Shown: in pieces, positions 1-64,000 of the stretch | How positions within the stretch are numbered: the stretch's first letter is position 1 | Layout of the letters: each line of letters starts with the position of its first letter | Origin: an uncultured virus (IMG/VR IMGVR_UViG_3300027973_000050) | Lineage: Duplodnaviria; Heunggongvirae; Uroviricota; Caudoviricetes | DNA: 64,000 nt | Virus record (IMG/VR): IMGVR_UViG_3300027973_000050 | Strand: one strand, 5' to 3' | Translations under genes and position numbers: made by a program | Notes under the pieces: model-generated | What the model saw: only the letters and a program-made list of their open reading frames with translations | What the model was told of the DNA's origin: nothing | Databases searched by the model: none

Positions 1-3000
1 CTTGAACGCCTTGTACACCCTGTATACCTTGTAAGCCCTGTACGCCCTGTACGCCTTGTACACCTTGTACACCTTGGACACCTTGGACACCTTGTAAGCC
101 CTGTACACCTTGTACGCCCTGTACACCTTGTACACCCTGCAAGCCCTGTACACCTTGTACACCTTGAACGCCTTGTACACCTTGGACACCTTGTACGCCT
201 TGTACACCTTGGATGCCTTGTGCTGTTTGACGTTGCCAATACGAACTTCCATCAAATGGTCGATTTCCTACCTGTAATCCAATATAGGTAGAAACCCAAC
301 TATTACCATCATAATAAACCACATCATTGAAATCATAAGACGTTAAACTATCCCATTGATTACGCCATACAAATCCAACACCTTGGATACCTTGTACACC
401 TTGTACACCTTGTACGCCCTGTACACCTTGTACACCCTGCAAGCCCTGTACACCTTGTACACCTTGAACGCCTTGTACACCTTGGACACCTTGTACACCT
501 TGTACACCCTGCAAACCTTGTAATCCTTGCAAGCCTTGTACACCTTGAACGCCTTGAACGCCTTGTACACCCTGTACACCTTGTAAGCCCTGTACACCCT
601 GTACGCCTTGTACACCTTGTACACCTTGTACACCTTGTAAGCCTTGTAAGCCTTGTAAGCCTTGTAAGCCCTGTACACCTTGTACACCCTGTACACCCTG
701 TACACCTTGTAAGCCCTGTACGCCTTGTACGCCTTGTACACCCTGTACACCTTGTAAGCCTTGTAAGCCTTGTAAGCCTTGTAAGCCCTGTACGCCCTGT
801 ACGCCTTGTACGCCTTGTACGCCTTGTACACCTTGTACACCCTGTAAGCCCTGTACGCCCTGTACGCCTTGTAAACCCTGTATGCCCTGAATACCTTGGC
901 TTACAATCATTTGCCAATGAGTACTTGAGTCAGATGGAACATTGCCAGTATTTGGAATTGAAGTTCCAGTAGCTAGATCTATATCAACAGATACCCATGC
1001 ACTACCATTATAAAATACTACATCATTGTAATTATAAGGAGTTATACTATCCCAAACATTGCGCCATATAAATCCAAGACCTTGAATGCCTTGTACACCC
1101 TGTACGCCTTGTACACCTTGGACACCTTGTACGCCTTGTACACCCTGCAAGCCTTGTACACCTTGTACACCTTGTACGCCTTGTACACCTTGTACGCCTT
1201 GTACACCTTGTACGCCTTGTACACCTTGTACACCTTGTACACCTTGTACGCCCTGTACACCTTGTACGCCCTGTACACCTTGTACACCCTGCAATCCTTG
1301 TACACCTTGTACACCTTGTACACCTTGTAAGCCTTGCACGCCCTGTACACCTTGTACACCCTGCAAGCCTTGTAATCCTTGCAAGCCTTGTACACCTTGT
1401 ACACCTTGTAATCCCTGTAATCCCTGTAAGCCTTGTAGTCCCTGTAAGCCTTGTACACCTTGTACACCTTGTACACCTTGTACACCCTGTACGCCCTGTA
1501 CACCTTGTACACCTTGTAAGCCCTGAATACCTTGACTGGTCATTTGACGCCAGTATGTAGTATTATCTAAACTTGGATATTGGCCACTAAATCCATTAAC
1601 ATCTGTATATACTGCTATCCAGCTTTGTCCATTTTCAAATACAACTTCATTCTGATAATATGTTTGGGTACTGCTATAATTGCCTTGCCAAATAAATCCA
1701 AGACCTTGAATACCTTGTACGCCCTGTACACCTTGTACACCTTGTACACCTTGGACGCCCTGTACACCTTGTACACCCTGTACACCTTGAACGCCTTGTA
1801 CACCTTGTAAGCCTTGTAAGCCTTGTACGCCTTGTACGCCTTGTACACCTTGTACACCTTGTACACCTTGTACGCCTTGTACGCCTTGTACACCTTGTAC
1901 ACCTTGTACACCTTGTACGCCTTGTACACCTTGTAAGCCTTGTACACCCTGAACACCTTGAACGCCTTGAACGCCTTGTACACCTTGTACACCCTGAACA
2001 CCTTGAACGCCTTGTAAACCTTGTAAGCCCTGTAAGCCTTGTACACCTTGTACACCCTGAACACCTTGAACGCCTTGCAAGCCTTGTACACCTTGTACAC
2101 CTTGTAATCCCTGTAATCCCTGTAAGCCTTGTAGTCCCTGTAAGCCTTGTACACCTTGTAAGCCTTGTAAGCCTTGTAATCCTTGTAAGCCTTGTAATCC
2201 TTGTACGCCTTGTACGCCTTGGACACCCTGAACACCTTGGACACCTTGTACACCTTGTACGCCTTGTACACCTTGTACACCCTGTACACCCTGTACACCC
2301 TGTACACCTTGTACGCCTTGTACGCCTTGTACACCTTGTACACCTTGTACACCTTGGATACCTTGCATACCCTGACTTGCAATAACAGCCCACCAATCAG
2401 TCTCGATAGGTGGTAAATGATTTATATTACCGTCTTGAATTGAATTAAATGTACTTCCACTAAACAAGACCACATCATTAATATTATAGGTTTCTGCTGG
2501 ATCCCAAGACCCCCTATAAACCATTCCACGACCTTGAATACCTTGTACACCTTGTACGCCTTGTACACCTTGTACACCTTGTACGCCCTGTACACCCTGT
2601 ACACCTTGAACACCCTGTACACCCTGTACACCTTGAACACCTTGTACGCCCTGTACACCTTGTACACCTTGTACACCTTGTACACCTTGTACACCTTGTA
2701 CACCTTGTACACCCTGTACACCCTGTACACCCTGTACACCCTGTACACCCTGTAAGCCTTGTAGACCTTGGACACCCTGAACGCCTTGGACACCTTGTAC
2801 ACCCTGTACACCCTGTACACCTTGCAATCCTTGGATACCTTGAGCTGTCATTCTAGCCCAATACGCACTTCCATCAAGTGGCTGGTTTCCATTATTGAGA
2901 TCTATACCATTTACTTGATCATAATAGTATGAAATCCAACTATTTCCGTCATAGTAAACTACATCATTGAAGAAATAATCAGTAACACTATCCCATTGAC

Positions 3001-6000
3001 CACGCCAATTAAACCCAAGTCCTTGAATACCTTGTACACCTTGGACGCCTTGGACGCCTTGTACACCTTGTACACCCTGTAAGCCTTGTAGTCCCTGTAA
3101 GCCTTGTAATCCCTGTACACCTTGTACGCCTTGTACACCCTGTACACCTTGTACACCTTGTACACCTTGTAGACCTTGTAGACCTTGGACGCCTTGTACA
3201 CCCTGTACACCCTGTACACCTTGTACACCTTGTACGCCTTGGACACCCTGTACACCCTGTACACCCTGTACACCCTGTACGCCCTGTACACCTTGTACAC
3301 CTTGTACGCCTTGGACACCTTGTAGACCCTGTAGACCCTGTACGCCTTGTACACCCTGTACGCCTTGTAGACCTTGTAGACCTTGGACACCTTGTACACC
3401 CTGTACACCCTGTACACCTTGTACACCTTGTATACCTTGTATACCTTGGCTTACAATCATTTGCCAATGAGTACTTGATTCAGGTGGTACATTACCAATA
3501 TTTGGTATTGAAGTACCAGTATCTGGATCTATATCAAGAGATACCCAAGCACTACCATTATAAAATACTACATCATTATAACTATAAGAAGTTGTATCAT
3601 CCCAAATCCCGCGCCAAATAAATCCAAGTCCTTGAATACCTTGTACACCTTGTACACCCTGTACACCCTGTACGCCTTGTACACCTTGTACACCTTGTAC
3701 GCCTTGCACACCCTGTACACCCTGTACACCTTGTACGCCTTGTAAGCCCTGTACACCTTGTAAGCCCTGTACACCTTGTAAGCCCTGTACACCCTGTACA
3801 CCCTGTACACCTTGTAAGCCCTGTAAGCCCTGTAAGCCCTGTACACCTTGTACGCCTTGTACACCCTGTACACCCTGTACACCTTGTACACCTTGTACAC
3901 CTTGTACACCTTGTACACCTTGTACACCTTGTACGCCCTGTACACCCTGTACACCCTGTACGCCTTGTACACCTTGTACACCCTGTACACCCTGTACGCC
4001 TTGAATACCTTGGGCTGTCATTCTAGCCCAATACGCACTTCCATCAAATGGCTGATTACCGTTGTTAAGATCTATACCATTTACTTGATCATAATAGTAT
4101 GAAATCCAACTATTTCCGTCATAATAAACAACATCGTTGAAGAAATAATCAGTAACAATATCCCACTGGCCACGCCAATTAAACCCAAGTCCTTGAATAC
4201 CTTGTACGCCCTGTACACCTTGTACACCTTGGACACCTTGGACACCTTGGACACCTTGGACACCTTGTACGCCTTGTACACCTTGTACACCTTGTACACC
4301 TTGTACACCCTGTACACCTTGTACACCCTGTAGGCCTTGTACTCCCTGTACACCTTGTACACCCTGTACGCCTTGGACACCCTGTAGACCTTGAACGCCT
4401 TGTACACCTTGTACACCTTGTACACCTTGTACACCCTGTACACCTTGGACACCCTGTACACCTTGGACACCCTGCAATCCTTGGACACCTTGCAATCCTT
4501 GTAAGCCTTGAATACCTTGCTGAGCTACTAGATCCCAGTACACACCAAGATTTTCAACTAAATCTGGTTGATTACCAATATTATAATCAACCAAACTAAC
4601 ATAACTACTGCCATTATAAAATACAGCTTGATTTACACCATAACTTTCAGTAATATCCCAAGGGCCACGCCAAATAAATCCAACACCTTGTAAGCCTTGA
4701 ACACCTTGTACACCTTGTAAGCCTTGAACACCTTGTACGCCTTGTACGCCTTGTAAGCCCTGTACACCCTGTACGCCTTGCACACCCTGTACACCCTGTA
4801 CGCCTTGTACACCTTGGACACCTTGTAAGCCCTGTACACCCTGTACACCCTGTACGCCTTGGACACCTTGTACGCCTTGTAAGCCCTGTACACCTTGTAG
4901 ACCCTGTACACCTTGTACGCCTTGTACACCTTGTACACCTTGTACACCCTGTACACCTTGTACACCCTGTAGGCCTTGTACTCCCTGTACACCTTGTACA
5001 CCCTGTAGGCCTTGTACTCCCTGTACACCTTGTACACCTTGTACACCCTGTACACCTTGTAGACCCTGTACGCCTTGGATACCTTGGGCTGTCATTCTGG
5101 CCCAATACGCACTTCCATCAAATGGCTGATTACCGTTGTTAAGATCTATACCATTTACTTGATCATAATAATATGAAATCCAACTGTTACCATCGTAGTA
5201 AACTACATCATTGAAGAAATAATCAGTAACAATATCCCATTGATCGCGCCAATTAAACCCAAGTCCTTGAATACCTTGTACACCTTGTACTCCCTGTACA
5301 CCTTGTACACCTTGTACACCTTGTACACCTTGTACACCCTGTACACCTTGTACACCTTGTACACCTTGTACGCCTTGTACACCCTGTACACCCTGTACAC
5401 CTTGGACACCCTGTACACCCTGTACACCCTGTACGCCTTGTACACCCTGTACGCCTTGTAAGCCCTGTACACCTTGTAGACCCTGTACACCTTGTACGCC
5501 TTGTAAGCCCTGTACACCTTGTACACCTTGTACACCTTGTACACCTTGTACGCCTTGTACGCCTTGTACACCCTGTACACCTTGGACACCTTGTACGCCT
5601 TGTACGCCTTGTACACCCTGTACACCTTGGACACCCTGTACACCCTGTACACCCTGTAAGCCTTGTACACCCTGTACGCCTTGTAAGCCCTGTACACCTT
5701 GTAGACCCTGTACACCTTGTACGCCTTGTAAGCCCTGTACACCTTGTACACCTTGTAGGCCTTGGATACCTTGTGCTGTTTGCCTTTGCCAATATGTAGG
5801 TTCAAGATCATTTGGCCTATTACCAATATTATTGAGTGAATCGCCTGATACTAAATCATAGTACCTAGATACCCAACTATTACCGTCATAGTAAACTACA
5901 TCATTAAATGAATATGTAGTTACAGGATCCCATAGACCACGCCAAATAAATCCAAGTCCTTGAATACCTTGTACACCCTGTACACCTTGGACGCCTTGGA

Positions 6001-9000
6001 CGCCTTGTACGCCCTGTACACCTTGGACGCCTTGTACGCCTTGTACACCTTGAACGCCTTGTACACCTTGTACACCCTGTACGCCTTGTACACCTTGAAC
6101 GCCCTGTACACCCTGTACACCCTGTACACCTTGCAATCCTTGTACACCCTGTACGCCTTGTACACCCTGTACGCCTTGTACACCCTGTACGCCTTGTACG
6201 CCCTGTACACCCTGTACACCCTGTACACCCTGTACACCCTGTAAGCCTTGTAGACCTTGTAGACCTTGTAGACCTTGTACACCCTGTACACCTTGTACGC
6301 CTTGTACACCTTGTAAGCCTTGGATACCCTGGGCTGTCATTCTCTGCCAATACGTACTTCCATCAAACGGCTGTGCAGTATTAAATGTACCGGTAGTTAT
6401 TGGCCAAACTGCTATCCAGCTATTTCCATCATAATAAACTACATCATTTTGAGTATACTCAGTAACAGCGTCCCACTGTCCACGCCAAATAATACCAAAA
6501 CCTTGAATACCCTGTACACCTTGGACGCCTTGTACACCTTGGACACCTTGTAAGCCCTGTAAGCCTTGTAAGCCCTGTACGCCTTGAACACCTTGGATAC
6601 CTTGGGCTGTCATCCTATCCCAATAAGCACTGCCATCTGAAGGTCTTTGATTTATACCATCTTGAGATGATATCCAACTGTTACCATCATAATAAACTAC
6701 ATCATTTTGATAATAGTAATAGGTAGATATCCATTGACCTTTCCATATTAATCCATAACCTTGAATACCTTGAACACCTTGGACACCTTGAACACCTTGG
6801 ACACCTTGTAAGCCTTGTACACCTTGTACACCTTGTACACCTTGAACACCTTGGACACCTTGGACACCTTGTACACCTTGTACACCTTGTACACCTTGTA
6901 CACCTTGTACACCTTGTACGCCTTGGATACCTTGGGCTGTCATTCTCTGCCAATACGTACTTCCATCAAACGGCTGATTACCTAATTGTGGACCAATTCC
7001 AAGACCAAAATCCATATAAATGGATACCCAACTGTTACCATCATAATAAACTACGTCATTATAATCATAAGTAACAGAAATATCCCAATATCCGCGCCAT
7101 ACAAATCCAAGTCCTTGAATACCTTGGACACCTTGTACACCCTGTACGCCTTGTACACCTTGTAGGCCCTGTACGCCTTGTACACCTTGTACACCTTGTA
7201 CACCTTGTACACCTTGTACACCTTGTACACCTTGTACACCTTGAACGCCTTGTACGCCTTGTACGCCTTGTACACCTTGTACACCTTGTACACCTTGAAC
7301 ACCTTGTAGACCTTGTACACCCTGTACACCTTGTACACCCTGTAAGCCTTGTACGCCTTGTACACCTTGTACACCCTGTACACCTTGTACACCCTGTAGG
7401 CCTTGTACGCCCTGTACACCTTGTACGCCTTGTACACCTTGTAATCCCTGTACACCTTGAACGCCCTGTACACCTTGTAAGCCCTGTACGCCTTGTAATC
7501 CTTGTAAGCCTTGGATACCCTGTTGTGCTACATAATCCCAATAAACGCCAAGGTTTTCAGGCAAATCTGGTTGCTGATTAAGAACGTTGTCTTGTAAACT
7601 GACAAAACTACTACCATTATAAAAAACAGATTCATTTACGTTATAAACAATATTGGAATCCCAAATGCCACGCCATTTAAAACCAACACCTTGAATACCC
7701 TGAACACCTTGAACGCCTTGAACGCCCTGTACACCTTGCACACCTTGTACACCTTGTACACCTTGTACACCTTGTACACCTTGTACACCTTGTACGCCTT
7801 GTACACCCTGTACACCTTGTACACCTTGTACACCTTGTACACCTTGTACGCCTTGTACACCTTGTACGCCTTGTACACCCTGTACACCCTGTAAGCCTTG
7901 TACGCCTTGGACACCTTGTACGCCTTGTAGACCTTGTACACCTTGTACACCTTGTACACCTTGTACACCCTGTACACCCTGTACACCCTGTAGGCCTTGA
8001 ATACCTTGGCTTACAATCATCTGCCAATGGGTACTTGCATCAGATGGAACGTTGCCAATATTTGGTATTGAAGTACCAGTATCTGGATCTATATCAAGAG
8101 ATACCCAAGCACTACCATTATAAAATACTACGTCATTATAGGCATAACTTGTGGAATCGTTCCAAACTCCACGCCAAATAAATCCAAGTCCTTGAATACC
8201 TTGTACACCTTGTACACCTTGTACACCTTGTACGCCTTGAACACCTTGTACACCTTGTACACCTTGTACACCTTGTACACCTTGGACACCTTGGACACCT
8301 TGTACGCCCTGTACACCTTGTACACCTTGTACGCCCTGTACACCTTGTACACCTTGGACACCCTGTACACCTTGTACACCTTGTACACCTTGCACACCTT
8401 GAACGCCTTGAACGCCTTGTAGACCTTGTAGACCTTGTACACCTTGTACACCTTGTACACCTTGTACACCTTGTACACCCTGTACACCTTGTACACCTTG
8501 TACACCTTGTACACCTTGTACACCTTGTACACCTTGTACACCTTGTACACCTTGTACACCCTGTACACCTTGTACGCCCTGTACGCCCTGTAAGCCTTGA
8601 ATACCTTGTTGTGCTACATAATCCCACAACACTCCGATATTCTCAGGCAAATCTGGCTGATTGCCAATATTATAGTCGACCAAACTAACAAAGCTAGAAC
8701 CGTTATAAAATACAGCTTGATTTATACCATAAGTTCTACTAATGTCCCAAGGGCCTTCCCATCTAAATCCAACACCTTGAATACCCTGTACACCTTGTAC
8801 ACCCTGTACACCTTGTACACCTTGTACACCCTGTAATCCTTGTACACCCTGTACACCTTGTACACCCTGTACGCCTTGTACACCCTGTACACCTTGAACG
8901 CCTTGAACGCCTTGAACGCCTTGTACGCCCTGTACACCTTGAACGCCTTGTACACCTTGTACGCCTTGTACGCCCTGGACACCTTGTACGCCTTGTAAGC

Positions 9001-9570
9001 CTTGAATACCTTGATTGGCCATTACCTGCCAATAAGAACTATCATAATTAGGCTCGTTGTTTAGATTAACATCCTGTACGCTAACCCAAGCTTGGCCATT
9101 ATAGTAAACAACGTCGTTTACTGCGTATTCTGTTAAACTACTCCAAACTCCCTTCCAAATAAAGCCAAGTCCTTGAATACCTTGTTGACCTTGAGCGCCT
9201 TGTGTACCTTGTGTACCCTGTGCACCTTGTGTACCCTGTCCACCAAATGTACCTTGAGTACCTTGAATACCTTGAAAACCAAAATTTCCTTGAATACCTT
9301 GACTGGCCATTCTGTCCCAATATGGACTACCGTCATATGGAGGATCTTGACTTTGATTTTGCTGTTTGGCTACCCAACTGCTACCATTATAATATACAGC
9401 GTCATTTATTTTGTATAATGTAGAAACATTCCAATCGCCACGCCAAACAATACCAACGCCTTGTATACCCTGTGTGCCTTGACTTCCCTGTATACCTTGA
9501 CCGCCTTGTATACCTTGTAAGCCTTGTAAGCCTTGAATACCTTGTATGCCCTGTACACCTTGACTACCAC
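1..9570 (-). repeat. Degenerate 9-bp tandem repeat (consensus CAAGGTGTA on minus) in ~19 blocks of roughly 11-74 units
   Basis: Directly visible tacaccttg/tacgccttg/taagccttg arrays separated by 160-195 bp unique modules. Confidence 0.95.
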
Positions 9571-9895
9571 CGCCACTGGTCAATGCAGCATAACCAGCAG
9601 TAGGAGTATTAAATCTTAGTACCGTTGTACTGCCACTTACAAATTCTATTTCTGGAAAATTAGCAGTACCAGTTAGGCTCTTATTATCAGTGCCAATTAC
9701 TTCGACAATAGGATATCGAGTACCTAAATTATGTACAATTTCCCAAGTTAATTGTGGTGTTGGCTGTTGAAAAATATAGAAACCACCAATGGCCGTATCG
9801 CCACTGATACCTTGAATACCCTGCGCTCCCTCCTTACCAATTAGTAAGGGATCCCACGTTTGAGTATTAGTATTATATTGTTTTAGGACGCTCAT
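1..9895 (-). CDS. Giant collagen-like fibre protein, (Gly-Val/Leu/Ile-Gln)n interrupted by 18 CBM5/12-like aromatic modules; 3' end outside the window (>3298 aa)
   Basis: ATG at 9895-9893 gives [29 protein letters not shown]...[17 protein letters not shown]...[10 protein letters not shown]. The same frame still reads G-V-Q at positions 2-19. Inserts read e.g. [29 protein letters not shown]...HWQMIVSQG. Absent from the ORF track because there is no stop in the window. Confidence 0.9.
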
Positions 9896-9904
9896 TTATT
9901 TCTT

Positions 9905-10183
9905 CTAACAGTCTTGGGCTTGAGAAAATATAGGTACATTATTCTTCAGCCAACAATATATAGAAGAAAATAGTGTTTTGTCGGTGTCTAAATCATCCAA
10001 AGCTATACTATAAACATCATATCTTACTGGCTGGTACCCTTTATCCCTAGCCTCTTGGCTTAGGTAATACAATATTTTAACTTGAATTGATCGCTTGTCG
10101 CCAGCAATTGATCCAACAATGGCGTAGGAATTGTTGAATCCCATGCCAACTATTGAATTTTCTATGTCTAGAAGCAGCGCCAT
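9905..10183 (-). CDS. Hypothetical protein (92 aa), possibly fibre-associated
   Basis: ORF tightly packed between structural genes, with an AAGGA RBS upstream. Confidence 0.7.
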   Translation of the reverse strand: MALLLDIENSIVGMGFNNSYAIVGSIAGDKRSIQVKILYYLSQEARDKGYQPVRYDVYSIALDDLDTDKTLFSSIYCWLKNNVPIFSQAQDC

Positions 10184-10192
10184 TAGATGTCC

Positions 10193-11302
10193 TTAAGTCT
10201 GATAAAGTTCCAAAGTATTTATCGCTGCCAGCCATCTTATGGTTTTGGAATCTTGACCAGTGACCAAGAGCCTAACACACCCATTTGCGGTGTCGGCAAC
10301 AGCGGAAATACTCCAAGATGCAGCTGAAATATCACCTGCAATCTTTTCGGTAACCGTATCCCCGACCAAAGTTGTAGTACTTGCGTTCGATCCTCTGCTT
10401 GCTAAAAATTTTATATTCCATGTAACGGTCTCTGTTGCTGTTTTGGCTATAATGTCTGCGCTGACTTTATAAGCATAAAAATTAGGTAATACTAAACGAT
10501 TAGTTGTGCCTGCTGTTAGTCCATCAAATGTTAATTCACCTGGAGTATCATCTTCTGTAACAGTTCTTGCCATATAACTGCCATGACTAAAGGTAGGCAT
10601 TGTGATGGAATCAGAGGCAAATGGCATTGCCTGACTGATTGTACTAGTCTGATATCTTAAATGCCCCAGTCCATCTGGTTGTAAAATAATGTCGCCAGCT
10701 TCATTTACTGCCTTAATGGTATTATTTTTAATTTCAATATTACCAATTCGAGCAGCAGGAATATTACCTGAACCTGCCAAACCAGCATACTTATATCCAC
10801 TTACATATAATGATTTACCAGATGTTAATGCTGATGGTATTGTGCCACCAATAAAGTTTAAAACACCAGCTTGATAATCAAAATTCCATTCACCAACGCC
10901 GCCAGTACCGCTATCAAAAATCTGTGTGCCAGTTGATTCTGGATTTGCAGCACTGGGATTATCCACATAAACTTTAACAAAGTATGTAGGACCAAATTCA
11001 GGCGGGATCCAATCTAATACTTCAGTCAACCAAGTGGGATAAATGCCATTAATAGGATTAGTACTTGTATCTGGCATACATTCTATACTGTCAGCACCAA
11101 TATATGGTCTTACAACAAATTCAACTTCGGCAGCAACCGCAGGAATTAAAGATGATTGTGTCCAAATTCTATCGCCGCGGACAAAAACTGGACTACTTAT
11201 AGATTCGTTACTGGGACTTTTATTAGTGCCAATATCAGTCTTGGCAACACCAAAGTATCTTTTGTATAGTAGGTCAACTTTTTGTGAATCAGATATGGCC
11301 AT
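10193..11302 (-). CDS. Putative virion structural protein (369 aa)
   Basis: Co-directional ORF 1 nt from its neighbour; beta-rich composition; structural gene context. Confidence 0.7.
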   Translation of the reverse strand: MAISDSQKVDLLYKRYFGVAKTDIGTNKSPSNESISSPVFVRGDRIWTQSSLIPAVAAEVEFVVRPYIGADSIECMPDTSTNPINGIYPTWLTEVLDWIPPEFGPTYFVKVYVDNPSAANPESTGTQIFDSGTGGVGEWNFDYQAGVLNFIGGTIPSALTSGKSLYVSGYKYAGLAGSGNIPAARIGNIEIKNNTIKAVNEAGDIILQPDGLGHLRYQTSTISQAMPFASDSITMPTFSHGSYMARTVTEDDTPGELTFDGLTAGTTNRLVLPNFYAYKVSADIIAKTATETVTWNIKFLASRGSNASTTTLVGDTVTEKIAGDISAASWSISAVADTANGCVRLLVTGQDSKTIRWLAAINTLELYQT

Positions 11303-11303
11303 T

Positions 11304-13349
11304 TTACTGTGTTCCTAACATACTTAATGCCGTAACACTTTGGCCACTGCTTACTTTAATTCGTACTACGATTTCTTTACTAGTGGTGTTAGAGCTACTT
11401 ACAGTACCAAATGTACAAGTTCTTCTTTGTGTTCCTGAACTGTTCAAATTAACTACACCTCCTAATGCACAACCATTACTTCCATTGCCGCCGCCTGCAA
11501 TATTAGCACCTGGAACACCTGCTCCAGCATATGCTTGACTCATATCCACCCAACCATTTATGGTACTTGTACCATCTATACTACTTCCTGGCAATGCAAT
11601 CCACATACCAGCTATTGTGCCAGTAAATTGTATGTCAAATTTTGACACTGCACTACGAGTAAACTTAAAAGTAAAATATTGACTACCACTACGCCCTGAG
11701 CTTAGATCAGGACCTGCTGGCAAATACCCAGTACTGTAATCAGTTTGATCGTGTTTAATTATACCTTGACTTCCAGATCCTACTACCACAGCATCATATG
11801 TTTCTAATGTAGATGTTTGACTGTTAAAAGAGGCTGTTGATAGTAATGTAGGATTATCACTGCTTCCTGGATTAATAATTCTTAATGCATTTCCACTACC
11901 TGAGCCCACACTGGTCACTGGGATACTTGTTTCATCAATGTTAGTACTGGTGCCAGTTTTAAATAATACCATGGCATTTGGACTAAAAGTTTGTGAGCCT
12001 ATATTATATGAATTATTAACTGAAATAGCACAAGTGCCACTATTAGATCCAAACCCAGATTTGATTTGTGCCGTGGTATTCACTGTAACTGAACCACTAC
12101 CAACATAAAGATTTCTAGCCAATGGCGTAGTTACCCCTGCTCCAGCGTATGTAACATTAACTGGTGCGTTAAAAGCGCCGCCGGCTGTGCCAGTTACAAA
12201 TGTATCTGATGTAGGATAAGCATCACCACTGAGATTATTAACATCAAAGGCCAATGCAAAAGTGTTACTGGTAGTATAATGCGGTATTGTACTACTATAA
12301 ATTACTGTGGGACTTACTGGCGCCGTAAAAGAATAATTTGTTATGCTAGGAGTACCTGGTGTACTGGCATCATAATACCAATAGGCCACGTTTGTACTGC
12401 CTGCTGCTGTATGATCAATATAAACTTCATTCCAACCTTCTGACACAGTGCCAGCAGCCTTGGCATCAAAGCTCTGCCAAAAAGTTGTGGCAATTGGAGG
12501 GGTGGTAATTAAGCTATAATCTCTGTCATTGGCTATGACTAGATTGTTATATGTACCATTATCAGTGCCAATTAATGTGACTTCATCTTGTGTATCAGTC
12601 ATTGTATGATTGCCTGCATCTACACCATTCTTATGTGTAGTAACAACCCCTTCAATTCCTGGGCCGCAGCCTGTTATAAAATTTGTAGTATAACTATTTG
12701 CTCTTCTAAAAAGAGCAACTGTTGTGCCTCCAGCAACATTTCTATTGCTGGAAGTATTATCTGTTTGTATAAAATCGCACATTCTGTATGTGCTAAGACT
12801 TTGTATGGCTAATGTTTGATTATTAGGAAAACTAGGAGGATTTGGCGGGACTAATTTACCTAAAATATAGTTCAATTGGGCTATTCCATTAGTCACTGTG
12901 CTTTGGTCTGTCATTCTAACAGCCCTACTAACCAGTCTGCCAAGGCTTGGAGTTCCAACATTGACTCCCATAGCACTATTAAACTTGACTAATCCGCCGC
13001 TATTTGTGGCTAAATTTAAATCATCACCAGAGGCTTTGGTAAAAATTGTGTTTTCTGTTATCGTAACCCCATCAGTACTAAAAACAGGTGCTTCTATTTC
13101 AGTTGTGGCTATGAGGTTTTCAGAACCATTAGTGTCATCAATTAGTAATGTGTCAGACCAGTACCTTGTACCGTCTTTATCAGTTAATAAAAATCGTTTA
13201 GAATTGGCAGAGTCTGTTGTGGAAGGTATACCTAAATCAGGTTCCGCTTCACTAAGCTTTAAAAATTCGTATCTTTCTTCACTGACCTTGTTTGGGCGGA
13301 TCTTTTTAACTCTACCACTAAAGAGTTCCACCCTACCTTGCTTACCCAT
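11304..13349 (-). CDS. Putative virion structural/fibre protein (681 aa), Ser/Thr/Gly-rich
   Basis: Long ORF with AGGAG RBS; N-terminus paralogous to 13493..14458. Confidence 0.75.
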   Translation of the reverse strand: MGKQGRVELFSGRVKKIRPNKVSEERYEFLKLSEAEPDLGIPSTTDSANSKRFLLTDKDGTRYWSDTLLIDDTNGSENLIATTEIEAPVFSTDGVTITENTIFTKASGDDLNLATNSGGLVKFNSAMGVNVGTPSLGRLVSRAVRMTDQSTVTNGIAQLNYILGKLVPPNPPSFPNNQTLAIQSLSTYRMCDFIQTDNTSSNRNVAGGTTVALFRRANSYTTNFITGCGPGIEGVVTTHKNGVDAGNHTMTDTQDEVTLIGTDNGTYNNLVIANDRDYSLITTPPIATTFWQSFDAKAAGTVSEGWNEVYIDHTAAGSTNVAYWYYDASTPGTPSITNYSFTAPVSPTVIYSSTIPHYTTSNTFALAFDVNNLSGDAYPTSDTFVTGTAGGAFNAPVNVTYAGAGVTTPLARNLYVGSGSVTVNTTAQIKSGFGSNSGTCAISVNNSYNIGSQTFSPNAMVLFKTGTSTNIDETSIPVTSVGSGSGNALRIINPGSSDNPTLLSTASFNSQTSTLETYDAVVVGSGSQGIIKHDQTDYSTGYLPAGPDLSSGRSGSQYFTFKFTRSAVSKFDIQFTGTIAGMWIALPGSSIDGTSTINGWVDMSQAYAGAGVPGANIAGGGNGSNGCALGGVVNLNSSGTQRRTCTFGTVSSSNTTSKEIVVRIKVSSGQSVTALSMLGTQ

Positions 13350-13383
13350 TCAGAACTCCTACATGACTAATCTTCAGATACAT

Positions 13384-13416
13384 ACAAAAAGGGGCCTTTG
13401 AAAAGACCCTCTTTGT
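13384..13416 (-). terminator. Hairpin with U-tract (possible intrinsic terminator/attenuator)
   Basis: Minus strand ACAAAGAGGGTCTTT-TC-AAAGGCCCCTTTTTGT. Confidence 0.5.
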
Positions 13417-13492
13417 TAACAATAATAGACAGCCCTCTATTATGGTTCATATTTTCTTAAAGAAATCTTTACAGATTATTTACTTTTTTATA

Positions 13493-14458
13493 TTAAAATG
13501 ATCCGCAATCTATTACATTAGAAAAATAAGGGTTTCCTCCAAGATCAGCTTGTAGAACACTACCATTAGCATAAGCAGCATTGGTAACACCTACTGGATC
13601 TGATCCATTTCCATAAACAACACCCTTAGATGTTAGTTCTGGACGACCAGTGCCGCCATAACTTACGTCAATAACATCAGCATTCCAAGTACCTTCAGTG
13701 ATTGCTGAAAGAATTTGAACTGTTCCATTGGCTCCTGCAAACAATTGCAAATTAACATTGTCTGGGGAATATACTCTATTAACAATCAAATCTTGCAATT
13801 GCAATGCAGCACCCAATGTACCACTTACATCACCAACGAATTTCTTACCAATTTGTTGACCTCTTGGAATAAACACAAAACGTTGTGTTTCGTTTTGGAA
13901 TCCAAAAAAGCCTAATTTAGCGCCTTGTCCAGCTTCAGCAGCTTCAGCAGCCGCATCCCACCAACGGAAAGCCACACCAGCATCATAATCTACTAGTTGA
14001 GAAGTTGCCTCTTCATCACCACCAACTGTAAGAATTGGGTCATCAATTGTTACAGACTCAGTGTTAACCTGTACGGTTGTGCCATTTACAAATAAATTTG
14101 AATTAATAATCAAATTGTCATCTGCATCAAACGCAACTTTTTCAGTCCAACTTCTGTTACCTTCTTGATCTGAAAGAAAGATAGCTCTTAATGTTGAATC
14201 AGTTGGTGTGATATCATTGTCAAGTTGGTCTGTATAAGTTACCGAAGCAAGATTAACCTGAGTTGCTGGGTTTCTTTGTACTTCAACATTGAGCTCGTTG
14301 ACACTTTGCCAAGGCACATATAAGTTAGGTTCTGCTTCACTTAGTCTAAGATAATCATACCTTTCTTCACCTGTGCCAAGACCTACTGTATTGACATGTT
14401 TTGCTGGGACTTTTTTAACTCGTCCGCTAAATAATTCTACTCTTTTTTGGGCTGCCAT
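13493..14458 (-). CDS. Putative virion structural/fibre adaptor protein (321 aa)
   Basis: NLFVNGTTVQVNTESVTIDDPILTVG motif typical of phage fibre proteins; ends VIDCGSF. Confidence 0.75.
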   Translation of the reverse strand: MAAQKRVELFSGRVKKVPAKHVNTVGLGTGEERYDYLRLSEAEPNLYVPWQSVNELNVEVQRNPATQVNLASVTYTDQLDNDITPTDSTLRAIFLSDQEGNRSWTEKVAFDADDNLIINSNLFVNGTTVQVNTESVTIDDPILTVGGDEEATSQLVDYDAGVAFRWWDAAAEAAEAGQGAKLGFFGFQNETQRFVFIPRGQQIGKKFVGDVSGTLGAALQLQDLIVNRVYSPDNVNLQLFAGANGTVQILSAITEGTWNADVIDVSYGGTGRPELTSKGVVYGNGSDPVGVTNAAYANGSVLQADLGGNPYFSNVIDCGSF

Positions 14459-14502
14459 TATTATTATTCCTTATATAAAGCCGTCGTATTGATTAGGCTT
14501 GA

Positions 14503-14841
14503 TTAATCGTTAGCTGATTCTAGAATACTTAATGTAATTCTTAAAGAATTATTCCCGCTACCTTGAACTCTCAAGGTATCGCCTGATTCTAGAACCAACT
14601 TGCCTGCTACAACACTTACGGCATCGCTATGAGGTATGTCAAATGAACTAACTAATTCATTTGAAACAACTCCTCTTACATGCCATGCTGTAATTGCTGC
14701 TGAACCACTACTAGTAATATTAGCTACCTGTGTTCCTAGCACGATACCTGTAACCCCCGCAGGGGTTGTGTAGATATTGGTCGGGGTAGTAGTTACCGTT
14801 GCTGTTACAGTTTTAAATGCGTTTAAAGGTACGTTTGCCAT
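14503..14841 (-). CDS. Small beta-sandwich virion protein (112 aa)
   Basis: IYTTPAG..IVLGTQVAN...KLVLESGDTLRV...ITLSILE pattern; AAGGA RBS; paralog at 35394..35711. Confidence 0.75.
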   Translation of the reverse strand: MANVPLNAFKTVTATVTTTPTNIYTTPAGVTGIVLGTQVANITSSGSAAITAWHVRGVVSNELVSSFDIPHSDAVSVVAGKLVLESGDTLRVQGSGNNSLRITLSILESAND

Positions 14842-14872
14842 TTTAATATTTCCTTATTTTAACCTTTGAAAA

Positions 14873-17800
14873 TTACTCATTCAATGCTAGGATGTATGGT
14901 GTAATAACACCTAGCAAGCTCTTGTTAAATGCTCTACCAACAATCGAACCTGAGTCACGTTTAATTGTTAGTTCTGGACCAATCTTGAAGTCACCCTTCT
15001 GATCTGTACTAGTGAAGTTGATGAATCCACCGCGTTCACTAACAATCTCATTAGCCTCAATCGGTACTCCACCATTATATGGTAACGCACTATCAACGTC
15101 AATACCAGTTCCTACCCACTCTAGTGTGTGACCAGTTGTTGTAATCTGGCTAACTTGGTGGAAAGTTGCATATGTATTATCATCAACACTTGACTTAAAT
15201 GTAGCATCTAGTGTCACTACACTGACATAACCGTTTGAAACGATATCAGTAAATGCATCGAACAATGATCCAACTGTGGTTACTTCACTATCTGTAGCAG
15301 CCACATTGTCTGTGTTCTGATCTACATAGATCTGCAACGGAGTTACATAATCATTCTTAACAATCTTTCTTGCCAATGTGTCTAGATAATTGAATCCAGC
15401 CGCAGTAGCATCTTTGCTGTCTGCTGGGATCTGCAATCTACCACCACTGAAATACTGCTCTGCTGCATACTTGGTTCTACTATTTCCACCGTAGATCAAG
15501 TCATAAGCCACAGCATCCAATGTTAAGCCAATGTCACGCTTACATGTATCTTGTAAGTATCCAAATCCTGAATACTCTTCATTAACATAAGTGATTGTGT
15601 CAGCTTGAATTGCTTCAAGATTATCTTGAATTAAATCGCGTAACAATACATACTTGGCTTCAGCATTGTCCAAACTTGGGGCAACTAGGGCAGGAGCACC
15701 AGCAAGACCTTTTTGTAATGTTGTTACAATACCATGAACCAATGTTGCAGTTCTTGTTGCATTATCGTTAGTAGCTGCTGTATGAGTCTTGTCTTGAGTC
15801 TGACTGTTACCACTTAACGGTGCAACAGTAGTATTCTTAACAATGTCATCAATGATACTTTCTAGATACTGCATACTTAGGATTGTTGGTCCTTTTGTTC
15901 CAAACGGAATGACTAGACCACCTTTGTATGTGTACTGGATGCCAGCATCTCTAGTTTGAGTATTGCCACCGTAATACATGTCATAAGCCAATGCTTCAAC
16001 AATATAACCAATATCGCGTCCGCACTTTTCTGGATTGTACACGAACCATTGTCCATCAAATGCATCTTTGACTGCCTTGTTTACACTGCCACTTGTAGTA
16101 TTATTTGCAACAAGAGTAGCTCTAACTGCTTCTATTGCTGTATAATCAGCATCACCAGTATTGATAGTTGGTAAAACTCTTAAACTATTAGCAGTTGTAT
16201 TAGCAGCACCTAAATTAGCTGAATCAATAATATTAGTTATACCATCAATTAGGTCAGTAACACCATCTTGAACTGTGCTACTACTTGCTCCACCAAATGT
16301 TCCTTTTGTAACAGAAATTTGTTTTGGAGTAAATGCATTAAATGTTGTCTCACTTAAGATTAAAGCTCTAATCATATCCCTTAGATAAGCATATGCACCT
16401 AGTGTAGCAGTTGCTTCACTTTGACCAGGTTCACCTAGTCCTAATGTTAATGTAGTGCCTTCCCAATATGCAAGACCAGCTTCTACAGTTTGACTGTTAC
16501 CGCCATAGATCAAGTCATAACGTAATGCTTCAAGGATATATGCAACATCACGCTCACATGCAATCTTGTCATAATCCAATTCTGGATAATTGATTGCAAT
16601 CCAAGCACGAACTTCTGCTTTGATGAAAGCTGTATTATTAGCATTAGCAATAGTTTCAACAGCATTATCGTATGCAGCAGTACCATTTGTATCAAATGTT
16701 AATGCTGGAACAGCTATTACACCACGATCTATGATGTCAATGATAGTATCCATCAATGAACGTACAGTAGTTGCCCCAGTTAATGACAAGTCAGTTAATG
16801 CTTTCTTCAAGAAGTACAATGCACCAATAGTAGCTGCTTTTTGTTCGCCTGTTACTGTCTTACTATAACTTCTTAAATATGCCTGACCAGCTTTAACTGA
16901 CTGGAAGTTAGATCCAAGTAATAAGTCATATTCAATTGCGTCTAGAATAATACCAACATCACGAGCACACTTAGTTGTGTCATAAACACCTCTTACAAAC
17001 TCTCTGCTATTGATATAATCAAGTACTTTATTTACACTAGCTTCTTTAGCTGCAAGTAATGTAGCTTTAGCAGAAGTAATAGTTGGGTTAGTACTTGTTA
17101 CTGTTGGCTCAATAATTGTTGTTAATGCTGGAGTTGTTCCATCACCACCAACATAATTGATAATAATATCAATTAAAGCATTAGCCGCGGTAGTTTGTCC
17201 TGTAACATAACTAGCAATTGTAGTCTTAAGTTGAGCGTAAGCAGCTAAAGTAGCTCCTTTCTCGCCAGTACCATTGCCCAATTGCGCTTGAGTACCTGCA
17301 AAATAACTACGAGCAGCAATAACAGTTGCTCTGTTTCCGCCATATGTTAAGTCATGTGTTAGTGCGTCAACAATATAACCAACATCGCGTAAACATGTAG
17401 CTTGTCTACCAGCTAATGTTGCCCAACTAAATCCATTAGCTGTATAAGTGGACAAGTAAGTTCCAATAGCAGTTTTAATAGTTTCTTTATTAGTCTGCAA
17501 TGTATTACTAGTTACTGCACCTGTAAGACCAGTTGACGGGAAACTTAATGTTGGAGCATTGCCACCGTCATTAATAATGTCAATGATAATACCTAGCTTA
17601 GATCTAATTCTGCTTACAACAGTGCTACTAGTACTAACTAGGTTAGCTAATACACTCTTAGCATGAGTTAGAGCAGCTAAGATTGCAAACTTCTGCGGAG
17701 CAGCAACTGCACCTTGAGCATCAACTCTTGTGTAAGCAAGACCAGCTGTAACGCTTTGGGCATTACTGTCAGTGAAAGTGTCATAAATTACTGCGTCTAA

Positions 17801-20800
17801 GATGTATCCTAGGTCGCGTTCGCACTTGACAACATCATATAAGAAGTAAGCTCTTTCATTGATATACTTGGTGGTCTTTTTAGATATTGTAGACACAGCA
17901 TTAACTATGTTATTTCTAGCAATTTCTAGGTCATTATCTGCACCAAGCAATTGTGGATACTGTACTGTTGGAAGAGCACTTAATCCGTTTGAAATTACAT
18001 TTTTAATAATGTCAATTAATGTACCAACTTTTGTATCGTTAGTAACGTTAGTTAATTCTTGCTCAATAGTATTTCCACTAACCTCATCTCGAATTAAAGT
18101 TTTCAAGTATTCATAAGCAGCTAGAGTAGCAGTTTTCTCAGCAGTAACAACACCTAATGTTAACTCATTACTATTTCCTACATAGTAAGCACGAGCAGCA
18201 ATAGTAGTTGCCCAGTTGCCACCATATGTTAAGTCATATGTAATTGCGTCAACAATATAACCAACGTCGCGTGTACATAAAGCTTTCTTAGGAGCACTTA
18301 ATGCATTCCAGAACACATTACTGTCATATCCGCCAGTTGGGTTGGCGAACCAATCTGTAATGTCACTTTGGATTGTACCTCTAACAAGACGAGTTAATTG
18401 TCCTTGAGCATTATATGCTGTAACATTACTTGGAGTGAAGTCCATTTCATCTATAGCAACACTTGCTGCAATATCACCATTGATAATACCAATGATTAGA
18501 TCCATGCTAGCTTTAACACTATCAACAGCATCGATATTGTTGGCCACAATTGAAGCTAACAATTGCTTGACATACTTCAAGCTTTGAATTGTCATATGCT
18601 GCTCTTTACTGCCATCCAATACATTTTCAGCCGTATTACCTAAGTAGCGTAATCCAGCTATAGTACTTTGATAGTTACTACCTGTTACCATGTCATATGC
18701 GACAGCAGTTACAATGTAACCAACATCACGAGCACACTTTTCTTCATTATATCCAACAGTGTCATCCTGTTCTTTGAATGGATTGTACTCAGTGTTGATC
18801 TTAGCAAGTACTTGGTCAACAATGAAGTCCTTGTTGGCTAATAAAGTCTTTTTAACTTCGTCAGCATTATCTGATACTGGTGTACCACCCCAAGTAATAG
18901 CTGGTATGCTACCATCTGGACCCTTATCTAGGATCTGTAGGATAACATTCATGCCAGCTGCAATTCTTTCTTGAGCAATCTTATTAGTTGTTAGGGCTAA
19001 TAATTCATTCTTTAACAAGTTAAATGCTGCTGTTGTAGCTAATTTTTGGGTAGTACCAAACACGCCATTACTTGCAATTAAACGAGCATAACTGCGTCCA
19101 GCAATTGTTGTACGGAAATTGCTGTCAAACAACATGTCCCAACTAATCGCGTCAGTTACATAACCAACATCGCGAGCACACTTGACTGCGTCGTATGTCA
19201 ATGCTGGGAAGTTAGTGGTTACATATGAAGTAACAGCAGTCTTAATTACTGCAATTTGATCTCTAAATGTAGCACTTACTTCTTTTAGATTTACATCTGC
19301 CCATGAAGCATCTGCGTAAACTTCTGTAACACTTGCATCATCATCAATCAAACTGTTGACGTTAGCAATCAATGCAGCAATTGTATCAGCTACACTTGCT
19401 GGGAAGTCTGAAATATCTGCAATCTTATCGCCTAATTCAGTGAATGCTGCCTTAGTAGCATTAACGTGATCAGTATGAGGAGAAGAACCAAGTACAGCTC
19501 CTTCATAATATGCACGACCAGCAACAACTGTTTCCATATTGCCACCATAGGTCAAGTCATACTTGATTGCATCTAATACATAACCAATATCGCGTAAGCA
19601 TGTATCTTTATTATAGCCAGAGAAACTATGTGAAATACCATCTAGATATGTACCCATCTGCGATAATAAAATATCTCTATTAGCATCAAGTAGGCTAATA
19701 CCACTAGCAACTACTGCGTCATAACTATTTCTAGTTACTTCACCTAGCTCCAATGTGTCTAATAGAGTACGCATTGCACTTGTTACTCTGCGACCAGCTT
19801 CCTTGTTACCAGTTACAATGGCTAACAACTTGCCTCTTAAGAATTCAAATGCTGCCATTGTGGCTGCCTTTTGCTCCTTAGTTGTGAAGTTACCACTTGT
19901 AACTTGACTACGTGAGTAGCTGCGACCAGCAACATAACTTCTAAACTCATTGTCAAACATCATGTCATAACGTACTGCGTCAACAACATAACCAACATCG
20001 CGAGCACATGTGTCTACGTTATAATCCAATGCTGGGAATGTTGCAGTAACATAATCAGTTACTTGTTGCTGTAAGCTTGCTACTGTATCACCCATTGTTG
20101 TTGCAAATGATACAAAGTTACTGTTAACCCAACTTGTGTTAGGTAGTCTTGCAGCAGCATTATCACCTGTGCTAGTATTAATATATGTTACTAACTCATC
20201 AAACAATACTTTAGCAGCAGCAGCACCAGCAGCACTACCTGCAAGTCCAGTTGTGGATTGTGCTGGAATACTTCCGCCTGTATAAGGACCAGCAGCTAAG
20301 TTTTGAGCAATGTCTTCAATAATGCTACCAACAAAATTAAATGTATCAATAGTGTTAGTAATATGAGTTGAATCAGCTTCAGCTAATACTAGTCCATTGT
20401 AGTATGCACGTCCAGCTTCTACAGTTGCTAAGTTGCCACCGTATGTTAAGTCATAACGTACTGCATCTAAGAAGTAGTCAACATCGCGTAAGCATGTTGC
20501 TAAACTAAATCCTGTTGGATTAATACCTTCGTCGTCAATATACTCAGCAACTTGACCTTTGATGTAATCTCTGTTAGCTTCAATACGATCTCTAGCAGCT
20601 AGACGACCAATATCAAAACTGTTTACAGTGCCACCATATGGAATTGATAGTGCTAATGCGCCGCTTCCAGCAAATGTTCTAACACGACCAGCTCCATTGT
20701 CTAGGATGTCAATGACTACGTCCATACTTGCACCAACTCTTGCTAGAGCTGTTGCGTCAGATTTGACAATATCTTCTAGTGCAATCTTAACAATTCTAAA

Positions 20801-23800
20801 GCCTGCAACTGATGCATCCTTCTGACCTAAACTTGTAAAGTCACCTTCAGTAACTTGTCTACGTAAGTAGCTGCGACCAGCAACGTTACTTCTAAAGTTA
20901 CTGTTAAACATCATGTCCCAACGTACCGCGTCAATGACTAAACCAATGTCTCTTTGACATGTTGCAACGTCATAATCTAATGCTGGATAGTTAGCACTGA
21001 TATAATCAGTTGTTGTCTTAGCCACAGTTGCTTTAGCAGCATTTAGCGCATCACTGAACACATATAACTTACTTGGGACCCACTTAATGTCAGCTGGAAT
21101 TTCAACTGGATCTTGCGGAGCTGTGTCAATGTAGTTCATTACTAGTGTAACTAACGGAGCGACAAAATTAGTACTTACTGGTTCAGTAGAAGCTGGAGCA
21201 GTTTTATCTTGTGTAGTACTATTTCCACTGGATCTAGTTACATCAATATTTTGAACTACTAGCTTGATAACGTCTCTTAAATGTCTGTAAGCATCTAATG
21301 TAGCAAGTTTTTCATTCTTACCTTCTAGAACTGTACCATTGTAATAAGCACGACCAGCAACTGATGTTTCCATATTGCCGCCATAGGTCAAGTCATAAAC
21401 AATTGCATCTAAGATAAATCCTAAATCTTCTCTACACTTAGTTTCGTCTGTTGCACCAACACCAGTAGTAAATGTAAATTCTGGGTAAGCATTAGTGTTG
21501 AAGTTGCCTCTGTTAGCTGTCTTCTCTTGAATAATGTAAGCAATTACTTCATTAATTAAGAAAGTTCTGTTAGCAACAATTCTAGCTTTGGCATTGGCAA
21601 TAGCTGCAACGTGTGAATTATCTGTGCCACCTGTTGGGGTTGGCAATGCACTTATCGCAGGAGGATCATCACCGCTAACGATATCTATAATAGTATCCAT
21701 TAGACTTGTTAATCTAGCTTTGGCAGCTACTTCAATTGTACCAGCAGCACGAACATCAATTATATCAAATAATTTTGTTTTTAATGTGTTTAATGCAACT
21801 AATTCAGCAGTATTTTGATCACCACCATCATAAACTTCTGATGCTACAAGACGCGTATAACTACGACCAGCTACAACACTACGGAAATTAGTATTAAATA
21901 ACATGTCATAACGTACTGCATCAATGACTAACCCAATATCGCGAGCACACTTGGCTGAGTCAAACACTAAACTTGGATCACCAACACTTACTGCATCAAC
22001 GATGTCAGTAATAATTGTGTCCTTGTCTGTTAGGAACTCACCATCTAATGTTAGGTAATCTGAATCTACCCAATCAATATATGGTGTAGTTGTTACTGGA
22101 CTACTGTTGTAAGCAGCATCAACTAAGTTTCTTACACCTAAAACCAATGCCTCAGCTTCTCTTGCAATGTCGGCTGGGATGCTAGCAGCTACTAGAAGAT
22201 CAAGAACCTTTCTAGCCATGAAAGTGTAAGCTTCTAATGTGGATTTAATTTCGTTGCCAATTAGTAAACTTTCGTTAGCTGCACCTGCATAGTATGCACG
22301 ACCAGCAACCATTGTTTCCATGTTGCCACCGTAGGTCAAGTCATAGCACATTGCTTCTAAGATGTAACCAATGTCTTTTTCACATGAAGCCTTTCTATTA
22401 GTTCCAGCAGTAGTTGGGGTGGTATTTGTATTGTTTGAACTATCCCATGTACCATAATCAAATCCATCAAACGCTGGATTCTTACGACCAGCAAGTTCAG
22501 CAACAATAAATGCACTTACTGCATTCTTAATAGCAGTTACGTTAGTGCTGTTCTTGAGATAATCAACTGCGTCAAAATATCCAATAGTACGGAAATCTCT
22601 TCCAGTTGCTCTTGGTAGTGCGTAAACACTGCCACCAGCTAGTGCAGTAACAAAAGTTGGCACTGTGCTTTCAGCAATAATACTCTTGATCAATTCAAAA
22701 CTATCAGTAATGCTAGCGATTGCTGTTGCATCAGTTGTTAGTTCTAACACACGACTTAGTGCATAATCAATACCACCTAATGTTTCTCTTAGTTGATCGC
22801 TGATTACCAAGCTGCTGGTTGCTCTGCGATAAGCTGTACCTGCTTTGATACTGTTGTAGTTTGTACCTAATAGTAGGTCATTCAATGCAGCATCAATGAT
22901 TAGGCCAACGTCGCGAGCACAACGGCTTTGATCATAAGTCTTGTAGTTAGCTGTGATATAAGCAGTAACTTCTTCTTTCAAGAACTCCTTGTTAGCAATC
23001 AAACTCTTAGCAGCGTTGATACTGTTTGGATTGAGAGCAGCACCTAGTGGTGGAACATTTACCACTGCTGGGGCTACTTCAACACCCTTGTCAACGATGT
23101 CATATAGAATGTCAAATCTATTTTCGATTTCACTGATAATATATGGATTTGTTACTAGTGGAGGTGTTTGACTTACTGCAACGCACTTTTCTTTAATAAA
23201 GTTAATTGCTTCTAACTGTGGCCCTAACTGGTAACTTGTAACTACACCAGCTGCTTTCTGTAAGTATACACTGCCTGCTGTGATAGTTTGGAAGTTGCTG
23301 TTTAGAACTAGGTCATACATGACACAGTCAATGATTAAGCCAACGTCGCGAGCACACTTTTCTGTGTTATATTGTAAAATATAGCTGTCAAGATAATCAG
23401 CAATACGAGCCTGTAAACTCTTCTTCTGTTCTTGCAAGCTTAATCTTACATAAGCCAATGTTTCATCACCAGCTAAGAACTCTGGCTCAATTGGCTCTGG
23501 AAGCTGTTTCACACCGCCTTTAACAACATTAATAACAATGTCAGTTAGTCCAGCTAGTTTAGCAGCAACTTGTTCGCTAGCACCAATACCACGAACTTGT
23601 GGCACTGCTAGTTGGAATGACTCAACTGGTGTATTACGGGATACTTCAAATAAAACTGTACCTAAGTAATTGTAAGCTCTTTCTGTAGCTGTTACTTCAT
23701 CTGCACCAAGTACAGCACCTTCATAATAAGCTGTGCCTGCATTAACAGTTTCAGTGTTACCACCATATGTTAGATCGTAGTAAATGGCATCTAGGATGCT

Positions 23801-26800
23801 ATCTAAATCTTCCAAACACTGAGTGCGATTGTACGCAAACACTGTAAATCCGCTAGTATCACGTCTGTTTTGCTCATCAATCCAAGCAATTACTTCTGCT
23901 TTAATAAACTCACGGTTATTCTCAATAGCAGTTCTAGCAGCCAATGTATTTCTATCATAAGCATTTAGAGGTGTGTTTAGAGAATTAGCACCTGTTGGAG
24001 TTGGAATTGAATATGGCTTAGCTGGAACATCTTTAACTAAAATATATGTTAATCCAGTTGGTGTGCCAGCAGTGGTTGTAATTGCACTGCCGCCCTTTGT
24101 AGCTGACAATGTAAAGTTAGTAGGGCCACTAGTAGAAATAACGTAGTATGTATTTCCAGTAGCATACCCAGTAATGGAGCCACCGCCACCATATGTACCT
24201 GTAATAACAACTTTTGCTCCTACTTCCACATATGCCTCTGATGCACAAGAGAATTGGCCACCAGTGCCAGTAATAGCAACTGTTCTTAAAGGAACACCAA
24301 CATTAGTAATGAACAAGTCCATTAAGGTATTAATTCTAGCTAAAGTTGTTGTGTCACCACCATTACCACTACCAGCAGTGCCATTAGTATTAATAGCAGT
24401 CTTGCTTGTTGATTTTGCTCTATTATTAAGTGTTATTAACTCAGCCTTTAGTTGCTTGAAAGCTGCTATTGTAGCTTGTCTCTGAACACCAGTCACAGCA
24501 TTTGTCACATTGCGACTGTAAGCTTGAGCAGCAATAATTGTCTTAAAGTTTGTATCAAAAGCAATGTCAAAACGTAGTGCATCCAACAATAAAGCAGTGT
24601 CGCGAGCACACTTATCTGTGTCAAAATAGCTAACTCTTAATGTACCTGCTCCTGGAGTGATTGTTGCGGCAGTTAGCTCTGCATTTGTTGTACGATCACT
24701 TCTCTCACTTACTGTGAAAGTATTGGATGTTGGGATTGTTTTTACATAATATGTAGTACCAAACTTAATGCTGCCAACATCTGCACCTGCTGTAAATTGA
24801 ATTGCTTGTCCAACAGTGAATGTATGATCATTTGTTACAGTAATTGTAGCAACACCGCCGCCACCTACAGCAATTCCAGTTACTGTGTTACCATTGTTAG
24901 TGATAGCATATTCTGTAACAATCTGTGGGAAACTCTTAGGTCTTCTAACTGTGTCAACTACTGAAGCAACTAAATTAGGTGTTTTATATTTGCCCAATAA
25001 TTCTGCAAAATCAGACAAGTTAGTACCTGCCCATGCTGTATCTGGATACACAGTGCTTGGATTAGCAGCAATAGTACTGATATAATCTCTAACTGTCCAT
25101 GCTAGATTTCTACTAGCTTGAGCAGCACTTACACCAGCTTGTGGACCAAATACTTGTGGAACCTTAACTTGAAGCTTACTTACATCCTCATTCTTAGCAA
25201 TCTTTGCTACTAGAGACTGTAAGTATGTATAAGCAGTTACGGTAATTGCTAACTGTCCACTTGGGAGTGAATCGTTATCAAGTCCGGCACCAGCATAATA
25301 TGCTAACGCAGCAACACTAGTTTCCATTGTGCCACCGTAAGTCATATCATAACGTAGTGCGTCAATGATATAATCAACGTCGCGTAAACATACTGCATTA
25401 TTATAATCTAAAGATGGGGACTCAACAGTGATTTTCTTGGTCAATTCTGCTTTGATAAACGCTCTGTTAGCATCAATTAAGTTTCTTGCATATCCATAAC
25501 TTGGTAGATAATCTGTATTATAGCCAGTTGGGCTTGGTAGTTTAACTTCTGGAAGTTGATCTAATCCACCTTTTAGTACTGCCAATACAATATCCATACA
25601 CTCAGCTACACGAGATCTAGCTGTTTCACTAGTTGTTGTGTATGTTAATAGTGTAGTTCTTAGTAACTCAAATGAGCCAATTGTAGCATCTTTTTGTAGT
25701 CCTACTACTAGAGCAGCCTGTGCGCGATAATAGCTACGAGCAGCAACAATTGTTCTAAAGTTACTACCAAACATCATATCATAACGTACTGCGTCAACAA
25801 CTAAACCAATGTCGCGTTCGCATGAAATAACATTATAATCAAATATTGTTAGACCACTAACGCTAGCGTTTGTTGTTAAGTTAACAGCAGAACCACCTTT
25901 CTCAGTACTTACTTGGAAGCCATTAGTTGTAAGATAAGTTCCACCTAATACATAATAAACAGTATCAGCAGTTAGGCCTGTACCTGTTGTAGTACCTTTA
26001 AGTACTATAATTTGATCTTCAACTAAACCATGTCTATTAGCAGTAATTATATCATTAGTTGTGTTGGTTGCGGTTACCTGTGTTTGAGCACTGTAATTTG
26101 CAGCAATATAATCTGTAACAGCAGTCTTAATATCAGTTTTTTCAGCTTCAATAGCATCACTGATAGTTACTAACTCACTGTCAAGAACATTAACCCAATC
26201 TGTGCTAGCTGCAACTGGAGTTGGATTTGTTCCACCTAGTGCTGTTAAAATAACACCAATTAGATCATTAGCTTTAGTGCCAGCTGCACTTGAACCTTTA
26301 CTGCTTGATGTTGTGCTTTGTTTAACTGTATTATTAGCGATGATTTCTAAAATCTTAGCTTTGGTAAAATCAATTGCTGCTAGTGTGGCTTCTTTTTGGT
26401 TATTAGTTGTAAAGCCACCTTCTGTAACTTGAGTTCTAGCATAACTACGACCAGCTACAGTACTTCTAAAGTTTGTACCAAACATTAAGTCATAACGTAC
26501 AGCATCAATAATTAGGCCAATATCTCTTCGGCATGTATTTACTACGTAATTGCCTACTAAGTCTGGATAATTAGCATTAATAAAATCTGTAACTTGTTTT
26601 TGGATACCAACCCCTAAACTTACACCGTTAAGTGTATTAGAAGAATTTGCATTATTAACAGCATCTAGAATATCACTGATTTCTACAAGACCGCTATCAA
26701 CCCATGCTGTTCCAGCTGGAACTTCAGTATCATCATTATCACCATCATCAAGATTGACAAAAGTAATAATAGTATCAATTAAATCACCAGCAGCATTAGC

Positions 26801-29800
26801 AGCACCTGAACTTCCTGCTTGAGCATTAGTACCTGAACTAAAGACTTGAGCAACATTATTACCAGTTGTTGCTGTAACCTCATTATTTTGAGCAACATCA
26901 ACAATGGCTGCTTTTAGTCGAGTATAAGCAGCAATAGTTGCAGCAATTTCGTCATCTCTATTTCCAGTTGGATCATCACTAAACACAAGACCATCATAGT
27001 ATGCACGTCCAGCAACAATAGTTTCCATATTGCCACCGTAAGTCATGTCATAATATACAGCATCTAGGATATAATCAACATCACGTTTACATGTTTCCTG
27101 ATTGTAAACTGGCGGACTATTAGCTTCAATGTAAGCGATAACTTCAGCTTTTAAGAATTCTCTGTTAGCTGCAATTAAGTTTCTTGCATTTAGATATGCA
27201 TCAACACTGGCATTGCCAGCACCACTTGTTGGAAGTGGTAAAGCAAATGGACGCTTTGGAGCAACTGCTTCTCCATTATCTAAAATACTCTTAATTAAGT
27301 CCATGTTAGCAGTTGCTCTTTCTGTAGCTAAGAACTTCTTGCTACTTGGAGTAACTGCTTTTAATCGAACTACATCTTGTAGTACTTCGCTTAGTCTTTC
27401 ATAAGCAGCTACAGTTTGAATAACCTGCTTAGGAATAACTGACTTAGGAGTAATTGCACCATCAAAATAACTTTGTGCTGCTGATAATGTATCAAGGTTA
27501 CCGCCATATAATACGTCATAGCACATTGCGTCAATTAAGAAACCAACGTCACGAGCGCATTTGGCTCTGTTATAGGCATAACGACTGTCAACAAAATCAG
27601 TTATTGCATCACCAAGATCAGTTTTGTTATTAGTTAAACTTAGATTCAATGTAACTAATGCGTTAGCAACCCAATTTGTTGTAGGAAGAACTGTTGCGTC
27701 AGGTCCTGAATCAGGATTAATATCGCCTGCAATAATATCAGAAATACGATTAGCCAACAATGCTACTCTAGCGCTAACAGTAGCATCAGCAATTAAAGTA
27801 TCTAACTCTGTAGCCAATTGTCCATAAGCAGCAATAGTAATATCCAAGTCATTTGATACTAGTACTGAAGCCCCTGTAACACCACTCTTATAAGCCTTAG
27901 CAGCGATATCAACTTGAGTTGTTCCGCCGTATGTTAAATCATAACAAATTGCATCAATGATGAATCTTAAATCTCTTTGGCAATTAGCTCTTTGAGCAGG
28001 GCCATATGTGAAACCAGGATAGCCACTGCCCTGCTGTTGAATAACCCAAGAATTAATTGTTTTAACAAGAGTTTCTTTACTAGTTTGAATTGTGTCTCTT
28101 GCTGCTAAGAATGTAGAAATACCAGCTGTTCCAGTTGTACCAGTTGTTGGAGGAGTCCATTTAACTGTTGGAGCAGCAGTTAGGCCGTTTTCTAAAATAG
28201 CTAAAATAGCATCCATACTAGCAGTTACTCTAGTTGTGGCTGTTTCGTTGGTCTTGACTAAATCTAATAACTTGGTCTTTAAGAATTCAAATGAAGCCAT
28301 TGTGGCAACTTTCTGATCTTTTGTTACTACACTAGCTTGAGCACGATAATAACTACGACCTGCAACAATACTGTTGAAGTTAGTATCAAACATCATGTCA
28401 TAACGTACTGCGTCAACTACAAGACCTACGTCACGAGCACATACATCTCTGTCATATCCAAAAATTACATAGTTTGTATCAATGTAATCAGTGATTTCTT
28501 TCTTCAATGATACTGTGGCTGTTTGTAATTTCTTAAACTCAGCTACTAATTTTGCATCAACCCATGCTAGATCTGGAGTAGATGTTAAGTTTTCAATATC
28601 AAGTGCGCCGTTATCAGCACTAGAATTATCAATATAGCTAAGAATTAATTGGATTAAATCAGACATATCGCTGGATGCTGCGGCACTGCCGTCACTGCCA
28701 GTTGGACTTCTAAACTGAACTGTACTATTACCAGTTGTTCTAGTTACTGGTGTATCAACTGCCACATCCGAAATAACTGATTTCAAATGTGTATAAGCAG
28801 CAATAGTAGCAGCAACTTCATCATCATTTTGTCCAGTTGGATCTAGCTGTTTAATTGCACCAACAAAATAGCTGAATGCTGCTGTTTGAGTTTCCAATGT
28901 ACCACCATAAGTAGTATCATAATATACAGCATCTAAAATTAAGTTTAGATCACGTTCACACTTGGCTTGATCGTAACCAACTGGTACATCATTTTGATCA
29001 ATGTAAGCCAAGATTTCACTGATAATAAATCCTCTATTCTTTTCAACTAGATCTCTAGCTCTCTTATAGCCAACATCACGACCTGTTTCTGGGAAAGGAA
29101 TAATGAATTTTGGCACATTCATTCCATCGCTTTCTACGATGTCAATGATGATATCCATATTTCTATTTGTGCTGTTAACTGCTAAACTGTTTTGTTTTAG
29201 TAATTCAGCAACTAGTTTCTTAAGTTGTTTGAATCCACCAACAGTTGCTAATTTTTGACCACTTGCAACTTTAGCAGCATTGACTCTCATGTAACTACGA
29301 CCAGCAGTGATACTACGGAAGTTACTGCCAAACATTAAGTCATATCCTAATGCTTCAATAATAATACCAACGTCACGAGCACACTTTTCTCTATCATATG
29401 ACAATACAGTAAAGTTACTATCAATATAATCAACAACTTCTTCTTTGATAAAAGCAATATTATCTCTTAGAATTTTAACAGCAGTGTCTCTGTCAATATC
29501 ATCATCACTGTTTCTTTTTGGAATTGGATATTCCAATGAAGGAGCTGCAGGATTGTCAACGGTGCCATCTTTAAGAATATCAATTAAAATATCAAATCTT
29601 GTACTAATTGCTTTCTTAGCTGCTGGAGTAACAACACGCTCTAATGTTAATACTTTAGCAGCTTCTAATGCAGCAATAGTTTGAACCTTCTGTGGTCCAA
29701 TTACGTCACTAGCGTAAGCACGGAAATAACTGATAGCAGCATTAATTGTCTTATAGTTGCTATCAAAGATCATGTCACTTAGAATAGCATCTAAAATTAA

Positions 29801-32800
29801 GCCAACGTCTCTGTAGCACTTTGGCTTATTAAAGCTGAAGTTATCAAAGAAGTTATTAGCCATGAACTTGATAGTTTCTGTTGTAATATCTTCTTTAGCA
29901 GCTAGGATTGCATCTCTTACAGCCTTAACAGCAGTTGGCTGATAAGTTGTTATTGGATACCCAGTTGTTGTTGTTCCTAGTGATAATGGAGTAGCTGTAC
30001 TTACACGAGCAAATGTGTTATCACCATCACTGATTTCATACCAGTTGATGTTAATATAAGCTTGTAATTCAGCTTGAATAAATTGCTTGTTAGCAACTAG
30101 CAAGTCAAATGCCTTTTGTTTATTAGGATCTGTACTTGCTGTTAGTCCAATAGCTTGTTTAGTTCTTTGAATGGAATCCTCACTGTTGTTAGGACCTTCA
30201 CGTAGAATTTCAACAATCACATCAATTAAATTATTAATTGCATATGACTCGGCAATTGTAGCAGGTGGTAGACTGGTTCTCTGCTCAACATCACCTTGCC
30301 ATGGATTTGGTCTTGGTGTACAAGTAATAACATCAGCTAATAGCTCTTTTAAGTAGAGGTAAGCATTGATTGTTTGATTAATCTGTCTTGGACTTACTGT
30401 CTTTAGCACGTTGGATTCATCGTTAAATCCATAGTAGTAAATACCTGCTTGAACAGCTTGACGATTACCACCGTGTACTAAGTCAAAACATACACTATCA
30501 ACAATGTAACCAATGTCACGAGCACACTTTACTCTGTCATAGTTAAATGCAGGATATGATCTTGTTAGATAAGCAATGACTTCAGCTTTTAAGAAGTTCT
30601 TGTTAGCTTGTAATAGTTTGTAGCCATTATCTAAATCTGTGTCAGTTGATCTAGCACCATTTGACTGAATAAAATCACTAGTTCCAACGATTTCTGAATC
30701 AATCTGTTTTAGGAATATCTTGAATAAATTACCTAAGTTATTAACTTGAGTTTGAGTTGTTGCAGTACCGTTAAGATTTTGACTACCTGAATATCCTTCA
30801 ATAGGATCATTAATTACAACACGTTGACTGTACAACTGGGCAATACCATATGCATCTGTTGTAGCAACACGCTCATAATTAGCAATTTGTCTTGAACCAT
30901 TAGCATAGCTATAATATCTCTTAGCTGCATCTATTGTTTCACTATTACCGCCGTAGGTCAAGTCAAAGCACATTGCATCAAGAACATATCCTACATCTCT
31001 TTTACATATATTTTCATCATAATTTCCAATTAAATCTGGATAATTTTCATTAACTTTAGCAATAACAATTTGTTTAACAAGTGTCTTATTAGCTTGTAAG
31101 TTTATAACTAAATTCTTAACAGTTACATCTGTATCTTGATAATCAGGATATTGTGGGGCTGTTGTTACTGCGCCAGCGTCAATTGAGCTAGTAATTAACT
31201 CAAAATTTCCTGTGACACTGTCTACTGCATCAGTATTTTCAGTTATTAAAGCAATTACTTTATCACGAGCAAATTTAACAGCTTCAATTGTTTCTGTTTT
31301 TGTACCTGAAGGAATTACTAATCCACTGGCGCTTATATATGATCTAGCAGCCTTGATACTTAAATAATTACCGCCAAAAATCATATCGTTAATTACAGCA
31401 TCAATGATAATGCCAACATCTCTAAAACACTTGGATTCAGAATACTGAAGAGTTGGATAAGTTGATCTAATAAAAGCAATAGTTTGATCTTGAATTTCTT
31501 GCTTTTTGCTTAATACTTGTTCTCTTAAACGTTTAAGTTCTGGTTCAGCCAAGTCATAATCTGGAAGAATAATTGTTTTTGGACTTAATGGCCCGTTCTC
31601 TACGATTCCACTGACAATGGCAAACCCGTCACGTACTAATCTTTGTGCTGTTACAGAACCGCCATCAGTTGCACCAGCAGCAACTTTGCCTACTTGATTT
31701 TCAGTATTACCTGATGTTTTAGTAACTGCTACGTCACGAGTAATTAAACCAGCAACATATTTGGCATGATCTAATGCTGCGACTGTTTCTGGACCTTGAT
31801 CACCAATTGTGATTTCGCCTTTGGCCCAATAACGTAGGCCAGCAAATGTACTTTGTGTAGTACCTTCGTATAATAAATCTTGAGCTAAACTATCAACAAT
31901 TAGACCATTGTCTCTATTACATGTAACTTGATTATAGTTGGCAAATAATACGCCGTCACCAATGTTTGGACGCTTGGCTAAATTCTTAAATACAATTTGA
32001 CGTCCTGCTGACTTCTTAACAACACCACGATATAAAATTTCACTAGCACCACGACTTACTAGACCGTAGTTACCAAATGAGCTGTTACTTAGGTTGATCG
32101 AGCAAAATCCACCGTTTTCACATAAGAATGAAATATCGCAGCAAATTGTAAAGATGGAAACTAACTGTGTGTTTCCTCTGTTCAACATGTGAATACCAAT
32201 ACCACCTTGGTTGTACTGTGTAAACGCATCAGCAACCATTGAACGTAGGCCAGTAGTTACAGCACCGTCAACACGCATACCTGTACCAGTTGTTGTGATA
32301 CTGGTTACCGCTTGAGTATAAGGGGAAGTTACAATTTCACCAGCACTACCGTCTGGTGGGAAACAGACCGCAGCTGAAGGAGCAATGTGTCCTTTGAAAT
32401 TCATACAGAAAATATACGCACCGTTGTAAACCCAGAAAATATCTTGTGTTGGGTTTTTTGGACGAACTGTGGTGTTACGCAAGTTGTCGCCAACAACTGA
32501 TACACGAGCAGGAACTCTTAGTGGGTTATCTTCAATATACTCCCCACTCTTTAAAAATATGGTCGTGCCAGGTGTCGCAACACTCAGAGCCTTTTTTAGG
32601 CTTGCAAAACTCTCCCCCAATGTTTTACCGCTATTGCTGTCATCGCCGCTTTTACTAACATAAAGTACGTTAGGTACTGATGTTGCGCCGATTTCAACAA
32701 TCTTTTGTATAGCTGAAAACCCTGCAGGTTGTTTAATTTCTTGTTTAGTAAATAGTTTACCGTCAGCACTGTTAATTGCTAACTCACCTAATTCTAATGC

Positions 32801-32860
32801 CTCTAGTGATGGTACTTTTCCTGGTATATCACTGCGTTTAAATCTAATATTAGTGCTCAT
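14873..32860 (-). CDS. Giant virion protein (5995 aa): N-terminal fibre-attachment motif, pectin-lyase-like beta-helix, ~34 phycobiliprotein-like CxRD helical repeats
   Basis: Single uninterrupted ORF. Starts MSTNIRFKRS..GELAINSADGKLF, then VLYVSKSGDDSNSG..TIFLKSGEYIE (beta-helix start), then repeated Y(D/N)xxKCxRDxGxxxDAxxYDxx(YGGN/FxSNF). Confidence 0.9.
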   Translation of the reverse strand: MSTNIRFKRSDIPGKVPSLEALELGELAINSADGKLFTKQEIKQPAGFSAIQKIVEIGATSVPNVLYVSKSGDDSNSGKTLGESFASLKKALSVATPGTTIFLKSGEYIEDNPLRVPARVSVVGDNLRNTTVRPKNPTQDIFWVYNGAYIFCMNFKGHIAPSAAVCFPPDGSAGEIVTSPYTQAVTSITTTGTGMRVDGAVTTGLRSMVADAFTQYNQGGIGIHMLNRGNTQLVSIFTICCDISFLCENGGFCSINLSNSSFGNYGLVSRGASEILYRGVVKKSAGRQIVFKNLAKRPNIGDGVLFANYNQVTCNRDNGLIVDSLAQDLLYEGTTQSTFAGLRYWAKGEITIGDQGPETVAALDHAKYVAGLITRDVAVTKTSGNTENQVGKVAAGATDGGSVTAQRLVRDGFAIVSGIVENGPLSPKTIILPDYDLAEPELKRLREQVLSKKQEIQDQTIAFIRSTYPTLQYSESKCFRDVGIIIDAVINDMIFGGNYLSIKAARSYISASGLVIPSGTKTETIEAVKFARDKVIALITENTDAVDSVTGNFELITSSIDAGAVTTAPQYPDYQDTDVTVKNLVINLQANKTLVKQIVIAKVNENYPDLIGNYDENICKRDVGYVLDAMCFDLTYGGNSETIDAAKRYYSYANGSRQIANYERVATTDAYGIAQLYSQRVVINDPIEGYSGSQNLNGTATTQTQVNNLGNLFKIFLKQIDSEIVGTSDFIQSNGARSTDTDLDNGYKLLQANKNFLKAEVIAYLTRSYPAFNYDRVKCARDIGYIVDSVCFDLVHGGNRQAVQAGIYYYGFNDESNVLKTVSPRQINQTINAYLYLKELLADVITCTPRPNPWQGDVEQRTSLPPATIAESYAINNLIDVIVEILREGPNNSEDSIQRTKQAIGLTASTDPNKQKAFDLLVANKQFIQAELQAYININWYEISDGDNTFARVSTATPLSLGTTTTGYPITTYQPTAVKAVRDAILAAKEDITTETIKFMANNFFDNFSFNKPKCYRDVGLILDAILSDMIFDSNYKTINAAISYFRAYASDVIGPQKVQTIAALEAAKVLTLERVVTPAAKKAISTRFDILIDILKDGTVDNPAAPSLEYPIPKRNSDDDIDRDTAVKILRDNIAFIKEEVVDYIDSNFTVLSYDREKCARDVGIIIEALGYDLMFGSNFRSITAGRSYMRVNAAKVASGQKLATVGGFKQLKKLVAELLKQNSLAVNSTNRNMDIIIDIVESDGMNVPKFIIPFPETGRDVGYKRARDLVEKNRGFIISEILAYIDQNDVPVGYDQAKCERDLNLILDAVYYDTTYGGTLETQTAAFSYFVGAIKQLDPTGQNDDEVAATIAAYTHLKSVISDVAVDTPVTRTTGNSTVQFRSPTGSDGSAAASSDMSDLIQLILSYIDNSSADNGALDIENLTSTPDLAWVDAKLVAEFKKLQTATVSLKKEITDYIDTNYVIFGYDRDVCARDVGLVVDAVRYDMMFDTNFNSIVAGRSYYRAQASVVTKDQKVATMASFEFLKTKLLDLVKTNETATTRVTASMDAILAILENGLTAAPTVKWTPPTTGTTGTAGISTFLAARDTIQTSKETLVKTINSWVIQQQGSGYPGFTYGPAQRANCQRDLRFIIDAICYDLTYGGTTQVDIAAKAYKSGVTGASVLVSNDLDITIAAYGQLATELDTLIADATVSARVALLANRISDIIAGDINPDSGPDATVLPTTNWVANALVTLNLSLTNNKTDLGDAITDFVDSRYAYNRAKCARDVGFLIDAMCYDVLYGGNLDTLSAAQSYFDGAITPKSVIPKQVIQTVAAYERLSEVLQDVVRLKAVTPSSKKFLATERATANMDLIKSILDNGEAVAPKRPFALPLPTSGAGNASVDAYLNARNLIAANREFLKAEVIAYIEANSPPVYNQETCKRDVDYILDAVYYDMTYGGNMETIVAGRAYYDGLVFSDDPTGNRDDEIAATIAAYTRLKAAIVDVAQNNEVTATTGNNVAQVFSSGTNAQAGSSGAANAAGDLIDTIITFVNLDDGDNDDTEVPAGTAWVDSGLVEISDILDAVNNANSSNTLNGVSLGVGIQKQVTDFINANYPDLVGNYVVNTCRRDIGLIIDAVRYDLMFGTNFRSTVAGRSYARTQVTEGGFTTNNQKEATLAAIDFTKAKILEIIANNTVKQSTTSSSKGSSAAGTKANDLIGVILTALGGTNPTPVAASTDWVNVLDSELVTISDAIEAEKTDIKTAVTDYIAANYSAQTQVTATNTTNDIITANRHGLVEDQIIVLKGTTTGTGLTADTVYYVLGGTYLTTNGFQVSTEKGGSAVNLTTNASVSGLTIFDYNVISCERDIGLVVDAVRYDMMFGSNFRTIVAARSYYRAQAALVVGLQKDATIGSFELLRTTLLTYTTTSETARSRVAECMDIVLAVLKGGLDQLPEVKLPSPTGYNTDYLPSYGYARNLIDANRAFIKAELTKKITVESPSLDYNNAVCLRDVDYIIDALRYDMTYGGTMETSVAALAYYAGAGLDNDSLPSGQLAITVTAYTYLQSLVAKIAKNEDVSKLQVKVPQVFGPQAGVSAAQASRNLAWTVRDYISTIAANPSTVYPDTAWAGTNLSDFAELLGKYKTPNLVASVVDTVRRPKSFPQIVTEYAITNNGNTVTGIAVGGGGVATITVTNDHTFTVGQAIQFTAGADVGSIKFGTTYYVKTIPTSNTFTVSERSDRTTNAELTAATITPGAGTLRVSYFDTDKCARDTALLLDALRFDIAFDTNFKTIIAAQAYSRNVTNAVTGVQRQATIAAFKQLKAELITLNNRAKSTSKTAINTNGTAGSGNGGDTTTLARINTLMDLFITNVGVPLRTVAITGTGGQFSCASEAYVEVGAKVVITGTYGGGGSITGYATGNTYYVISTSGPTNFTLSATKGGSAITTTAGTPTGLTYILVKDVPAKPYSIPTPTGANSLNTPLNAYDRNTLAARTAIENNREFIKAEVIAWIDEQNRRDTSGFTVFAYNRTQCLEDLDSILDAIYYDLTYGGNTETVNAGTAYYEGAVLGADEVTATERAYNYLGTVLFEVSRNTPVESFQLAVPQVRGIGASEQVAAKLAGLTDIVINVVKGGVKQLPEPIEPEFLAGDETLAYVRLSLQEQKKSLQARIADYLDSYILQYNTEKCARDVGLIIDCVMYDLVLNSNFQTITAGSVYLQKAAGVVTSYQLGPQLEAINFIKEKCVAVSQTPPLVTNPYIISEIENRFDILYDIVDKGVEVAPAVVNVPPLGAALNPNSINAAKSLIANKEFLKEEVTAYITANYKTYDQSRCARDVGLIIDAALNDLLLGTNYNSIKAGTAYRRATSSLVISDQLRETLGGIDYALSRVLELTTDATAIASITDSFELIKSIIAESTVPTFVTALAGGSVYALPRATGRDFRTIGYFDAVDYLKNSTNVTAIKNAVSAFIVAELAGRKNPAFDGFDYGTWDSSNNTNTTPTTAGTNRKASCEKDIGYILEAMCYDLTYGGNMETMVAGRAYYAGAANESLLIGNEIKSTLEAYTFMARKVLDLLVAASIPADIAREAEALVLGVRNLVDAAYNSSPVTTTPYIDWVDSDYLTLDGEFLTDKDTIITDIVDAVSVGDPSLVFDSAKCARDIGLVIDAVRYDMLFNTNFRSVVAGRSYTRLVASEVYDGGDQNTAELVALNTLKTKLFDIIDVRAAGTIEVAAKARLTSLMDTIIDIVSGDDPPAISALPTPTGGTDNSHVAAIANAKARIVANRTFLINEVIAYIIQEKTANRGNFNTNAYPEFTFTTGVGATDETKCREDLGFILDAIVYDLTYGGNMETSVAGRAYYNGTVLEGKNEKLATLDAYRHLRDVIKLVVQNIDVTRSSGNSTTQDKTAPASTEPVSTNFVAPLVTLVMNYIDTAPQDPVEIPADIKWVPSKLYVFSDALNAAKATVAKTTTDYISANYPALDYDVATCQRDIGLVIDAVRWDMMFNSNFRSNVAGRSYLRRQVTEGDFTSLGQKDASVAGFRIVKIALEDIVKSDATALARVGASMDVVIDILDNGAGRVRTFAGSGALALSIPYGGTVNSFDIGRLAARDRIEANRDYIKGQVAEYIDDEGINPTGFSLATCLRDVDYFLDAVRYDLTYGGNLATVEAGRAYYNGLVLAEADSTHITNTIDTFNFVGSIIEDIAQNLAAGPYTGGSIPAQSTTGLAGSAAGAAAAKVLFDELVTYINTSTGDNAAARLPNTSWVNSNFVSFATTMGDTVASLQQQVTDYVTATFPALDYNVDTCARDVGYVVDAVRYDMMFDNEFRSYVAGRSYSRSQVTSGNFTTKEQKAATMAAFEFLRGKLLAIVTGNKEAGRRVTSAMRTLLDTLELGEVTRNSYDAVVASGISLLDANRDILLSQMGTYLDGISHSFSGYNKDTCLRDIGYVLDAIKYDLTYGGNMETVVAGRAYYEGAVLGSSPHTDHVNATKAAFTELGDKIADISDFPASVADTIAALIANVNSLIDDDASVTEVYADASWADVNLKEVSATFRDQIAVIKTAVTSYVTTNFPALTYDAVKCARDVGYVTDAISWDMLFDSNFRTTIAGRSYARLIASNGVFGTTQKLATTAAFNLLKNELLALTTNKIAQERIAAGMNVILQILDKGPDGSIPAITWGGTPVSDNADEVKKTLLANKDFIVDQVLAKINTEYNPFKEQDDTVGYNEEKCARDVGYIVTAVAYDMVTGSNYQSTIAGLRYLGNTAENVLDGSKEQHMTIQSLKYVKQLLASIVANNIDAVDSVKASMDLIIGIINGDIAASVAIDEMDFTPSNVTAYNAQGQLTRLVRGTIQSDITDWFANPTGGYDSNVFWNALSAPKKALCTRDVGYIVDAITYDLTYGGNWATTIAARAYYVGNSNELTLGVVTAEKTATLAAYEYLKTLIRDEVSGNTIEQELTNVTNDTKVGTLIDIIKNVISNGLSALPTVQYPQLLGADNDLEIARNNIVNAVSTISKKTTKYINERAYFLYDVVKCERDLGYILDAVIYDTFTDSNAQSVTAGLAYTRVDAQGAVAAPQKFAILAALTHAKSVLANLVSTSSTVVSRIRSKLGIIIDIINDGGNAPTLSFPSTGLTGAVTSNTLQTNKETIKTAIGTYLSTYTANGFSWATLAGRQATCLRDVGYIVDALTHDLTYGGNRATVIAARSYFAGTQAQLGNGTGEKGATLAAYAQLKTTIASYVTGQTTAANALIDIIINYVGGDGTTPALTTIIEPTVTSTNPTITSAKATLLAAKEASVNKVLDYINSREFVRGVYDTTKCARDVGIILDAIEYDLLLGSNFQSVKAGQAYLRSYSKTVTGEQKAATIGALYFLKKALTDLSLTGATTVRSLMDTIIDIIDRGVIAVPALTFDTNGTAAYDNAVETIANANNTAFIKAEVRAWIAINYPELDYDKIACERDVAYILEALRYDLIYGGNSQTVEAGLAYWEGTTLTLGLGEPGQSEATATLGAYAYLRDMIRALILSETTFNAFTPKQISVTKGTFGGASSSTVQDGVTDLIDGITNIIDSANLGAANTTANSLRVLPTINTGDADYTAIEAVRATLVANNTTSGSVNKAVKDAFDGQWFVYNPEKCGRDIGYIVEALAYDMYYGGNTQTRDAGIQYTYKGGLVIPFGTKGPTILSMQYLESIIDDIVKNTTVAPLSGNSQTQDKTHTAATNDNATRTATLVHGIVTTLQKGLAGAPALVAPSLDNAEAKYVLLRDLIQDNLEAIQADTITYVNEEYSGFGYLQDTCKRDIGLTLDAVAYDLIYGGNSRTKYAAEQYFSGGRLQIPADSKDATAAGFNYLDTLARKIVKNDYVTPLQIYVDQNTDNVAATDSEVTTVGSLFDAFTDIVSNGYVSVVTLDATFKSSVDDNTYATFHQVSQITTTGHTLEWVGTGIDVDSALPYNGGVPIEANEIVSERGGFINFTSTDQKGDFKIGPELTIKRDSGSIVGRAFNKSLLGVITPYILALNE

Positions 32861-32937
32861 CTAATTTCCCTTTTGAATTTAATGAATAAGTTTCACGTAA
32901 CTTTTTTATTTACCAAAAAAGCTAAAATTACTGCTTA

Positions 32938-34674
32938 TTAGTACTCCCCACAATCAATTATTGTATCAACAAGTTTACCTGCTTTAAGCTCGCCTTCTAC
33001 AGATAAACCTCTATTCATTTGAGTATTTCCCTCAACTACCAACTCTTTCTGTACTGATGTTGAACCTTGAACTGTCAATGATTCACTTAGATCAGTATTT
33101 CCTGTTACATATAGACTGTTATTAACGTCTACAATTCCCTCCACAGTCAATTTACTATTAACTGTGGTATCACCTTCTACGGTTAATTCTTTTTGTACAT
33201 TTGTAACACCATCAACTGTTAAGTTGTTATTAACATTGGTGTCACCTTGATCACTACCAATTTGAATATCTGTGGCTTCGCCAGCAAAATTAACCTTAGT
33301 AGTTGTGTCATTTAATAGATTAAATTCTTCTGTTGATGCCTTTAAATCACCGCCGTCAATATACACATCAGCTGTGACATTTAAATTATTATTAACATTA
33401 GTAAATCCTTCACTGCTACCAATACTAACTGTATTAGCTTCGCCTGCAAAATTTACTGTTTTGGCTGTGGTATTGGCCAAATTAAATTCGTCTGTACTAA
33501 CTGTTAAGTCACCACCATCAATCTGCACATCACCAATAACATCCAAATTATTATTAATATTGGTAGTGCCTTCACTGCTACCAATATTAATATTATCTGC
33601 ACCACCTGCAAAATTTACTGTTTTTGTAATAGCAGTATTCAATAGATTAAATTCTTCTGTGGTAGCATCTAAGTCACCACCATCAATGGTCACATCACCT
33701 GTGACATCTAAATTATTCTTAATATTTGTATAACCAGTATCAGCACCAATATTGATAGTATCTGCACCACCTGCAAAGTTTACTGTTTTTGTAACGGTAG
33801 TGTTCAATAGATTAAATTCTTCTGTGGTAGCATCTAAGTCACCACCATCAATGGTCACATCGCCAACAACATCCAAATTATTATTAATATTGGTAGTGCC
33901 TTCACTGCTACCAATATTGATTGTTTCAGCATCGCCTGCAAAGTTTACTATTGTTGCTGTATCATTAACTAAATTTACTTCAGCAGTCAAAGTATCTATA
34001 TTAAATGTCTGTATTCCTATATCACCCAACGTGATATTTCCAATCACTTGCAATGTGTCAGTGATCTTTGTCGGGCTTGCTATTTCAACAATACCATTTG
34101 CTGATAATCTTATATCCCCAGTTAGATTATAGATAGTATATTCTTCAAGAAGAAGATCACCAACATATACTTGTTGTTGAAAAGTAGAACGCCATCTCTT
34201 TTCAGCTGTTCCTAAATCATATTCGTCTGTGATATTAGGAATTATGTCACTGTTAATATCAGCACCAAATACCACATTGTCAGTATTTTCGTCTCCCAAT
34301 GTCAAATCACCATCTGCTGTGATAGCGCCTGTGGCATGTAAATTGCCATTTATTAAAACATCGTTATTAAATCTAATGTCATCATTAATAGTAGCGGCTT
34401 CAAAAATTAAAGCGCCTGCTGTACTATTAATAACATTATTTTCAATATGGATATCACCAACTTCAAAAGTAGTACCTAAAATGTTAGTACTTCTTGTTGT
34501 TCCATTTACGTCTAGTGTATAGGCTGGATTTGCAGTCTTAATTCCAACCTTATGGTTGTCTCCGTCAGCGTCGCTGACCAGCAGATAAATTAAGTCATTC
34601 TCAAAGCGTAAATTTGTTCCATCACGGAGCAAATTGTCCTTTAAGAGCTGTCCCGAAATACGACCAACGGCCAT
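32938..34674 (-). CDS. Putative fibre/beta-helical virion protein (578 aa) with ~5 tandem 54-55-aa repeats
   Basis: MAVGRISGQLLKDNLLRDG start; KVGIKTANPAYTLDVNG fibre motif; repeats VNFAG..INIGSSEG.TNINNNLDV.GDV.IDGGDL....EFNL. Confidence 0.8.
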   Translation of the reverse strand: MAVGRISGQLLKDNLLRDGTNLRFENDLIYLLVSDADGDNHKVGIKTANPAYTLDVNGTTRSTNILGTTFEVGDIHIENNVINSTAGALIFEAATINDDIRFNNDVLINGNLHATGAITADGDLTLGDENTDNVVFGADINSDIIPNITDEYDLGTAEKRWRSTFQQQVYVGDLLLEEYTIYNLTGDIRLSANGIVEIASPTKITDTLQVIGNITLGDIGIQTFNIDTLTAEVNLVNDTATIVNFAGDAETINIGSSEGTTNINNNLDVVGDVTIDGGDLDATTEEFNLLNTTVTKTVNFAGGADTINIGADTGYTNIKNNLDVTGDVTIDGGDLDATTEEFNLLNTAITKTVNFAGGADNINIGSSEGTTNINNNLDVIGDVQIDGGDLTVSTDEFNLANTTAKTVNFAGEANTVSIGSSEGFTNVNNNLNVTADVYIDGGDLKASTEEFNLLNDTTTKVNFAGEATDIQIGSDQGDTNVNNNLTVDGVTNVQKELTVEGDTTVNSKLTVEGIVDVNNSLYVTGNTDLSESLTVQGSTSVQKELVVEGNTQMNRGLSVEGELKAGKLVDTIIDCGEY

Positions 34675-34790
34675 ACTGCTCCCCTATACCCCGTGTTTCA
34701 CGGTTAACCAAATTTACATCTCTCACGAGTTCTTTGCTGGTTTACCACAGTATAATAGATCAATCAGACCAATTCTGACTGCTCATTTTT
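34675..34790 (-). promoter_or_regulatory. Structured 5' leader (candidate cis-regulatory RNA)
   Basis: Multi-stem junction closed by TATAC/GTATA, with CCGTG-AAA-CACGG and CTC-GTGA-GAG hairpins, abutting the GGGGAG RBS and lying downstream of a late promoter. Confidence 0.5.
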
Positions 34791-34812
34791 ATTTATCAAA
34801 AGACAAAAAAAC

Positions 34813-35394
34813 TTAGTCAAACCCATGTAAAACTGTGACATTTTTACCCATAGGGGGTGGGCTACTGAATCTTAAATATAATCCTGCAGGATATACTTTG
34901 CCTGGTTGCCCTACAAAATCTGTACTTTGAACCGTGTCATAATTAGCATACGCTATCTGCGGCACATTTTCCACATAGACTAATATATTTTTAGGGCCCA
35001 CTGGTTCCTGATCATTTTGACCAATTAAGGGACCAAAATATACTTCTGTGCCATCAACATAGGTAATACCAATCAACTCAGTTTCAGGTGGCGGAGTAAA
35101 CACTTGTTGTACAATGGCTGCTGGAGTTTTAGTTTTTAGTGCATACCAAATGCCTTCTTGTAAAACTTCTAAGGCACGAATACTGGTATTATATCTTAAC
35201 AATCCACTATTATTATATGGTATATTAGGTCTTTGATTTAGTGCAGTGCCTGGTGGTTCCTTAGGATCACCTGTGCCAATTGGCAATGCCAAACTAACTG
35301 TAGACTCCATAATAATTTGCTGATCTACTCTATAAGTAACAGATAGATCTTTTGCTTTTTTATTATTAATCTTATAAGTTTTTAAAAATTTCAT
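34813..35394 (-). CDS. Putative virion structural protein (193 aa)
   Basis: LALPIGT..QRP..GLLRYNT motif of phage fibre/baseplate proteins; ILVYVENVPQ. Confidence 0.7.
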   Translation of the reverse strand: MKFLKTYKINNKKAKDLSVTYRVDQQIIMESTVSLALPIGTGDPKEPPGTALNQRPNIPYNNSGLLRYNTSIRALEVLQEGIWYALKTKTPAAIVQQVFTPPPETELIGITYVDGTEVYFGPLIGQNDQEPVGPKNILVYVENVPQIAYANYDTVQSTDFVGQPGKVYPAGLYLRFSSPPPMGKNVTVLHGFD

Positions 35395-35711
35395 TACGCA
35401 ACCCTGACATAACTCAACGTAGCACTAATACTACCGGCTGGGTCTGCCTTAGCTTGAACAGAATCTCCCGAATCTAAAATGATTTTTTCAGTGTCAAAAG
35501 TAAAAGTGTCACCTGGATTTATTAATAAATTATGAATTATTTTATTATCATTTCTAAAAGTGCCACCATCAGGCACAAGATGTACCTGTAAAATACTATC
35601 ACTGCTAGTAGTATTACAAAAAAACATGCTAGTTATGGCATATTGTTGTCCAGTTACTACTTGGATTATAGGACTAGCAGAGTCACTAAGTAATGTACTT
35701 CTTAAAGTCAT
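35394..35711 (-). CDS. Small beta-sandwich virion protein (105 aa)
   Basis: ITSMFFCNT...KIILDSGDSVQA...ATLSYV; paralog of 14503..14841. Confidence 0.7.
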   Translation of the reverse strand: MTLRSTLLSDSASPIIQVVTGQQYAITSMFFCNTTSSDSILQVHLVPDGGTFRNDNKIIHNLLINPGDTFTFDTEKIILDSGDSVQAKADPAGSISATLSYVRVA

Positions 35712-35720
35712 TTTTATTCC

Positions 35721-36803
35721 TTAAAATATTAATCCGTAAACTAAGGCCTTGGTAGCACTGATCAATTCACCTGCAGATCCTTGATTAATATAATATATGC
35801 CAGTGCCACCAGTCTTCTGTTCTCTTCTTGTATATATCAAACTTTTTCCTACAAGATATATTGGATCTAATTCTTCAGGCGGAGTATCTTTTATGGTTAT
35901 TTTTGATTCAAGATTAATTATGCCATCAGATGGGCTTATAGTAAATGGCGAACTCAATCTTGAATTAGTATTTTCTGTAGTGATGCTTGTGCCAGATATT
36001 CTAATTTTAGATGTACTTGGTGATAATACATCACCAACTAATATACCATCATTGTCCACAATAAATTTAACTCTTTTAAATGTAGACTGCGGATCTGAAA
36101 CTGATATTTGAACTTCAGTTCTTGCATCTGAAGCCTGTGTATCATAAGTTTGTATTCCAGTATTAGTTTTAATAAACGATCCGCCAACGTTTTTATACCT
36201 ATACATTTTTTCAATAAGAGCATTACCTGCTTCAGCAGCAACATAATTTGTTAAAAATGCTAAGTTTGGAATATCATTACCTTCACTTATCCTATCTTGA
36301 TAGGGATTACTTGTAGGATCTATCCTAACTGATAACACCCCGCTATCACCTAAATCAAATATTAAACTACTAAAATTTCTGGTGGCACTGCCAGTAGTTA
36401 TATTATTAATTTGTAAGCCAACAAGATCATTATTACTATTTTTTAGTACAAAACTACCATCAACTCTAGTACCTAGCACTGGATTGTAATGACTTATTTC
36501 CTCATCAAAAAACATTTGAGCTGCATATTTGTCTGGGTTAACACCCCTTTGAATCATTATGCCAGCTTGCCCATCATTTAAAGTTCTAGAAATTCCATTA
36601 GTGCCCTTATCACCTCTGTTTAATTCAATGATGTTATCTTCAACTTGCATGTCAGTGACGTTGACATAGTTGGCAACGCCAGTGACATTTAAGCTTCCAA
36701 TGATAGTGACCTGCCCTGTTTCACCAGTGTCAAGTTTAATTTCACTGCCATTTTTGGCAATGATTTTATAGCCACCTTCTTGAATTCTTAGAACTTTTGA
36801 CAT
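35721..36803 (-). CDS. Putative virion structural protein (360 aa)
   Basis: GSLNVTG..VNVTDMQVEDNIIELN..AGIMIQRG fibre-type motif. Confidence 0.7.
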   Translation of the reverse strand: MSKVLRIQEGGYKIIAKNGSEIKLDTGETGQVTIIGSLNVTGVANYVNVTDMQVEDNIIELNRGDKGTNGISRTLNDGQAGIMIQRGVNPDKYAAQMFFDEEISHYNPVLGTRVDGSFVLKNSNNDLVGLQINNITTGSATRNFSSLIFDLGDSGVLSVRIDPTSNPYQDRISEGNDIPNLAFLTNYVAAEAGNALIEKMYRYKNVGGSFIKTNTGIQTYDTQASDARTEVQISVSDPQSTFKRVKFIVDNDGILVGDVLSPSTSKIRISGTSITTENTNSRLSSPFTISPSDGIINLESKITIKDTPPEELDPIYLVGKSLIYTRREQKTGGTGIYYINQGSAGELISATKALVYGLIF

Positions 36804-36804
36804 A

Positions 36805-37212
36805 TTAGGTCGTTGGGGTTAATACAATAAAATCACCTGTACTATCTTGGTAGTTACTTAGATACCATGTATATGTGTTCCCACTAAAATCAGTGGCCAA
36901 TCTCTTGGTCAATTTGGCAATGGCAATTGATCCTGCTGAGGGTGTGTATCCTGGTGTAGGTGTTTTTGCTGTATCTGTAGAACCGGTGATTAAAATATCA
37001 CCATCACTGACCACACTTGCAGCTAATACACCAGTTTGAAATGTTGTGCCATCTCTTGAAACAACATAAGTTTTTGCACCACGTTGTTTAACAATCCAAT
37101 AACCATTATTAGATATACCGTTAAACCTGCCTGCTACTCTAATACCTGCATCACCTGTGAATGTGCCAATTACCTTGACACCGTTAATATCTTTACTTAG
37201 TGGACGTCCCAT
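36805..37212 (-). CDS. Hypothetical virion protein (MGRPL N-terminus, 135 aa)
   Basis: Strong AGGAG RBS, own late promoter and a structured leader. Confidence 0.7.
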   Translation of the reverse strand: MGRPLSKDINGVKVIGTFTGDAGIRVAGRFNGISNNGYWIVKQRGAKTYVVSRDGTTFQTGVLAASVVSDGDILITGSTDTAKTPTPGYTPSAGSIAIAKLTKRLATDFSGNTYTWYLSNYQDSTGDFIVLTPTT

Positions 37213-37283
37213 TTTTTTCTCCTTTTAATGGCGTTCTAGGCCTACGGGGCGGGAACCCCATAATTATCTAGACAAATTATTTA

Positions 37284-37964
37284 TCAATACTGTCTAGTTA
37301 GATGCTTGCCGTCTGTATGATATATTGTGGGAGGATGACCCATTGGGCCGTACATAGCACCGCGAATTGGGCTGGCTGTTAAAAATTCTTCCAAACCATA
37401 AGCGCCGCTAAATCTTACATAATGTGTATGACGTGCTGCCTCATCTCGCCAGCGTTTTCTATTAATAATATGAGGATTGTTGCTGACACAATCGGTTGTG
37501 CAAAAATCAAAAACTTTTCCTTTAACTTCTACCACATTCAAATCCATGCCTCTAGATGCTATTATGTCATCTTGATTGCCTTCTTCTTTTCTATTGAATC
37601 TTAAATGTAAAATGTCGTCTTTACGCATACCATCTACAATTTGTGGCAAAGTATGTTTGATATTTTTAGCAAGAAAATCCCAGTCATGCTCTAACATAAA
37701 CAAAAATTCAGCATTACTAGTATTAACAGCCATATGATATCCATGACTCATTCCACCAACTTCATGATTAACAATGGGGAATATTTTTTTTAAATTATTA
37801 ATATATTCTTCTGATGCTTCTACATTGGGATTACGATCACACCAAACTGTGGTTTTTACCTTATATTTGAAAGTATCTATAAAGGACTTATAGGTATTTT
37901 CAATATGAGTAGTTGATGGTGCATGTACTGTGGAATTAGTAAAAATATGTAGTTCAATTATCAT
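37284..37964 (-). CDS. Putative GT-A fold glycosyltransferase
   Basis: FLFMLEHDWDF (DxD-like motif after a beta strand), SNNPHI, C-terminal HTDG, consistent with GT2-like enzymes. Confidence 0.55.
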   Translation of the reverse strand: MIIELHIFTNSTVHAPSTTHIENTYKSFIDTFKYKVKTTVWCDRNPNVEASEEYINNLKKIFPIVNHEVGGMSHGYHMAVNTSNAEFLFMLEHDWDFLAKNIKHTLPQIVDGMRKDDILHLRFNRKEEGNQDDIIASRGMDLNVVEVKGKVFDFCTTDCVSNNPHIINRKRWRDEAARHTHYVRFSGAYGLEEFLTASPIRGAMYGPMGHPPTIYHTDGKHLTRQY

Positions 37965-37984
37965 GCACTTATTTATTCAGTCAT

Positions 37985-38012
37985 AAAAAAGGCACTACGA
38001 ATAGTGCCTTTT
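37985..38012 (-). terminator. Rho-independent terminator after the major capsid gene
   Basis: Minus strand GGCACTA-TTCG-TAGTGCC followed by TTTTTT. Confidence 0.9.
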
Positions 38013-38038
38013 AAAAGTCGCTCATTGACTAATACAGA

Positions 38039-39217
38039 TTAGCTGAACTTAACGTTACCGCTATTAATACCTACTTTGCCTAGGTAGTCTGCTGCATTAC
38101 CAAGAGAACTTGCTGTGTTGGAAAGTTCAACATATCCGTAACGTGTCATAAAGCTTACGACTGGTTCGAATGTTGTTGGATCTAGTACAACACCACTGCT
38201 CATCAATGGAATGTATGGGCAATAGAATGCTGCTGCATCACTTTCACTTGTACCTTTGTATCCAATAAGGATATCAGCGGTATCTTGAGCATATGTGTTA
38301 ACATAAATCTTCATTGCGCCGTTTAGTGTACCAACAAACTTGGTGTTTGTTGGAGCTTCGAATGTACCTTCAGTGGTACGTGCAAAAGCTGATGTTGTTG
38401 CGCTTTGTAGAATTGTTAGTGTAAATGGACTTACAACTGCCCAGTTACCAGCGCCACGACGTGTACGCTGTGCAATGATGTTTGCAACACGATTGATTTG
38501 AACTGCTAGAGCAGCATGTTCGTCACCAACGAATGTGGCTGTACCACTGACCTGTGCTTGGTTATATGTCAACGCTGCTGTACCTGCCAAGCTGTTTAGG
38601 CTTGCTAGGATCTCTTGGTCAATCTCAGCAGTAATTTCTTGTGCTAGAGCTGCCATGATTTCAGCTTCGATATCAATACCTTGCTGTGCTTGTGCGTCTT
38701 GAGCTGCCTCAAATGTCCAACGAGCTGATAGCTTACGTGTCTTAGCTTCAACTGTTTGCTTGAGGATTTGAATGCTCATACGCTTTCCAGCTACGCCTTC
38801 AAGAGCCGCTGTACTTGCAGCCTTACCAGTGCTAGCACCGGAATACTGCTCAGCAATCTTGAATGGGCTTAGTGCCTCTTCACCTGCTGTTACACCAACA
38901 ACGTCGCCATTGGCATTAACGCTGTCGCTATAACGAACACGTAGAGTATGGATTTGACCAACTGGTCCAGTCATTGGTTGTACGCCTAGTAACTCGTTAG
39001 CAATAACGGTTGGCATAACACGACGGATTACTGGAAGAATCACGCGGTTTAAAGTTGCTACGTTGCCGGCAGAGGTACCACCAGCTGTTGCGCTCTCTGC
39101 CAAATACTTACGTGTATTTTCTAAAGTAACACCCATCACTGATTTCTTTGTACCTTGAAGACCTTCTAGTAGGGCCTCTTTGGTCTCCTGCCAACGACTT
39201 GTTAGTAGTTGTGACAT
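38039..39217 (-). CDS. gp23: Major capsid protein (T4 gp23-like)
   Basis: VQPMTGPVGQI, KTRKLSARWTFEAAQD, EIDQEIL, FYCPYIPL and MTRYG motifs. Confidence 0.95.
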   Translation of the reverse strand: MSQLLTSRWQETKEALLEGLQGTKKSVMGVTLENTRKYLAESATAGGTSAGNVATLNRVILPVIRRVMPTVIANELLGVQPMTGPVGQIHTLRVRYSDSVNANGDVVGVTAGEEALSPFKIAEQYSGASTGKAASTAALEGVAGKRMSIQILKQTVEAKTRKLSARWTFEAAQDAQAQQGIDIEAEIMAALAQEITAEIDQEILASLNSLAGTAALTYNQAQVSGTATFVGDEHAALAVQINRVANIIAQRTRRGAGNWAVVSPFTLTILQSATTSAFARTTEGTFEAPTNTKFVGTLNGAMKIYVNTYAQDTADILIGYKGTSESDAAAFYCPYIPLMSSGVVLDPTTFEPVVSFMTRYGYVELSNTASSLGNAADYLGKVGINSGNVKFS

Positions 39218-39233
39218 TATATAATCTCCTTAA

Positions 39234-40331
39234 TTATAGTCCAGCCAGGCGACGGATATCAACGATGTTACTATCGGGCTCGCTGCTGATTGTTGTTGTT
39301 TCTTTGGTAAACTTGTTACCGGTAATTTCTTTTGCCTCTACAAGTGCCTGTCTTTTCTTTGGAGCACCGCCACCGTCGATAACGGTTGGCAAATACTTGT
39401 TAAAACTTTCATTCAATCTCTGAGTTTGAACAGTTTCCAAAAGCTCGCTCATAATTCCCTTTTGTTCTGAGTTCAATGGAGCCAATAGCTCACTCATGAT
39501 TGCCTTTCTTTGAATATTTTCTCTTAGTACACGAATTTCTGTCTGTTTGCTTTCAATGACCTTTTGAGCCTTTGATAGTACAGTATGTGCTTCAGCGATC
39601 TCATAGTCCTTTTTATTAACGACTTTGAGTAATTTACTTGTTTCTGATTTCTCATTCAAGTAACTAGCTTGATATTCATTACTAAACGCTTCAAATATTC
39701 TACGTCCAAAATCTGCCCTTCTTGCTGATTCAATGTCTTCTTTTAGCTGCACTAATTCTTTATTCAAGTTATTAGTAACTAACCCTTCAACCATTACAGC
39801 AGCACGTTTGACAAACTGTTTCTTCATCTGACCTAATGCAGCACGACCTTCCTTGATCAACTTGACCTTGGTAGCTGCTAGATCTTTCTTATCTGCATAA
39901 AATTCCGCAATTTCATTAGCAAGTGCTTCTACTACAAATTCTTCTAATTTAAAGAACTTACTGGCCATAGCTTTTTGGTCTTCATGCAATTCTTTGACTT
40001 CGCCAGCTAAACTTCTAAGAACGAATTCTTTTAATTTTTTACTGTCTTGTTTCATCTTAACTGCATACTTGGCCTTAGCTTCAATAAGTTGGGCACGATC
40101 TTCAGCAAACTCAGCAATTTCAGGAGCCAACTGATCACCGATCATACGATCGATTGCTTCGATCATGACTTGACGGTCATGGTCATAGCGTTGACTAAAT
40201 TCTTCTCTAAGTTGTTGAGTCACTTGTTCACGGTTCTCGGCAATGCGAGCCTCCCATGCTTCCTCAATTTGTACTCTTACACTCTCACTAACCACATTGT
40301 TTTCAAATAAGCCTTTCAATACGTCCAACAT
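39234..40331 (-). CDS. Prohead scaffold/core protein (gp22-like)
   Basis: Coiled-coil, Glu/Lys-rich, located between protease and capsid genes. Confidence 0.75.
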   Translation of the reverse strand: MLDVLKGLFENNVVSESVRVQIEEAWEARIAENREQVTQQLREEFSQRYDHDRQVMIEAIDRMIGDQLAPEIAEFAEDRAQLIEAKAKYAVKMKQDSKKLKEFVLRSLAGEVKELHEDQKAMASKFFKLEEFVVEALANEIAEFYADKKDLAATKVKLIKEGRAALGQMKKQFVKRAAVMVEGLVTNNLNKELVQLKEDIESARRADFGRRIFEAFSNEYQASYLNEKSETSKLLKVVNKKDYEIAEAHTVLSKAQKVIESKQTEIRVLRENIQRKAIMSELLAPLNSEQKGIMSELLETVQTQRLNESFNKYLPTVIDGGGAPKKRQALVEAKEITGNKFTKETTTISSEPDSNIVDIRRLAGL

Positions 40332-40343
40332 GTGATTCTCCTT

Positions 40344-40970
40344 TTATTGGAGTTTGCTTATTATTTTTAATAAGCTCTCTTTGATGTATTTTTGTGCTTT
40401 TGGATCACCCTTGACCTCTTTCGCTATGCGTAAAGCATTATGGCCACCTCTAGCGTTCATGATATGTTCATAAATTGGTGTGGGATATGCTCCAGGAGCA
40501 CTAGGTTGAGCCACCACATCTACTGTGATAATCTCAAAATCGCTGACTTTGCCAGTTCCATCACCGCTGACATTGCCAGAACCTCTGCTTGATACTCCCA
40601 ACTTGACTCCACTTTCCAACATAGTACGCACTAGTTGGCCCATGGGTGTTGGCAATATCTTGAATTTTCCATAACCATTTGGACCGTCCATCCACATTTC
40701 AGTAATCATGTGTGACACACGGTCCAAATTGATCTTTAAGTCATCTGGATGATCTACTTCGCCCAAAACGCTATATCCGCCTGTAATTTGATCATTCAAA
40801 GTTTTGACAGCTCTTTCAATTTCATCTACAGGATATACTCTCTGGTTGGCATTTTTGATGCCGCCTTGAATGCAGATACCCTTCATGTAAAGGTTTTTGC
40901 CGTCTTGGCCGTCAGATTCGACCACCATACGGGCTTGGTCGAAACTGAGATTTTCACGTAAGTAGTTCAT
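40344..40970 (-). CDS. gp21: Prohead core protease (T4 gp21-like)
   Basis: NANQRVYP, LGEVDHP, VSHMI, ILPTPMG, GVSSRGSG, DVVAQPSAPGAY. Confidence 0.95.
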   Translation of the reverse strand: MNYLRENLSFDQARMVVESDGQDGKNLYMKGICIQGGIKNANQRVYPVDEIERAVKTLNDQITGGYSVLGEVDHPDDLKINLDRVSHMITEMWMDGPNGYGKFKILPTPMGQLVRTMLESGVKLGVSSRGSGNVSGDGTGKVSDFEIITVDVVAQPSAPGAYPTPIYEHIMNARGGHNALRIAKEVKGDPKAQKYIKESLLKIISKLQ

Positions 40971-40978
40971 CTATCTTT

Positions 40979-41932
40979 TTACTTTGCTCTTCCTGGAGCG
41001 CCATTGATTGGACTGTCAGCACTTCTGTCACCATTGTCACCTGTGCTCTTCTTCTCAGCCCCGTGTCCTGGCTCTTTCTTCTTAAATGCTGTTTTACCAG
41101 CTTTTCCACCTGGAACATTAATATTTCCGCCATCTTGTAGCTGTGGCTTACCACCTTTGAATACTCCAGTGCCTTTCAATTGTCCTTGATTAGCAAATGT
41201 TGGAGTTTCTGTACCGCCTTGATTTAAATTCTTAGCTGTACCGCCCATGTCATTCTTACCAGCTACGATTGACTTGGTGTTTACACCGTCGTCGCCCATT
41301 TTACCAAAGCTAGTATAGTCTTTGCCACCGCCAACTTTTTCTACATATTCACGAATAAAGTCTTCGTCAGTCTTTTCATCATCTTCGTCTTCGTCATCTT
41401 CATCACGCTTCTCGAAGTACATGCTTTCTTCTTCGCCTTCTTCCTCTTCTTCTTCACCACCAAAGTCGTCGCCGCCCATGTCGTCGCCGCCTTCCTCGCC
41501 TTCTTCACCGCCCATTAGGCTTTCAAACTCATCCTTAAGGGCCTCTAATTCTGCTTCTAGGTCGTCTAAACGATCACCTAGTTCTTCTTCACCGCCCATG
41601 CCCATTTCGTCATCGCCGCCAAACTCATCATCGCCCATGTCGCCCATGTCATCGCCGCCCATGTCATCATCAGATTCAACATCACCTAACATGTCGTCAG
41701 CTTCGTCACCGCCCATGGCTTCCTCTGGACTCATGCCTACGTCCATATCTTCTTCAGGCTCCATTTCCATGCTTTCTTCTGTTTCTTCTTCTTCAAAATC
41801 ATCGGCTAATAGGTTCTCATAAATCTCACGGGATTTAGCTACTACGATGTCATGAAATAATTCTCGTGCTTTGGCCTCATTGTCATTGATAAGGTGCTCA
41901 AGCATCTGCTCGAATTTTGAACGATCTGTCAT
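40979..41932 (-). CDS. Highly acidic prohead core-like protein (317 aa)
   Basis: Long D/E/G/M-rich tract; position between portal and protease like T4 gp67/gp68. Confidence 0.65.
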   Translation of the reverse strand: MTDRSKFEQMLEHLINDNEAKARELFHDIVVAKSREIYENLLADDFEEEETEESMEMEPEEDMDVGMSPEEAMGGDEADDMLGDVESDDDMGGDDMGDMGDDEFGGDDEMGMGGEEELGDRLDDLEAELEALKDEFESLMGGEEGEEGGDDMGGDDFGGEEEEEEGEEESMYFEKRDEDDEDEDDEKTDEDFIREYVEKVGGGKDYTSFGKMGDDGVNTKSIVAGKNDMGGTAKNLNQGGTETPTFANQGQLKGTGVFKGGKPQLQDGGNINVPGGKAGKTAFKKKEPGHGAEKKSTGDNGDRSADSPINGAPGRAK

Positions 41933-42008
41933 TTTGTTCTCCTATAGGTAATGAGCTGTCAAGTATATTTACATATAACTGTAAAAATTGGTTGATAATG
42001 ATGTGATT

Positions 42009-42596
42009 TTAACGTATTTTTTCCCAGCTGGACATTATGTCCCTAAAATCATTAAAAAATAGTCGTTTATAATTATCATAACGCCAAGGTGGATCAAAAA
42101 AAGTCTCCACATTGACTCTATAATATTTTACTGTGCTGTTGTCTTTTATTATTTTTTCAGTTTGTCTAAGCCAATTACCATGGTAGGTAGCTGGGTCTGA
42201 ACTCTTTTTATAATTGTTTGTGTTGGCATAGACATTATTGATTTTGCCTTTGAGACCTTCATAATCAAAACCAAAAATATAGACCTCATCAGGTCTATGA
42301 CTAGTAGCTAGATTTAATGCTGTTGGGCCACTGCTCCAACCTAAATTAGGTTCAAAGTAATTAAATTTTTCGTAATTTTTGTAATTAGGGATATAATTAG
42401 TCCATACTTGATTAGTCAATTGATACTTACTTTCATTTATTTCATTGACCATCTTACTGTCCACAGCCACAAGATAATCTGGACTAAAATCTCTGTAAAC
42501 TGCATTACAGGCGTAGATTAGTCCATATGGCTTAACTTCATCAAATCCCATGTTAAGTCGTGTTCGACCATTGCCAAACACGAAACTTCTTTTCAT
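42009..42596 (-). CDS. Maf/DUF115/Cst-II-like sugar-transferase-fold protein
   Basis: FVFGNG, YACN, PDYLVAVD, WSSGPTALNLA, VYIFGFD pattern. Confidence 0.5.
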   Translation of the reverse strand: MKRSFVFGNGRTRLNMGFDEVKPYGLIYACNAVYRDFSPDYLVAVDSKMVNEINESKYQLTNQVWTNYIPNYKNYEKFNYFEPNLGWSSGPTALNLATSHRPDEVYIFGFDYEGLKGKINNVYANTNNYKKSSDPATYHGNWLRQTEKIIKDNSTVKYYRVNVETFFDPPWRYDNYKRLFFNDFRDIMSSWEKIR

Positions 42597-43195
42597 AGAG
42601 GCTTACGTCTGCACATCCAAACAACAGACTGGAATTCATCTTGCATATAAGGCTCACACTTATTTCTATCCAATGCTTCCTTTACGTCTGCAAAAGTGAT
42701 TTCACACCATAACCATTCATTAGGAGTAATGTATTTTTCAAAGTACTCCTTACTCTCACTATAATCATGTGCCATGATAAAATCGCCTGGCTTGAGCAGG
42801 TCTGCTAGCAAATTGACTTCGTTGATTTTGTTACCGCCATCACACATCAATACAGTAGTACCTGGACTTTGAATAGCATTTTTAATTTCTTCGTAATTAC
42901 TGGCTCTAATACTACCGTAATCATCACTGAACAAATTACAACAACGTACATTAATTCCAGAGTCTCTTAATTGCTGATATTGTCCTAAATTAATTATATC
43001 ATAAGTGGTATAACTAAATTGGTAATTTAATTTTTTTAAAACATCATTATATAGAGCCATAGCTGCGCCGCCATGACCAGTACCAATTTCCACAATATTT
43101 ACTGGCTTTACTTGAGAGAAAAATTTTTCAAAAACAGAAAGAAAATTCCTGTGCTGCTGGCCAATCATGCCATATAAACTGAGATTCCAATCCAT
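42593..43195 (-). CDS. Class I SAM-dependent methyltransferase (CmcI/Methyltransf_24-like)
   Basis: IVEIGTGHGG motif I, VLMCDGG, LLKPGDFIMAHD. Confidence 0.75.
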   Translation of the reverse strand: MDWNLSLYGMIGQQHRNFLSVFEKFFSQVKPVNIVEIGTGHGGAAMALYNDVLKKLNYQFSYTTYDIINLGQYQQLRDSGINVRCCNLFSDDYGSIRASNYEEIKNAIQSPGTTVLMCDGGNKINEVNLLADLLKPGDFIMAHDYSESKEYFEKYITPNEWLWCEITFADVKEALDRNKCEPYMQDEFQSVVWMCRRKPL

Positions 43196-43221
43196 AACTA
43201 ATCCTTTAATAAGTTAATAAT

Positions 43222-43464
43222 TTAAGCTGCTGGGGCAGCAGGTTCGGCCCCATACATACTTTGAACAAATGTAAGTTCTTCTTCCATTTCTAAAATATGC
43301 GCTTCCGAGCCTTTCCTTAAATCATTTATCTGTTTTAAAGTGAGTCTAGTTTTTCTTGTGTCACTACGTAAAAGTTCTTCAACATCTCGTGCTGAATCAA
43401 ACCTAAAGTCGTTGCCAACTTTTTGTGTTTCAGGATTGAGGTAGAATAACTCTCTTAGGATCAT
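43222..43464 (-). CDS. Hypothetical protein (80 aa) in the head module
   Basis: ORF directly after the portal, with a late promoter at 43470-43476. Confidence 0.7.
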   Translation of the reverse strand: MILRELFYLNPETQKVGNDFRFDSARDVEELLRSDTRKTRLTLKQINDLRKGSEAHILEMEEELTFVQSMYGAEPAAPAA

Positions 43465-43475
43465 ATATCTATTTA

Positions 43476-45212
43476 TTAAACTGGAGGGGGTGCTCCGCCT
43501 GCACCTGCTGTCATACCCATGCCAGTGTCAACTCCTGGAGGCATACCGCCAGCAGCTTGAGCCATATCCTCTGGGGCGCTAGTATCACTGTTTAATTCCA
43601 AATCACTGTCGATGCCAGCAGCACTGACACCTGCACTGCGCAATTCACCACTGGCATCTGTACCAGTAATGTTACTCATGCCCTTTTCCTGCTTCCATAA
43701 GTTTTCGTTTTCTGCCATCTCTTCTTCACTGAGTCCTAAGAATCTCTTCAAGGCAAACCTCTTACTGATATAAGGAATAGCCTGTATGGTATTAAATGTG
43801 TTAATTCTCTGTCCATCAACTTCAGATTGTCGATAAGCAGCAAAGTTCTGAGGTGGTTGAAAACGTATCTCAAATAAACTAGTATCAATATTGATACCTT
43901 TACTGTGCAAATAACGTTTGAATTCCTGATCAAACACACCAGTTAATAAGGTCTGCAAACGTATGCAATAGTTATTAAAACGTAATTCTTGAATATAAGC
44001 AGTACCCACTCTACCATCATTATACTGTGCTTGACTATCATCTGCTCCTGTAGGCAAATAACTGGATGGTATTCTTAATGCTCTAAATAACTTGTTGGTA
44101 AAGTATTTGAGATCGTCAATCTCGCCTAAGTTTGTACCACCTGCTAATGTTTCAACTTTGCTGCCTCTGCCGCCTTCAGTCTGTGGGAAGAAATAATCTT
44201 CACTGATACTTAATGGATTATAAGCACTGTCAATAACATTCATACCACCGCCACTTTGACTGGGAATACGACGCTGATGTATTTCATTTTTAACACGTTC
44301 CACAAAGGCCATGGCCATATGGCTAGGCATATTACCCACATCAATATAAAATATTCTACGCTCTGGCGCACGTTGTATACGATAGATTAAGATGGCATCT
44401 TCTAATAGTTCTTTTTGTTTATATACTTTGAACACTTGTTCTAATAAACTATTTCCAAATGGATAGTTGTTATCTAAACCTTCACTCAAACTTAAATGTA
44501 CCACATGGGCAGCATCAATAGACATTTCATTTTCACCAATATGAAATCTATCTCCATACTGTGTTGGGTACGCACCAGTTGACCCTCTAGTTAGTCCACC
44601 ACCTGCAATATAATTACTACCTCTATTATTAGTTTGCTGAGGACTGGTTTGAATCTGTGTGGCTACTAGATTTTGAAAATTAGGTGCTAGGTCACGCACT
44701 ACGTACTGCTCAGGCTTTTTGCCTTCACTCTCATTCACAATGACTTTGACTAATTTACTAGGATCTACATAAAACCATTTTTGTGTTTCTGGATCTCTAA
44801 TAAAAAACGCATCGCCATACTTGAAAGTATTACGAACTATGCGAAAAAACCTTGTGTCAAATTGTTGTACTTTAAACCATTGTTGTACATATTCTCTTAG
44901 TACTCGTATCTCTGAATTAGTAGCTTTATCTTTAAAACTGAGATGAAAGGTTGTGTTGTTTTCTTTATTTTTCTGTGTGCAAAATTCTGCTAGAATATCT
45001 AGTGCAGCATTAACTTCTGGATCCATGTCCATAGTATCATACTGCATGTAACGTTCTATTCTATTGGGACTGCCTACATAAATGTCTGGCAAGTAGCTAC
45101 TGTAATTGCTACGAGCAGGACCTGCTTTGTTACCGTTGCCCATGGGACTGCTAGTACCAGAAAGATTATTGGTACTGGGTGCTGGGGTAAAATATCTACG
45201 CCAACTCATCAA
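43476..45212 (-). CDS. gp20: Portal protein (T4 gp20-like)
   Basis: LLEDAILIYRIQRAPERRIFYIDVGNMP, EDYFFP, VETLAGG.NLGEIDD..YF..KLFRAL.IP. Confidence 0.95.
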   Translation of the reverse strand: MMSWRRYFTPAPSTNNLSGTSSPMGNGNKAGPARSNYSSYLPDIYVGSPNRIERYMQYDTMDMDPEVNAALDILAEFCTQKNKENNTTFHLSFKDKATNSEIRVLREYVQQWFKVQQFDTRFFRIVRNTFKYGDAFFIRDPETQKWFYVDPSKLVKVIVNESEGKKPEQYVVRDLAPNFQNLVATQIQTSPQQTNNRGSNYIAGGGLTRGSTGAYPTQYGDRFHIGENEMSIDAAHVVHLSLSEGLDNNYPFGNSLLEQVFKVYKQKELLEDAILIYRIQRAPERRIFYIDVGNMPSHMAMAFVERVKNEIHQRRIPSQSGGGMNVIDSAYNPLSISEDYFFPQTEGGRGSKVETLAGGTNLGEIDDLKYFTNKLFRALRIPSSYLPTGADDSQAQYNDGRVGTAYIQELRFNNYCIRLQTLLTGVFDQEFKRYLHSKGINIDTSLFEIRFQPPQNFAAYRQSEVDGQRINTFNTIQAIPYISKRFALKRFLGLSEEEMAENENLWKQEKGMSNITGTDASGELRSAGVSAAGIDSDLELNSDTSAPEDMAQAAGGMPPGVDTGMGMTAGAGGAPPPV

Positions 45213-48200
45213 TGTGCTCCTATTACGTTTCCGCTAGCTGCCGATGCAACTCCCTTAGTAGCTTTAATTTGATCTCTCAGCAATGAACCATTTGAATTAT
45301 TTACTGCAATTAGTTTTTCCATAGCAGTATTTAATTTTTCTAAGGTTTTTACCACGTCGTCTAGGCTTTTTGTTTCGCTCTTCTCACCTGATTTGTCTTT
45401 TTTATCTGCTTCTGCTTTTGTTTTAGCTTCTGCTGCTTTTTTAGACTCTTCAGCTTGTCTGTTAAATTTGGCATTTTCTCTAGCATCATCTGGATTTTCT
45501 ACTTTAGGTAAAGCTTTCTCATCTTTTTTAGGCGGAGCTAAAATTGGCATGCCATTTGGTCCAATTTTAGTCACACTGCCAAATGATATTTTAGATCTGT
45601 CCAATGTATCAGCAGGTTCAGCAGCAGCTTGTTCACTGTACTTGGGTCCAGTGTCCATATTGGCCAAAATGTCCCCGCCATTGGCCTCATTTATTTTGTC
45701 TAGATTTGCTTGTTCTGCTTGTTGATTCTCTAGTTCTTTATTTTGTGCATCTTGGTCAGCAATGGCTTGCATTTCCTCATCAGTAGGGCCAGGTATGAGA
45801 CTTTTTATATCATCCATGACATCTTCTGTACTATCAGCAAAATCATCACCTGAATTTTTTATTCCACGAGCCAAATCTCCCATTGACTCATCAACTACTT
45901 CTGCCAAATTCTGATTGGCCTCATCTAATTGCCGAGCATAATATTCATACTGTTCGCCTATGTCTTCTTCACTGGCCCCCATTAACAAATCATTTAATTT
46001 TTGTTGTGCTTCTTTTTGTCTTTCTATGGCCTTGTCTATGTTATCCTGTGCTTCGGCGGCTTTCATTTCTGCATCAGTGGCACCCTTACTTGGTACTACA
46101 CTGTCAATATCCTCACCAATTTTATCTTTGTCAACATGAGTGAATTTAGCCTGTGCTGCTGTATCAATTTGTGCTGCTTCAAGTTCCTCCTCATTATTAA
46201 TGGCGTCCAACTCCATTTTGTCTCGAGCTGCCTTTTCTGCTGCAAGATCAGCCTCTGATTTACTTGGTACTACACTGTCAATATCCTCACCAATTTTATC
46301 TTTGTCAACGTAACTGAATTTAGCCTGTGCGGCAACATCCGCTTGTGCTGCTTCAAGTTCCTCATCATTATTAATGGCGTCCAACTCCATTTTATCCCGT
46401 GCTTGCTGCTCGGCGCTCTTAAGCTCATTTTCATTTGATTCTTTTTTAACTTTACCTAAGGCCTCATCTAGTTTGGCTTGCTCTTCTAAATTACGTTTAA
46501 GATTATTTTCAGCTCTTATTACACCATTCTGAAATGTTTTTAATTGACGTTGTTCTTCATTTGTTAAATCTCTTTCACCAGCTATTTCTCGTAATGCAGC
46601 TACTCTAGCTTGGTTAGCTGCCAGTCTATCCTCAATGCCTTCTCGGCGTTTTGCTAGGTCTTCTGATTTTTTTGTTAGATCTTGCATACTTTGAACTGGC
46701 AAGGCATCCTTCATGTCTTTAGAAATGTCTTTTGATTTTTCTGCAACTAGTACTTGTAATGCTTTATATTCGTCATTACTTTTTGCATTTGCTTCACGTT
46801 CACGTTCTTGTTTTTCTTTAAGAGGTTTTTCAATAGCCTCAATTTCTGCTTGTTCCTTTTCTGTCAAGGCACGATTAGCAGTAAGAGCTTGATATTTTAT
46901 AGCATCTGTTCTAGCGTTAACATCAGCTATCTCCTCCATAGCTGCACGATTTTTATCTTTATTAGCCGTTAATCGTGCATTGGCTTCTTCTAATGTCAAT
47001 CCTGACATTTCTTTAAGCATTGATTTTTGATCACTGGTTAAATCGTCAGCAGCCTTTTTCTTAAAATTCCATTCTTCATCAAGATTTTTTTGTGTAGTTT
47101 CTAAAATAGACTTTTTAGTATCTAACTCCTTTGCTGCTCCCTCTTCTAAATCTTTACTAATTTGTGCTTGAAAAGCTTTCATACGTTCCATTGCGGCTTC
47201 TGCTTCTGTCATTCGATCGCCGCCACCAGCTCTGCCCGCACCACCTTCGCCACCTTTGGCTTTGGCTAGATTAGCTTGGGTCATCTCCATCAGTTTGGCT
47301 AACTGTGGATTAGCTGCCATTTTCTTGTCAAAGTCTTCCTTGCTAACTTCCTTTCCATTAAAAGAATAAGACTGAGAACTGTTGGGAGAGGTTGGCTCTA
47401 CTTTAGATTCTTTTTGATTTTTAGCTCTTGCTGCTTCCAATGAGGCAAGATCTTCACGGGCTATTGCTGCCTCATCATCATCAGCTTTTTTAGACTCTAC
47501 TTTTTTAGGCTCTATTTTAGGCTGTTCTTTTTTAGGTTCTTCTTTTTTAGGTTCTTCTTTTTTAGGTTCTTCTTTTTTAGGTTCAGCTGCTTTGGCAGCA
47601 GGTGCAGGTTGTGTTTGTACTGCTGTAAGTTTTTTTAATTCTGTAAGTTCTTTTGGCCAGTTAGATACTTCTACCTTACTGACTGTGGTCTTAATATCTG
47701 TGAGTATTTTATTGATGTCAATACCAGGCATCTTAACAGTACCAGCACCACTAGCAGCACCAAGTTCGCCAGTCATGCCTTTGATATCAAATTTTGCTTT
47801 GGAACTATCAGATAATTGTTTGGCTAATTTCTTAGTGGAGTCAGGATCCAACACAGTTTCATCTTTGTGAATTTTAACTAGTGCATCCATAGGTTCTATT
47901 GGGCTACCAGTTTTTTCCAATGTACCGCCATCTCTAGTTCCAGGCTTTGGAGCAACAAATGAGTTTACCGCTCCAGCTGCTTTCCCAGTTATAAATCCTA
48001 CCATTTCTGCAGCGGTAGGAGTACCTTCGCCAGTCTTGGCCTTTTGCATACCTGATTTGGTGGCTTCTTCCCCCTTCTTGGTAAACGTTTTAAATACCCC
48101 GCTTGCACCAAGAACATCTTCATTCAATCTTTTTAATGAAGGACTTAACTCTTTATTCAGAGGCTGAACAAGTCCACTCATTACTGCTGATTCAACATCC

Positions 48201-49423
48201 TTCATTCTTTGATTAAAATTTACAGTTGCTTTGGTTGATTCATCAGTGGCGTTTTGCTGTGCTGCAACTGTCTTCTCATACTCTTCCGCAGCCTCGTCAG
48301 TATCTACTTTTCTACCTAATTTTTGCTCCATCTCCTTTCGAGTTTTTTCAACGCCCTCTGCGTGAGTTTGATTGGCAGCGGCAAATTTTGAAAACGAGCC
48401 GCCAATCTCGGTTAATCCAGATTGCACTATCATTTGATTTTGAGCAGCGTTATTTCTTAATTTGTCCGCTTCTACCTGAGACTCTTTGGATTTTTTCTTA
48501 GCGTCCTCAAAATTTCCATCGGCTGCCAATTTGGCCTGTTCAGATGTGGCTATGGCAGACTTACCACCAGCAACTACTTGTCCTATTGCTTCTTTAGTTA
48601 CCGCAGTACCATATAAAAAAGTCTCTTTAAATAACTGACCTTGACCTCGAGCATTGGCAGCAGCATACTGCTGATCCATCTTCAATTTATACTCAGCAGC
48701 TTCCTTATCACTCATGTTTTGAGTTGCTAAACGCAACTTAGCTTGATAAGCCTGATCAGCTGCCAATTTCTTTTGAGCATCCATCTGCTCTTCACGACTC
48801 TTGCCAGTTAGTTTGGCCATGAGATCCATTTCTCTGGCCATGTCAGTTGTGGCTTTGATGGCTAACTCGTCTCTTTCTTTACCCGATGCCATACTGGCAC
48901 CAATAGAACCCATCTGCATTGCTAGTAATTCATTTAGATCCTTATTGGTATACCCTAAATTACGTAGACTATCAGTTGCCGTGGTGCTCTCATCAAACAT
49001 TTTTTTACTGGCAGCAGCAAATTCCTTAGCACCCTTGTCAAGGCTGCCACCAAATCCTGATAGACTAGCCTTGTTTTGATCAAGAATATCATTAAATTCA
49101 TTCAGACCTAGTCTTGCACCTTTTGCGGCGGTCTGCATGTCTACAATACTGTTGCCAAAACTTATACCAGTTTTACTAAGATTTTGCCATGCTGGTAACC
49201 CAGCATTAATATCTTCAGCAACTTTTAAAAATGCTGAAGAAGCGCCCTTTGTTGGGCCATCCATGCTCTTTAAAGCACTTGTAAAAGAACCCAGTGCTTC
49301 ATTAGACGATTTGGTATCACCTCCGCCACCACGACCACCGCCACCACTGCCTTTCATGGCTTTTGCCAGTTTTTCTACACTTTCATCTGATAAAGTAATA
49401 GGGGTTCCTGAAGGATCAGCCAT
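45209..49423 (-). CDS. Tape-measure-like protein (1404 aa)
   Basis: Ala/Lys/Glu-rich helical protein with MDLMAKLTGKSREEQ-type segment; close to the chaperone-like gene. Confidence 0.6.
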   Translation of the reverse strand: MADPSGTPITLSDESVEKLAKAMKGSGGGGRGGGGDTKSSNEALGSFTSALKSMDGPTKGASSAFLKVAEDINAGLPAWQNLSKTGISFGNSIVDMQTAAKGARLGLNEFNDILDQNKASLSGFGGSLDKGAKEFAAASKKMFDESTTATDSLRNLGYTNKDLNELLAMQMGSIGASMASGKERDELAIKATTDMAREMDLMAKLTGKSREEQMDAQKKLAADQAYQAKLRLATQNMSDKEAAEYKLKMDQQYAAANARGQGQLFKETFLYGTAVTKEAIGQVVAGGKSAIATSEQAKLAADGNFEDAKKKSKESQVEADKLRNNAAQNQMIVQSGLTEIGGSFSKFAAANQTHAEGVEKTRKEMEQKLGRKVDTDEAAEEYEKTVAAQQNATDESTKATVNFNQRMKDVESAVMSGLVQPLNKELSPSLKRLNEDVLGASGVFKTFTKKGEEATKSGMQKAKTGEGTPTAAEMVGFITGKAAGAVNSFVAPKPGTRDGGTLEKTGSPIEPMDALVKIHKDETVLDPDSTKKLAKQLSDSSKAKFDIKGMTGELGAASGAGTVKMPGIDINKILTDIKTTVSKVEVSNWPKELTELKKLTAVQTQPAPAAKAAEPKKEEPKKEEPKKEEPKKEQPKIEPKKVESKKADDDEAAIAREDLASLEAARAKNQKESKVEPTSPNSSQSYSFNGKEVSKEDFDKKMAANPQLAKLMEMTQANLAKAKGGEGGAGRAGGGDRMTEAEAAMERMKAFQAQISKDLEEGAAKELDTKKSILETTQKNLDEEWNFKKKAADDLTSDQKSMLKEMSGLTLEEANARLTANKDKNRAAMEEIADVNARTDAIKYQALTANRALTEKEQAEIEAIEKPLKEKQEREREANAKSNDEYKALQVLVAEKSKDISKDMKDALPVQSMQDLTKKSEDLAKRREGIEDRLAANQARVAALREIAGERDLTNEEQRQLKTFQNGVIRAENNLKRNLEEQAKLDEALGKVKKESNENELKSAEQQARDKMELDAINNDEELEAAQADVAAQAKFSYVDKDKIGEDIDSVVPSKSEADLAAEKAARDKMELDAINNEEELEAAQIDTAAQAKFTHVDKDKIGEDIDSVVPSKGATDAEMKAAEAQDNIDKAIERQKEAQQKLNDLLMGASEEDIGEQYEYYARQLDEANQNLAEVVDESMGDLARGIKNSGDDFADSTEDVMDDIKSLIPGPTDEEMQAIADQDAQNKELENQQAEQANLDKINEANGGDILANMDTGPKYSEQAAAEPADTLDRSKISFGSVTKIGPNGMPILAPPKKDEKALPKVENPDDARENAKFNRQAEESKKAAEAKTKAEADKKDKSGEKSETKSLDDVVKTLEKLNTAMEKLIAVNNSNGSLLRDQIKATKGVASAASGNVIGAH

Positions 49424-50412
49424 TATTTTTTACCTTTAAATTTTTCCCATTGATCCACAAACCCATTAGGCAAAGTAAACGTCTCTTGATTAGGCAACCA
49501 TTGAGGATATATGGCATTAGGTCTTTTAGGGATTTTATCTAATGGATTGCCCTTTCCATCTTTGATTGACAATGCTATGTCATTTTTAACTTGAGGTACA
49601 TAATAAAATTGAGGTTCTAATGTTAAAAACCCATCTTTGTCAGTGGCAACAATGTCGCCTATTCTAGGTCCTTTATTATTGGAACCGCCAAGACCAGTAC
49701 TAACACCGTGAAGAATTCCGTGAAGACCTTCAGGATCAGTGGGAATTGTTAGATCATTTTCAAGTTTATCCACTGGTTTGCCCATTATTTTTTCAACGCC
49801 AGCAGCTTTTAACACACTAGCACCAATGGATATAATTGAATTCCAGCCTTCAGTTACTGGCCATCCAATTATACTGTACAATATTTTTTTAATAAACTGT
49901 GTTAAAAAATCGTTGCTTTTTTCAAACCAAATTAATGTCAGTGCTGGAGATAAGGTAAGAACATATTTAAGTATGCCCACAATAACTGATGGTATCCACC
50001 CAACAACTGGGATAAATCTAAGTAAAATTTGTATACCACCAAGTATTTTTTGAAACCCGCCTCTAGACCATGCCAGTACAATTGATGCTGCAACTTTGCC
50101 CACAAGTTGTTCCATTTGGTCATAATATTGAGTTTGTGCATCTTGAATTGATGTACTGCCACTGAATTGATTAGTTTTAGGCACAGCTCCATTGGCTTTT
50201 TTAAATTGATTAAAATCATTATTGAGCTTTTCTTTTTGTTTGACAAAATCAGTAACAAAATAAACAACACCAATAAATTGAAAAAACCTTAATAAGATTG
50301 ATCCGCCTGGAATTTTACCAAAAATCTTTTGCTCAATGCTCATGTTTCCAGTGATCACTGGATTTTTTTGACTAAAAGTTGGCATTTCGCTGATAATTTC
50401 TATGACTTTCAT
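49423..50412 (-). CDS. Hypothetical membrane-spanning protein (329 aa), possible ejected internal protein
   Basis: Several hydrophobic segments; N-terminus MKVIEIISE. Confidence 0.6.
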   Translation of the reverse strand: MKVIEIISEMPTFSQKNPVITGNMSIEQKIFGKIPGGSILLRFFQFIGVVYFVTDFVKQKEKLNNDFNQFKKANGAVPKTNQFSGSTSIQDAQTQYYDQMEQLVGKVAASIVLAWSRGGFQKILGGIQILLRFIPVVGWIPSVIVGILKYVLTLSPALTLIWFEKSNDFLTQFIKKILYSIIGWPVTEGWNSIISIGASVLKAAGVEKIMGKPVDKLENDLTIPTDPEGLHGILHGVSTGLGGSNNKGPRIGDIVATDKDGFLTLEPQFYYVPQVKNDIALSIKDGKGNPLDKIPKRPNAIYPQWLPNQETFTLPNGFVDQWEKFKGKK

Positions 50413-50469
50413 AAGTTTATTTAGTTACCAAATTATGGTAAATTTTTAATCCACCCCATTTTATGCTAG

Positions 50470-50477
50470 TATAAATA
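50470..50477 (+). promoter_or_regulatory. T4-type late promoter TATAAATA
   Basis: Exact gp55 consensus 23 nt upstream of the ATG at 50501; a divergent TAAATA lies at 50418-50423. Confidence 0.8.
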
Positions 50478-50500
50478 CGCATAATAATTGGAAATACACT

Positions 50501-51319
50501 ATGAACAATCCCCTACAAAAATTCTTTAGACAACCTAAAATTTATATTAGCTTGCCCAGTAAAGGAGTTTACTATGAACCTGGAGCCCTGGTGGGAGATC
50601 ATACACACTTCCCCATATTGGCCATGACAGGCATTGACGAAATACTAGTCAAAACTCCAGACGCATTGTTTAACGGTGAGTCCACAATTAGAATTATAGA
50701 AAGCTGTTGTCCTTATATTAAAGATGCTAAAAACATCCCAGTCATCGATATTGATACTATACTGGCTGGAATTAAGATTGCCACATTTGGAAATAATGTG
50801 ACAGTGACTAAAACTTGCAATAAATGCGGCACTGAAAATGATTACGACATACCATTAAACTCAATTATTGATTATTTTAGCAATTTAAAATTCAGTAATA
50901 AAATCACCATCCAAGATAATTTAGAAATTATTATTCGTCCATTAAAATACAGTGAAATGAGTTATTTTAGCATGGAAAATTTTAAACTTCAAAAAACTTT
51001 AAATCAAACAACAGATCTAAGTGAGGAAGATAAAAAAGCTAAAATTAATGAAATTTACATAAGACTCAGTGAACTTCAAATAGAATTATTTTTAATGGCT
51101 GTGGAAAATGTCATAGTAGACGACATAGTGGTCACAGAAAAACAATACATTGAAGAATGGTTGAAGAATGTTGAAAAGACCGTGTTTGGCACTATCAAAA
51201 AGAAAATAGAAGAAAATAAAAACCTATGGGAAATTCCAGAAACACCAGTAGTATGCGATGAATGTGGTGCTGACAATAAAATCCAACTGAGTTTGGATCA
51301 ATCAAGTTTTTTCGGCTAA
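50501..51319 (+). CDS. Baseplate hub assembly protein (T4 gp26-like)
   Basis: ISLPSKG, MTGIDEILVK, DIDTILAGIKIAT, two CxxC motifs, C-terminal SSFF. Confidence 0.8.
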   Translation: MNNPLQKFFRQPKIYISLPSKGVYYEPGALVGDHTHFPILAMTGIDEILVKTPDALFNGESTIRIIESCCPYIKDAKNIPVIDIDTILAGIKIATFGNNVTVTKTCNKCGTENDYDIPLNSIIDYFSNLKFSNKITIQDNLEIIIRPLKYSEMSYFSMENFKLQKTLNQTTDLSEEDKKAKINEIYIRLSELQIELFLMAVENVIVDDIVVTEKQYIEEWLKNVEKTVFGTIKKKIEENKNLWEIPETPVVCDECGADNKIQLSLDQSSFFG

Positions 51320-51546
51320 GACTCCTTTACGCCTCAAACTCTGATATTGAACAATATATTAATAAATTAGATCTTGAAGCTTTAGAGTTCAAAGAAGATT
51401 TATATAAAATAGCATGGTATATGAGAGGAGGAGTCACAGCCAATGACCTACTATACCTTTATAGTTATGAAGATAGAAAGATAATGTATAAGATTATCAA
51501 AGACAATATTGAAACAACTAATAAAACTGGTATGCCATTAATTTAA
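51307..51546 (+). CDS. gp51-like reading frame, probably reached by -1 frameshift from the gp26-like gene
   Basis: Open -1 frame FFRLRLLYASNSDIEQYINKLDLEALEFKEDLYKIAWYMRGGVTANDLLYLYSYEDRKIMYKIIKDNIETTNKTGMPLI*; no ATG/GTG/TTG before 51421; slippery T TTT TTC at 51307-51313. Confidence 0.65.
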   Translation, partial: FFRLRLLYASNSDIEQYINKLDLEALEFKEDLYKIAWYMRGGVTANDLLYLYSYEDRKIMYKIIKDNIETTNKTGMPLI

Positions 51547-51549
51547 TAT

Positions 51550-51987
51550 TTGAGAGTGAGCAAGCTCACTCTGTTTTAAGACTCACGTCTTAAAACATTT
51601 TTCTTCAGCGAAGCTTTTTAATATTATGCAGATTGTGTGGACGTACTTCTCCCGTTGCCGGGAGAACGAAAGACATTATGCGAGTTGCTTAGTCCGATAC
51701 TATATTAGGGCATTACAGAGGCGGTCATCCTGTACCTCGAGCCCAGTCTTCTATACGACGGGAAATAATTAAACAAATATAGTCTTGCCTAACTACCGTG
51801 GGGTTGTATCTTTTTCATCAGAGCCCCTTCTTTTAGCCTGTTAATCCTTTTCAAACAACCAAATAGCGGCATTTTGCTATCCTCATCCTTGCGGGTAGTG
51901 GTTGAGTCCTCCTAACGGCTGGAGTTTTTCATCCCTGTGACACGCATGTCCAGGTATAGAATCGCATGAAATTAGCCTGCGCCAGCT
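51550..51987 (-). ncRNA. Candidate large structured ncRNA (unidentified family)
   Basis: Non-coding, more GC-rich than its flanks, many stems with GNRA/CUUG loops and G-U pairs valid only on the minus strand, plus a predicted pseudoknot. Confidence 0.6.
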
Positions 51988-52428
51988 TTAACCGTTTAAC
52001 TGTTTGCCTATGATGTGTTTGCCGTGAACTCTGACCTGAATATGCCCGTTGTAGTAATCGTTACTTTCTAATACACGCCTTGAAAATTGTTCTCTTGCCT
52101 CAATATAACTACATTCACTTTTGGTTTTACAAAAGTAAAGTATGTCGCGCCTAAAATTTTCTTTGCCTAATGTTAATACGTCTTTGTTGAGTTCGTCGTT
52201 GGAGCCATAATATTCTTGCCAGTCACTTTCTATTTTGCCTCGAATCTTTTTTCTTTTCTTTGTGCCGTTTTTCAGCTTAACAACCTTATAGGTGGTTTTG
52301 GCGAACTTGGCAAGTTTTTTGCCTATGTATTTTTTATCTGTGGTTAAATTTGTTATGATGTAGACAAAGCCTATATAATCTCCTGAGATTTCTGTGACTA
52401 GTTGATCTTGATAATACCATGACATCAA
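51988..52428 (-). CDS. Stand-alone GIY-YIG nuclease domain protein (Seg-like catalytic domain only)
   Basis: GFVYIITNLTTDKKYIGKK, YYGS, ENF.R.IL, conserved E, YYN. Confidence 0.8.
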   Translation of the reverse strand: MMSWYYQDQLVTEISGDYIGFVYIITNLTTDKKYIGKKLAKFAKTTYKVVKLKNGTKKRKKIRGKIESDWQEYYGSNDELNKDVLTLGKENFRRDILYFCKTKSECSYIEAREQFSRRVLESNDYYNGHIQVRVHGKHIIGKQLNG

Positions 52429-52683
52429 CTATATAGCGTCTTTCTCTGCCTGTTCCTGTGCCTTTTGAAGTTGTTTTTGTGCCTTTTCTTTTTCTATTGC
52501 TCTGCGCCATACTTGAATTTCCTGCCTTCGCATGATGGCGTAATGACGTATTTCACTGAGCCAATGCCTAGTGTCCATGCCTGCTCTACGTGTGCCTTTG
52601 GCCAACCATGCTTGATTGGCTTTGAAATATTCTCTAAAAGCTTCCATTAATTTGTCATGCAATTCTTCATCTCTTGGAATCAT
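52429..52683 (-). CDS. Small helical basic protein, histone H1-like Hc1-type
   Basis: KGTRRAGMDTRHWLSEI..MRRQEIQ resembles the G(N/T)KAAGTRARK.L.E motif. Confidence 0.5.
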   Translation of the reverse strand: MIPRDEELHDKLMEAFREYFKANQAWLAKGTRRAGMDTRHWLSEIRHYAIMRRQEIQVWRRAIEKEKAQKQLQKAQEQAEKDAI

Positions 52684-54458
52684 TCAACTATCTCCAAATC
52701 ATTGGCATAGCTAGTATAGCCATTTTCTTTGATGACCTTCAACACATTGTTTACACGGCCAATCAATTCATCCTTATGACTGATCAAGTAGATATTTTTG
52801 TTACGTTCACGTGCCATCTTTTTGAGTACAGCCAACGCACCCTCTACTCCACTAGCATCTAATCCGTTGTCAATAAGTTCGTCAATGAACAATAAATTAA
52901 TATTGTCATATAAACTTTCCCACACATCACGGAAACTCCAGCTTAGACCTAAGATTAATCTATTACGTTCGCCACGTGACAAGTTGTCAAAGTCCAAGTC
53001 TTGACCCAACTGTGTAATTTCCACTGTGAGATCATTTTGAAACCTAACCACATGTGGCAGTCCCATCTTGTCTAAGTAGTAGGTCAATCTATTATTGAGA
53101 TAGGCCAAGTTTTGATCAATAATTTTCTTACGAATAAAACTGTCCTTGCTGGTCAATAATTTAAGTAAAAATTCCTGATGTTCTTTTAGTTTGTTTAGTT
53201 GGTTAACACGATCCCAACTAACTTCCTGTATGGCTGTATTGCGTAATTCGTCAATCTGTTCTTGATAAGGGTCTACTTCATCACTGCGTTTGACTAATGC
53301 TTCTTCCAAACTGGTCAAATTGTTTTGATGTTTCAATGCCTGTTCTACGGTGTCGTAAAATGTTTCAGGTCGTCCGTTTATATCACCGATGTCTTTGATT
53401 TCTTTTTGAATCTTTTTCAAACTGGCTGAAGTTTTTTTATAATATTCTTTAGCCTCATTGAAGTTTTCCAAGGCAGTCTCAGTCATTTCACCATGTTTAT
53501 GATCCAATAACTGTTGTTGACAAGAAGGGCAAGATTTGTCAGCAAGTTGTTCCACTTCTTTCTTGTACTTGTTCACGGACTTTTCAGCCTGACCAACAGC
53601 AGTTTCTAATGTGGCTTTTTCCTTGTTGAGACTACGAATCTTAGCCGACAACTCGTCATAACTTTTTAGTAGAGCATGTTGAGCCAGTTCATGTTCGATG
53701 TCAATGTTTTGTAGTTCTAAAATCTTTTCAGCAACTTTTTCACAATCATCTTTCTGTTGTTTACACCATGCTCGTTGCTTGGTCGTTAGCCCTGTAATGC
53801 TTTGTTCAATACGATCATTACTCTTTTTAGTAGCTTCAATGTTAGCTGACTCTTGATTAATTTCGTCTTTGGTTAGTCTAACTTGTTCCTTTAAGCTTTC
53901 ACTTTTTTCACTGAGTAAAGTAACACCAAGTAATTGTTCAATGATCATTCGTTGATCAGCAGATCGCATACTGAGAAATGGTTCAGTATAGGTATTAAGT
54001 GCCACAATATGTTTGAACATGTCGTGACTCATACCTAGAAGTGTGTCTAAATCACGTTGAGTTTCTCTGACATCACCTTGACTTTCGTCAACATTGTCAG
54101 TGTCTTGCTCCTCTCCATTGATAAAAAATCTAAAAATATTAGGTCTACGACCACGTTCTATTTTATAGCTTACACCGTTCTTTTCAAAATTCAGTGTGAC
54201 CAACATGTTCTTATTATTGGTCTTGTTGACTAGGTTATCTTTCTTAATATTAGTAAGAGCCTGACCAAATAAGGCATAACTTAAGGCATTGACAATGGTG
54301 GTTTTGCCTGTGCCATTTCGACTACCACTGTCATCGCCACCTTGATCCAGATTTTCACCTAGAACCAATGTCAGTTGTTCTTTACAAAAATCCACAGCCT
54401 GAGTTTGATTACCCACGCTCATGAAATTCTTAACAGTTAAATCTTTGATACGAATCAT
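52680..54458 (-). CDS. gp46: Recombination endonuclease ATPase subunit (gp46/SbcC/Rad50)
   Basis: KNFMSVGN, Walker A NGTGKTT, CPSC hook, LSRGE signature, LLFIDE, ISH. Confidence 0.95.
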   Translation of the reverse strand: MIRIKDLTVKNFMSVGNQTQAVDFCKEQLTLVLGENLDQGGDDSGSRNGTGKTTIVNALSYALFGQALTNIKKDNLVNKTNNKNMLVTLNFEKNGVSYKIERGRRPNIFRFFINGEEQDTDNVDESQGDVRETQRDLDTLLGMSHDMFKHIVALNTYTEPFLSMRSADQRMIIEQLLGVTLLSEKSESLKEQVRLTKDEINQESANIEATKKSNDRIEQSITGLTTKQRAWCKQQKDDCEKVAEKILELQNIDIEHELAQHALLKSYDELSAKIRSLNKEKATLETAVGQAEKSVNKYKKEVEQLADKSCPSCQQQLLDHKHGEMTETALENFNEAKEYYKKTSASLKKIQKEIKDIGDINGRPETFYDTVEQALKHQNNLTSLEEALVKRSDEVDPYQEQIDELRNTAIQEVSWDRVNQLNKLKEHQEFLLKLLTSKDSFIRKKIIDQNLAYLNNRLTYYLDKMGLPHVVRFQNDLTVEITQLGQDLDFDNLSRGERNRLILGLSWSFRDVWESLYDNINLLFIDELIDNGLDASGVEGALAVLKKMARERNKNIYLISHKDELIGRVNNVLKVIKENGYTSYANDLEIVE

Positions 54459-55468
54459 AAGTTGTTATAGATATCTAGTAAAAGGTTTACGTCGTAAGTG
54501 TCGCTTTCTACACTGATTAATTGATTCATCACAATCTGATCCACACTTTCAAATGCCTTAATATTAGTGTCGCTGGTCAATTCTACTTCACGCTTTTCTG
54601 GAATCAAGGTCAATTCTCTGATGTCATAATCCGCTAAGTAAGTTTCTTTGATAAAACTGGCTTCTTCATAGCTGATGTCAATGTCCAATGTGACTCTAAG
54701 ATGTTGTTTGGGTTTGATAATCTTGGCGCCGTTGTCAATCAGTTCGCTAAGTTTGACAGTTCTAAATGTGGGTTGATTGGGCCAACTATAATATTCTGGC
54801 TGCCCTCCCCATTCTAGTACGCACATACCACGATCATCATCCCAAGCATCTGCATAATTGTGTGGGAATGCATTGCCAATATAGATCATGTTCTTTTGTT
54901 GTTGACGTTTGTGGAAGTGTCCACTAAAGCCAAGTTCATAATTTTGAAAGTGTTCTAGTTTAATCTCACCGTGATCTGGCATCTGTACCATAGCGTTCAT
55001 AAAAAAGCTAGGTAATTCAAAGTGACCAAAGATATATTTGCCACCCTTTTTGCCTATGCTTTTCCATTCATCACCTACTAGCCAAGGACACATGGTCACA
55101 TTGCCCACGGTCATGGGTTTGTGTACTATGGTAATTCCTGGAATATACTTGCCAAATTCTACGCTGTGAATATCACGTTTGTCTTTGTAGTATAAGTCAT
55201 GATTGCCAGGAAAAAAGTAAAATTGATCAAATGCCTGTCCTAGTTTTTCCAAGGACCTAAGACTATAATCCATGGTAGTAATATTAAGGCTATTGCGATT
55301 ATGATGCCAATCGCCCATAAAAATTCCAACATCACAGTCTAGTTTCTTTGCTTTGGTAATGTACCAATCTACAAAATCTTCACAGTCTTGATTATGTGTG
55401 GCGCTGTTACTTTTAAGTCCAAAGTGTATGTCTGTGAATAGGGCCACACGTTTAAAAAGATTTGTCAT
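54455..55468 (-). CDS. gp47: Recombination endonuclease nuclease subunit (gp47/SbcD/Mre11)
   Basis: DIHFG, GDWHH, GNHD, GHFE and SGHFH metallophosphoesterase motifs. Confidence 0.95.
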   Translation of the reverse strand: MTNLFKRVALFTDIHFGLKSNSATHNQDCEDFVDWYITKAKKLDCDVGIFMGDWHHNRNSLNITTMDYSLRSLEKLGQAFDQFYFFPGNHDLYYKDKRDIHSVEFGKYIPGITIVHKPMTVGNVTMCPWLVGDEWKSIGKKGGKYIFGHFELPSFFMNAMVQMPDHGEIKLEHFQNYELGFSGHFHKRQQQKNMIYIGNAFPHNYADAWDDDRGMCVLEWGGQPEYYSWPNQPTFRTVKLSELIDNGAKIIKPKQHLRVTLDIDISYEEASFIKETYLADYDIRELTLIPEKREVELTSDTNIKAFESVDQIVMNQLISVESDTYDVNLLLDIYNNL

Positions 55469-56286
55469 TCTTCCTCACGTTCATGTCTACGTAGTCCTGC
55501 TGAATATTCAGCATTACTGGTTCTAGTATAACTGGGAGCCATGTCATTCATTTCTAAAATATCGTCTCGAATATTTTGATTTTTCTTTTCAATGTTAATA
55601 ATGCGTACAAAACTGTTGGTCACTGCGGCGGTAAAGTATGCAAAGGGATTATTACTTTTTGACTCATTAAATTGCAAGCCAATTTGAGTTAATTGCAGTA
55701 TGGCCTGTGCTCGCATTTCATCATTATAGGTATATCCTCTGACATTGCCTCGGGTAGCATAGCGTTCACACAGTTTGATATACATACGGGCAAGGTTATT
55801 TGAAATCTGTCCGTGATCTTTACTGAATCGACCTTTGTCTAATGGGCCTTTCCAATGACTTTTGCCCACACAAATTAGTTCGTCATTTTCGTCAAACTTC
55901 CAATGTTGGAATGGAGGAAAGTTTACTTTGTCTCTGCCGTCAGCTTCAGTTTTTTGACTTTTCTTACGTGTTTTATTTACGGGAATATGTTCATAAGTCA
56001 TAATCCTAAACACCAAATCAATCTTTGGAATTTTTTTATAATCAATTTCGCAGTCGGCCATTTTGATTTTTTCGCCTGAGGCTTTTCTTCTTGAGTAGTT
56101 TTCGTCACCAATACGTTTGGCACGATTGCGTTTGGCTTCGGCTGTGGTTCTAATATTAATTTTCTCCAAGCTGGGAAGAATAATATCATACTGATGATAT
56201 TCTGGACTAGCGTATACGCTATAGGAATTTTTACTTCTGTGAATTTCCTCTAAGAGATCACGATTATTGAGATAGTTTACGGTCAT
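55465..56286 (-). CDS. gp55: Late-transcription sigma factor (T4 gp55-like)
   Basis: YLNNRDLL, GYTYNDEM, F..SKSNNPFAYFT, F.R.I..EKK; upstream of gp47-gp46 as in T4-like phages. Confidence 0.85.
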   Translation of the reverse strand: MTVNYLNNRDLLEEIHRSKNSYSVYASPEYHQYDIILPSLEKINIRTTAEAKRNRAKRIGDENYSRRKASGEKIKMADCEIDYKKIPKIDLVFRIMTYEHIPVNKTRKKSQKTEADGRDKVNFPPFQHWKFDENDELICVGKSHWKGPLDKGRFSKDHGQISNNLARMYIKLCERYATRGNVRGYTYNDEMRAQAILQLTQIGLQFNESKSNNPFAYFTAAVTNSFVRIINIEKKNQNIRDDILEMNDMAPSYTRTSNAEYSAGLRRHEREEE

Positions 56287-56308
56287 CAGTTAGTCCTATG
56301 ATAGGTAT

Positions 56309-56337
56309 ATTATAATATACGTATATTATAAAGTCAA
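56309..56337 (-). promoter_or_regulatory. Sigma70-type promoter for the gp55-gp47-gp46 operon
   Basis: TTGACT (56337-56332), 17-bp spacer, TATAAT (56314-56309). Confidence 0.8.
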
Positions 56338-56344
56338 ATAAATA
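56338..56344 (+). promoter_or_regulatory. Late promoter ATAAATA for the baseplate operon
   Basis: 7/8 match to TATAAATA just upstream of the AAGGAG RBS. Confidence 0.65.
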
Positions 56345-56358
56345 TTAGCCAAGGAGCA

Positions 56359-57384
56359 GTGGTTATGTCTTTCGATCCAATCAGTAGTGCAAAAAGCGCA
56401 TTTGGTAATATAGCTGCCGGAGCTAACGCCATTTCTAATCTGGGATCTGCAATATCTTCAGGCAACCCTAGTAAAGTACTTAGCGCAATTCGCAGCGTCA
56501 ATCTTCCAAAAGGTGGCCAATCTGGTGGTTCTGCAAGTGCTAACGCTACATTTGTCACTGACACCAGTACAGATTGGAGAGCTAAACTGACTCTTCCTGG
56601 TATTGATAAAATAAATGAAGTTTTTAGGAAAGGACAAATATTGGATCCCATAAGGGAAGCCGGCGGGTTGATATTCCCATATACTCCTACAATTACTATT
56701 AGTCACAACGTCACTTATGGGGAGCAGGCTCTAACGCATCAAAATTATCAATTTATTGCCTATCAAAATAGCAAAGTCAGTGATATAACCATAAATGGAG
56801 ATTTCTATGTGCAAGATTGGAGTGAAGCTCAATATTGGATTTCTGCTGTACATTTTTTAAGAAGTGTTACTAAAATGTATGCTGGGGACAATGCTTATGT
56901 GGGTAATCCGCCTCCCATATTAAAATTCAGTGCATATGGCGATTATGTTTTTAAAAATGTACCAGTTGTAGTCAAAAGTTTCAATGTGACATTGCCCAAA
57001 GAGGTTGATTATATCAGTGTAGATATAATGAAATTAGGTCCTGGTAATCCAGAATATACTGGTGCAAAAGGATCATCTGGAGGCGGGTCAAAAACAGATA
57101 AAATCGGAGCAAATGCTAGATTATTATCTGGAGTAGCCAGTGCTGTCGGTGCCACAACTGTCGGGCAAGTACTAAATTTTCTATCTAATGGAGCCAAAGT
57201 GGCAAAAGGTGTTAGTGAAGGCGGCAAAACAGTAACTAAAGAACTGGCAGTTGCACCATCACATGTGCCCACACAAAGCCAATTTAGTGTGGTGGTCACG
57301 CCAGTATACAGTAGAACGCAAGTACGTCTATTTAATTTAGAAGAATTTGTCAAAGGCGGATATAAAGGACAAAGTTACCTATAA
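56359..57384 (+). CDS. Baseplate tail-tube initiator-like protein (gp48/gp54-like); start may be ATG 56365
   Basis: GLIFPYTPTI, HFLRSVTKM, GNPPPIL.FSAYG, VPVVVKSF.V.LP tube-fold motifs. Confidence 0.7.
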   Translation: MVMSFDPISSAKSAFGNIAAGANAISNLGSAISSGNPSKVLSAIRSVNLPKGGQSGGSASANATFVTDTSTDWRAKLTLPGIDKINEVFRKGQILDPIREAGGLIFPYTPTITISHNVTYGEQALTHQNYQFIAYQNSKVSDITINGDFYVQDWSEAQYWISAVHFLRSVTKMYAGDNAYVGNPPPILKFSAYGDYVFKNVPVVVKSFNVTLPKEVDYISVDIMKLGPGNPEYTGAKGSSGGGSKTDKIGANARLLSGVASAVGATTVGQVLNFLSNGAKVAKGVSEGGKTVTKELAVAPSHVPTQSQFSVVVTPVYSRTQVRLFNLEEFVKGGYKGQSYL

Positions 57385-57689
57385 TGAATGTAACAGCATA
57401 TAATTCAAATAGCCCTTGGTATAATACAGAAATAACCAGAGAGTATCTAGGCATATTAACTATTAGACCAGTTAGTGCTGAGCTTGATGATTATCTTTAT
57501 ACATTGGAGAGTCAATATGCCTATAGACCAGATCTATTAAGCTTTGACCTATATCAAACACCAAATCTTTGGTGGGTGTTTATGCAGCGTAATTTAGATG
57601 TTATTCAGGATCCCATATTTGATTTTGTTCCAGGAGTTCAATTTTACATACCCAAAGCCAATAGTTTATTTAAAGTTTTAGGAGGTTAA
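57384..57689 (+). CDS. Baseplate wedge protein (gp53-like, LysM-type)
   Basis: YRPDLLSFDLY.TPNLWWVF..RN...DP.FDF.PG..YIP. Confidence 0.8.
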   Translation: MNVTAYNSNSPWYNTEITREYLGILTIRPVSAELDDYLYTLESQYAYRPDLLSFDLYQTPNLWWVFMQRNLDVIQDPIFDFVPGVQFYIPKANSLFKVLGG

Positions 57690-57690
57690 T

Positions 57691-60099
57691 ATGGGATTTA
57701 GTTTGCCTAATATTGCCAGTGCCACTGATGCTGCCAAAAATTTTGTCACTAAAAAATTAGAAAACATTAATCTAGTTGGGAATGGGCTAGTTAAGAATGT
57801 TTCTGGTGCATTGGGTCAGTTACAAAATAAAGTTCCAGGGCTGTCGGGGTCTTCAGGAGCCACATCTAAACCTGTGCCTGGTAAAGTTGTTACTGAAATT
57901 GACAATAAAAAAAATATAGATATAAATGGCGAATTATTATCTGGCAGGGATTTGGCCTATATTGAAAGAAAACTCGGTGAACCATTCCCCAATGAACTTG
58001 GTGATTTTGATAGTTATAATTGCATTTTTACCTTAAGCGTTCTTAATGGTAATTCTATAAACTTTCCTGATGAAACTTATAGAAAAGATATTCTTGGACC
58101 TATCATAGTAAAAAGTGGTGGCACAGGAGATATAAAAGATCCAGATGCTATACAATTAAATAACTTTAAAAGCAAAGCAAATGAGTCTGGTAGATATGAT
58201 GCTTTTATAGACAATATAAAAATAAGTGGACTCATAGGATTCAATAAAGCCACAGGAAATACTAACTCTTCATCTATAACTTTTCAAATTACAGAACCTT
58301 ATAGTGTAGGATTATTCTTTCAAGCAGTCCAAGTTGCAGCATTTCAAGCTGGATATATGAATTGGTTACAAATGCCCATGCTTTTAAGTATAGAATTTAA
58401 AGGCCATCTAACAGCAAATCAACAAAATTTTAGAGCAAAATTATCTAGAAAGCATATTCCTCTCAAAATGAGTGCAATTGAAATGCGTGTCAGTGGGCAA
58501 GGCACTGTGTATGATTGCTCGGCAATACCATGGAATGAAGCAACATTTAGTATTGATAATAATAGAGTGTCAACTACTGTGGCCATAGAAGGTGGTACGG
58601 TACAGGAAATGTTACAAACTGGCACAGATGAAAACAGACTAAGTTTACAATATGTTCTTAATCAGAGACTTAAAGAGATTGCTGACAAGGCAGGAATTGA
58701 CTCAGATAGGATACTAATATTATTCCCTACGGATTTGCAAACAGGTAAAAATGACACCAATAGTGATAATTCAAGACTTCCAGGAGCAACCAAATCACCA
58801 TCATCAACAAATAAAGACACTGACAAACTTATTTTTGAAAAATTAGGTGTTGAATTGGATTATGATAACCTAATTCAACCAATAGCAAATCCTATTGGTC
58901 AAAGCCCAATGGGTTTTGAAAAGGATGTAAAAAGACTAGAGGCAATTTTTGGCAGAGAGGATGCTATCTATGATGAAAAAACTGGCACATGGACCAGAGG
59001 TGACATGCAAATTTCAAAAACTAAGGGCATAGCAAAATTTTCACAGGGAATAAGTGTTACTGATGCCATTAACGAAGTAATATTGGCCAGTGACTATGGT
59101 AGAAGAGCATTAGACAAGAACAATATTGATAAAGATCATAAAGTAACTTGGTGGAAAATTGAAACTCAATTTTATATATTATCAACATCTAAAAAATTAA
59201 AAGGCAATCAACGCAACCCCACATTGAGTGTTTTTAGAGTGATACCCTATAAAATTGATTATACCAACTTTGTTTCAGGAAGTCAAACAGCTAAAAAAGT
59301 TGAAGAAAAAAAGAAGAATGTTGTTAAAAAATACGAATATCTTTACACTGGAAAAAATATTGATATATTAGATTTTAGTATTGAATTTAAAACAAGTTTT
59401 TATCAAGCACTCAATGCTGACAGTGGTAAGAACAACGAATCAGTTCAACAAAATTTAGCAGAAGAAGAAAAAGAGCAAAGTGGAAAAGATGTTGGTGTTG
59501 AAACCAGTGGAGCCAATGTTACAGGAGCAGGTAATTCAGATGCCGATCAAACGAATTATACCCCTGGAAAAGCTCAAACTAAAGTTATTACAAAATATTC
59601 TGAAACATCAATGAACGCCAAAAGAGGAGGCGTCACTGCTGGTGAAGATGCCAGCACAATTGCTGCTAGACAATTCAACAAGGCCTTAAATGATGGTGGT
59701 GACATGATAAACCTTAATATGAAAATACTAGGTGATCCATTTTATATAGCTGACAGCGGCATAGGCAATTATACAGCAAAATCGACAAATATTCCTGAAA
59801 TGAATTCAGATGGAGCCTTAAACACTCAAGACGGCGAAGTATATGTGGTAGTTAATTTTAGAAATCCTATTGATCTAGATCCCGATAACGGATTATATGA
59901 TTTTGGTGAGAAGGGACGATTAGTTCCTGAGTTCAGTGGGCTATACAGGATATTTCAATTTGAAAGTATCTTTGAAAAAAATATTTTTACACAGCAATTA
60001 AAATTGGTTAGAATGATGAATCAAGATTTCAAACCTACAGAATCAACAGAAAAAGCTCCTGCAAAATCTGCATTTAGTCCTTCTAAAAAGGATGGTTAA
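57691..60099 (+). CDS. Baseplate hub-like protein (802 aa)
   Basis: Between gp53-like and gp5-like genes; ILGDP and FSGLYRI..FES.F..F.Q.L.L.R C-terminal hub motifs. Confidence 0.65.
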   Translation: MGFSLPNIASATDAAKNFVTKKLENINLVGNGLVKNVSGALGQLQNKVPGLSGSSGATSKPVPGKVVTEIDNKKNIDINGELLSGRDLAYIERKLGEPFPNELGDFDSYNCIFTLSVLNGNSINFPDETYRKDILGPIIVKSGGTGDIKDPDAIQLNNFKSKANESGRYDAFIDNIKISGLIGFNKATGNTNSSSITFQITEPYSVGLFFQAVQVAAFQAGYMNWLQMPMLLSIEFKGHLTANQQNFRAKLSRKHIPLKMSAIEMRVSGQGTVYDCSAIPWNEATFSIDNNRVSTTVAIEGGTVQEMLQTGTDENRLSLQYVLNQRLKEIADKAGIDSDRILILFPTDLQTGKNDTNSDNSRLPGATKSPSSTNKDTDKLIFEKLGVELDYDNLIQPIANPIGQSPMGFEKDVKRLEAIFGREDAIYDEKTGTWTRGDMQISKTKGIAKFSQGISVTDAINEVILASDYGRRALDKNNIDKDHKVTWWKIETQFYILSTSKKLKGNQRNPTLSVFRVIPYKIDYTNFVSGSQTAKKVEEKKKNVVKKYEYLYTGKNIDILDFSIEFKTSFYQALNADSGKNNESVQQNLAEEEKEQSGKDVGVETSGANVTGAGNSDADQTNYTPGKAQTKVITKYSETSMNAKRGGVTAGEDASTIAARQFNKALNDGGDMINLNMKILGDPFYIADSGIGNYTAKSTNIPEMNSDGALNTQDGEVYVVVNFRNPIDLDPDNGLYDFGEKGRLVPEFSGLYRIFQFESIFEKNIFTQQLKLVRMMNQDFKPTESTEKAPAKSAFSPSKKDG

Positions 60100-60102
60100 A
60101 AC

Positions 60103-61845
60103 ATGGCAGATGAAAAAAGAGTAGCCACAGGCACAGGTAGTAATAATCCAGGACCATATCTAGCTAAAATTGTTAGTTTTTTAGATCCTGCTTATATGGG
60201 CAATTTGCAAGTGCAGATTTTAACTGAGGTAGGTAGTGCTAAACAAAAAGAAGGCGAACTGCATCAAGTAAGATATATGAGTCCTTTCATGGGATATACT
60301 GAATCAGAATATGCTACATCAGAATTAGACTATAATAATTCACAAAAAAGTTATGGTTTATGGATGATTCCACCAGATGTGGGGTCTATTGTGATGGTCA
60401 TATTTGTAGAAGGTGACCCCAAAAAAGGGTATTGGATTGGTTGTGTGCATAACGCACAAAATCCTGGTGTGAATTTTATGACACCAGGATATGCTGCAAC
60501 AACCTACAATAATGAAACTGTTAAAAAACGATTGCCTGTTGCTGAATATAACTTAAAAGCAATAGACATGGTGCCAACAGATCTAAGCAAAACTAAAAAA
60601 GCTGTTCATCCATTTAAAGATATATTAAACAGACAGGGACTATTATTAGATGATATCAGAGGCATTACCAGTAGCAGTGCTAGAAGAGAATGGCCCAGTG
60701 CTGTATTTGGCATAAGCACTCCTGGACCTATAGACAAACAGGATGGAGCAAAAAAAGCTAAATCAGGTAAGATAGACAATCAAGCCACAACCTTTGTAAG
60801 TAGATTAGGTGGATCTAGTTTTGTAATGGATGACGGTGATGACAAATTTCTTAGAAAAAAGCCAGCAAGTGAAGCCCCTCCAGAGTATGTGTCAGTTGAA
60901 AATAAGGAAACAGGTGGCGATGTTACTATCCCCCATAATGAATTAATTAGGATAAAAACAAGAACTGGACATCAAATATTATTACACAATAGCGAAGACT
61001 TGATCTACATAGGCAATGCTCGTGGCACTACTTGGATAGAAATGTCCAGCAATGGCAAAATAGATATCTATGCAGAAGATAGTATCAGTGTGCATACCAA
61101 AAACGATTTAAATTTCTATGCTGATCGAGATATTAATATGGAGTGTGGTAGAAATTTTAATACCAAAGTTGGCGGTGAAATGCAGACTGAAGTAATTAAA
61201 GATCAAAATACTATAGTAGAAGGTAATCAATCCAATTGGGTTCAAGGTAATGTTAATACCACCATTGATGGTAATCATTTACATAAAAATGGTGGCAATT
61301 TTGATCTAAAAAGTGGCGGTAATAATAAATTAACTGCTGGAGGCAATTCAGAGCTTAACTCTGGAGGCAATAATGTAATTACTGCTGGCGGAGCTCTTGA
61401 TATTAAAAGTGGCGGCGCCAGTAAATGGACTGGCGGCGGCGCAACTAGTATTGGTGGAGCAAGTTTAGTGCTCAGTGCCAGCACAATCAATCTCAACGGT
61501 CCATCAGCACCCACAGCCGCCACCGCCGCTGAAGCTGCTGAAGCTGAACTGCCTAAAGTATTAAAAACGCATAGTGTGCCAGATGAAAAGGGATCAAAAT
61601 TATTTAATACTATCATGCGTCGTGTACCAACACACGAACCTTGGGCACATCATGAAAATTTAGATCCAGAACAATTTACTCCTGAAAAAACAGATAGAGA
61701 TATTGATGGAAGAAATGAAGAAAATAGTGAATCAATTTTATTAGTGGACAAAAATTTACCAGAATATTGGTCAGGCTCACCAGCTGACAAGCAAAAATAT
61801 ACCACCAGTACTGACACTTTTGCCAAAGTTAAAAAGGATAAATGA
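60103..61845 (+). CDS. Baseplate central spike (gp5/VgrG-like), no lysozyme domain
   Basis: N-terminal OB fold (DP..G.LQV, SYGLWMIPPDVGS.V.V.F.EGD...GYWIG), RTGHQI, Gly-rich beta-helix repeats. Confidence 0.8.
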   Translation: MADEKRVATGTGSNNPGPYLAKIVSFLDPAYMGNLQVQILTEVGSAKQKEGELHQVRYMSPFMGYTESEYATSELDYNNSQKSYGLWMIPPDVGSIVMVIFVEGDPKKGYWIGCVHNAQNPGVNFMTPGYAATTYNNETVKKRLPVAEYNLKAIDMVPTDLSKTKKAVHPFKDILNRQGLLLDDIRGITSSSARREWPSAVFGISTPGPIDKQDGAKKAKSGKIDNQATTFVSRLGGSSFVMDDGDDKFLRKKPASEAPPEYVSVENKETGGDVTIPHNELIRIKTRTGHQILLHNSEDLIYIGNARGTTWIEMSSNGKIDIYAEDSISVHTKNDLNFYADRDINMECGRNFNTKVGGEMQTEVIKDQNTIVEGNQSNWVQGNVNTTIDGNHLHKNGGNFDLKSGGNNKLTAGGNSELNSGGNNVITAGGALDIKSGGASKWTGGGATSIGGASLVLSASTINLNGPSAPTAATAAEAAEAELPKVLKTHSVPDEKGSKLFNTIMRRVPTHEPWAHHENLDPEQFTPEKTDRDIDGRNEENSESILLVDKNLPEYWSGSPADKQKYTTSTDTFAKVKKDK

Positions 61846-62288
61846 TTATGGCTATTCAACGTCTTTATGAAAAACTAGTAGTAAAAAGTAACACACCTAA
61901 ATTAGAACCGCCACTGCCTAGAACATATAGGGGATTTAGCACTGTAAGTGATGACAGCGAGTCATATGCTCTCTATGATTTGGCTCTAATTAAACAGGAT
62001 ATTATCAATCATTTTCATGTTAGACAGGGCGAGAGACTAATGAATCCTGAGTTTGGTACCATAATTTGGGATGTGATTTTTGAACCATTAACTGAAGATT
62101 TACAAGCACTGATAGCACAAAACGTACAGGACATTATTAATTATGAACCTAGAGTCATAGCCAATGACATAATTGTCACAGCTTATGAAAATGGCATTCA
62201 AATTGAATGTGACTTGACTTATTTGCCCTATAACATATCTGAATCATTGAGATTTAGATTTGATCAAGCTAATGGATTAATCGGTTAA
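61842..62288 (+). CDS. gp25: Baseplate wedge subunit (gp25-like)
   Basis: GERLMNPEFGTIIWDVIFEPL, YEPRV. Confidence 0.9.
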   Translation: MIMAIQRLYEKLVVKSNTPKLEPPLPRTYRGFSTVSDDSESYALYDLALIKQDIINHFHVRQGERLMNPEFGTIIWDVIFEPLTEDLQALIAQNVQDIINYEPRVIANDIIVTAYENGIQIECDLTYLPYNISESLRFRFDQANGLIG

Positions 62289-62308
62289 ACTAGCAGTTTA
62301 TTATCTAC

Positions 62309-62316
62309 TATAAATA
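62309..62316 (+). promoter_or_regulatory. T4-type late promoter TATAAATA
   Basis: Exact consensus upstream of the AAGGA RBS and ATG 62336. Confidence 0.8.
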
Positions 62317-62335
62317 TCAAGAACAAGGATAGTTA

Positions 62336-64000
62336 ATGTCATCGACCAATAGACAAAATAGATTACTAGTATCAGAAGATTGGAAAAAAATCTATCAAAG
62401 TTATCGCAATGCGGACTTTAAGAGTTATGACTTTGAAAATCTTCGTAGAGTCATGGTGGACTATCTAAGAGAAAACTACCCAGAAGACTTTAATGATTAT
62501 ATTGAAAGTAGTGAATATCTAGCCTTAATAGATATGATTGCTTTTTTAGGCCAAAGTATTGCTTTTAGAGTGGACCTAAATGCTCGTGATAACTTTTTAG
62601 AACTAGCTGAACGTAGAGAAAGTGTACTGAGATTATCAAGAACTATTGGTTATAATGCCAAACGTAATTTGACAGCTAACGGCTTACTGAAATTTCAAAG
62701 TGTTCAAACTTCACAAGATATTATTGACAGTAATGGAAGAAATTTACGTGGTCAAGAAATAGTATGGAATGACAATGCCAATAGCAATTGGTATGAACAA
62801 TTTATCAAAGTAATAAATGCAGCATTGCCGGCAAATAGTCAATTTGGTAACCCAGACAATAAAGCAGTAATTTATAATATACCTACAGAACAATATAGAT
62901 TGCAAACTGTAAACACAGTGATTCCCGTTTATACATTTAAAAAGGTTGTAGATGGCAGGACCATGAACTTTGAAGTAGTCAGTACTATCATAGAAAATGG
63001 CAACGAGATCGCAGAAGATCCGCCTCAAGCAGGCAAAAGTCTAGCATTTCTTTATAGAGATGATGGCAGAGGAGCAGCCAGTCCTAGTTCTGGATTTTTT
63101 GCACATTTTAGACAGGGCAGTTTGAATACTGGTACATTTTCAATCAGCAACCCTAGTACAAATGAAATTATAGATATTGATGCTGATGGAATCAATAACA
63201 CAGATGTTTGGTTATATAAATTAAATGCCAACGGTGTCGAATCAGAATACTGGGCTAAGGTGCCTAGTTTTGAAGGCAATAATGTAATATATAATAGCTT
63301 AAAGAAAAATATTAGAAATATCTATTCAGTTATCACTAGGACCAATGATAGAGTTAGTGTAGCTTTTAGTGACGGCACATTTGGCACATTGCCACTAGGT
63401 AATTTTAGAATTTATTATCGAGTCAGTAATGGTCTTAGATATACTATTAATCCTAAAGATATTAAAAATGTTGTAGTGGATATTCAATATGTTTCTAATA
63501 CTGGTCAAAGTCAAGTGTTAACTATAACCATGGGACTTCAAACCAGTGTAAACAACAGCGCCCCGTTTGAAACCAATGAAGAAATAAAAATTAATGCACC
63601 TGCCACATATTATACGCAAAATCGTATGATTACAGCAGAGGATTACAATATTAGCCCATTAAGTGTCAGTCAAGAAATAATAAAAATCAAAGCCATTAAT
63701 AGATCTAGCAGTGGCATTAGTAGATATTTTGACCTAAATGACCCAACTGGCAAATATAGCAGTACAAATTTATTTGGTGACGATGGTATACTTTATAAGC
63801 AATTATATGAGGACAGTTTTAGATTTAATTATACAAATAAAACAGATATTGAGGGTATAATTTACAATCAAGTTTTTAATTTTATTAAAGATACAAACCT
63901 TCGTAATTTTTACTACGACAATTATGATAAAACGGTAGTAATATATAATAATTTAAGTTGGAATCAAATAACTCAAGACACTAATCAATGTACTGGATAT
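62336..64000 (+). CDS. gp6: Baseplate wedge protein (gp6-like), partial; not in ORF track
   Basis: MSSTNRQNRLLVSEDW...DFKSYDFENLR..F.DYIESSE..ALID.IAF...FLELAERRESVLRL..IGY; later TQNRMITAEDY; open to the window end. Confidence 0.9.
   Translation, partial: MSSTNRQNRLLVSEDWKKIYQSYRNADFKSYDFENLRRVMVDYLRENYPEDFNDYIESSEYLALIDMIAFLGQSIAFRVDLNARDNFLELAERRESVLRLSRTIGYNAKRNLTANGLLKFQSVQTSQDIIDSNGRNLRGQEIVWNDNANSNWYEQFIKVINAALPANSQFGNPDNKAVIYNIPTEQYRLQTVNTVIPVYTFKKVVDGRTMNFEVVSTIIENGNEIAEDPPQAGKSLAFLYRDDGRGAASPSSGFFAHFRQGSLNTGTFSISNPSTNEIIDIDADGINNTDVWLYKLNANGVESEYWAKVPSFEGNNVIYNSLKKNIRNIYSVITRTNDRVSVAFSDGTFGTLPLGNFRIYYRVSNGLRYTINPKDIKNVVVDIQYVSNTGQSQVLTITMGLQTSVNNSAPFETNEEIKINAPATYYTQNRMITAEDYNISPLSVSQEIIKIKAINRSSSGISRYFDLNDPTGKYSSTNLFGDDGILYKQLYEDSFRFNYTNKTDIEGIIYNQVFNFIKDTNLRNFYYDNYDKTVVIYNNLSWNQITQDTNQCTGY

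Follow-up and report, generated by a model that had tools for sequence, protein, structure and literature searches.

A giant phage protein with 34 tandem phycobiliprotein-like domains: a candidate biliprotein fibre

The closest described relatives of the domains reported here are the light-harvesting phycobiliproteins (PF00502), above all the alpha chains of C- and R-phycocyanin, with which they share homologous sequence, a globin-like fold and Cys-x-Arg-Asp on the equivalent helix. Phycobiliproteins are free subunits of 160–180 aa, whereas the phage domains are joined, 34 to a chain, in a protein of 5,995 aa that, unlike them, has no phycobilisome or photosystem context. The core-membrane linker ApcE likewise holds a phycobiliprotein domain within a very long multidomain polypeptide, and it needs no lyase to attach its bilin, the mode proposed below for the phage domains. 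However, ApcE has one bilin domain followed by linker repeats and belongs to the phycobilisome core, while in the phage protein the domain itself is repeated, in a putative virion fibre.

Relatives of phycobiliproteins also occur outside photosynthesis. Excerpts of one report (PMC10151467) describe the role of CxRD in bilin attachment and the BBAGs of heterotrophic bacteria, phycobiliprotein paralogues that attach bilins by themselves, without a lyase; some carry CXRD, and their genomes encode haem oxygenase and a PcyA-family reductase. As far as those excerpts go, BBAGs resemble the phage domains in their relationship to phycobiliproteins, in the motif of some members and in having both enzymes in the genome. 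They are nevertheless single-domain cellular proteins adjoining the reductase gene, whereas the phage domains form an arrayed, apparently structural protein, about 225 kb from the hemO-pcyX genes in a complete relative (G002). The photocobilins and photoglobins (8j2y, 8j2w) are bilin-binding globins and form the next-best fold family (Z 11.4–11.7). They are fused to B12-binding domains, are structurally less similar to the phage unit and, according to the same excerpts, photocobilins carry CXQD rather than CXRD (PMC10151467). Phages can themselves encode bilin enzymes: pebS and pcyA have been reported in P-SSM2 (PMC2984593), and the purpose of haem oxygenase and bilin reductase in such phages has been called 'still enigmatic' (PMC11480375, section 14). 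No description of a phycobiliprotein-like array in a phage fibre was found in the literature searched.

The stretch analysed here (the window) comprises 64,000 nucleotides of an uncultured virus of the Caudoviricetes (IMG/VR record IMGVR_UViG_3300027973_000050). An ORF scan places the array stretch wholly inside a single uninterrupted minus-strand reading frame, window 14873–32860, with the following parts:

14873..32860, minus strand: giant ORF carrying the whole array, a putative fibre-type virion protein of 5,995 aa plus stop
32255..32860, minus strand: N-terminal fibre-type domain, residues 1–202 (phrog_17885, 'tail fiber protein', 224 bits)
32480–32650, minus strand: start of a beta-helix, DUF1565 (PF07602), residues 71–127 (22.9 bits, cut-off 20.3)
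15287..32065, minus strand: array of 34 phycobiliprotein-like domains, residues ~266–5858, identified by motifs, alignment, PF00502 and PDB profile matches, and fold
14876..15250, minus strand: C-terminal fibre-type domain, residues 5871–5995 (phrog_17885 positions 879–1002 of 1002, 108.6 bits)

The nearest record compared (G001) has a matching open frame, also of 5,995 aa; relatives of the protein comprise its identical protein cluster (P0002) and 170 more, 3,300–6,900 aa long. The N-terminus also resembles, more weakly, that of long-tail-fibre distal subunits. The C-terminal domain matches phrog_3442 as well (positions 3856–3966 of 3967); Pfam gave nothing for it at E ≤ 0.001. The surrounding genes form a T4-like structural module, with a collagen-like fibre gene on one side and head genes on the other. 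The first-pass annotation had read the protein as a virion appendage, which fits both the tail-fibre-type termini and this neighbourhood. Judged by sequence and taken jointly with the bilin-binding proposal below, the product of the ORF is, somewhat more likely than not, a fibre-type virion protein, and the phage a T4-like jumbo phage. On the same joint judgement, its ends would be those of a tail-fibre family of ~1,000 aa, in which the shaft has been replaced by 34 tandem phycobiliprotein domains lacking X/Y.

A regular-expression scan of the 5,995-aa protein found exactly 34 C-x-x-D sites, which hold 34 of its 50 cysteines. Together with the ORF scan, this bears out the earlier count by eye of 34 repeats in one protein, each with C-x-x-D, and returns the same set of 31 CxRD and three variants:

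23807..23818, minus strand: CLED, residue 3015, unit 16, type A, Glu in place of Arg
22373..22384, minus strand: CEKD, residue 3493, unit 19, type A, Lys in place of Arg
21425..21436, minus strand: CRED, residue 3809, unit 21, type A, Glu in place of Arg

The two phycobiliprotein-like strings singled out earlier were also correctly placed: KCARDIGY at residues 778–785 (window 30506–30529) and ATCLRDVDYFL at residues 4121–4131 (20468–20500). A repeat length of 130–170 aa holds for most units, but not for all, as Cys-to-Cys distances span 136–264 aa (28 of 33 at 136–186 aa, the other five at 236–264 aa). The five long spacings are the positions of beta-rich inserts. When the 34 units are aligned, identity to the reference unit is 19–33% and mean column identity 24%, yet Cys, Asp(+3), Asp(+14), Ala(+26) and Tyr(+30) are invariant, and Arg(+2) is present in 31. 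Such low identity around an invariant site indicates an old, constrained array, and excludes recent duplication or a chance pattern. By sequence, the units fall into types A (n = 18, 'YDLTYGGN') and B (n = 16, 'YDMMFxxNF'), which tend to alternate: 24 of 33 neighbours are unlike, against 16.9 ± 2.9 expected from 20,000 shuffles (P ~0.009). This alternation is an addition to the earlier account. The array profile (local A1 HMM) matched none of the window's other reading frames, and no stand-alone form of the domain was found among proteins of 94–300 aa. Among 1,512 representatives, the window protein and a 93%-identical relative are among the largest arrays, the maximum being 36–37 stretches.

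Profile comparison shows the array domains to be homologues of phycobiliproteins. Two of six 1,000-aa pieces of the protein matched PF00502 with 34.6 and 32.5 bits (cut-off 22.2), and a third piece reached 20.3 bits. The signal of single units is weak: scanned alone, five of 30 list PF00502, with only unit 27 above the cut-off. Two stretches of the array were modelled:

18449..18961, minus strand: unit 27 (Cys4709), modelled singly (PF00502 23.3 bits, cut-off 22.2)
18914..19750, minus strand: units 25–26, an A-B pair, residues 4371–4649 (model me71029988ab8: pLDDT 83.2, pTM 0.74, 11 helices)

Searched against the PDB, a profile of all 34 units retrieved 55 sequences at E ≤ 10; phycobiliproteins account for 46 of them and fill the first 17 ranks. 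Phycocyanin alpha chains rank first (best match 1f99_A, E 9e-4), in an alignment that sets 'kakCaRDvg..' over 'KAKCARDIGYYL' and pairs the conserved Cys-x-Arg-Asp with Cys84-x-Arg86-Asp87 of the phycocyanin alpha chain. The comparison of repeats with PF00502 and phycocyanin that had been suggested as a check thus came out in favour of the relationship.

The predicted structures agree, and on these models the array domain has the phycobiliprotein fold. The AlphaFold model of unit 27 (m279c7f569643; pLDDT 83.1, pTM 0.76) is also the basis for the estimated domain limits, about 134 aa (Cys-48 to Cys+85) with short linkers between. In Foldseek, the matches listed (ranks 1–49) are all phycobiliprotein or phycobilisome chains, headed by the ApcE bilin domain (4xxk_A, 4xxi_A; TM 0.56/0.63), with a best E-value of 2.6e-3 and none at or below 1e-3. 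VIA-align gave 50 entries at Z 14.4–15.2, all phycobiliproteins or engineered or designed derivatives of them; the ApcE bilin domain scored Z 14.4 in both VIA-align searches. These values are to be read with the caveat that helical models can reach Z ~14 through common architecture. In an unbiased search of 48,161 chains, phycobiliproteins held ranks 1–8 (Z 12.4–14.9), followed by photocobilins (11.4–11.7), sensor globins and RsbR (9–11.4) and haem globins (≤ 8). The repeat therefore models as the phycobiliprotein fold that the proposed structural check had been meant to find. The X/Y hairpin of phycobiliproteins appears to be missing, since none is evident in the unit model. Its six core helices superpose best on smURFP, an X/Y-less allophycocyanin derivative (Z 15.2, rmsd 2.2 Å, 125 residues), in keeping with the predicted globin-like core without X/Y helices.

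The CxRD site, which sits on the helix equivalent to helix E, is under extreme constraint throughout the family. Conservation across 2,398 domains from 121 giant relatives is 99% for Cys, 95% for Arg(+2), ~100% for Asp(+3), and 100% for Asp(+14) and Tyr(+30); Asn(+20) is also counted as invariant. The last three are additions relative to phycobiliproteins. To our knowledge, they have no part in the phycobiliprotein site or as bilin ligands, and they might mark a different chemistry.

Among cultured phages (50,697 records), the domain occurs in cyanophage records only (48 of 48 and 350 of 350 matches). S-PM2, P-HM1 and P-HM2 all have profile matches; P-HM1 and P-HM2 have two giant ORFs apiece, and S-PM2p088 has five CxRD-bearing units. 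These T4-like cyanophage giants (Syn9 gp101, S-PM2p088 and p218, and those of P-HM1 and P-HM2) thus have the CxRD domain in common with the window protein. Their records call them short tail fibre, tail protein, virion structural protein or putative fiber (for Syn9 gp101, 'virion structural protein; putative fiber'), and S-PM2p218 immediately precedes the gp12 short tail fibre. S-PM2p088 has no virion-protein flag, while its neighbouring genes are flagged. The cyanophage proteins differ in having fewer units, and their hosts make bilins. Neither the literature searched nor the record annotations were found to link them to phycobiliproteins. A profile search of P-SSM2, the phage with reported pebS and pcyA, found no array domain, which weighs against the bilin proposal made below.

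Evidence on hemO-pcyX comes from relatives of the window phage only. The search for bilin enzymes that had been suggested was run on the complete relative G002 (399,796 bp, CheckV 100%), whose capsid protein shares 90% identity with that of the window. It returned two overlapping genes, Heme_oxygenase (74 bits) and Fe_bilin_red (58 bits), the latter a PcyX (5owg_A, E 3e-66, versus 1e-13 for PcyA), but no CpeS/CpeT lyase. G002 also encodes a ferrochelatase and a PF00155 gene, whose homologue in another relative (G009) is a 5-aminolevulinate synthase. Of 12 PcyX-bearing viral contigs of 70–280 kb, nine have the domain, including all eight of at least 128 kb. As the long PcyX contigs all belong to one clade (capsid protein 84–90% identical), this co-occurrence represents one evolutionary event, not nine. 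At 76 of 80 loci, the surroundings of hemO-pcyX are a chaperone cluster (HSP20, ClpS) and not structural genes; psbA was found in none of five long records. The earlier link between the array and phage bilin enzymes gains support from the gene pair in G002. Against it, hemO-pcyX is present in the cultured Pelagibacter phage Mosig (complete, 141 kb), in which no array domain was detected, and no bilin reductase was found in 13 giant-bearing fragments of two other clades (24–53% complete). Both observations cut against a one-to-one link of pathway and domain.

The explanation preferred here, with slightly better than even confidence, is a fibre-type virion protein with 34 bilin-binding globin domains. 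Each domain would bind a linear tetrapyrrole by a thioether at Cys, and Arg and Asp would grip its propionates and pyrrole nitrogens, as they do in phycobiliproteins; the assembled fibre would therefore be a biliprotein. Attachment is probably autocatalytic, because no S- or T-type lyase was found in G002, and as the excerpted source reports for BBAGs. Bilin would come from the phage's own hemO-pcyX pathway, or from the host in the cyanophage homologues. The least certain step is the role of the pigment, for which the first-pass annotation had offered photoprotection, light sensing or antenna mimicry as candidates. Preferred here is perhaps light-dependent control of fibre conformation and adsorption or, as a second choice, a purely structural cofactor locking each globin domain.

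A possible, though rather unlikely, alternative is that the domains are phycobiliprotein-derived rigid spacers for a long fibre, with no chromophore. Conservation of Cys, Arg, both Asp and Tyr would then reflect packing, salt bridges, or contacts between domains or chains (for instance, disulfides or metal sites joining the copies within a multimeric fibre). The pair of units was modelled with confidence as one rigid body (pTM 0.74), so a stiff rod may be all that the array is. The extra invariant Asp(+14), Asn(+20) and Tyr(+30), the pathway without the domain in Mosig, the 13 reductase-free fragments and the missing lyase in G002 point the same way, and no pigment in phage preparations was found in the literature searched. 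Packing, however, would allow Ala or Ser, whereas Cys is kept in 99% of domains that are otherwise ~25% identical, and a single conserved Cys per domain makes an intra-domain disulfide impossible. Moreover, it is with exactly this conserved triad that the nearest structural relatives attach bilin and keep it in place, and the domain turns up solely in phages that can obtain bilin, through the host or their own genes.

It is improbable that the domains instead bind haem, as sensor globins do, some other cyclic tetrapyrrole, or a host-surface molecule, the last in a multivalent receptor-binding device. The fold is common to haem-binding sensor globins (Z 9–11.4), the ALA synthase and ferrochelatase of relatives make haem, and fibres usually bind host surfaces. 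Nevertheless, the best sequence and fold matches lie in the bilin-binding branch, above haem globins; the invariant columns include no haem-ligating His; haem oxygenase and PcyX in relatives destroy haem to make bilin; and CxRD is a bilin motif in the excerpted account (PMC10151467). Least probable is that the bilin-binding protein works in the infected cell and not on the particle, whether by mopping up bilins or products of haem breakdown or as an internal or scaffold component. The unflagged S-PM2p088 and the chaperone setting of hemO-pcyX would suit it, but both termini match tail-fibre families, the gene stands between a collagen-like fibre gene and head genes, and the homologues in Syn9 (annotated as structural) and S-PM2 (p218, directly ahead of gp12) speak for the virion. 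If the biliprotein fibre is real, the virus particle may itself carry a bile pigment, and the synthesis of such pigments by these phages would then be explained.

The giant open reading frame runs uninterrupted through window positions 14873-32860 on the minus strand and encodes 5,995 aa, and the nearest record, a 44.5-kb fragment (G001), carries a frame of identical length, 5,995 aa. A motif scan counts 34 C-x-x-D sites (31 CxRD, plus CLED, CEKD and CRED), as had been counted by eye in the first-pass annotation, whose coordinates for two phycocyanin-like strings, KCARDIGY and ATCLRDVDYFL, also prove correct. These sites account for 34 of the 50 cysteines in the protein. From one motif cysteine to the next the distance is 136-264 aa. 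The units are only 19-33% identical to a reference unit, with a mean column identity of 24% in the 34-unit alignment. Despite this low identity, five columns are invariant: the motif cysteine (position 0), Asp(+3), Asp(+14), Ala(+26) and Tyr(+30). The domain was found in no other frame of the window.

Five long gaps between units (236-264 aa) are occupied by beta-rich inserts. Three of these inserts account for Cys-to-Cys gaps of 237, 260 and 264 aa, and are listed here from the translation only:

~25841-26098, minus strand, beta-rich insert (residues ~2255-2340)
~24626-24943, minus strand, beta-rich insert (residues ~2640-2745)
~24026-24298, minus strand, beta-rich insert (residues ~2855-2945)

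Each of the three has a G..YYV...F.(V/L)S-type motif, and no Pfam family was found in them.

Two sequence types can be told apart among the units, A ('YDLTYGGN', n = 18) and B ('YDMMFxxNF', n = 16), which alternate above chance: 24 of the 33 neighbouring pairs are unlike, against 16.9 +/- 2.9 in shuffled arrays (P ~0.009). A model of one A-B pair (residues 4371-4649) is confident as a single body of two domains (pTM 0.74). A prediction of three copies of an A-B pair scored 0.00 and gave no answer either way. It may be speculated that, within a trimeric fibre, alternating A and B units are stacked in the manner of alpha-beta discs.

By sequence, fold and motif, the repeated domain belongs to the phycobiliprotein superfamily. 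When the protein was scanned in six pieces of 1,000 aa, two matched PF00502 ('Phycobilisome protein') at 34.6 and 32.5 bits, above the curated cut-off of 22.2 bits, and a third scored 20.3; the G001 protein scores 22.8 and 22.3 bits. Single units are much less readily recognised. Among the 30 of 34 units scanned singly, PF00502 is absent from the listing for 25, four others score 13-15 bits, below the cut-off, and only unit 27 passes (23.3 bits). Likewise, phycobiliproteins in the PDB are reached only by a profile of all 34 units: unit 31 alone had no phmmer match at E <= 10, whereas the profile matched 55 sequences at that threshold, 46 of them phycobiliproteins, which also fill the first 17 ranks. 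R-phycocyanin alpha is the best match (E 9e-4). In the HMMER alignments (1f99_A, 8iml_A and 1phn_A), the K-C-x-R-D-x-G of the units falls on the K-C-A-R-D-I-G around Cys84 of phycocyanin alpha; the cysteine is present at this position in 34/34 units and the full CxRD in 31/34. The homology proposed in the first-pass annotation is thus borne out by both the family match and the placement of the motif.

The predicted fold agrees. Unit 27 was modelled with AlphaFold, the remaining 33 units serving as the alignment; the model has a pLDDT of 83.1 and a pTM of 0.76, and contains six core helices. Its best 49 Foldseek matches are all phycobiliprotein or phycobilisome chains, headed by the bilin domain of the core-membrane linker ApcE, at probability 1.00, yet with a best E-value of 2.6e-3. 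In VIA-align, 50 entries score Z 14.4-15.2, every one a phycobiliprotein or a derivative of one; since architecture alone can bring helical models to Z ~14, this fold result counts only jointly with the sequence result. The tightest superposition is with smURFP bound to biliverdin (rmsd 2.2 A over 125/132 residues), and the alignment to this protein, which lacks the X and Y helices, begins at model residue 28. A search independent of Foldseek, against 48,161 representative chains, places phycobiliproteins at ranks 1-8 (Z 12.4-14.9), followed by photocobilins (11.4-11.7), sensor globins and RsbR (9-11.4) and haem globins (8 or less). This graded order agrees with the globin phylogeny in PMC10151467. 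As far as the fold is concerned, the structural check proposed in the first-pass annotation came out in favour of phycobiliproteins.

Conservation of the site extends well beyond the window. A database search returned 171 giant relatives of 3,300-6,900 aa; those with a name are all called 'hypothetical' or similar, and a precomputed PF00502 match accompanies 34 of the 120 among the matches listed (of the 171). A local HMM identified 2,467 domains in 121 of these proteins. Across the 2,398 that span the cysteine column, retention is 99% for Cys, 95% for Arg(+2), ~100% for Asp(+3), 100% for both Asp(+14) and Tyr(+30), 85% for Asn(+20) and 83% for Tyr(-5). CxRD is also present in 5/5 units of S-PM2p088, a giant fibre-type protein of cyanophage S-PM2. 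The spacing of Cys(0), Asp(+3), Ile(+7), Ala(+10) and Asp(+14) is helically periodic, so that these residues should line one helix face over ~20 A, a distance close to that spanned by an extended bilin. In a library of 1.84 billion proteins, the family comprises 1,512 representatives at 50% identity (E <= 1e-3), and the largest arrays, of 36-37 stretches, occur in a 93%-identical relative and one other protein. A search among proteins of 94-300 aa for stand-alone forms yielded a single fragment of 154 aa, from a contig of 1,256 bp; real phycobiliproteins fall below threshold at that database size, so this search is uninformative on them.

The termini and gene neighbourhood of the giant protein are those of a putative fibre. 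Both ends of the protein match the PHROG family phrog_17885 ('tail fiber protein'), residues 1-202 at 224 bits and the final 125 residues at 108.6 bits; further fibre and baseplate-wedge PHROGs also match. For the repeat units themselves, the matching PHROGs carry the labels short tail fibre, tail fibre or virion structural protein. On one side of the gene lies a collagen-like tail-fibre gene encoding at least 3,298 aa, and on the other lie genes for structural proteins, capsid (Gp23), protease, portal and baseplate, which places it in the structural (late) module. At the DNA level, the head genes of the window are 67-69% identical to those of jumbo T4-like phages of Vibrio, Pseudomonas and Erwinia. 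Other features of this neighbourhood are:

2-9895, minus strand, second giant ORF (at least 3,298 aa, extending past the window edge) with collagen-like fibre PHROGs
45209-49423, minus strand, 1,404-aa ORF beside the portal gene, without a PHROG or Pfam match
42593-43195, minus strand, CmcI/rhamnosyl O-methyltransferase-like gene (PF04989, 26.9 bits) among the head genes

Numerous PHROGs named 'tail fiber' or 'collagen like minor tail' match the second giant ORF. Its N-terminal 400 aa contain long collagen-like G-x-x runs (GVQ, GIQ) broken by W/Y-rich modules of ~50 aa, and its GC content (0.46) and GC skew (-0.33) differ from those of adjacent DNA (~0.37 and -0.1). Loci in related phages were sought with the N-terminal domain as query. 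Four related jumbo phages (G007, G009, G010 and G011) each have two to four separate domain-bearing giant ORFs, those of G007 being 4,416, 3,703, 2,928 and 2,305 aa long; the domain therefore serves several putative virion proteins of one phage.

A supply of bilin is encoded by close relatives. Within the window, there are no bilin genes among ORFs of at least 150 aa, in line with the first-pass annotation, which had suggested searching the rest of the genome for them. Five related viral records were searched, of which the only complete one is G002 (399,796 bp, CheckV 100%), a phage whose capsid protein is 90% identical to that of the window. In G002, a haem oxygenase gene (hemO) overlaps a gene for the bilin reductase PcyX (E 3e-66 to 5owg, against 1e-13 to PcyA). 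Neither a CpeT nor a CpeS lyase was found in its genome, nor was psbA. G002 also encodes a ferrochelatase and a PF00155 protein, whose homologue in G009 is a 5-aminolevulinate synthase (E 1e-127). A 513-aa ORF downstream of pcyX in G002 was considered as a candidate lyase and rejected, as it matches no Pfam family and occurs in only 7 of the 71 loci with enough downstream DNA.

Relatives of the G002 PcyX number 335 in viral contigs. In the 80 loci kept, hemO adjoins pcyX in 80/80, and genes for ClpS and HSP20 accompany the pair in 76/80; the conserved cluster has the order HSP20-ClpS-hemO-pcyX (L021, at G002:C1:331000-350000, and loci L022-L101). The G002 cluster has an HSP70/DnaK gene upstream of it and, close by, genes for a porin, a 3'-5' exoribonuclease and ribosomal protein S21. 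The chaperone and adaptor genes that travel with bilin synthesis might serve the folding of the giant proteins.

The association between PcyX and the domain is real, yet phylogenetically it is one case. Of the 12 PcyX contigs of 70-280 kb searched, 9 encode the domain, within ORFs of 2,200-4,400 aa; it is present in 8/8 contigs of at least 128 kb, and the three domain-less contigs are 16-23% complete. The domain and the two enzymes share a genome in G002 and in these nine contigs, although the loci are ~225 kb apart in G002. All of these phages belong to a single clade, with capsid proteins that are 84-90% identical, and so the association counts phylogenetically as a single case.

Several results argue against a simple link between the domain and bilin genes. 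The cultured Pelagibacter phage Mosig (complete, 141 kb) carries a hemO-pcyX pair, 48% identical, beside its neck genes, and has no domain by genome search; the best hit of a maximum-sensitivity hmmsearch was 8 bits (E 0.036). At this locus (L195, MT647606.1 33653-46330), the pair lies immediately upstream of neck and tail-sheath genes, and ahead of it come four 2OG-Fe(II) oxygenase genes and one for ferrochelatase. The 80 Mosig-like marine PcyX contigs kept are all <= 30.5 kb, too short for an assessment of co-occurrence. Conversely, Fe_bilin_red and psbA occur in 0/13 fragments with giant proteins from two other clades (relatives of P0098 and P0056), which are 24-53% complete; 13 of 14 long fragments were searched (L172 being left out), and the two loci are spaced ~225 kb apart in G002. 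Cyanophage P-SSM2 is reported to carry pebS and pcyA (PMC2984593), and the domain was not found in it with the window profile. It is on such grounds that the main rival explanation has to be weighed, namely that the domain is a structural repeat without a chromophore. This explanation is rather unlikely given the near-universal retention of the motif cysteine and its partners across the giant proteins.

Cyanophages are the only carriers of the domain among 50,697 cultured phage records: it turns up in 48 records when window units are used as queries and in 350 with S-PM2 units. Annotations of the proteins that bear it read short tail fibre, tail protein or virion structural protein; Syn9 gp101, for example, is a 'virion structural protein; putative fiber'. 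In the supplement of Sullivan 2010, S-PM2p088 (T4-GC 830) has no proteomic flag, Syn9 coordinates were not found, and a search for 'fiber' did not pick out the giant ORFs. The window profile finds nine matches in S-PM2, in ORFs of 3,340 and 3,792 aa, four each in P-HM2 and P-HM1, and two weak ones (16 bits) in P-SSM4. The CpeT family tracks this pattern, being present in 4/5 cyanophage records and absent only from P-SSM2. In S-PM2, cpeT lies 1.45 kb upstream of the giant gene p218 on the same strand, and p218 is followed by the gp12 short tail fibre gene. A 2OG-Fe(II) oxygenase gene is situated between cpeT and p218 (L287, AJ630128.1 161500-178800). The GenBank record of S-PM2 places 16 tRNA features within the S-PM2p218 coding sequence, under the same locus tag, which looks like a coordinate error of the record annotation.

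According to PMC6628666, S-PM2, P-HM1 and P-HM2 are light-dependent adsorbers; P-HM1 and P-HM2 show no adsorption in the dark, whereas P-SSM2 does adsorb. Strong domain copies are present in S-PM2, P-HM1 and P-HM2, and P-SSM2 has none. Domain presence thus matches the adsorption phenotype reported there in four phages, two of them near-identical, which provides no more than a lead.

The analysis establishes the homology and the fold of the domain, its conserved site, the fibre setting of the gene and the presence of bilin-synthesis genes in close relatives. That the phage domains bind bilins is somewhat more likely than not. Each domain would carry a thioether-linked bilin, attached without a lyase, as is described for the bilin biosynthesis-associated globins (BBAGs) in PMC10151467. 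The bilin would be supplied by hemO-pcyX, or by the host in the case of cyanophages. In their way of working, the embedded domain of ApcE and the self-attaching BBAGs would be the closest analogues. No X/Y helices are evident in the model, and 34 domains are chained in one polypeptide, unlike the free alpha and beta subunits that phycobiliproteins assemble into (alpha-beta)3 discs. Unlike in BBAGs, the domain is not adjacent to the reductase gene, but ~225 kb from it in G002. A further step, and a distinctly doubtful one, is that the fibre acts as a virion-borne photoreceptor, in which bilins that the phage itself produces through ALA synthase, haem oxygenase and PcyX alter its conformation in light and thereby gate adsorption.

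No description of virion proteins of phycobiliprotein type was found in the literature searched, most subscription journals being outside its coverage, and a 2021 jumbo-phage survey contains none of the relevant words. Phage-encoded bilin synthesis has been without an explanation since its discovery. For Sullivan et al. 2010 (PMC3037559), what pcyA and pebS do in cyanophages is 'a mystery', and a 2024 study (PMC11480375) finds the purpose of phage alaS, hemO and pcyX 'still enigmatic', its authors, who 'can only speculate', naming BBAG-type globins as just one possibility. A structural protein with tens of intact candidate bilin-attachment sites is a concrete candidate acceptor that can be tested at the bench. 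With 34 sites per chain in a multimeric, multi-copy fibre, a particle could hold hundreds of bilins, and such a demand suggests a possible reason for boosted tetrapyrrole synthesis.

These arrays would extend the bilin-binding globins to viruses, and tandem self-labelling biliproteins could interest makers of fluorescent probes. The domain array is also a candidate for the 'light-sensitive phage tail fibers' that PMC6628666 invokes, without a molecule, to account for light-dependent adsorption of cyanophages. If the photoreceptor reading is true, it would answer why phages of non-photosynthetic hosts make bilins, and would explain how adsorption of T4-like cyanophages can be light-dependent though independent of host photosynthesis.

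What the first reader, a model, noticed from the sequence alone, without database searches (positions are those of the whole stretch)
51550..51987. ~440-nt ornate structured RNA candidate starting at the stop codon of a minimal GIY-YIG nuclease
Seen, minus strand: this is the only long non-coding stretch in a gene-dense window, and it is full of stems. They include CCTG-GACA-TGCG-TGTC-ACAGG; CC-GCAA-GG; ATAGC..GCTAT; GGGG..CCCC; and GGGC..GAGG..CCTC..GCCC. An 11-bp stem TAGTTAGGCAA/TTGTTTAATTA (51795-51766, three G-U pairs) has a loop GACTATAT complementary to ATATAGT at 51705-51699, predicting a pseudoknot. TTCTCCCG-GCAA-CGGGAGAA lies at 51666-51647. Two terminal perfect hairpins carry GTGA and CTTG loops (51597-51553). 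CAGGCTAA and GCATAAT each occur twice. GNRA/CUUG loops and G-U pairs favour a minus-strand RNA co-transcribed with the nuclease. Inference: a nuclease-plus-RNA ribonucleoprotein (by analogy with HEARO/OMEGA RNAs next to HNH/RuvC nucleases), or a stand-alone large phage RNA of the ROOL/GOLLD type.
Basis: partly seen in the sequence, partly recalled or inferred. Interest (0 to 1): 0.82.

Follow-up and report, generated by a model that had tools for sequence, protein, structure and literature searches.

The report
Large phage RNA beside swappable nuclease
A freshwater T4-like phage carries a real, heavily folded RNA of about 435 bases whose first third is already catalogued as an orphan motif, and the small DNA-cutting enzyme gene next to it looks like a frequent but exchangeable neighbour.

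Summary
Window 51553-51987 (minus strand) is a conserved structured RNA of about 435 nt. It starts one base after the stop codon of a 146-aa SegE-type GIY-YIG gene.

Its first 135 nt are a full-length match to Rfam RF01718, Polynucleobacter-1 (105 bits, cut-off 37). The remaining 300 nt match no Rfam family but are at least as conserved. About half of the relatives found through this core lack the Rfam domain.

On 83 non-redundant homologues, 83% of the cells in the proposed pairs are standard pairs.

In viral contigs a nuclease gene lies beside the RNA in most loci. It is usually GIY-YIG, on either strand, sometimes with other genes in between. Six loci in all carry an unrelated PD-(D/E)XK nuclease instead, scattered over the RNA tree, and four carry neither.

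The full-length RNA also sits in 16 of 141 Polynucleobacter genomes, with no GIY-YIG. The GIY-YIG family occurs in 458 cultured phage records in which no close copy of the RNA was found.

I therefore read it as an autonomous large RNA with an exchangeable nuclease neighbour, not an obligate ribonucleoprotein.

One feature is unexplained. Two direct 7-mers in the core stay identical to each other while varying between lineages.

The parts
51553..51987 (-). Whole structured RNA, about 435 nt. RNA position p corresponds to window coordinate 51988-p.
   Evidence: nhmmer profile hits span nearly the full length in relatives. Covariation on A3.
51853..51987 (-). 5' domain, equal to Rfam RF01718 Polynucleobacter-1 (helices P1-P6)
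   Evidence: cmscan: 105.4 bits, cut-off 37, model positions 1-141 of 141. Helices 1-9 are 83-99% paired.
51800..51827 (-). P7 hairpin (GGGG...CCCC), variable in length
   Evidence: 75.6% of cells paired; 4 of 4 pairs change on both sides (helix 10).
51766..51795 (-). P8 hairpin, 11 bp. Its loop (51782-51777) forms the 5' strand of the pseudoknot.
   Evidence: 77-81% paired; 11 of 11 pairs change on both sides (helices 11-12).
51700..51705 (-). 3' strand of the pseudoknot (ATATAG), pairing with the P8 loop
   Evidence: 87.5% paired; 6 of 6 pairs change on both sides, e.g. GC:55 UA:11 AU:9 (helix 13). Also found blind.
51708..51744 (-). P10/P11 hairpin holding the near-invariant core GGTAC.G....ACCGCC (51737-51721)
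   Evidence: P10 is 87% paired with 4 of 4 pairs changed on both sides. P11 is 97.8% paired. Invariant columns in A3.
51754..51759 (-). 5' strand of the long-range helix P9, pairing with 51640-51645
   Evidence: 91.5% paired, but only one-sided G-U/A-U/C-G changes; the window itself has one U-U.
51675..51681 (-). R1: first copy of the concertedly evolving 7-mer (GCATAAT), within ACTCGCATAATG
   Evidence: R1 equals R2 in 105 of 115 parsed homologues. Normalised MI 0.75-1.00.
51647..51666 (-). P12 hairpin TTCTCCCG-GCAA-CGGGAGAA, between R1 and R2
   Evidence: 93.4% paired in the register of the relatives; 4 pairs change on both sides (helix 19).
51623..51629 (-). R2: second copy of the 7-mer (GCATAAT), within AATCTGCATAATA
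51553..51596 (-). Two terminal hairpins (GTGA and CTTG loops). The first, read on the plus strand, also looks like the terminator of the convergent gp26 operon.
   Evidence: In relatives the last hairpin is 90% paired, with 6 of 6 pairs changed on both sides (helix 24). Plus-strand terminator-like site at 51572-51597.
51988..52428 (-). 146-aa SegE-type GIY-YIG gene. Its stop codon abuts the RNA.
   Evidence: PF19835, E 1.3e-32, residues 4-130. phrog_447. Invariant Y, Y, G, R, E and N columns in A2.

Best explanation
Window 51553-51987 (minus strand) encodes an autonomous, trans-acting structured RNA of about 435 nt. It is the full-length form of the family that Rfam knows only by its 141-nt 5' domain (Polynucleobacter-1, RF01718).

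Shown:
- A 5' domain (P1-P6).
- An A-rich linker.
- A pseudoknotted core (P7-P12) with a near-invariant GGUAC...ACCGCC hairpin.
- Two terminal hairpins.

Inferred: in this phage the RNA is made as the 3' part of the transcript of the upstream GIY-YIG gene. That gene is a homing-endonuclease-like neighbour. It, or a PD-(D/E)XK nuclease, has repeatedly settled on the RNA gene's 5' flank and probably spreads the RNA by co-conversion. It is not an obligate protein partner.

For the RNA's own action, my most likely reading is this (inferred, weakly). The folded core is a scaffold that displays two identical single-stranded elements (R1 and R2, about 52 nt apart). These would bind two copies of one partner: a dimeric protein or a repeated nucleic-acid sequence. 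This would happen during infection, or from a Polynucleobacter genomic island.
For: RNA and family:
- RF01718 hit at 105.4 bits.
- Conservation runs about 300 nt past the Rfam model.
- Covariation on 83 sequences: 83.4% paired against 68.9% in shuffles, score 0.378 against 0.162, 0 of 500 shuffles as high, slid controls at most 0.093.
- The pseudoknot covaries at 6 of 6 pairs.
- Strand: invariant or common G-U pairs in P6, P9 and P11.
- The core is wider than the Rfam motif. 6 of 20 homologous loci have no RF01718 or any other Rfam hit. 57 of 110 RNAs found through the core lack the 5' domain by profile.

Autonomy:
- 16 of 141 Polynucleobacter genomes carry RF01718 above the cut-off, including the Rfam seed position.
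- 8 of the 13 loci other than the phage contig L375 (12 from Polynucleobacter genomes, one from the Haliscomenobacter MAG) match the RNA profile over positions 12/13 to 406-415. No GIY-YIG was found in any of the 13 loci.
- No GIY-YIG was found in 5 of those genomes with this query.
- The GIY-YIG family is in 458 cultured phage records, while the RNA finds no match in that collection by blastn. The Melnitz and P-HM1 loci have no RNA.

Exchangeable neighbour:
- Of 68 core-found RNA loci with enough upstream DNA, 47 have GIY-YIG adjacent, 5 have it with a gap, 7 have it on the other strand, 5 have PF24608 PD-(D/E)XK, and 4 have neither.
- The 6 PD-(D/E)XK-linked RNAs lie in at least 5 places on the RNA tree.
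- No GIY-YIG residue tracks the R1/R2 variants cleanly.

Two identical elements:
- R1 equals R2 in 105 of 115 RNAs, with 8 variants in phages and others in bacteria.
- Normalised MI is 0.75-1.00, and the next best column is at most 0.49.
Against: - A nuclease gene of one kind or the other lies within about 1.5 kb in 64 of the 68 core-found viral loci. In the first set, 71 of 73 loci have GIY-YIG upstream and one of the remaining two has PD-(D/E)XK. That is more constant than selfish homing genes usually are (recalled expectation). It leaves room for a functional tie.
- No nuclease pseudogene was seen, and the catalytic-type residues are invariant.
- Transcription is not shown. Only assembled contigs of RNA libraries were laid, and only one of them (a related strain, 47 differences) bridges the ORF and the first 229 nt of the RNA.
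- The partner of R1/R2 is unknown. No complementary sequence was found in the RNA or within about 2 kb.
- The loci are not independent. Several contigs were fetched in more than one set, and many are close relatives.
- The homing activity of the nucleases is inferred from family names only.
Confidence: 0.5

Rival explanations
1. Nuclease-RNA functional module. The RNA binds, aims or regulates the adjacent minimal nuclease (GIY-YIG, or PD-(D/E)XK as a substitute), as omega RNAs do for IscB and TnpB. R1 and R2 would be the specificity elements.
For: - Tight linkage both ways: 63 of 73 RNA loci and 66 of 75 GIY-YIG loci.
- The linkage survives changes of orientation and of surrounding genes.
- A nuclease of some fold lies nearby in 64 of 68 viral loci.
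- The GIY-YIG protein has only the catalytic domain (Pfam covers residues 4-130 of 146) plus a lysine-rich insert.
- R1 and R2 vary quickly between lineages, at least 19, 3, 10 and 6 changes at four positions.
Against: - The RNA exists in bacteria without the GIY-YIG.
- The GIY-YIG family exists widely without the RNA, and 9 of 75 close GIY-YIG loci have none within 960 nt or more.
- Two unrelated nuclease folds swap at least 5 times. That is hard to reconcile with one RNA-protein interface.
- No protein residue follows the R variants: best normalised MI is 0.33 and 0.46 for the two fast positions.
- No target-like complement was found.
- 7 nt is short for a guide.
Confidence: 0.2
2. Cis-acting 3' untranslated element. 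The structure stabilises, terminates or regulates the GIY-YIG or gp46 operon transcript and also terminates the convergent gp26 operon.
For: - The RNA starts at the stop codon, with no promoter-like site in between.
- It sits at the end of the transcription unit even when other genes separate it from GIY-YIG.
- A plus-strand terminator-like hairpin lies at 51572-51597.
- One RNA-library contig bridges the ORF and the RNA.
Against: - 435 nt with a covarying pseudoknot is far more than a terminator needs.
- In bacteria the same RNA stands alone, divergent from a DUF6641 gene.
- In 7 viral loci the nuclease gene is on the other strand.
- In 4 viral loci the neighbouring genes are unrelated.
Confidence: 0.1
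3. DNA-level element: an origin, a recombination site, or iteron-like direct repeats (R1 and R2) read by a DNA-binding protein.
For: - R1 and R2 are direct repeats that evolve in concert, as iterons or recombination cores do.
- A 188-aa tyrosine recombinase gene lies within about 1.2 kb downstream in 6 of 9 bacterial loci examined.
Against: - Helices keep pairing through G-U and compensatory changes that fit one strand only, including a pseudoknot.
- The R1-R2 spacing varies between 47 and 59 nt.
- The 5' domain is a curated RNA family.
Confidence: 0.05

Closest known systems
Polynucleobacter-1 RNA motif (Rfam RF01718; Weinberg et al. 2010, PMC2864571)
   Same: Window 51853-51987 is a full-length member (105.4 bits). 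The habitat matches: the paper's table lists 'Burkholderiales, fresh water/estuary'. The seed alignment holds the Polynucleobacter chromosome position that I found again.
   Different: The family is defined as a 141-nt motif. Here, and in the bacterial copies, it is only the 5' third of a 420-470-nt RNA. The 3' core is conserved without it in about half of the core-found relatives. Only one paper in the searched library names the motif.
Free-standing homing endonuclease genes of T4-type phages (Seg/Mob), e.g. SegB inside the T4 tRNA gene cluster (recalled, not from a call)
   Same: The gene is in the SegE GIY-YIG Pfam family. It is placed beside a highly conserved RNA gene. It alternates with an unrelated nuclease at the same spot in related genomes. 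It also occurs at other sites.
   Different: The protein has no separate DNA-binding domain (146 aa). It is present in nearly all loci rather than sporadically. Its family is near-universal in cultured cyanomyoviruses. No cleavage or homing has been tested.
Large ornate RNAs ROOL, GOLLD and OLE (homo-oligomers by cryo-EM; PMC12286853, search listing and start of abstract only)
   Same: It is a large RNA of unknown function, rich in pseudoknots and conserved loops, and shared between phages and bacterial mobile DNA.
   Different: There is no Rfam match to these families. No tRNA genes lie in the window. Oligomer formation is untested.
OMEGA/HEARO systems (IscB/TnpB with omega RNA) and IS110 bridge RNA (recalled; reviews listed, not read)
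   Same: A structured RNA lies next to a small DNA-cutting or DNA-joining enzyme. Two short, fast-varying elements sit on a conserved scaffold.
   Different: RNA and enzyme are each found without the other. The enzymes are GIY-YIG or PD-(D/E)XK, not RuvC or HNH. No complementary target was found. The two variable elements are identical to each other rather than independent.

Membership tests
Rfam RF01718 Polynucleobacter-1 RNA | Covariance-model score at or above the curated gathering score (37 bits), over the whole model | tested here: met
   105.4 bits, E 8.6e-22, model positions 1-141 of 141, window 51853-51987 minus strand.
Rfam RF01718 Polynucleobacter-1 RNA | The model's helices are kept with covariation in relatives | tested here: met
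   Helices 1-9 on A3 are 83-99% paired; most pairs change on both sides.
Rfam RF01718 Polynucleobacter-1 RNA | The RNA is the 141-nt unit described | tested here: not met
   Conservation and covarying helices continue for about 300 nt downstream, in phages and in Polynucleobacter chromosomes.
GIY-YIG nuclease, SegE type (PF19835) | Profile match above the cut-off | tested here: met
   E 1.3e-32, 113 bits (cut-off 25), residues 4-130 against profile positions 1-123 of 123.
GIY-YIG nuclease, SegE type (PF19835) | Conserved GIY and YIG tyrosines, and Arg, Glu and Asn of the active site (roles recalled from I-TevI) | tested here: met
   Invariant Y23, Y34, G36, R94/R112, E110/E113 and N127 in 9 diverse homologues. 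Catalysis itself was not tested.
Free-standing homing endonuclease (Seg-like) | A separate DNA-binding domain that gives site specificity | tested here: not met
   The protein has 146 aa and only about 16 residues beyond the catalytic-domain profile. No solved relative was found by sequence.
Free-standing homing endonuclease (Seg-like) | Sporadic presence, and replacement by other nuclease genes at the same site in related genomes | tested here: inconclusive
   Replacement by PF24608 nucleases in 6 loci, at 5 or more places on the RNA tree. However, GIY-YIG is present in most loci, and only 4 of 68 have no nuclease.
Free-standing homing endonuclease (Seg-like) | Cleaves the nuclease-less allele and is copied into it | not testable with these tools
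   Needs cleavage and co-infection assays.
RNA-guided nuclease system (OMEGA/HEARO type) | Nuclease and RNA always occur together | tested here: not met
   The RNA occurs without GIY-YIG in bacteria and in 4 viral loci. GIY-YIG occurs without the RNA in 9 of 75 close loci and in the cultured phages inspected.
RNA-guided nuclease system (OMEGA/HEARO type) | A variable guide segment complementary to a target | tested here: inconclusive
   R1 and R2 vary (8 variants), but no exact complement recurs within about 2 kb in 68 loci or in the RNA. Distant targets were not searched.
ROOL / GOLLD / OLE large ornate RNAs | Match to the family's covariance model | tested here: not met
   No such hit in the window at the gathering threshold, or at E up to 10 around the region.
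Group I intron carrying a GIY-YIG ORF | Intron core match and flanking exons of one interrupted gene | tested here: not met
   No intron family at E up to 10. The GIY-YIG start directly abuts the upstream ORF's end (52428/52429), and the downstream genes are convergent.
Intrinsic or bidirectional terminator | G+C-rich hairpin followed by a T run, accounting for the element | tested here: not met
   One plus-strand terminator-like site at 51572-51597. It covers 26 of the 435 nt. No such site was found on the minus strand.

The most novel reading that the evidence does not exclude
The RNA is a general aiming scaffold for minimal DNA-cutting or DNA-joining enzymes that lack DNA-binding domains of their own. 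These would be GIY-YIG or PD-(D/E)XK nucleases in phages, and the 188-aa catalytic-domain-only tyrosine recombinase beside it in Polynucleobacter islands. Its two identical, fast-evolving 7- to 11-nt elements (R1 and R2) would read the same short sequence on two DNA partners or two sites, as the loops of bridge RNAs do. That would be a new class of RNA-directed DNA enzymes with interchangeable effectors.
Probability: 0.1. Interest if true: 0.92.

Novelty: new variant of a known kind. Interest (0 to 1): 0.6.

Why it matters
It is also shared with genomic islands of Polynucleobacter, presumably their host.
- This gives the family a full architecture and a conserved core that Rfam lacks. It also gives a reproducible genomic setting beside swappable nucleases.
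- It adds a candidate to the short list of large bacterial and phage RNAs of unknown function.
- The two direct 7-mers that stay identical through dozens of changes are a kind of constraint that ordinary base-pairing does not explain. They offer a sharp experimental handle: single against matched double mutants.

Tried and rejected
- **First pattern.** CCTGG-N11-CACAGGGATG returned 54 loci, of which only 4 were homologous by blastn; three more (L005, L020, L025) later proved true with the RNA profile. The rest were chance.
- **Genome-contig scan.** 120 loci were returned; only L246 and L278 are true. L199, at E 8e-4 over 60 nt, I treat as chance.
- **G001.** This is the nearest held virus record, a 44.5-kb fragment. 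It has no RF01718, which says nothing.
- **blastn of the RNA against cultured phages.** No match.
- **mafft-qinsi.** Not installed.
- **RNAalifold on a MAFFT alignment.** It recovered only part of the structure. I built the model from a blind pair scan instead.
- **Helix between the 6-8 nt before R1 and before R2.** Longest runs average 3.54 against 3.26 +/- 0.10 with shuffled partners (maximum 3.57), and 53.8% are paired on A3. Not supported; dropped.
- **Outer stem of the first 3' hairpin and the UUC hairpin.** Poorly aligned (48-77% paired). Left open.
- **Partner for R1/R2.** I found no covarying column and no recurrent exact complement within about 2 kb. R1 and R2 are not self-complementary by inspection.
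- **Small ORF starting at R1's AUG.** Rejected, because the R1-R2 spacing is not kept in multiples of three.
- **CsrA-type GGA sites.** Rejected by inspection: about 40% of the variants have AGA or GCA.
- **Link between GIY-YIG residues and R variants.** None is clean.
- **PDB sequence search with the GIY-YIG profile.** No relative at E up to 1.
- **RNA-library runs.** Four were laid, all as contigs. Cover stops at 51759 in the one contig that enters the RNA, and the others cover only the ORF. This shows neither transcription nor its absence.
- **Not run.** Protein structure prediction, complex prediction, a covariance model of my own, and the metagenome-contig scan.

Full report
**What is in the window**

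The window is a T4-like myovirus. On the minus strand lie gp47 (54455-55468, Metallophos, phrog_100) and gp46 (52680-54458, phrog_77). After them come an 84-aa ORF and a 146-aa protein (51988-52428). That protein matches PF19835, SegE_GIY-YIG (E 1.3e-32, residues 4-130), and phrog_447.

Convergent on the plus strand are a gp26-type baseplate hub (50501-51319) and a small open frame (51322-51546). Between them, 51547-51987 has no ORF. With ORFs of 60 aa or more, 51320-51987 is the only uncovered stretch of 200 nt or more in the 64 kb. No tRNA or tmRNA is found.

**The first third is a known family**

Rfam's only hit in the window is RF01718, Polynucleobacter-1. It lies at 51853-51987 on the minus strand and scores 105.4 bits against a cut-off of 37, over the whole model.

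A permissive scan of 51300-52200 adds only two insignificant matches. The rest of the element has no Rfam family.

The motif was published in 2010 (PMC2864571). I read the table row ('Burkholderiales, fresh water/estuary'), and passages of two supplementary files that include the start of the seed alignment. It is the only paper in the searched library that names the motif. My memory that the motif was said to lie upstream of genes related to a cyanophage gene comes from no call.

**The RNA is three times longer than the motif**

- Two pattern scans of viral contigs based on the 5' domain gave 174 loci.
- A profile built from 36 non-redundant homologues then marked 112 of 128 oriented sequences, the window included, as true. 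The other 16 were chance matches. Hits span nearly the whole 422-position profile.
- A scan based on the 3' core returned 120 loci, 110 of them true. Of these, 57 lack the 5' domain by profile.
- Of 20 diverse homologous loci, 14 have RF01718 and 6 have no Rfam hit at all.

The 3' core is therefore the more widely kept part.

**Structure**

A blind scan for stacked covarying columns found the Rfam helices plus new ones.

On A3 (83 sequences, MAFFT) I counted my model of 99 pairs, with these results:

| Measure | Observed | Control |
|---|---|---|
| Cells paired | 83.4% | 68.9% in shuffles |
| Covariation score | 0.378 | 0.162 in shuffles (0 of 500 as high) |
| Covariation score, partners slid 1-3 columns | | at most 0.093 |

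New helices:

| Helix | Cells paired | Pairs changed on both sides |
|---|---|---|
| P7 | 75.6% | 4 of 4 |
| P8 | 77-81% | 11 of 11 |
| Pseudoknot | 87.5% | 6 of 6 |
| P10 | 87% | 4 of 4 |
| P11 | 97.8% | 2 of 5 (3 invariant) |
| P12 | 93.4% | 4 of 8 |
| Last hairpin | 90% | 6 of 6 |

P9 is 91.5% paired but shows one-sided changes only. Frequent or invariant G-U pairs fix the strand.

The caveats are these. The alignment is not structure-aware, the sequences are related, and part of the model was derived from the same family. Folding energy alone is unremarkable (z -1.86).

**Linkage to nucleases in viral contigs**

*Starting from the RNA's 5' domain.* Of 81 sequences with 520 nt or more upstream, 8 were chance matches. 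Of the other 73:
- 63 have GIY-YIG directly upstream on the same strand;
- 8 have it further upstream (one cluster of 4 with a 207-nt gap, and 4 loci with one or two genes in between);
- 2 have none. L097 has only 557 nt of upstream DNA. L101 has a PF24608 PD-(D/E)XK nuclease instead.

*Starting from the protein.* There are 584 relatives, and the best 80 were kept. Of the 75 with enough downstream DNA, 66 have the RNA. In the other 9, another gene follows GIY-YIG at once, within 3 nt of its stop, overlapping it in most.

*Starting from the core.* Of 68 loci with enough upstream DNA:

| Neighbour | Loci |
|---|---|
| GIY-YIG adjacent | 47 |
| GIY-YIG with a gap | 5 |
| GIY-YIG on the other strand | 7 |
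| PF24608 PD-(D/E)XK | 5 |
| Neither (neighbours: a redoxin, an Mtd_N protein, an ATE_C/GNAT-like protein and an unknown) | 4 |

The three sets overlap in contigs and contain close relatives, so these are not independent counts. On a tree of 99 RNA cores, the 6 PD-(D/E)XK-linked RNAs sit at 5 or more separate places among GIY-YIG-linked ones.

**Each partner occurs without the other**

- RF01718 is above the cut-off in 16 of 141 Polynucleobacter genomes sampled, and in 4 of 151 genomes of the order. One hit is at the seed alignment's own coordinates.
- The chromosomal copies are full length. The profile matches from position 12 or 13 to position 406-415 in 8 of the 13 loci other than the phage contig L375 (12 from Polynucleobacter genomes, one from the Haliscomenobacter MAG). 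It is split in 2 loci and partial in 3.
- These copies keep the core, R1/R2 and the 3' hairpin motif.
- They lie divergent from a DUF6641 gene. In 6 of 9 loci they lie upstream of a 188-aa Phage_integrase-family gene. In the one genome I examined more widely, they sit inside about 11 kb of mostly unknown genes.
- No GIY-YIG was found in those loci, or in 5 of the genomes with this query.
- Conversely, the GIY-YIG family is in 458 cultured phage records, all below 60% identity and mostly cyanomyoviruses.
- The RNA finds nothing in that collection by blastn. The Melnitz and P-HM1 loci have coding genes and no RNA match downstream.

**The unexplained repeats**

Two 7-mers flank P12: R1 at 51681-51675 and R2 at 51629-51623.

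- They are identical to each other in 105 of 115 parsed RNAs. Of the 10 exceptions, 8 are parsing errors and 2 differ at the last base.
- They take 8 forms in phages and other forms in bacteria.
- Normalised mutual information between the copies is 0.75-1.00. No other column exceeds 0.49.
- On a tree of 87 RNAs with the repeats masked, the four variable positions need at least 19, 3, 10 and 6 changes. Recombination and tree error inflate these numbers.
- I found no complementary partner and no clean tie to GIY-YIG residues.

**Expression**

Twenty runs hold part of the stretch, and six are RNA libraries. Four were laid, all as contigs.

One 653-nt contig of a related strain spans 51759-52406, that is, the ORF and the first 229 nt of the RNA. 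The others cover only the ORF. This is compatible with co-transcription but does not show it.

**Verdict**

The element is a real large RNA, a full-length form of a family known only in part.

I rank the readings as follows:

| Reading | Probability |
|---|---|
| Autonomous RNA with an exchangeable, homing-endonuclease-like neighbour | 0.5 |
| Nuclease-RNA module | 0.2 |
| Cis-acting 3' element | 0.1 |
| DNA-level element | 0.05 |

It came to the same reading. I treat it as a lead, not as support.

Noticed in passing
window 51322-51546 (+): An open frame of 74 codons directly after gp26. It is homologous to the 72-aa proteins that follow gp26 in relatives (motif ...WYMRGG...IIKDN.ETT.K.G.P). 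It has no ATG, GTG or TTG before 51421, so its start is non-canonical or it is read another way.
   Followed up: partly
L066, L082, L109, L145 (5' side); L068, L078, L107, L130 (3' side): Eight viral contigs end inside the RNA's 5' domain: four begin 15-37 nt before CACAGGGATG and four stop 69-90 nt after its start. This is probably assembly breakage at a stretch shared by co-occurring strains. I did not test it.
   Followed up: no
L246 (MAG named Polynucleobacter sp.), L278/L376 (MAG named Haliscomenobacter sp.): L246, a 9.2-kb contig binned into a bacterial MAG, is a T4-like phage fragment (gp47, gp46, 72-aa ORF, GIY-YIG, RNA). The 6.5-kb L278/L376 contig carries the RNA; its genes were not examined. 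The bin name should not be read as the RNA's host.
   Followed up: partly
G113, G022, G042, G002: Four Polynucleobacter assemblies carry two copies of the RNA. In G113 the copies are 18 kb apart on one chromosome. In G002 one copy is on the phage-fragment contig C80 (L246/L375).
   Followed up: no
L389 (G039:C1:2121000-2140900), RNA at about 9773-10248: In the chromosome that holds the Rfam seed copy, the RNA lies in about 11 kb of mostly unknown genes with lower G+C. These include DUF6641, a 188-aa catalytic-domain-only tyrosine recombinase and an AAA ATPase. The region sits between ordinary genes (patatin, YcaO) and looks like an integrated element.
   Followed up: partly
homologues in A3, columns about 696-742; not in the window: In most phage and bacterial copies, the first 3' hairpin carries a conserved UGAGCG-N2-4-AGCGAA motif (inner GC/GC pairs about 90% kept). 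The window has a plain GTGA-loop hairpin instead.
   Followed up: no
GenBank cyanophage records: The homologous 140-160-aa GIY-YIG proteins are annotated 'NAD synthetase' in many records and in phrog_447. That conflicts with the SegE GIY-YIG profile match.
   Followed up: no
L414:749-1168 (-): An RNase H gene (PF00075, E 2e-44) lies between the PD-(D/E)XK nuclease gene and the RNA in one viral locus.
   Followed up: no
window 45209-49423 (-): A 1404-aa low-complexity, repeat-rich protein (Lys/Glu/Ala-rich, with internal duplications such as ...ARDKMELDAINN[DE]EELEAAQ...) downstream of the baseplate genes. It was not examined.
   Followed up: no
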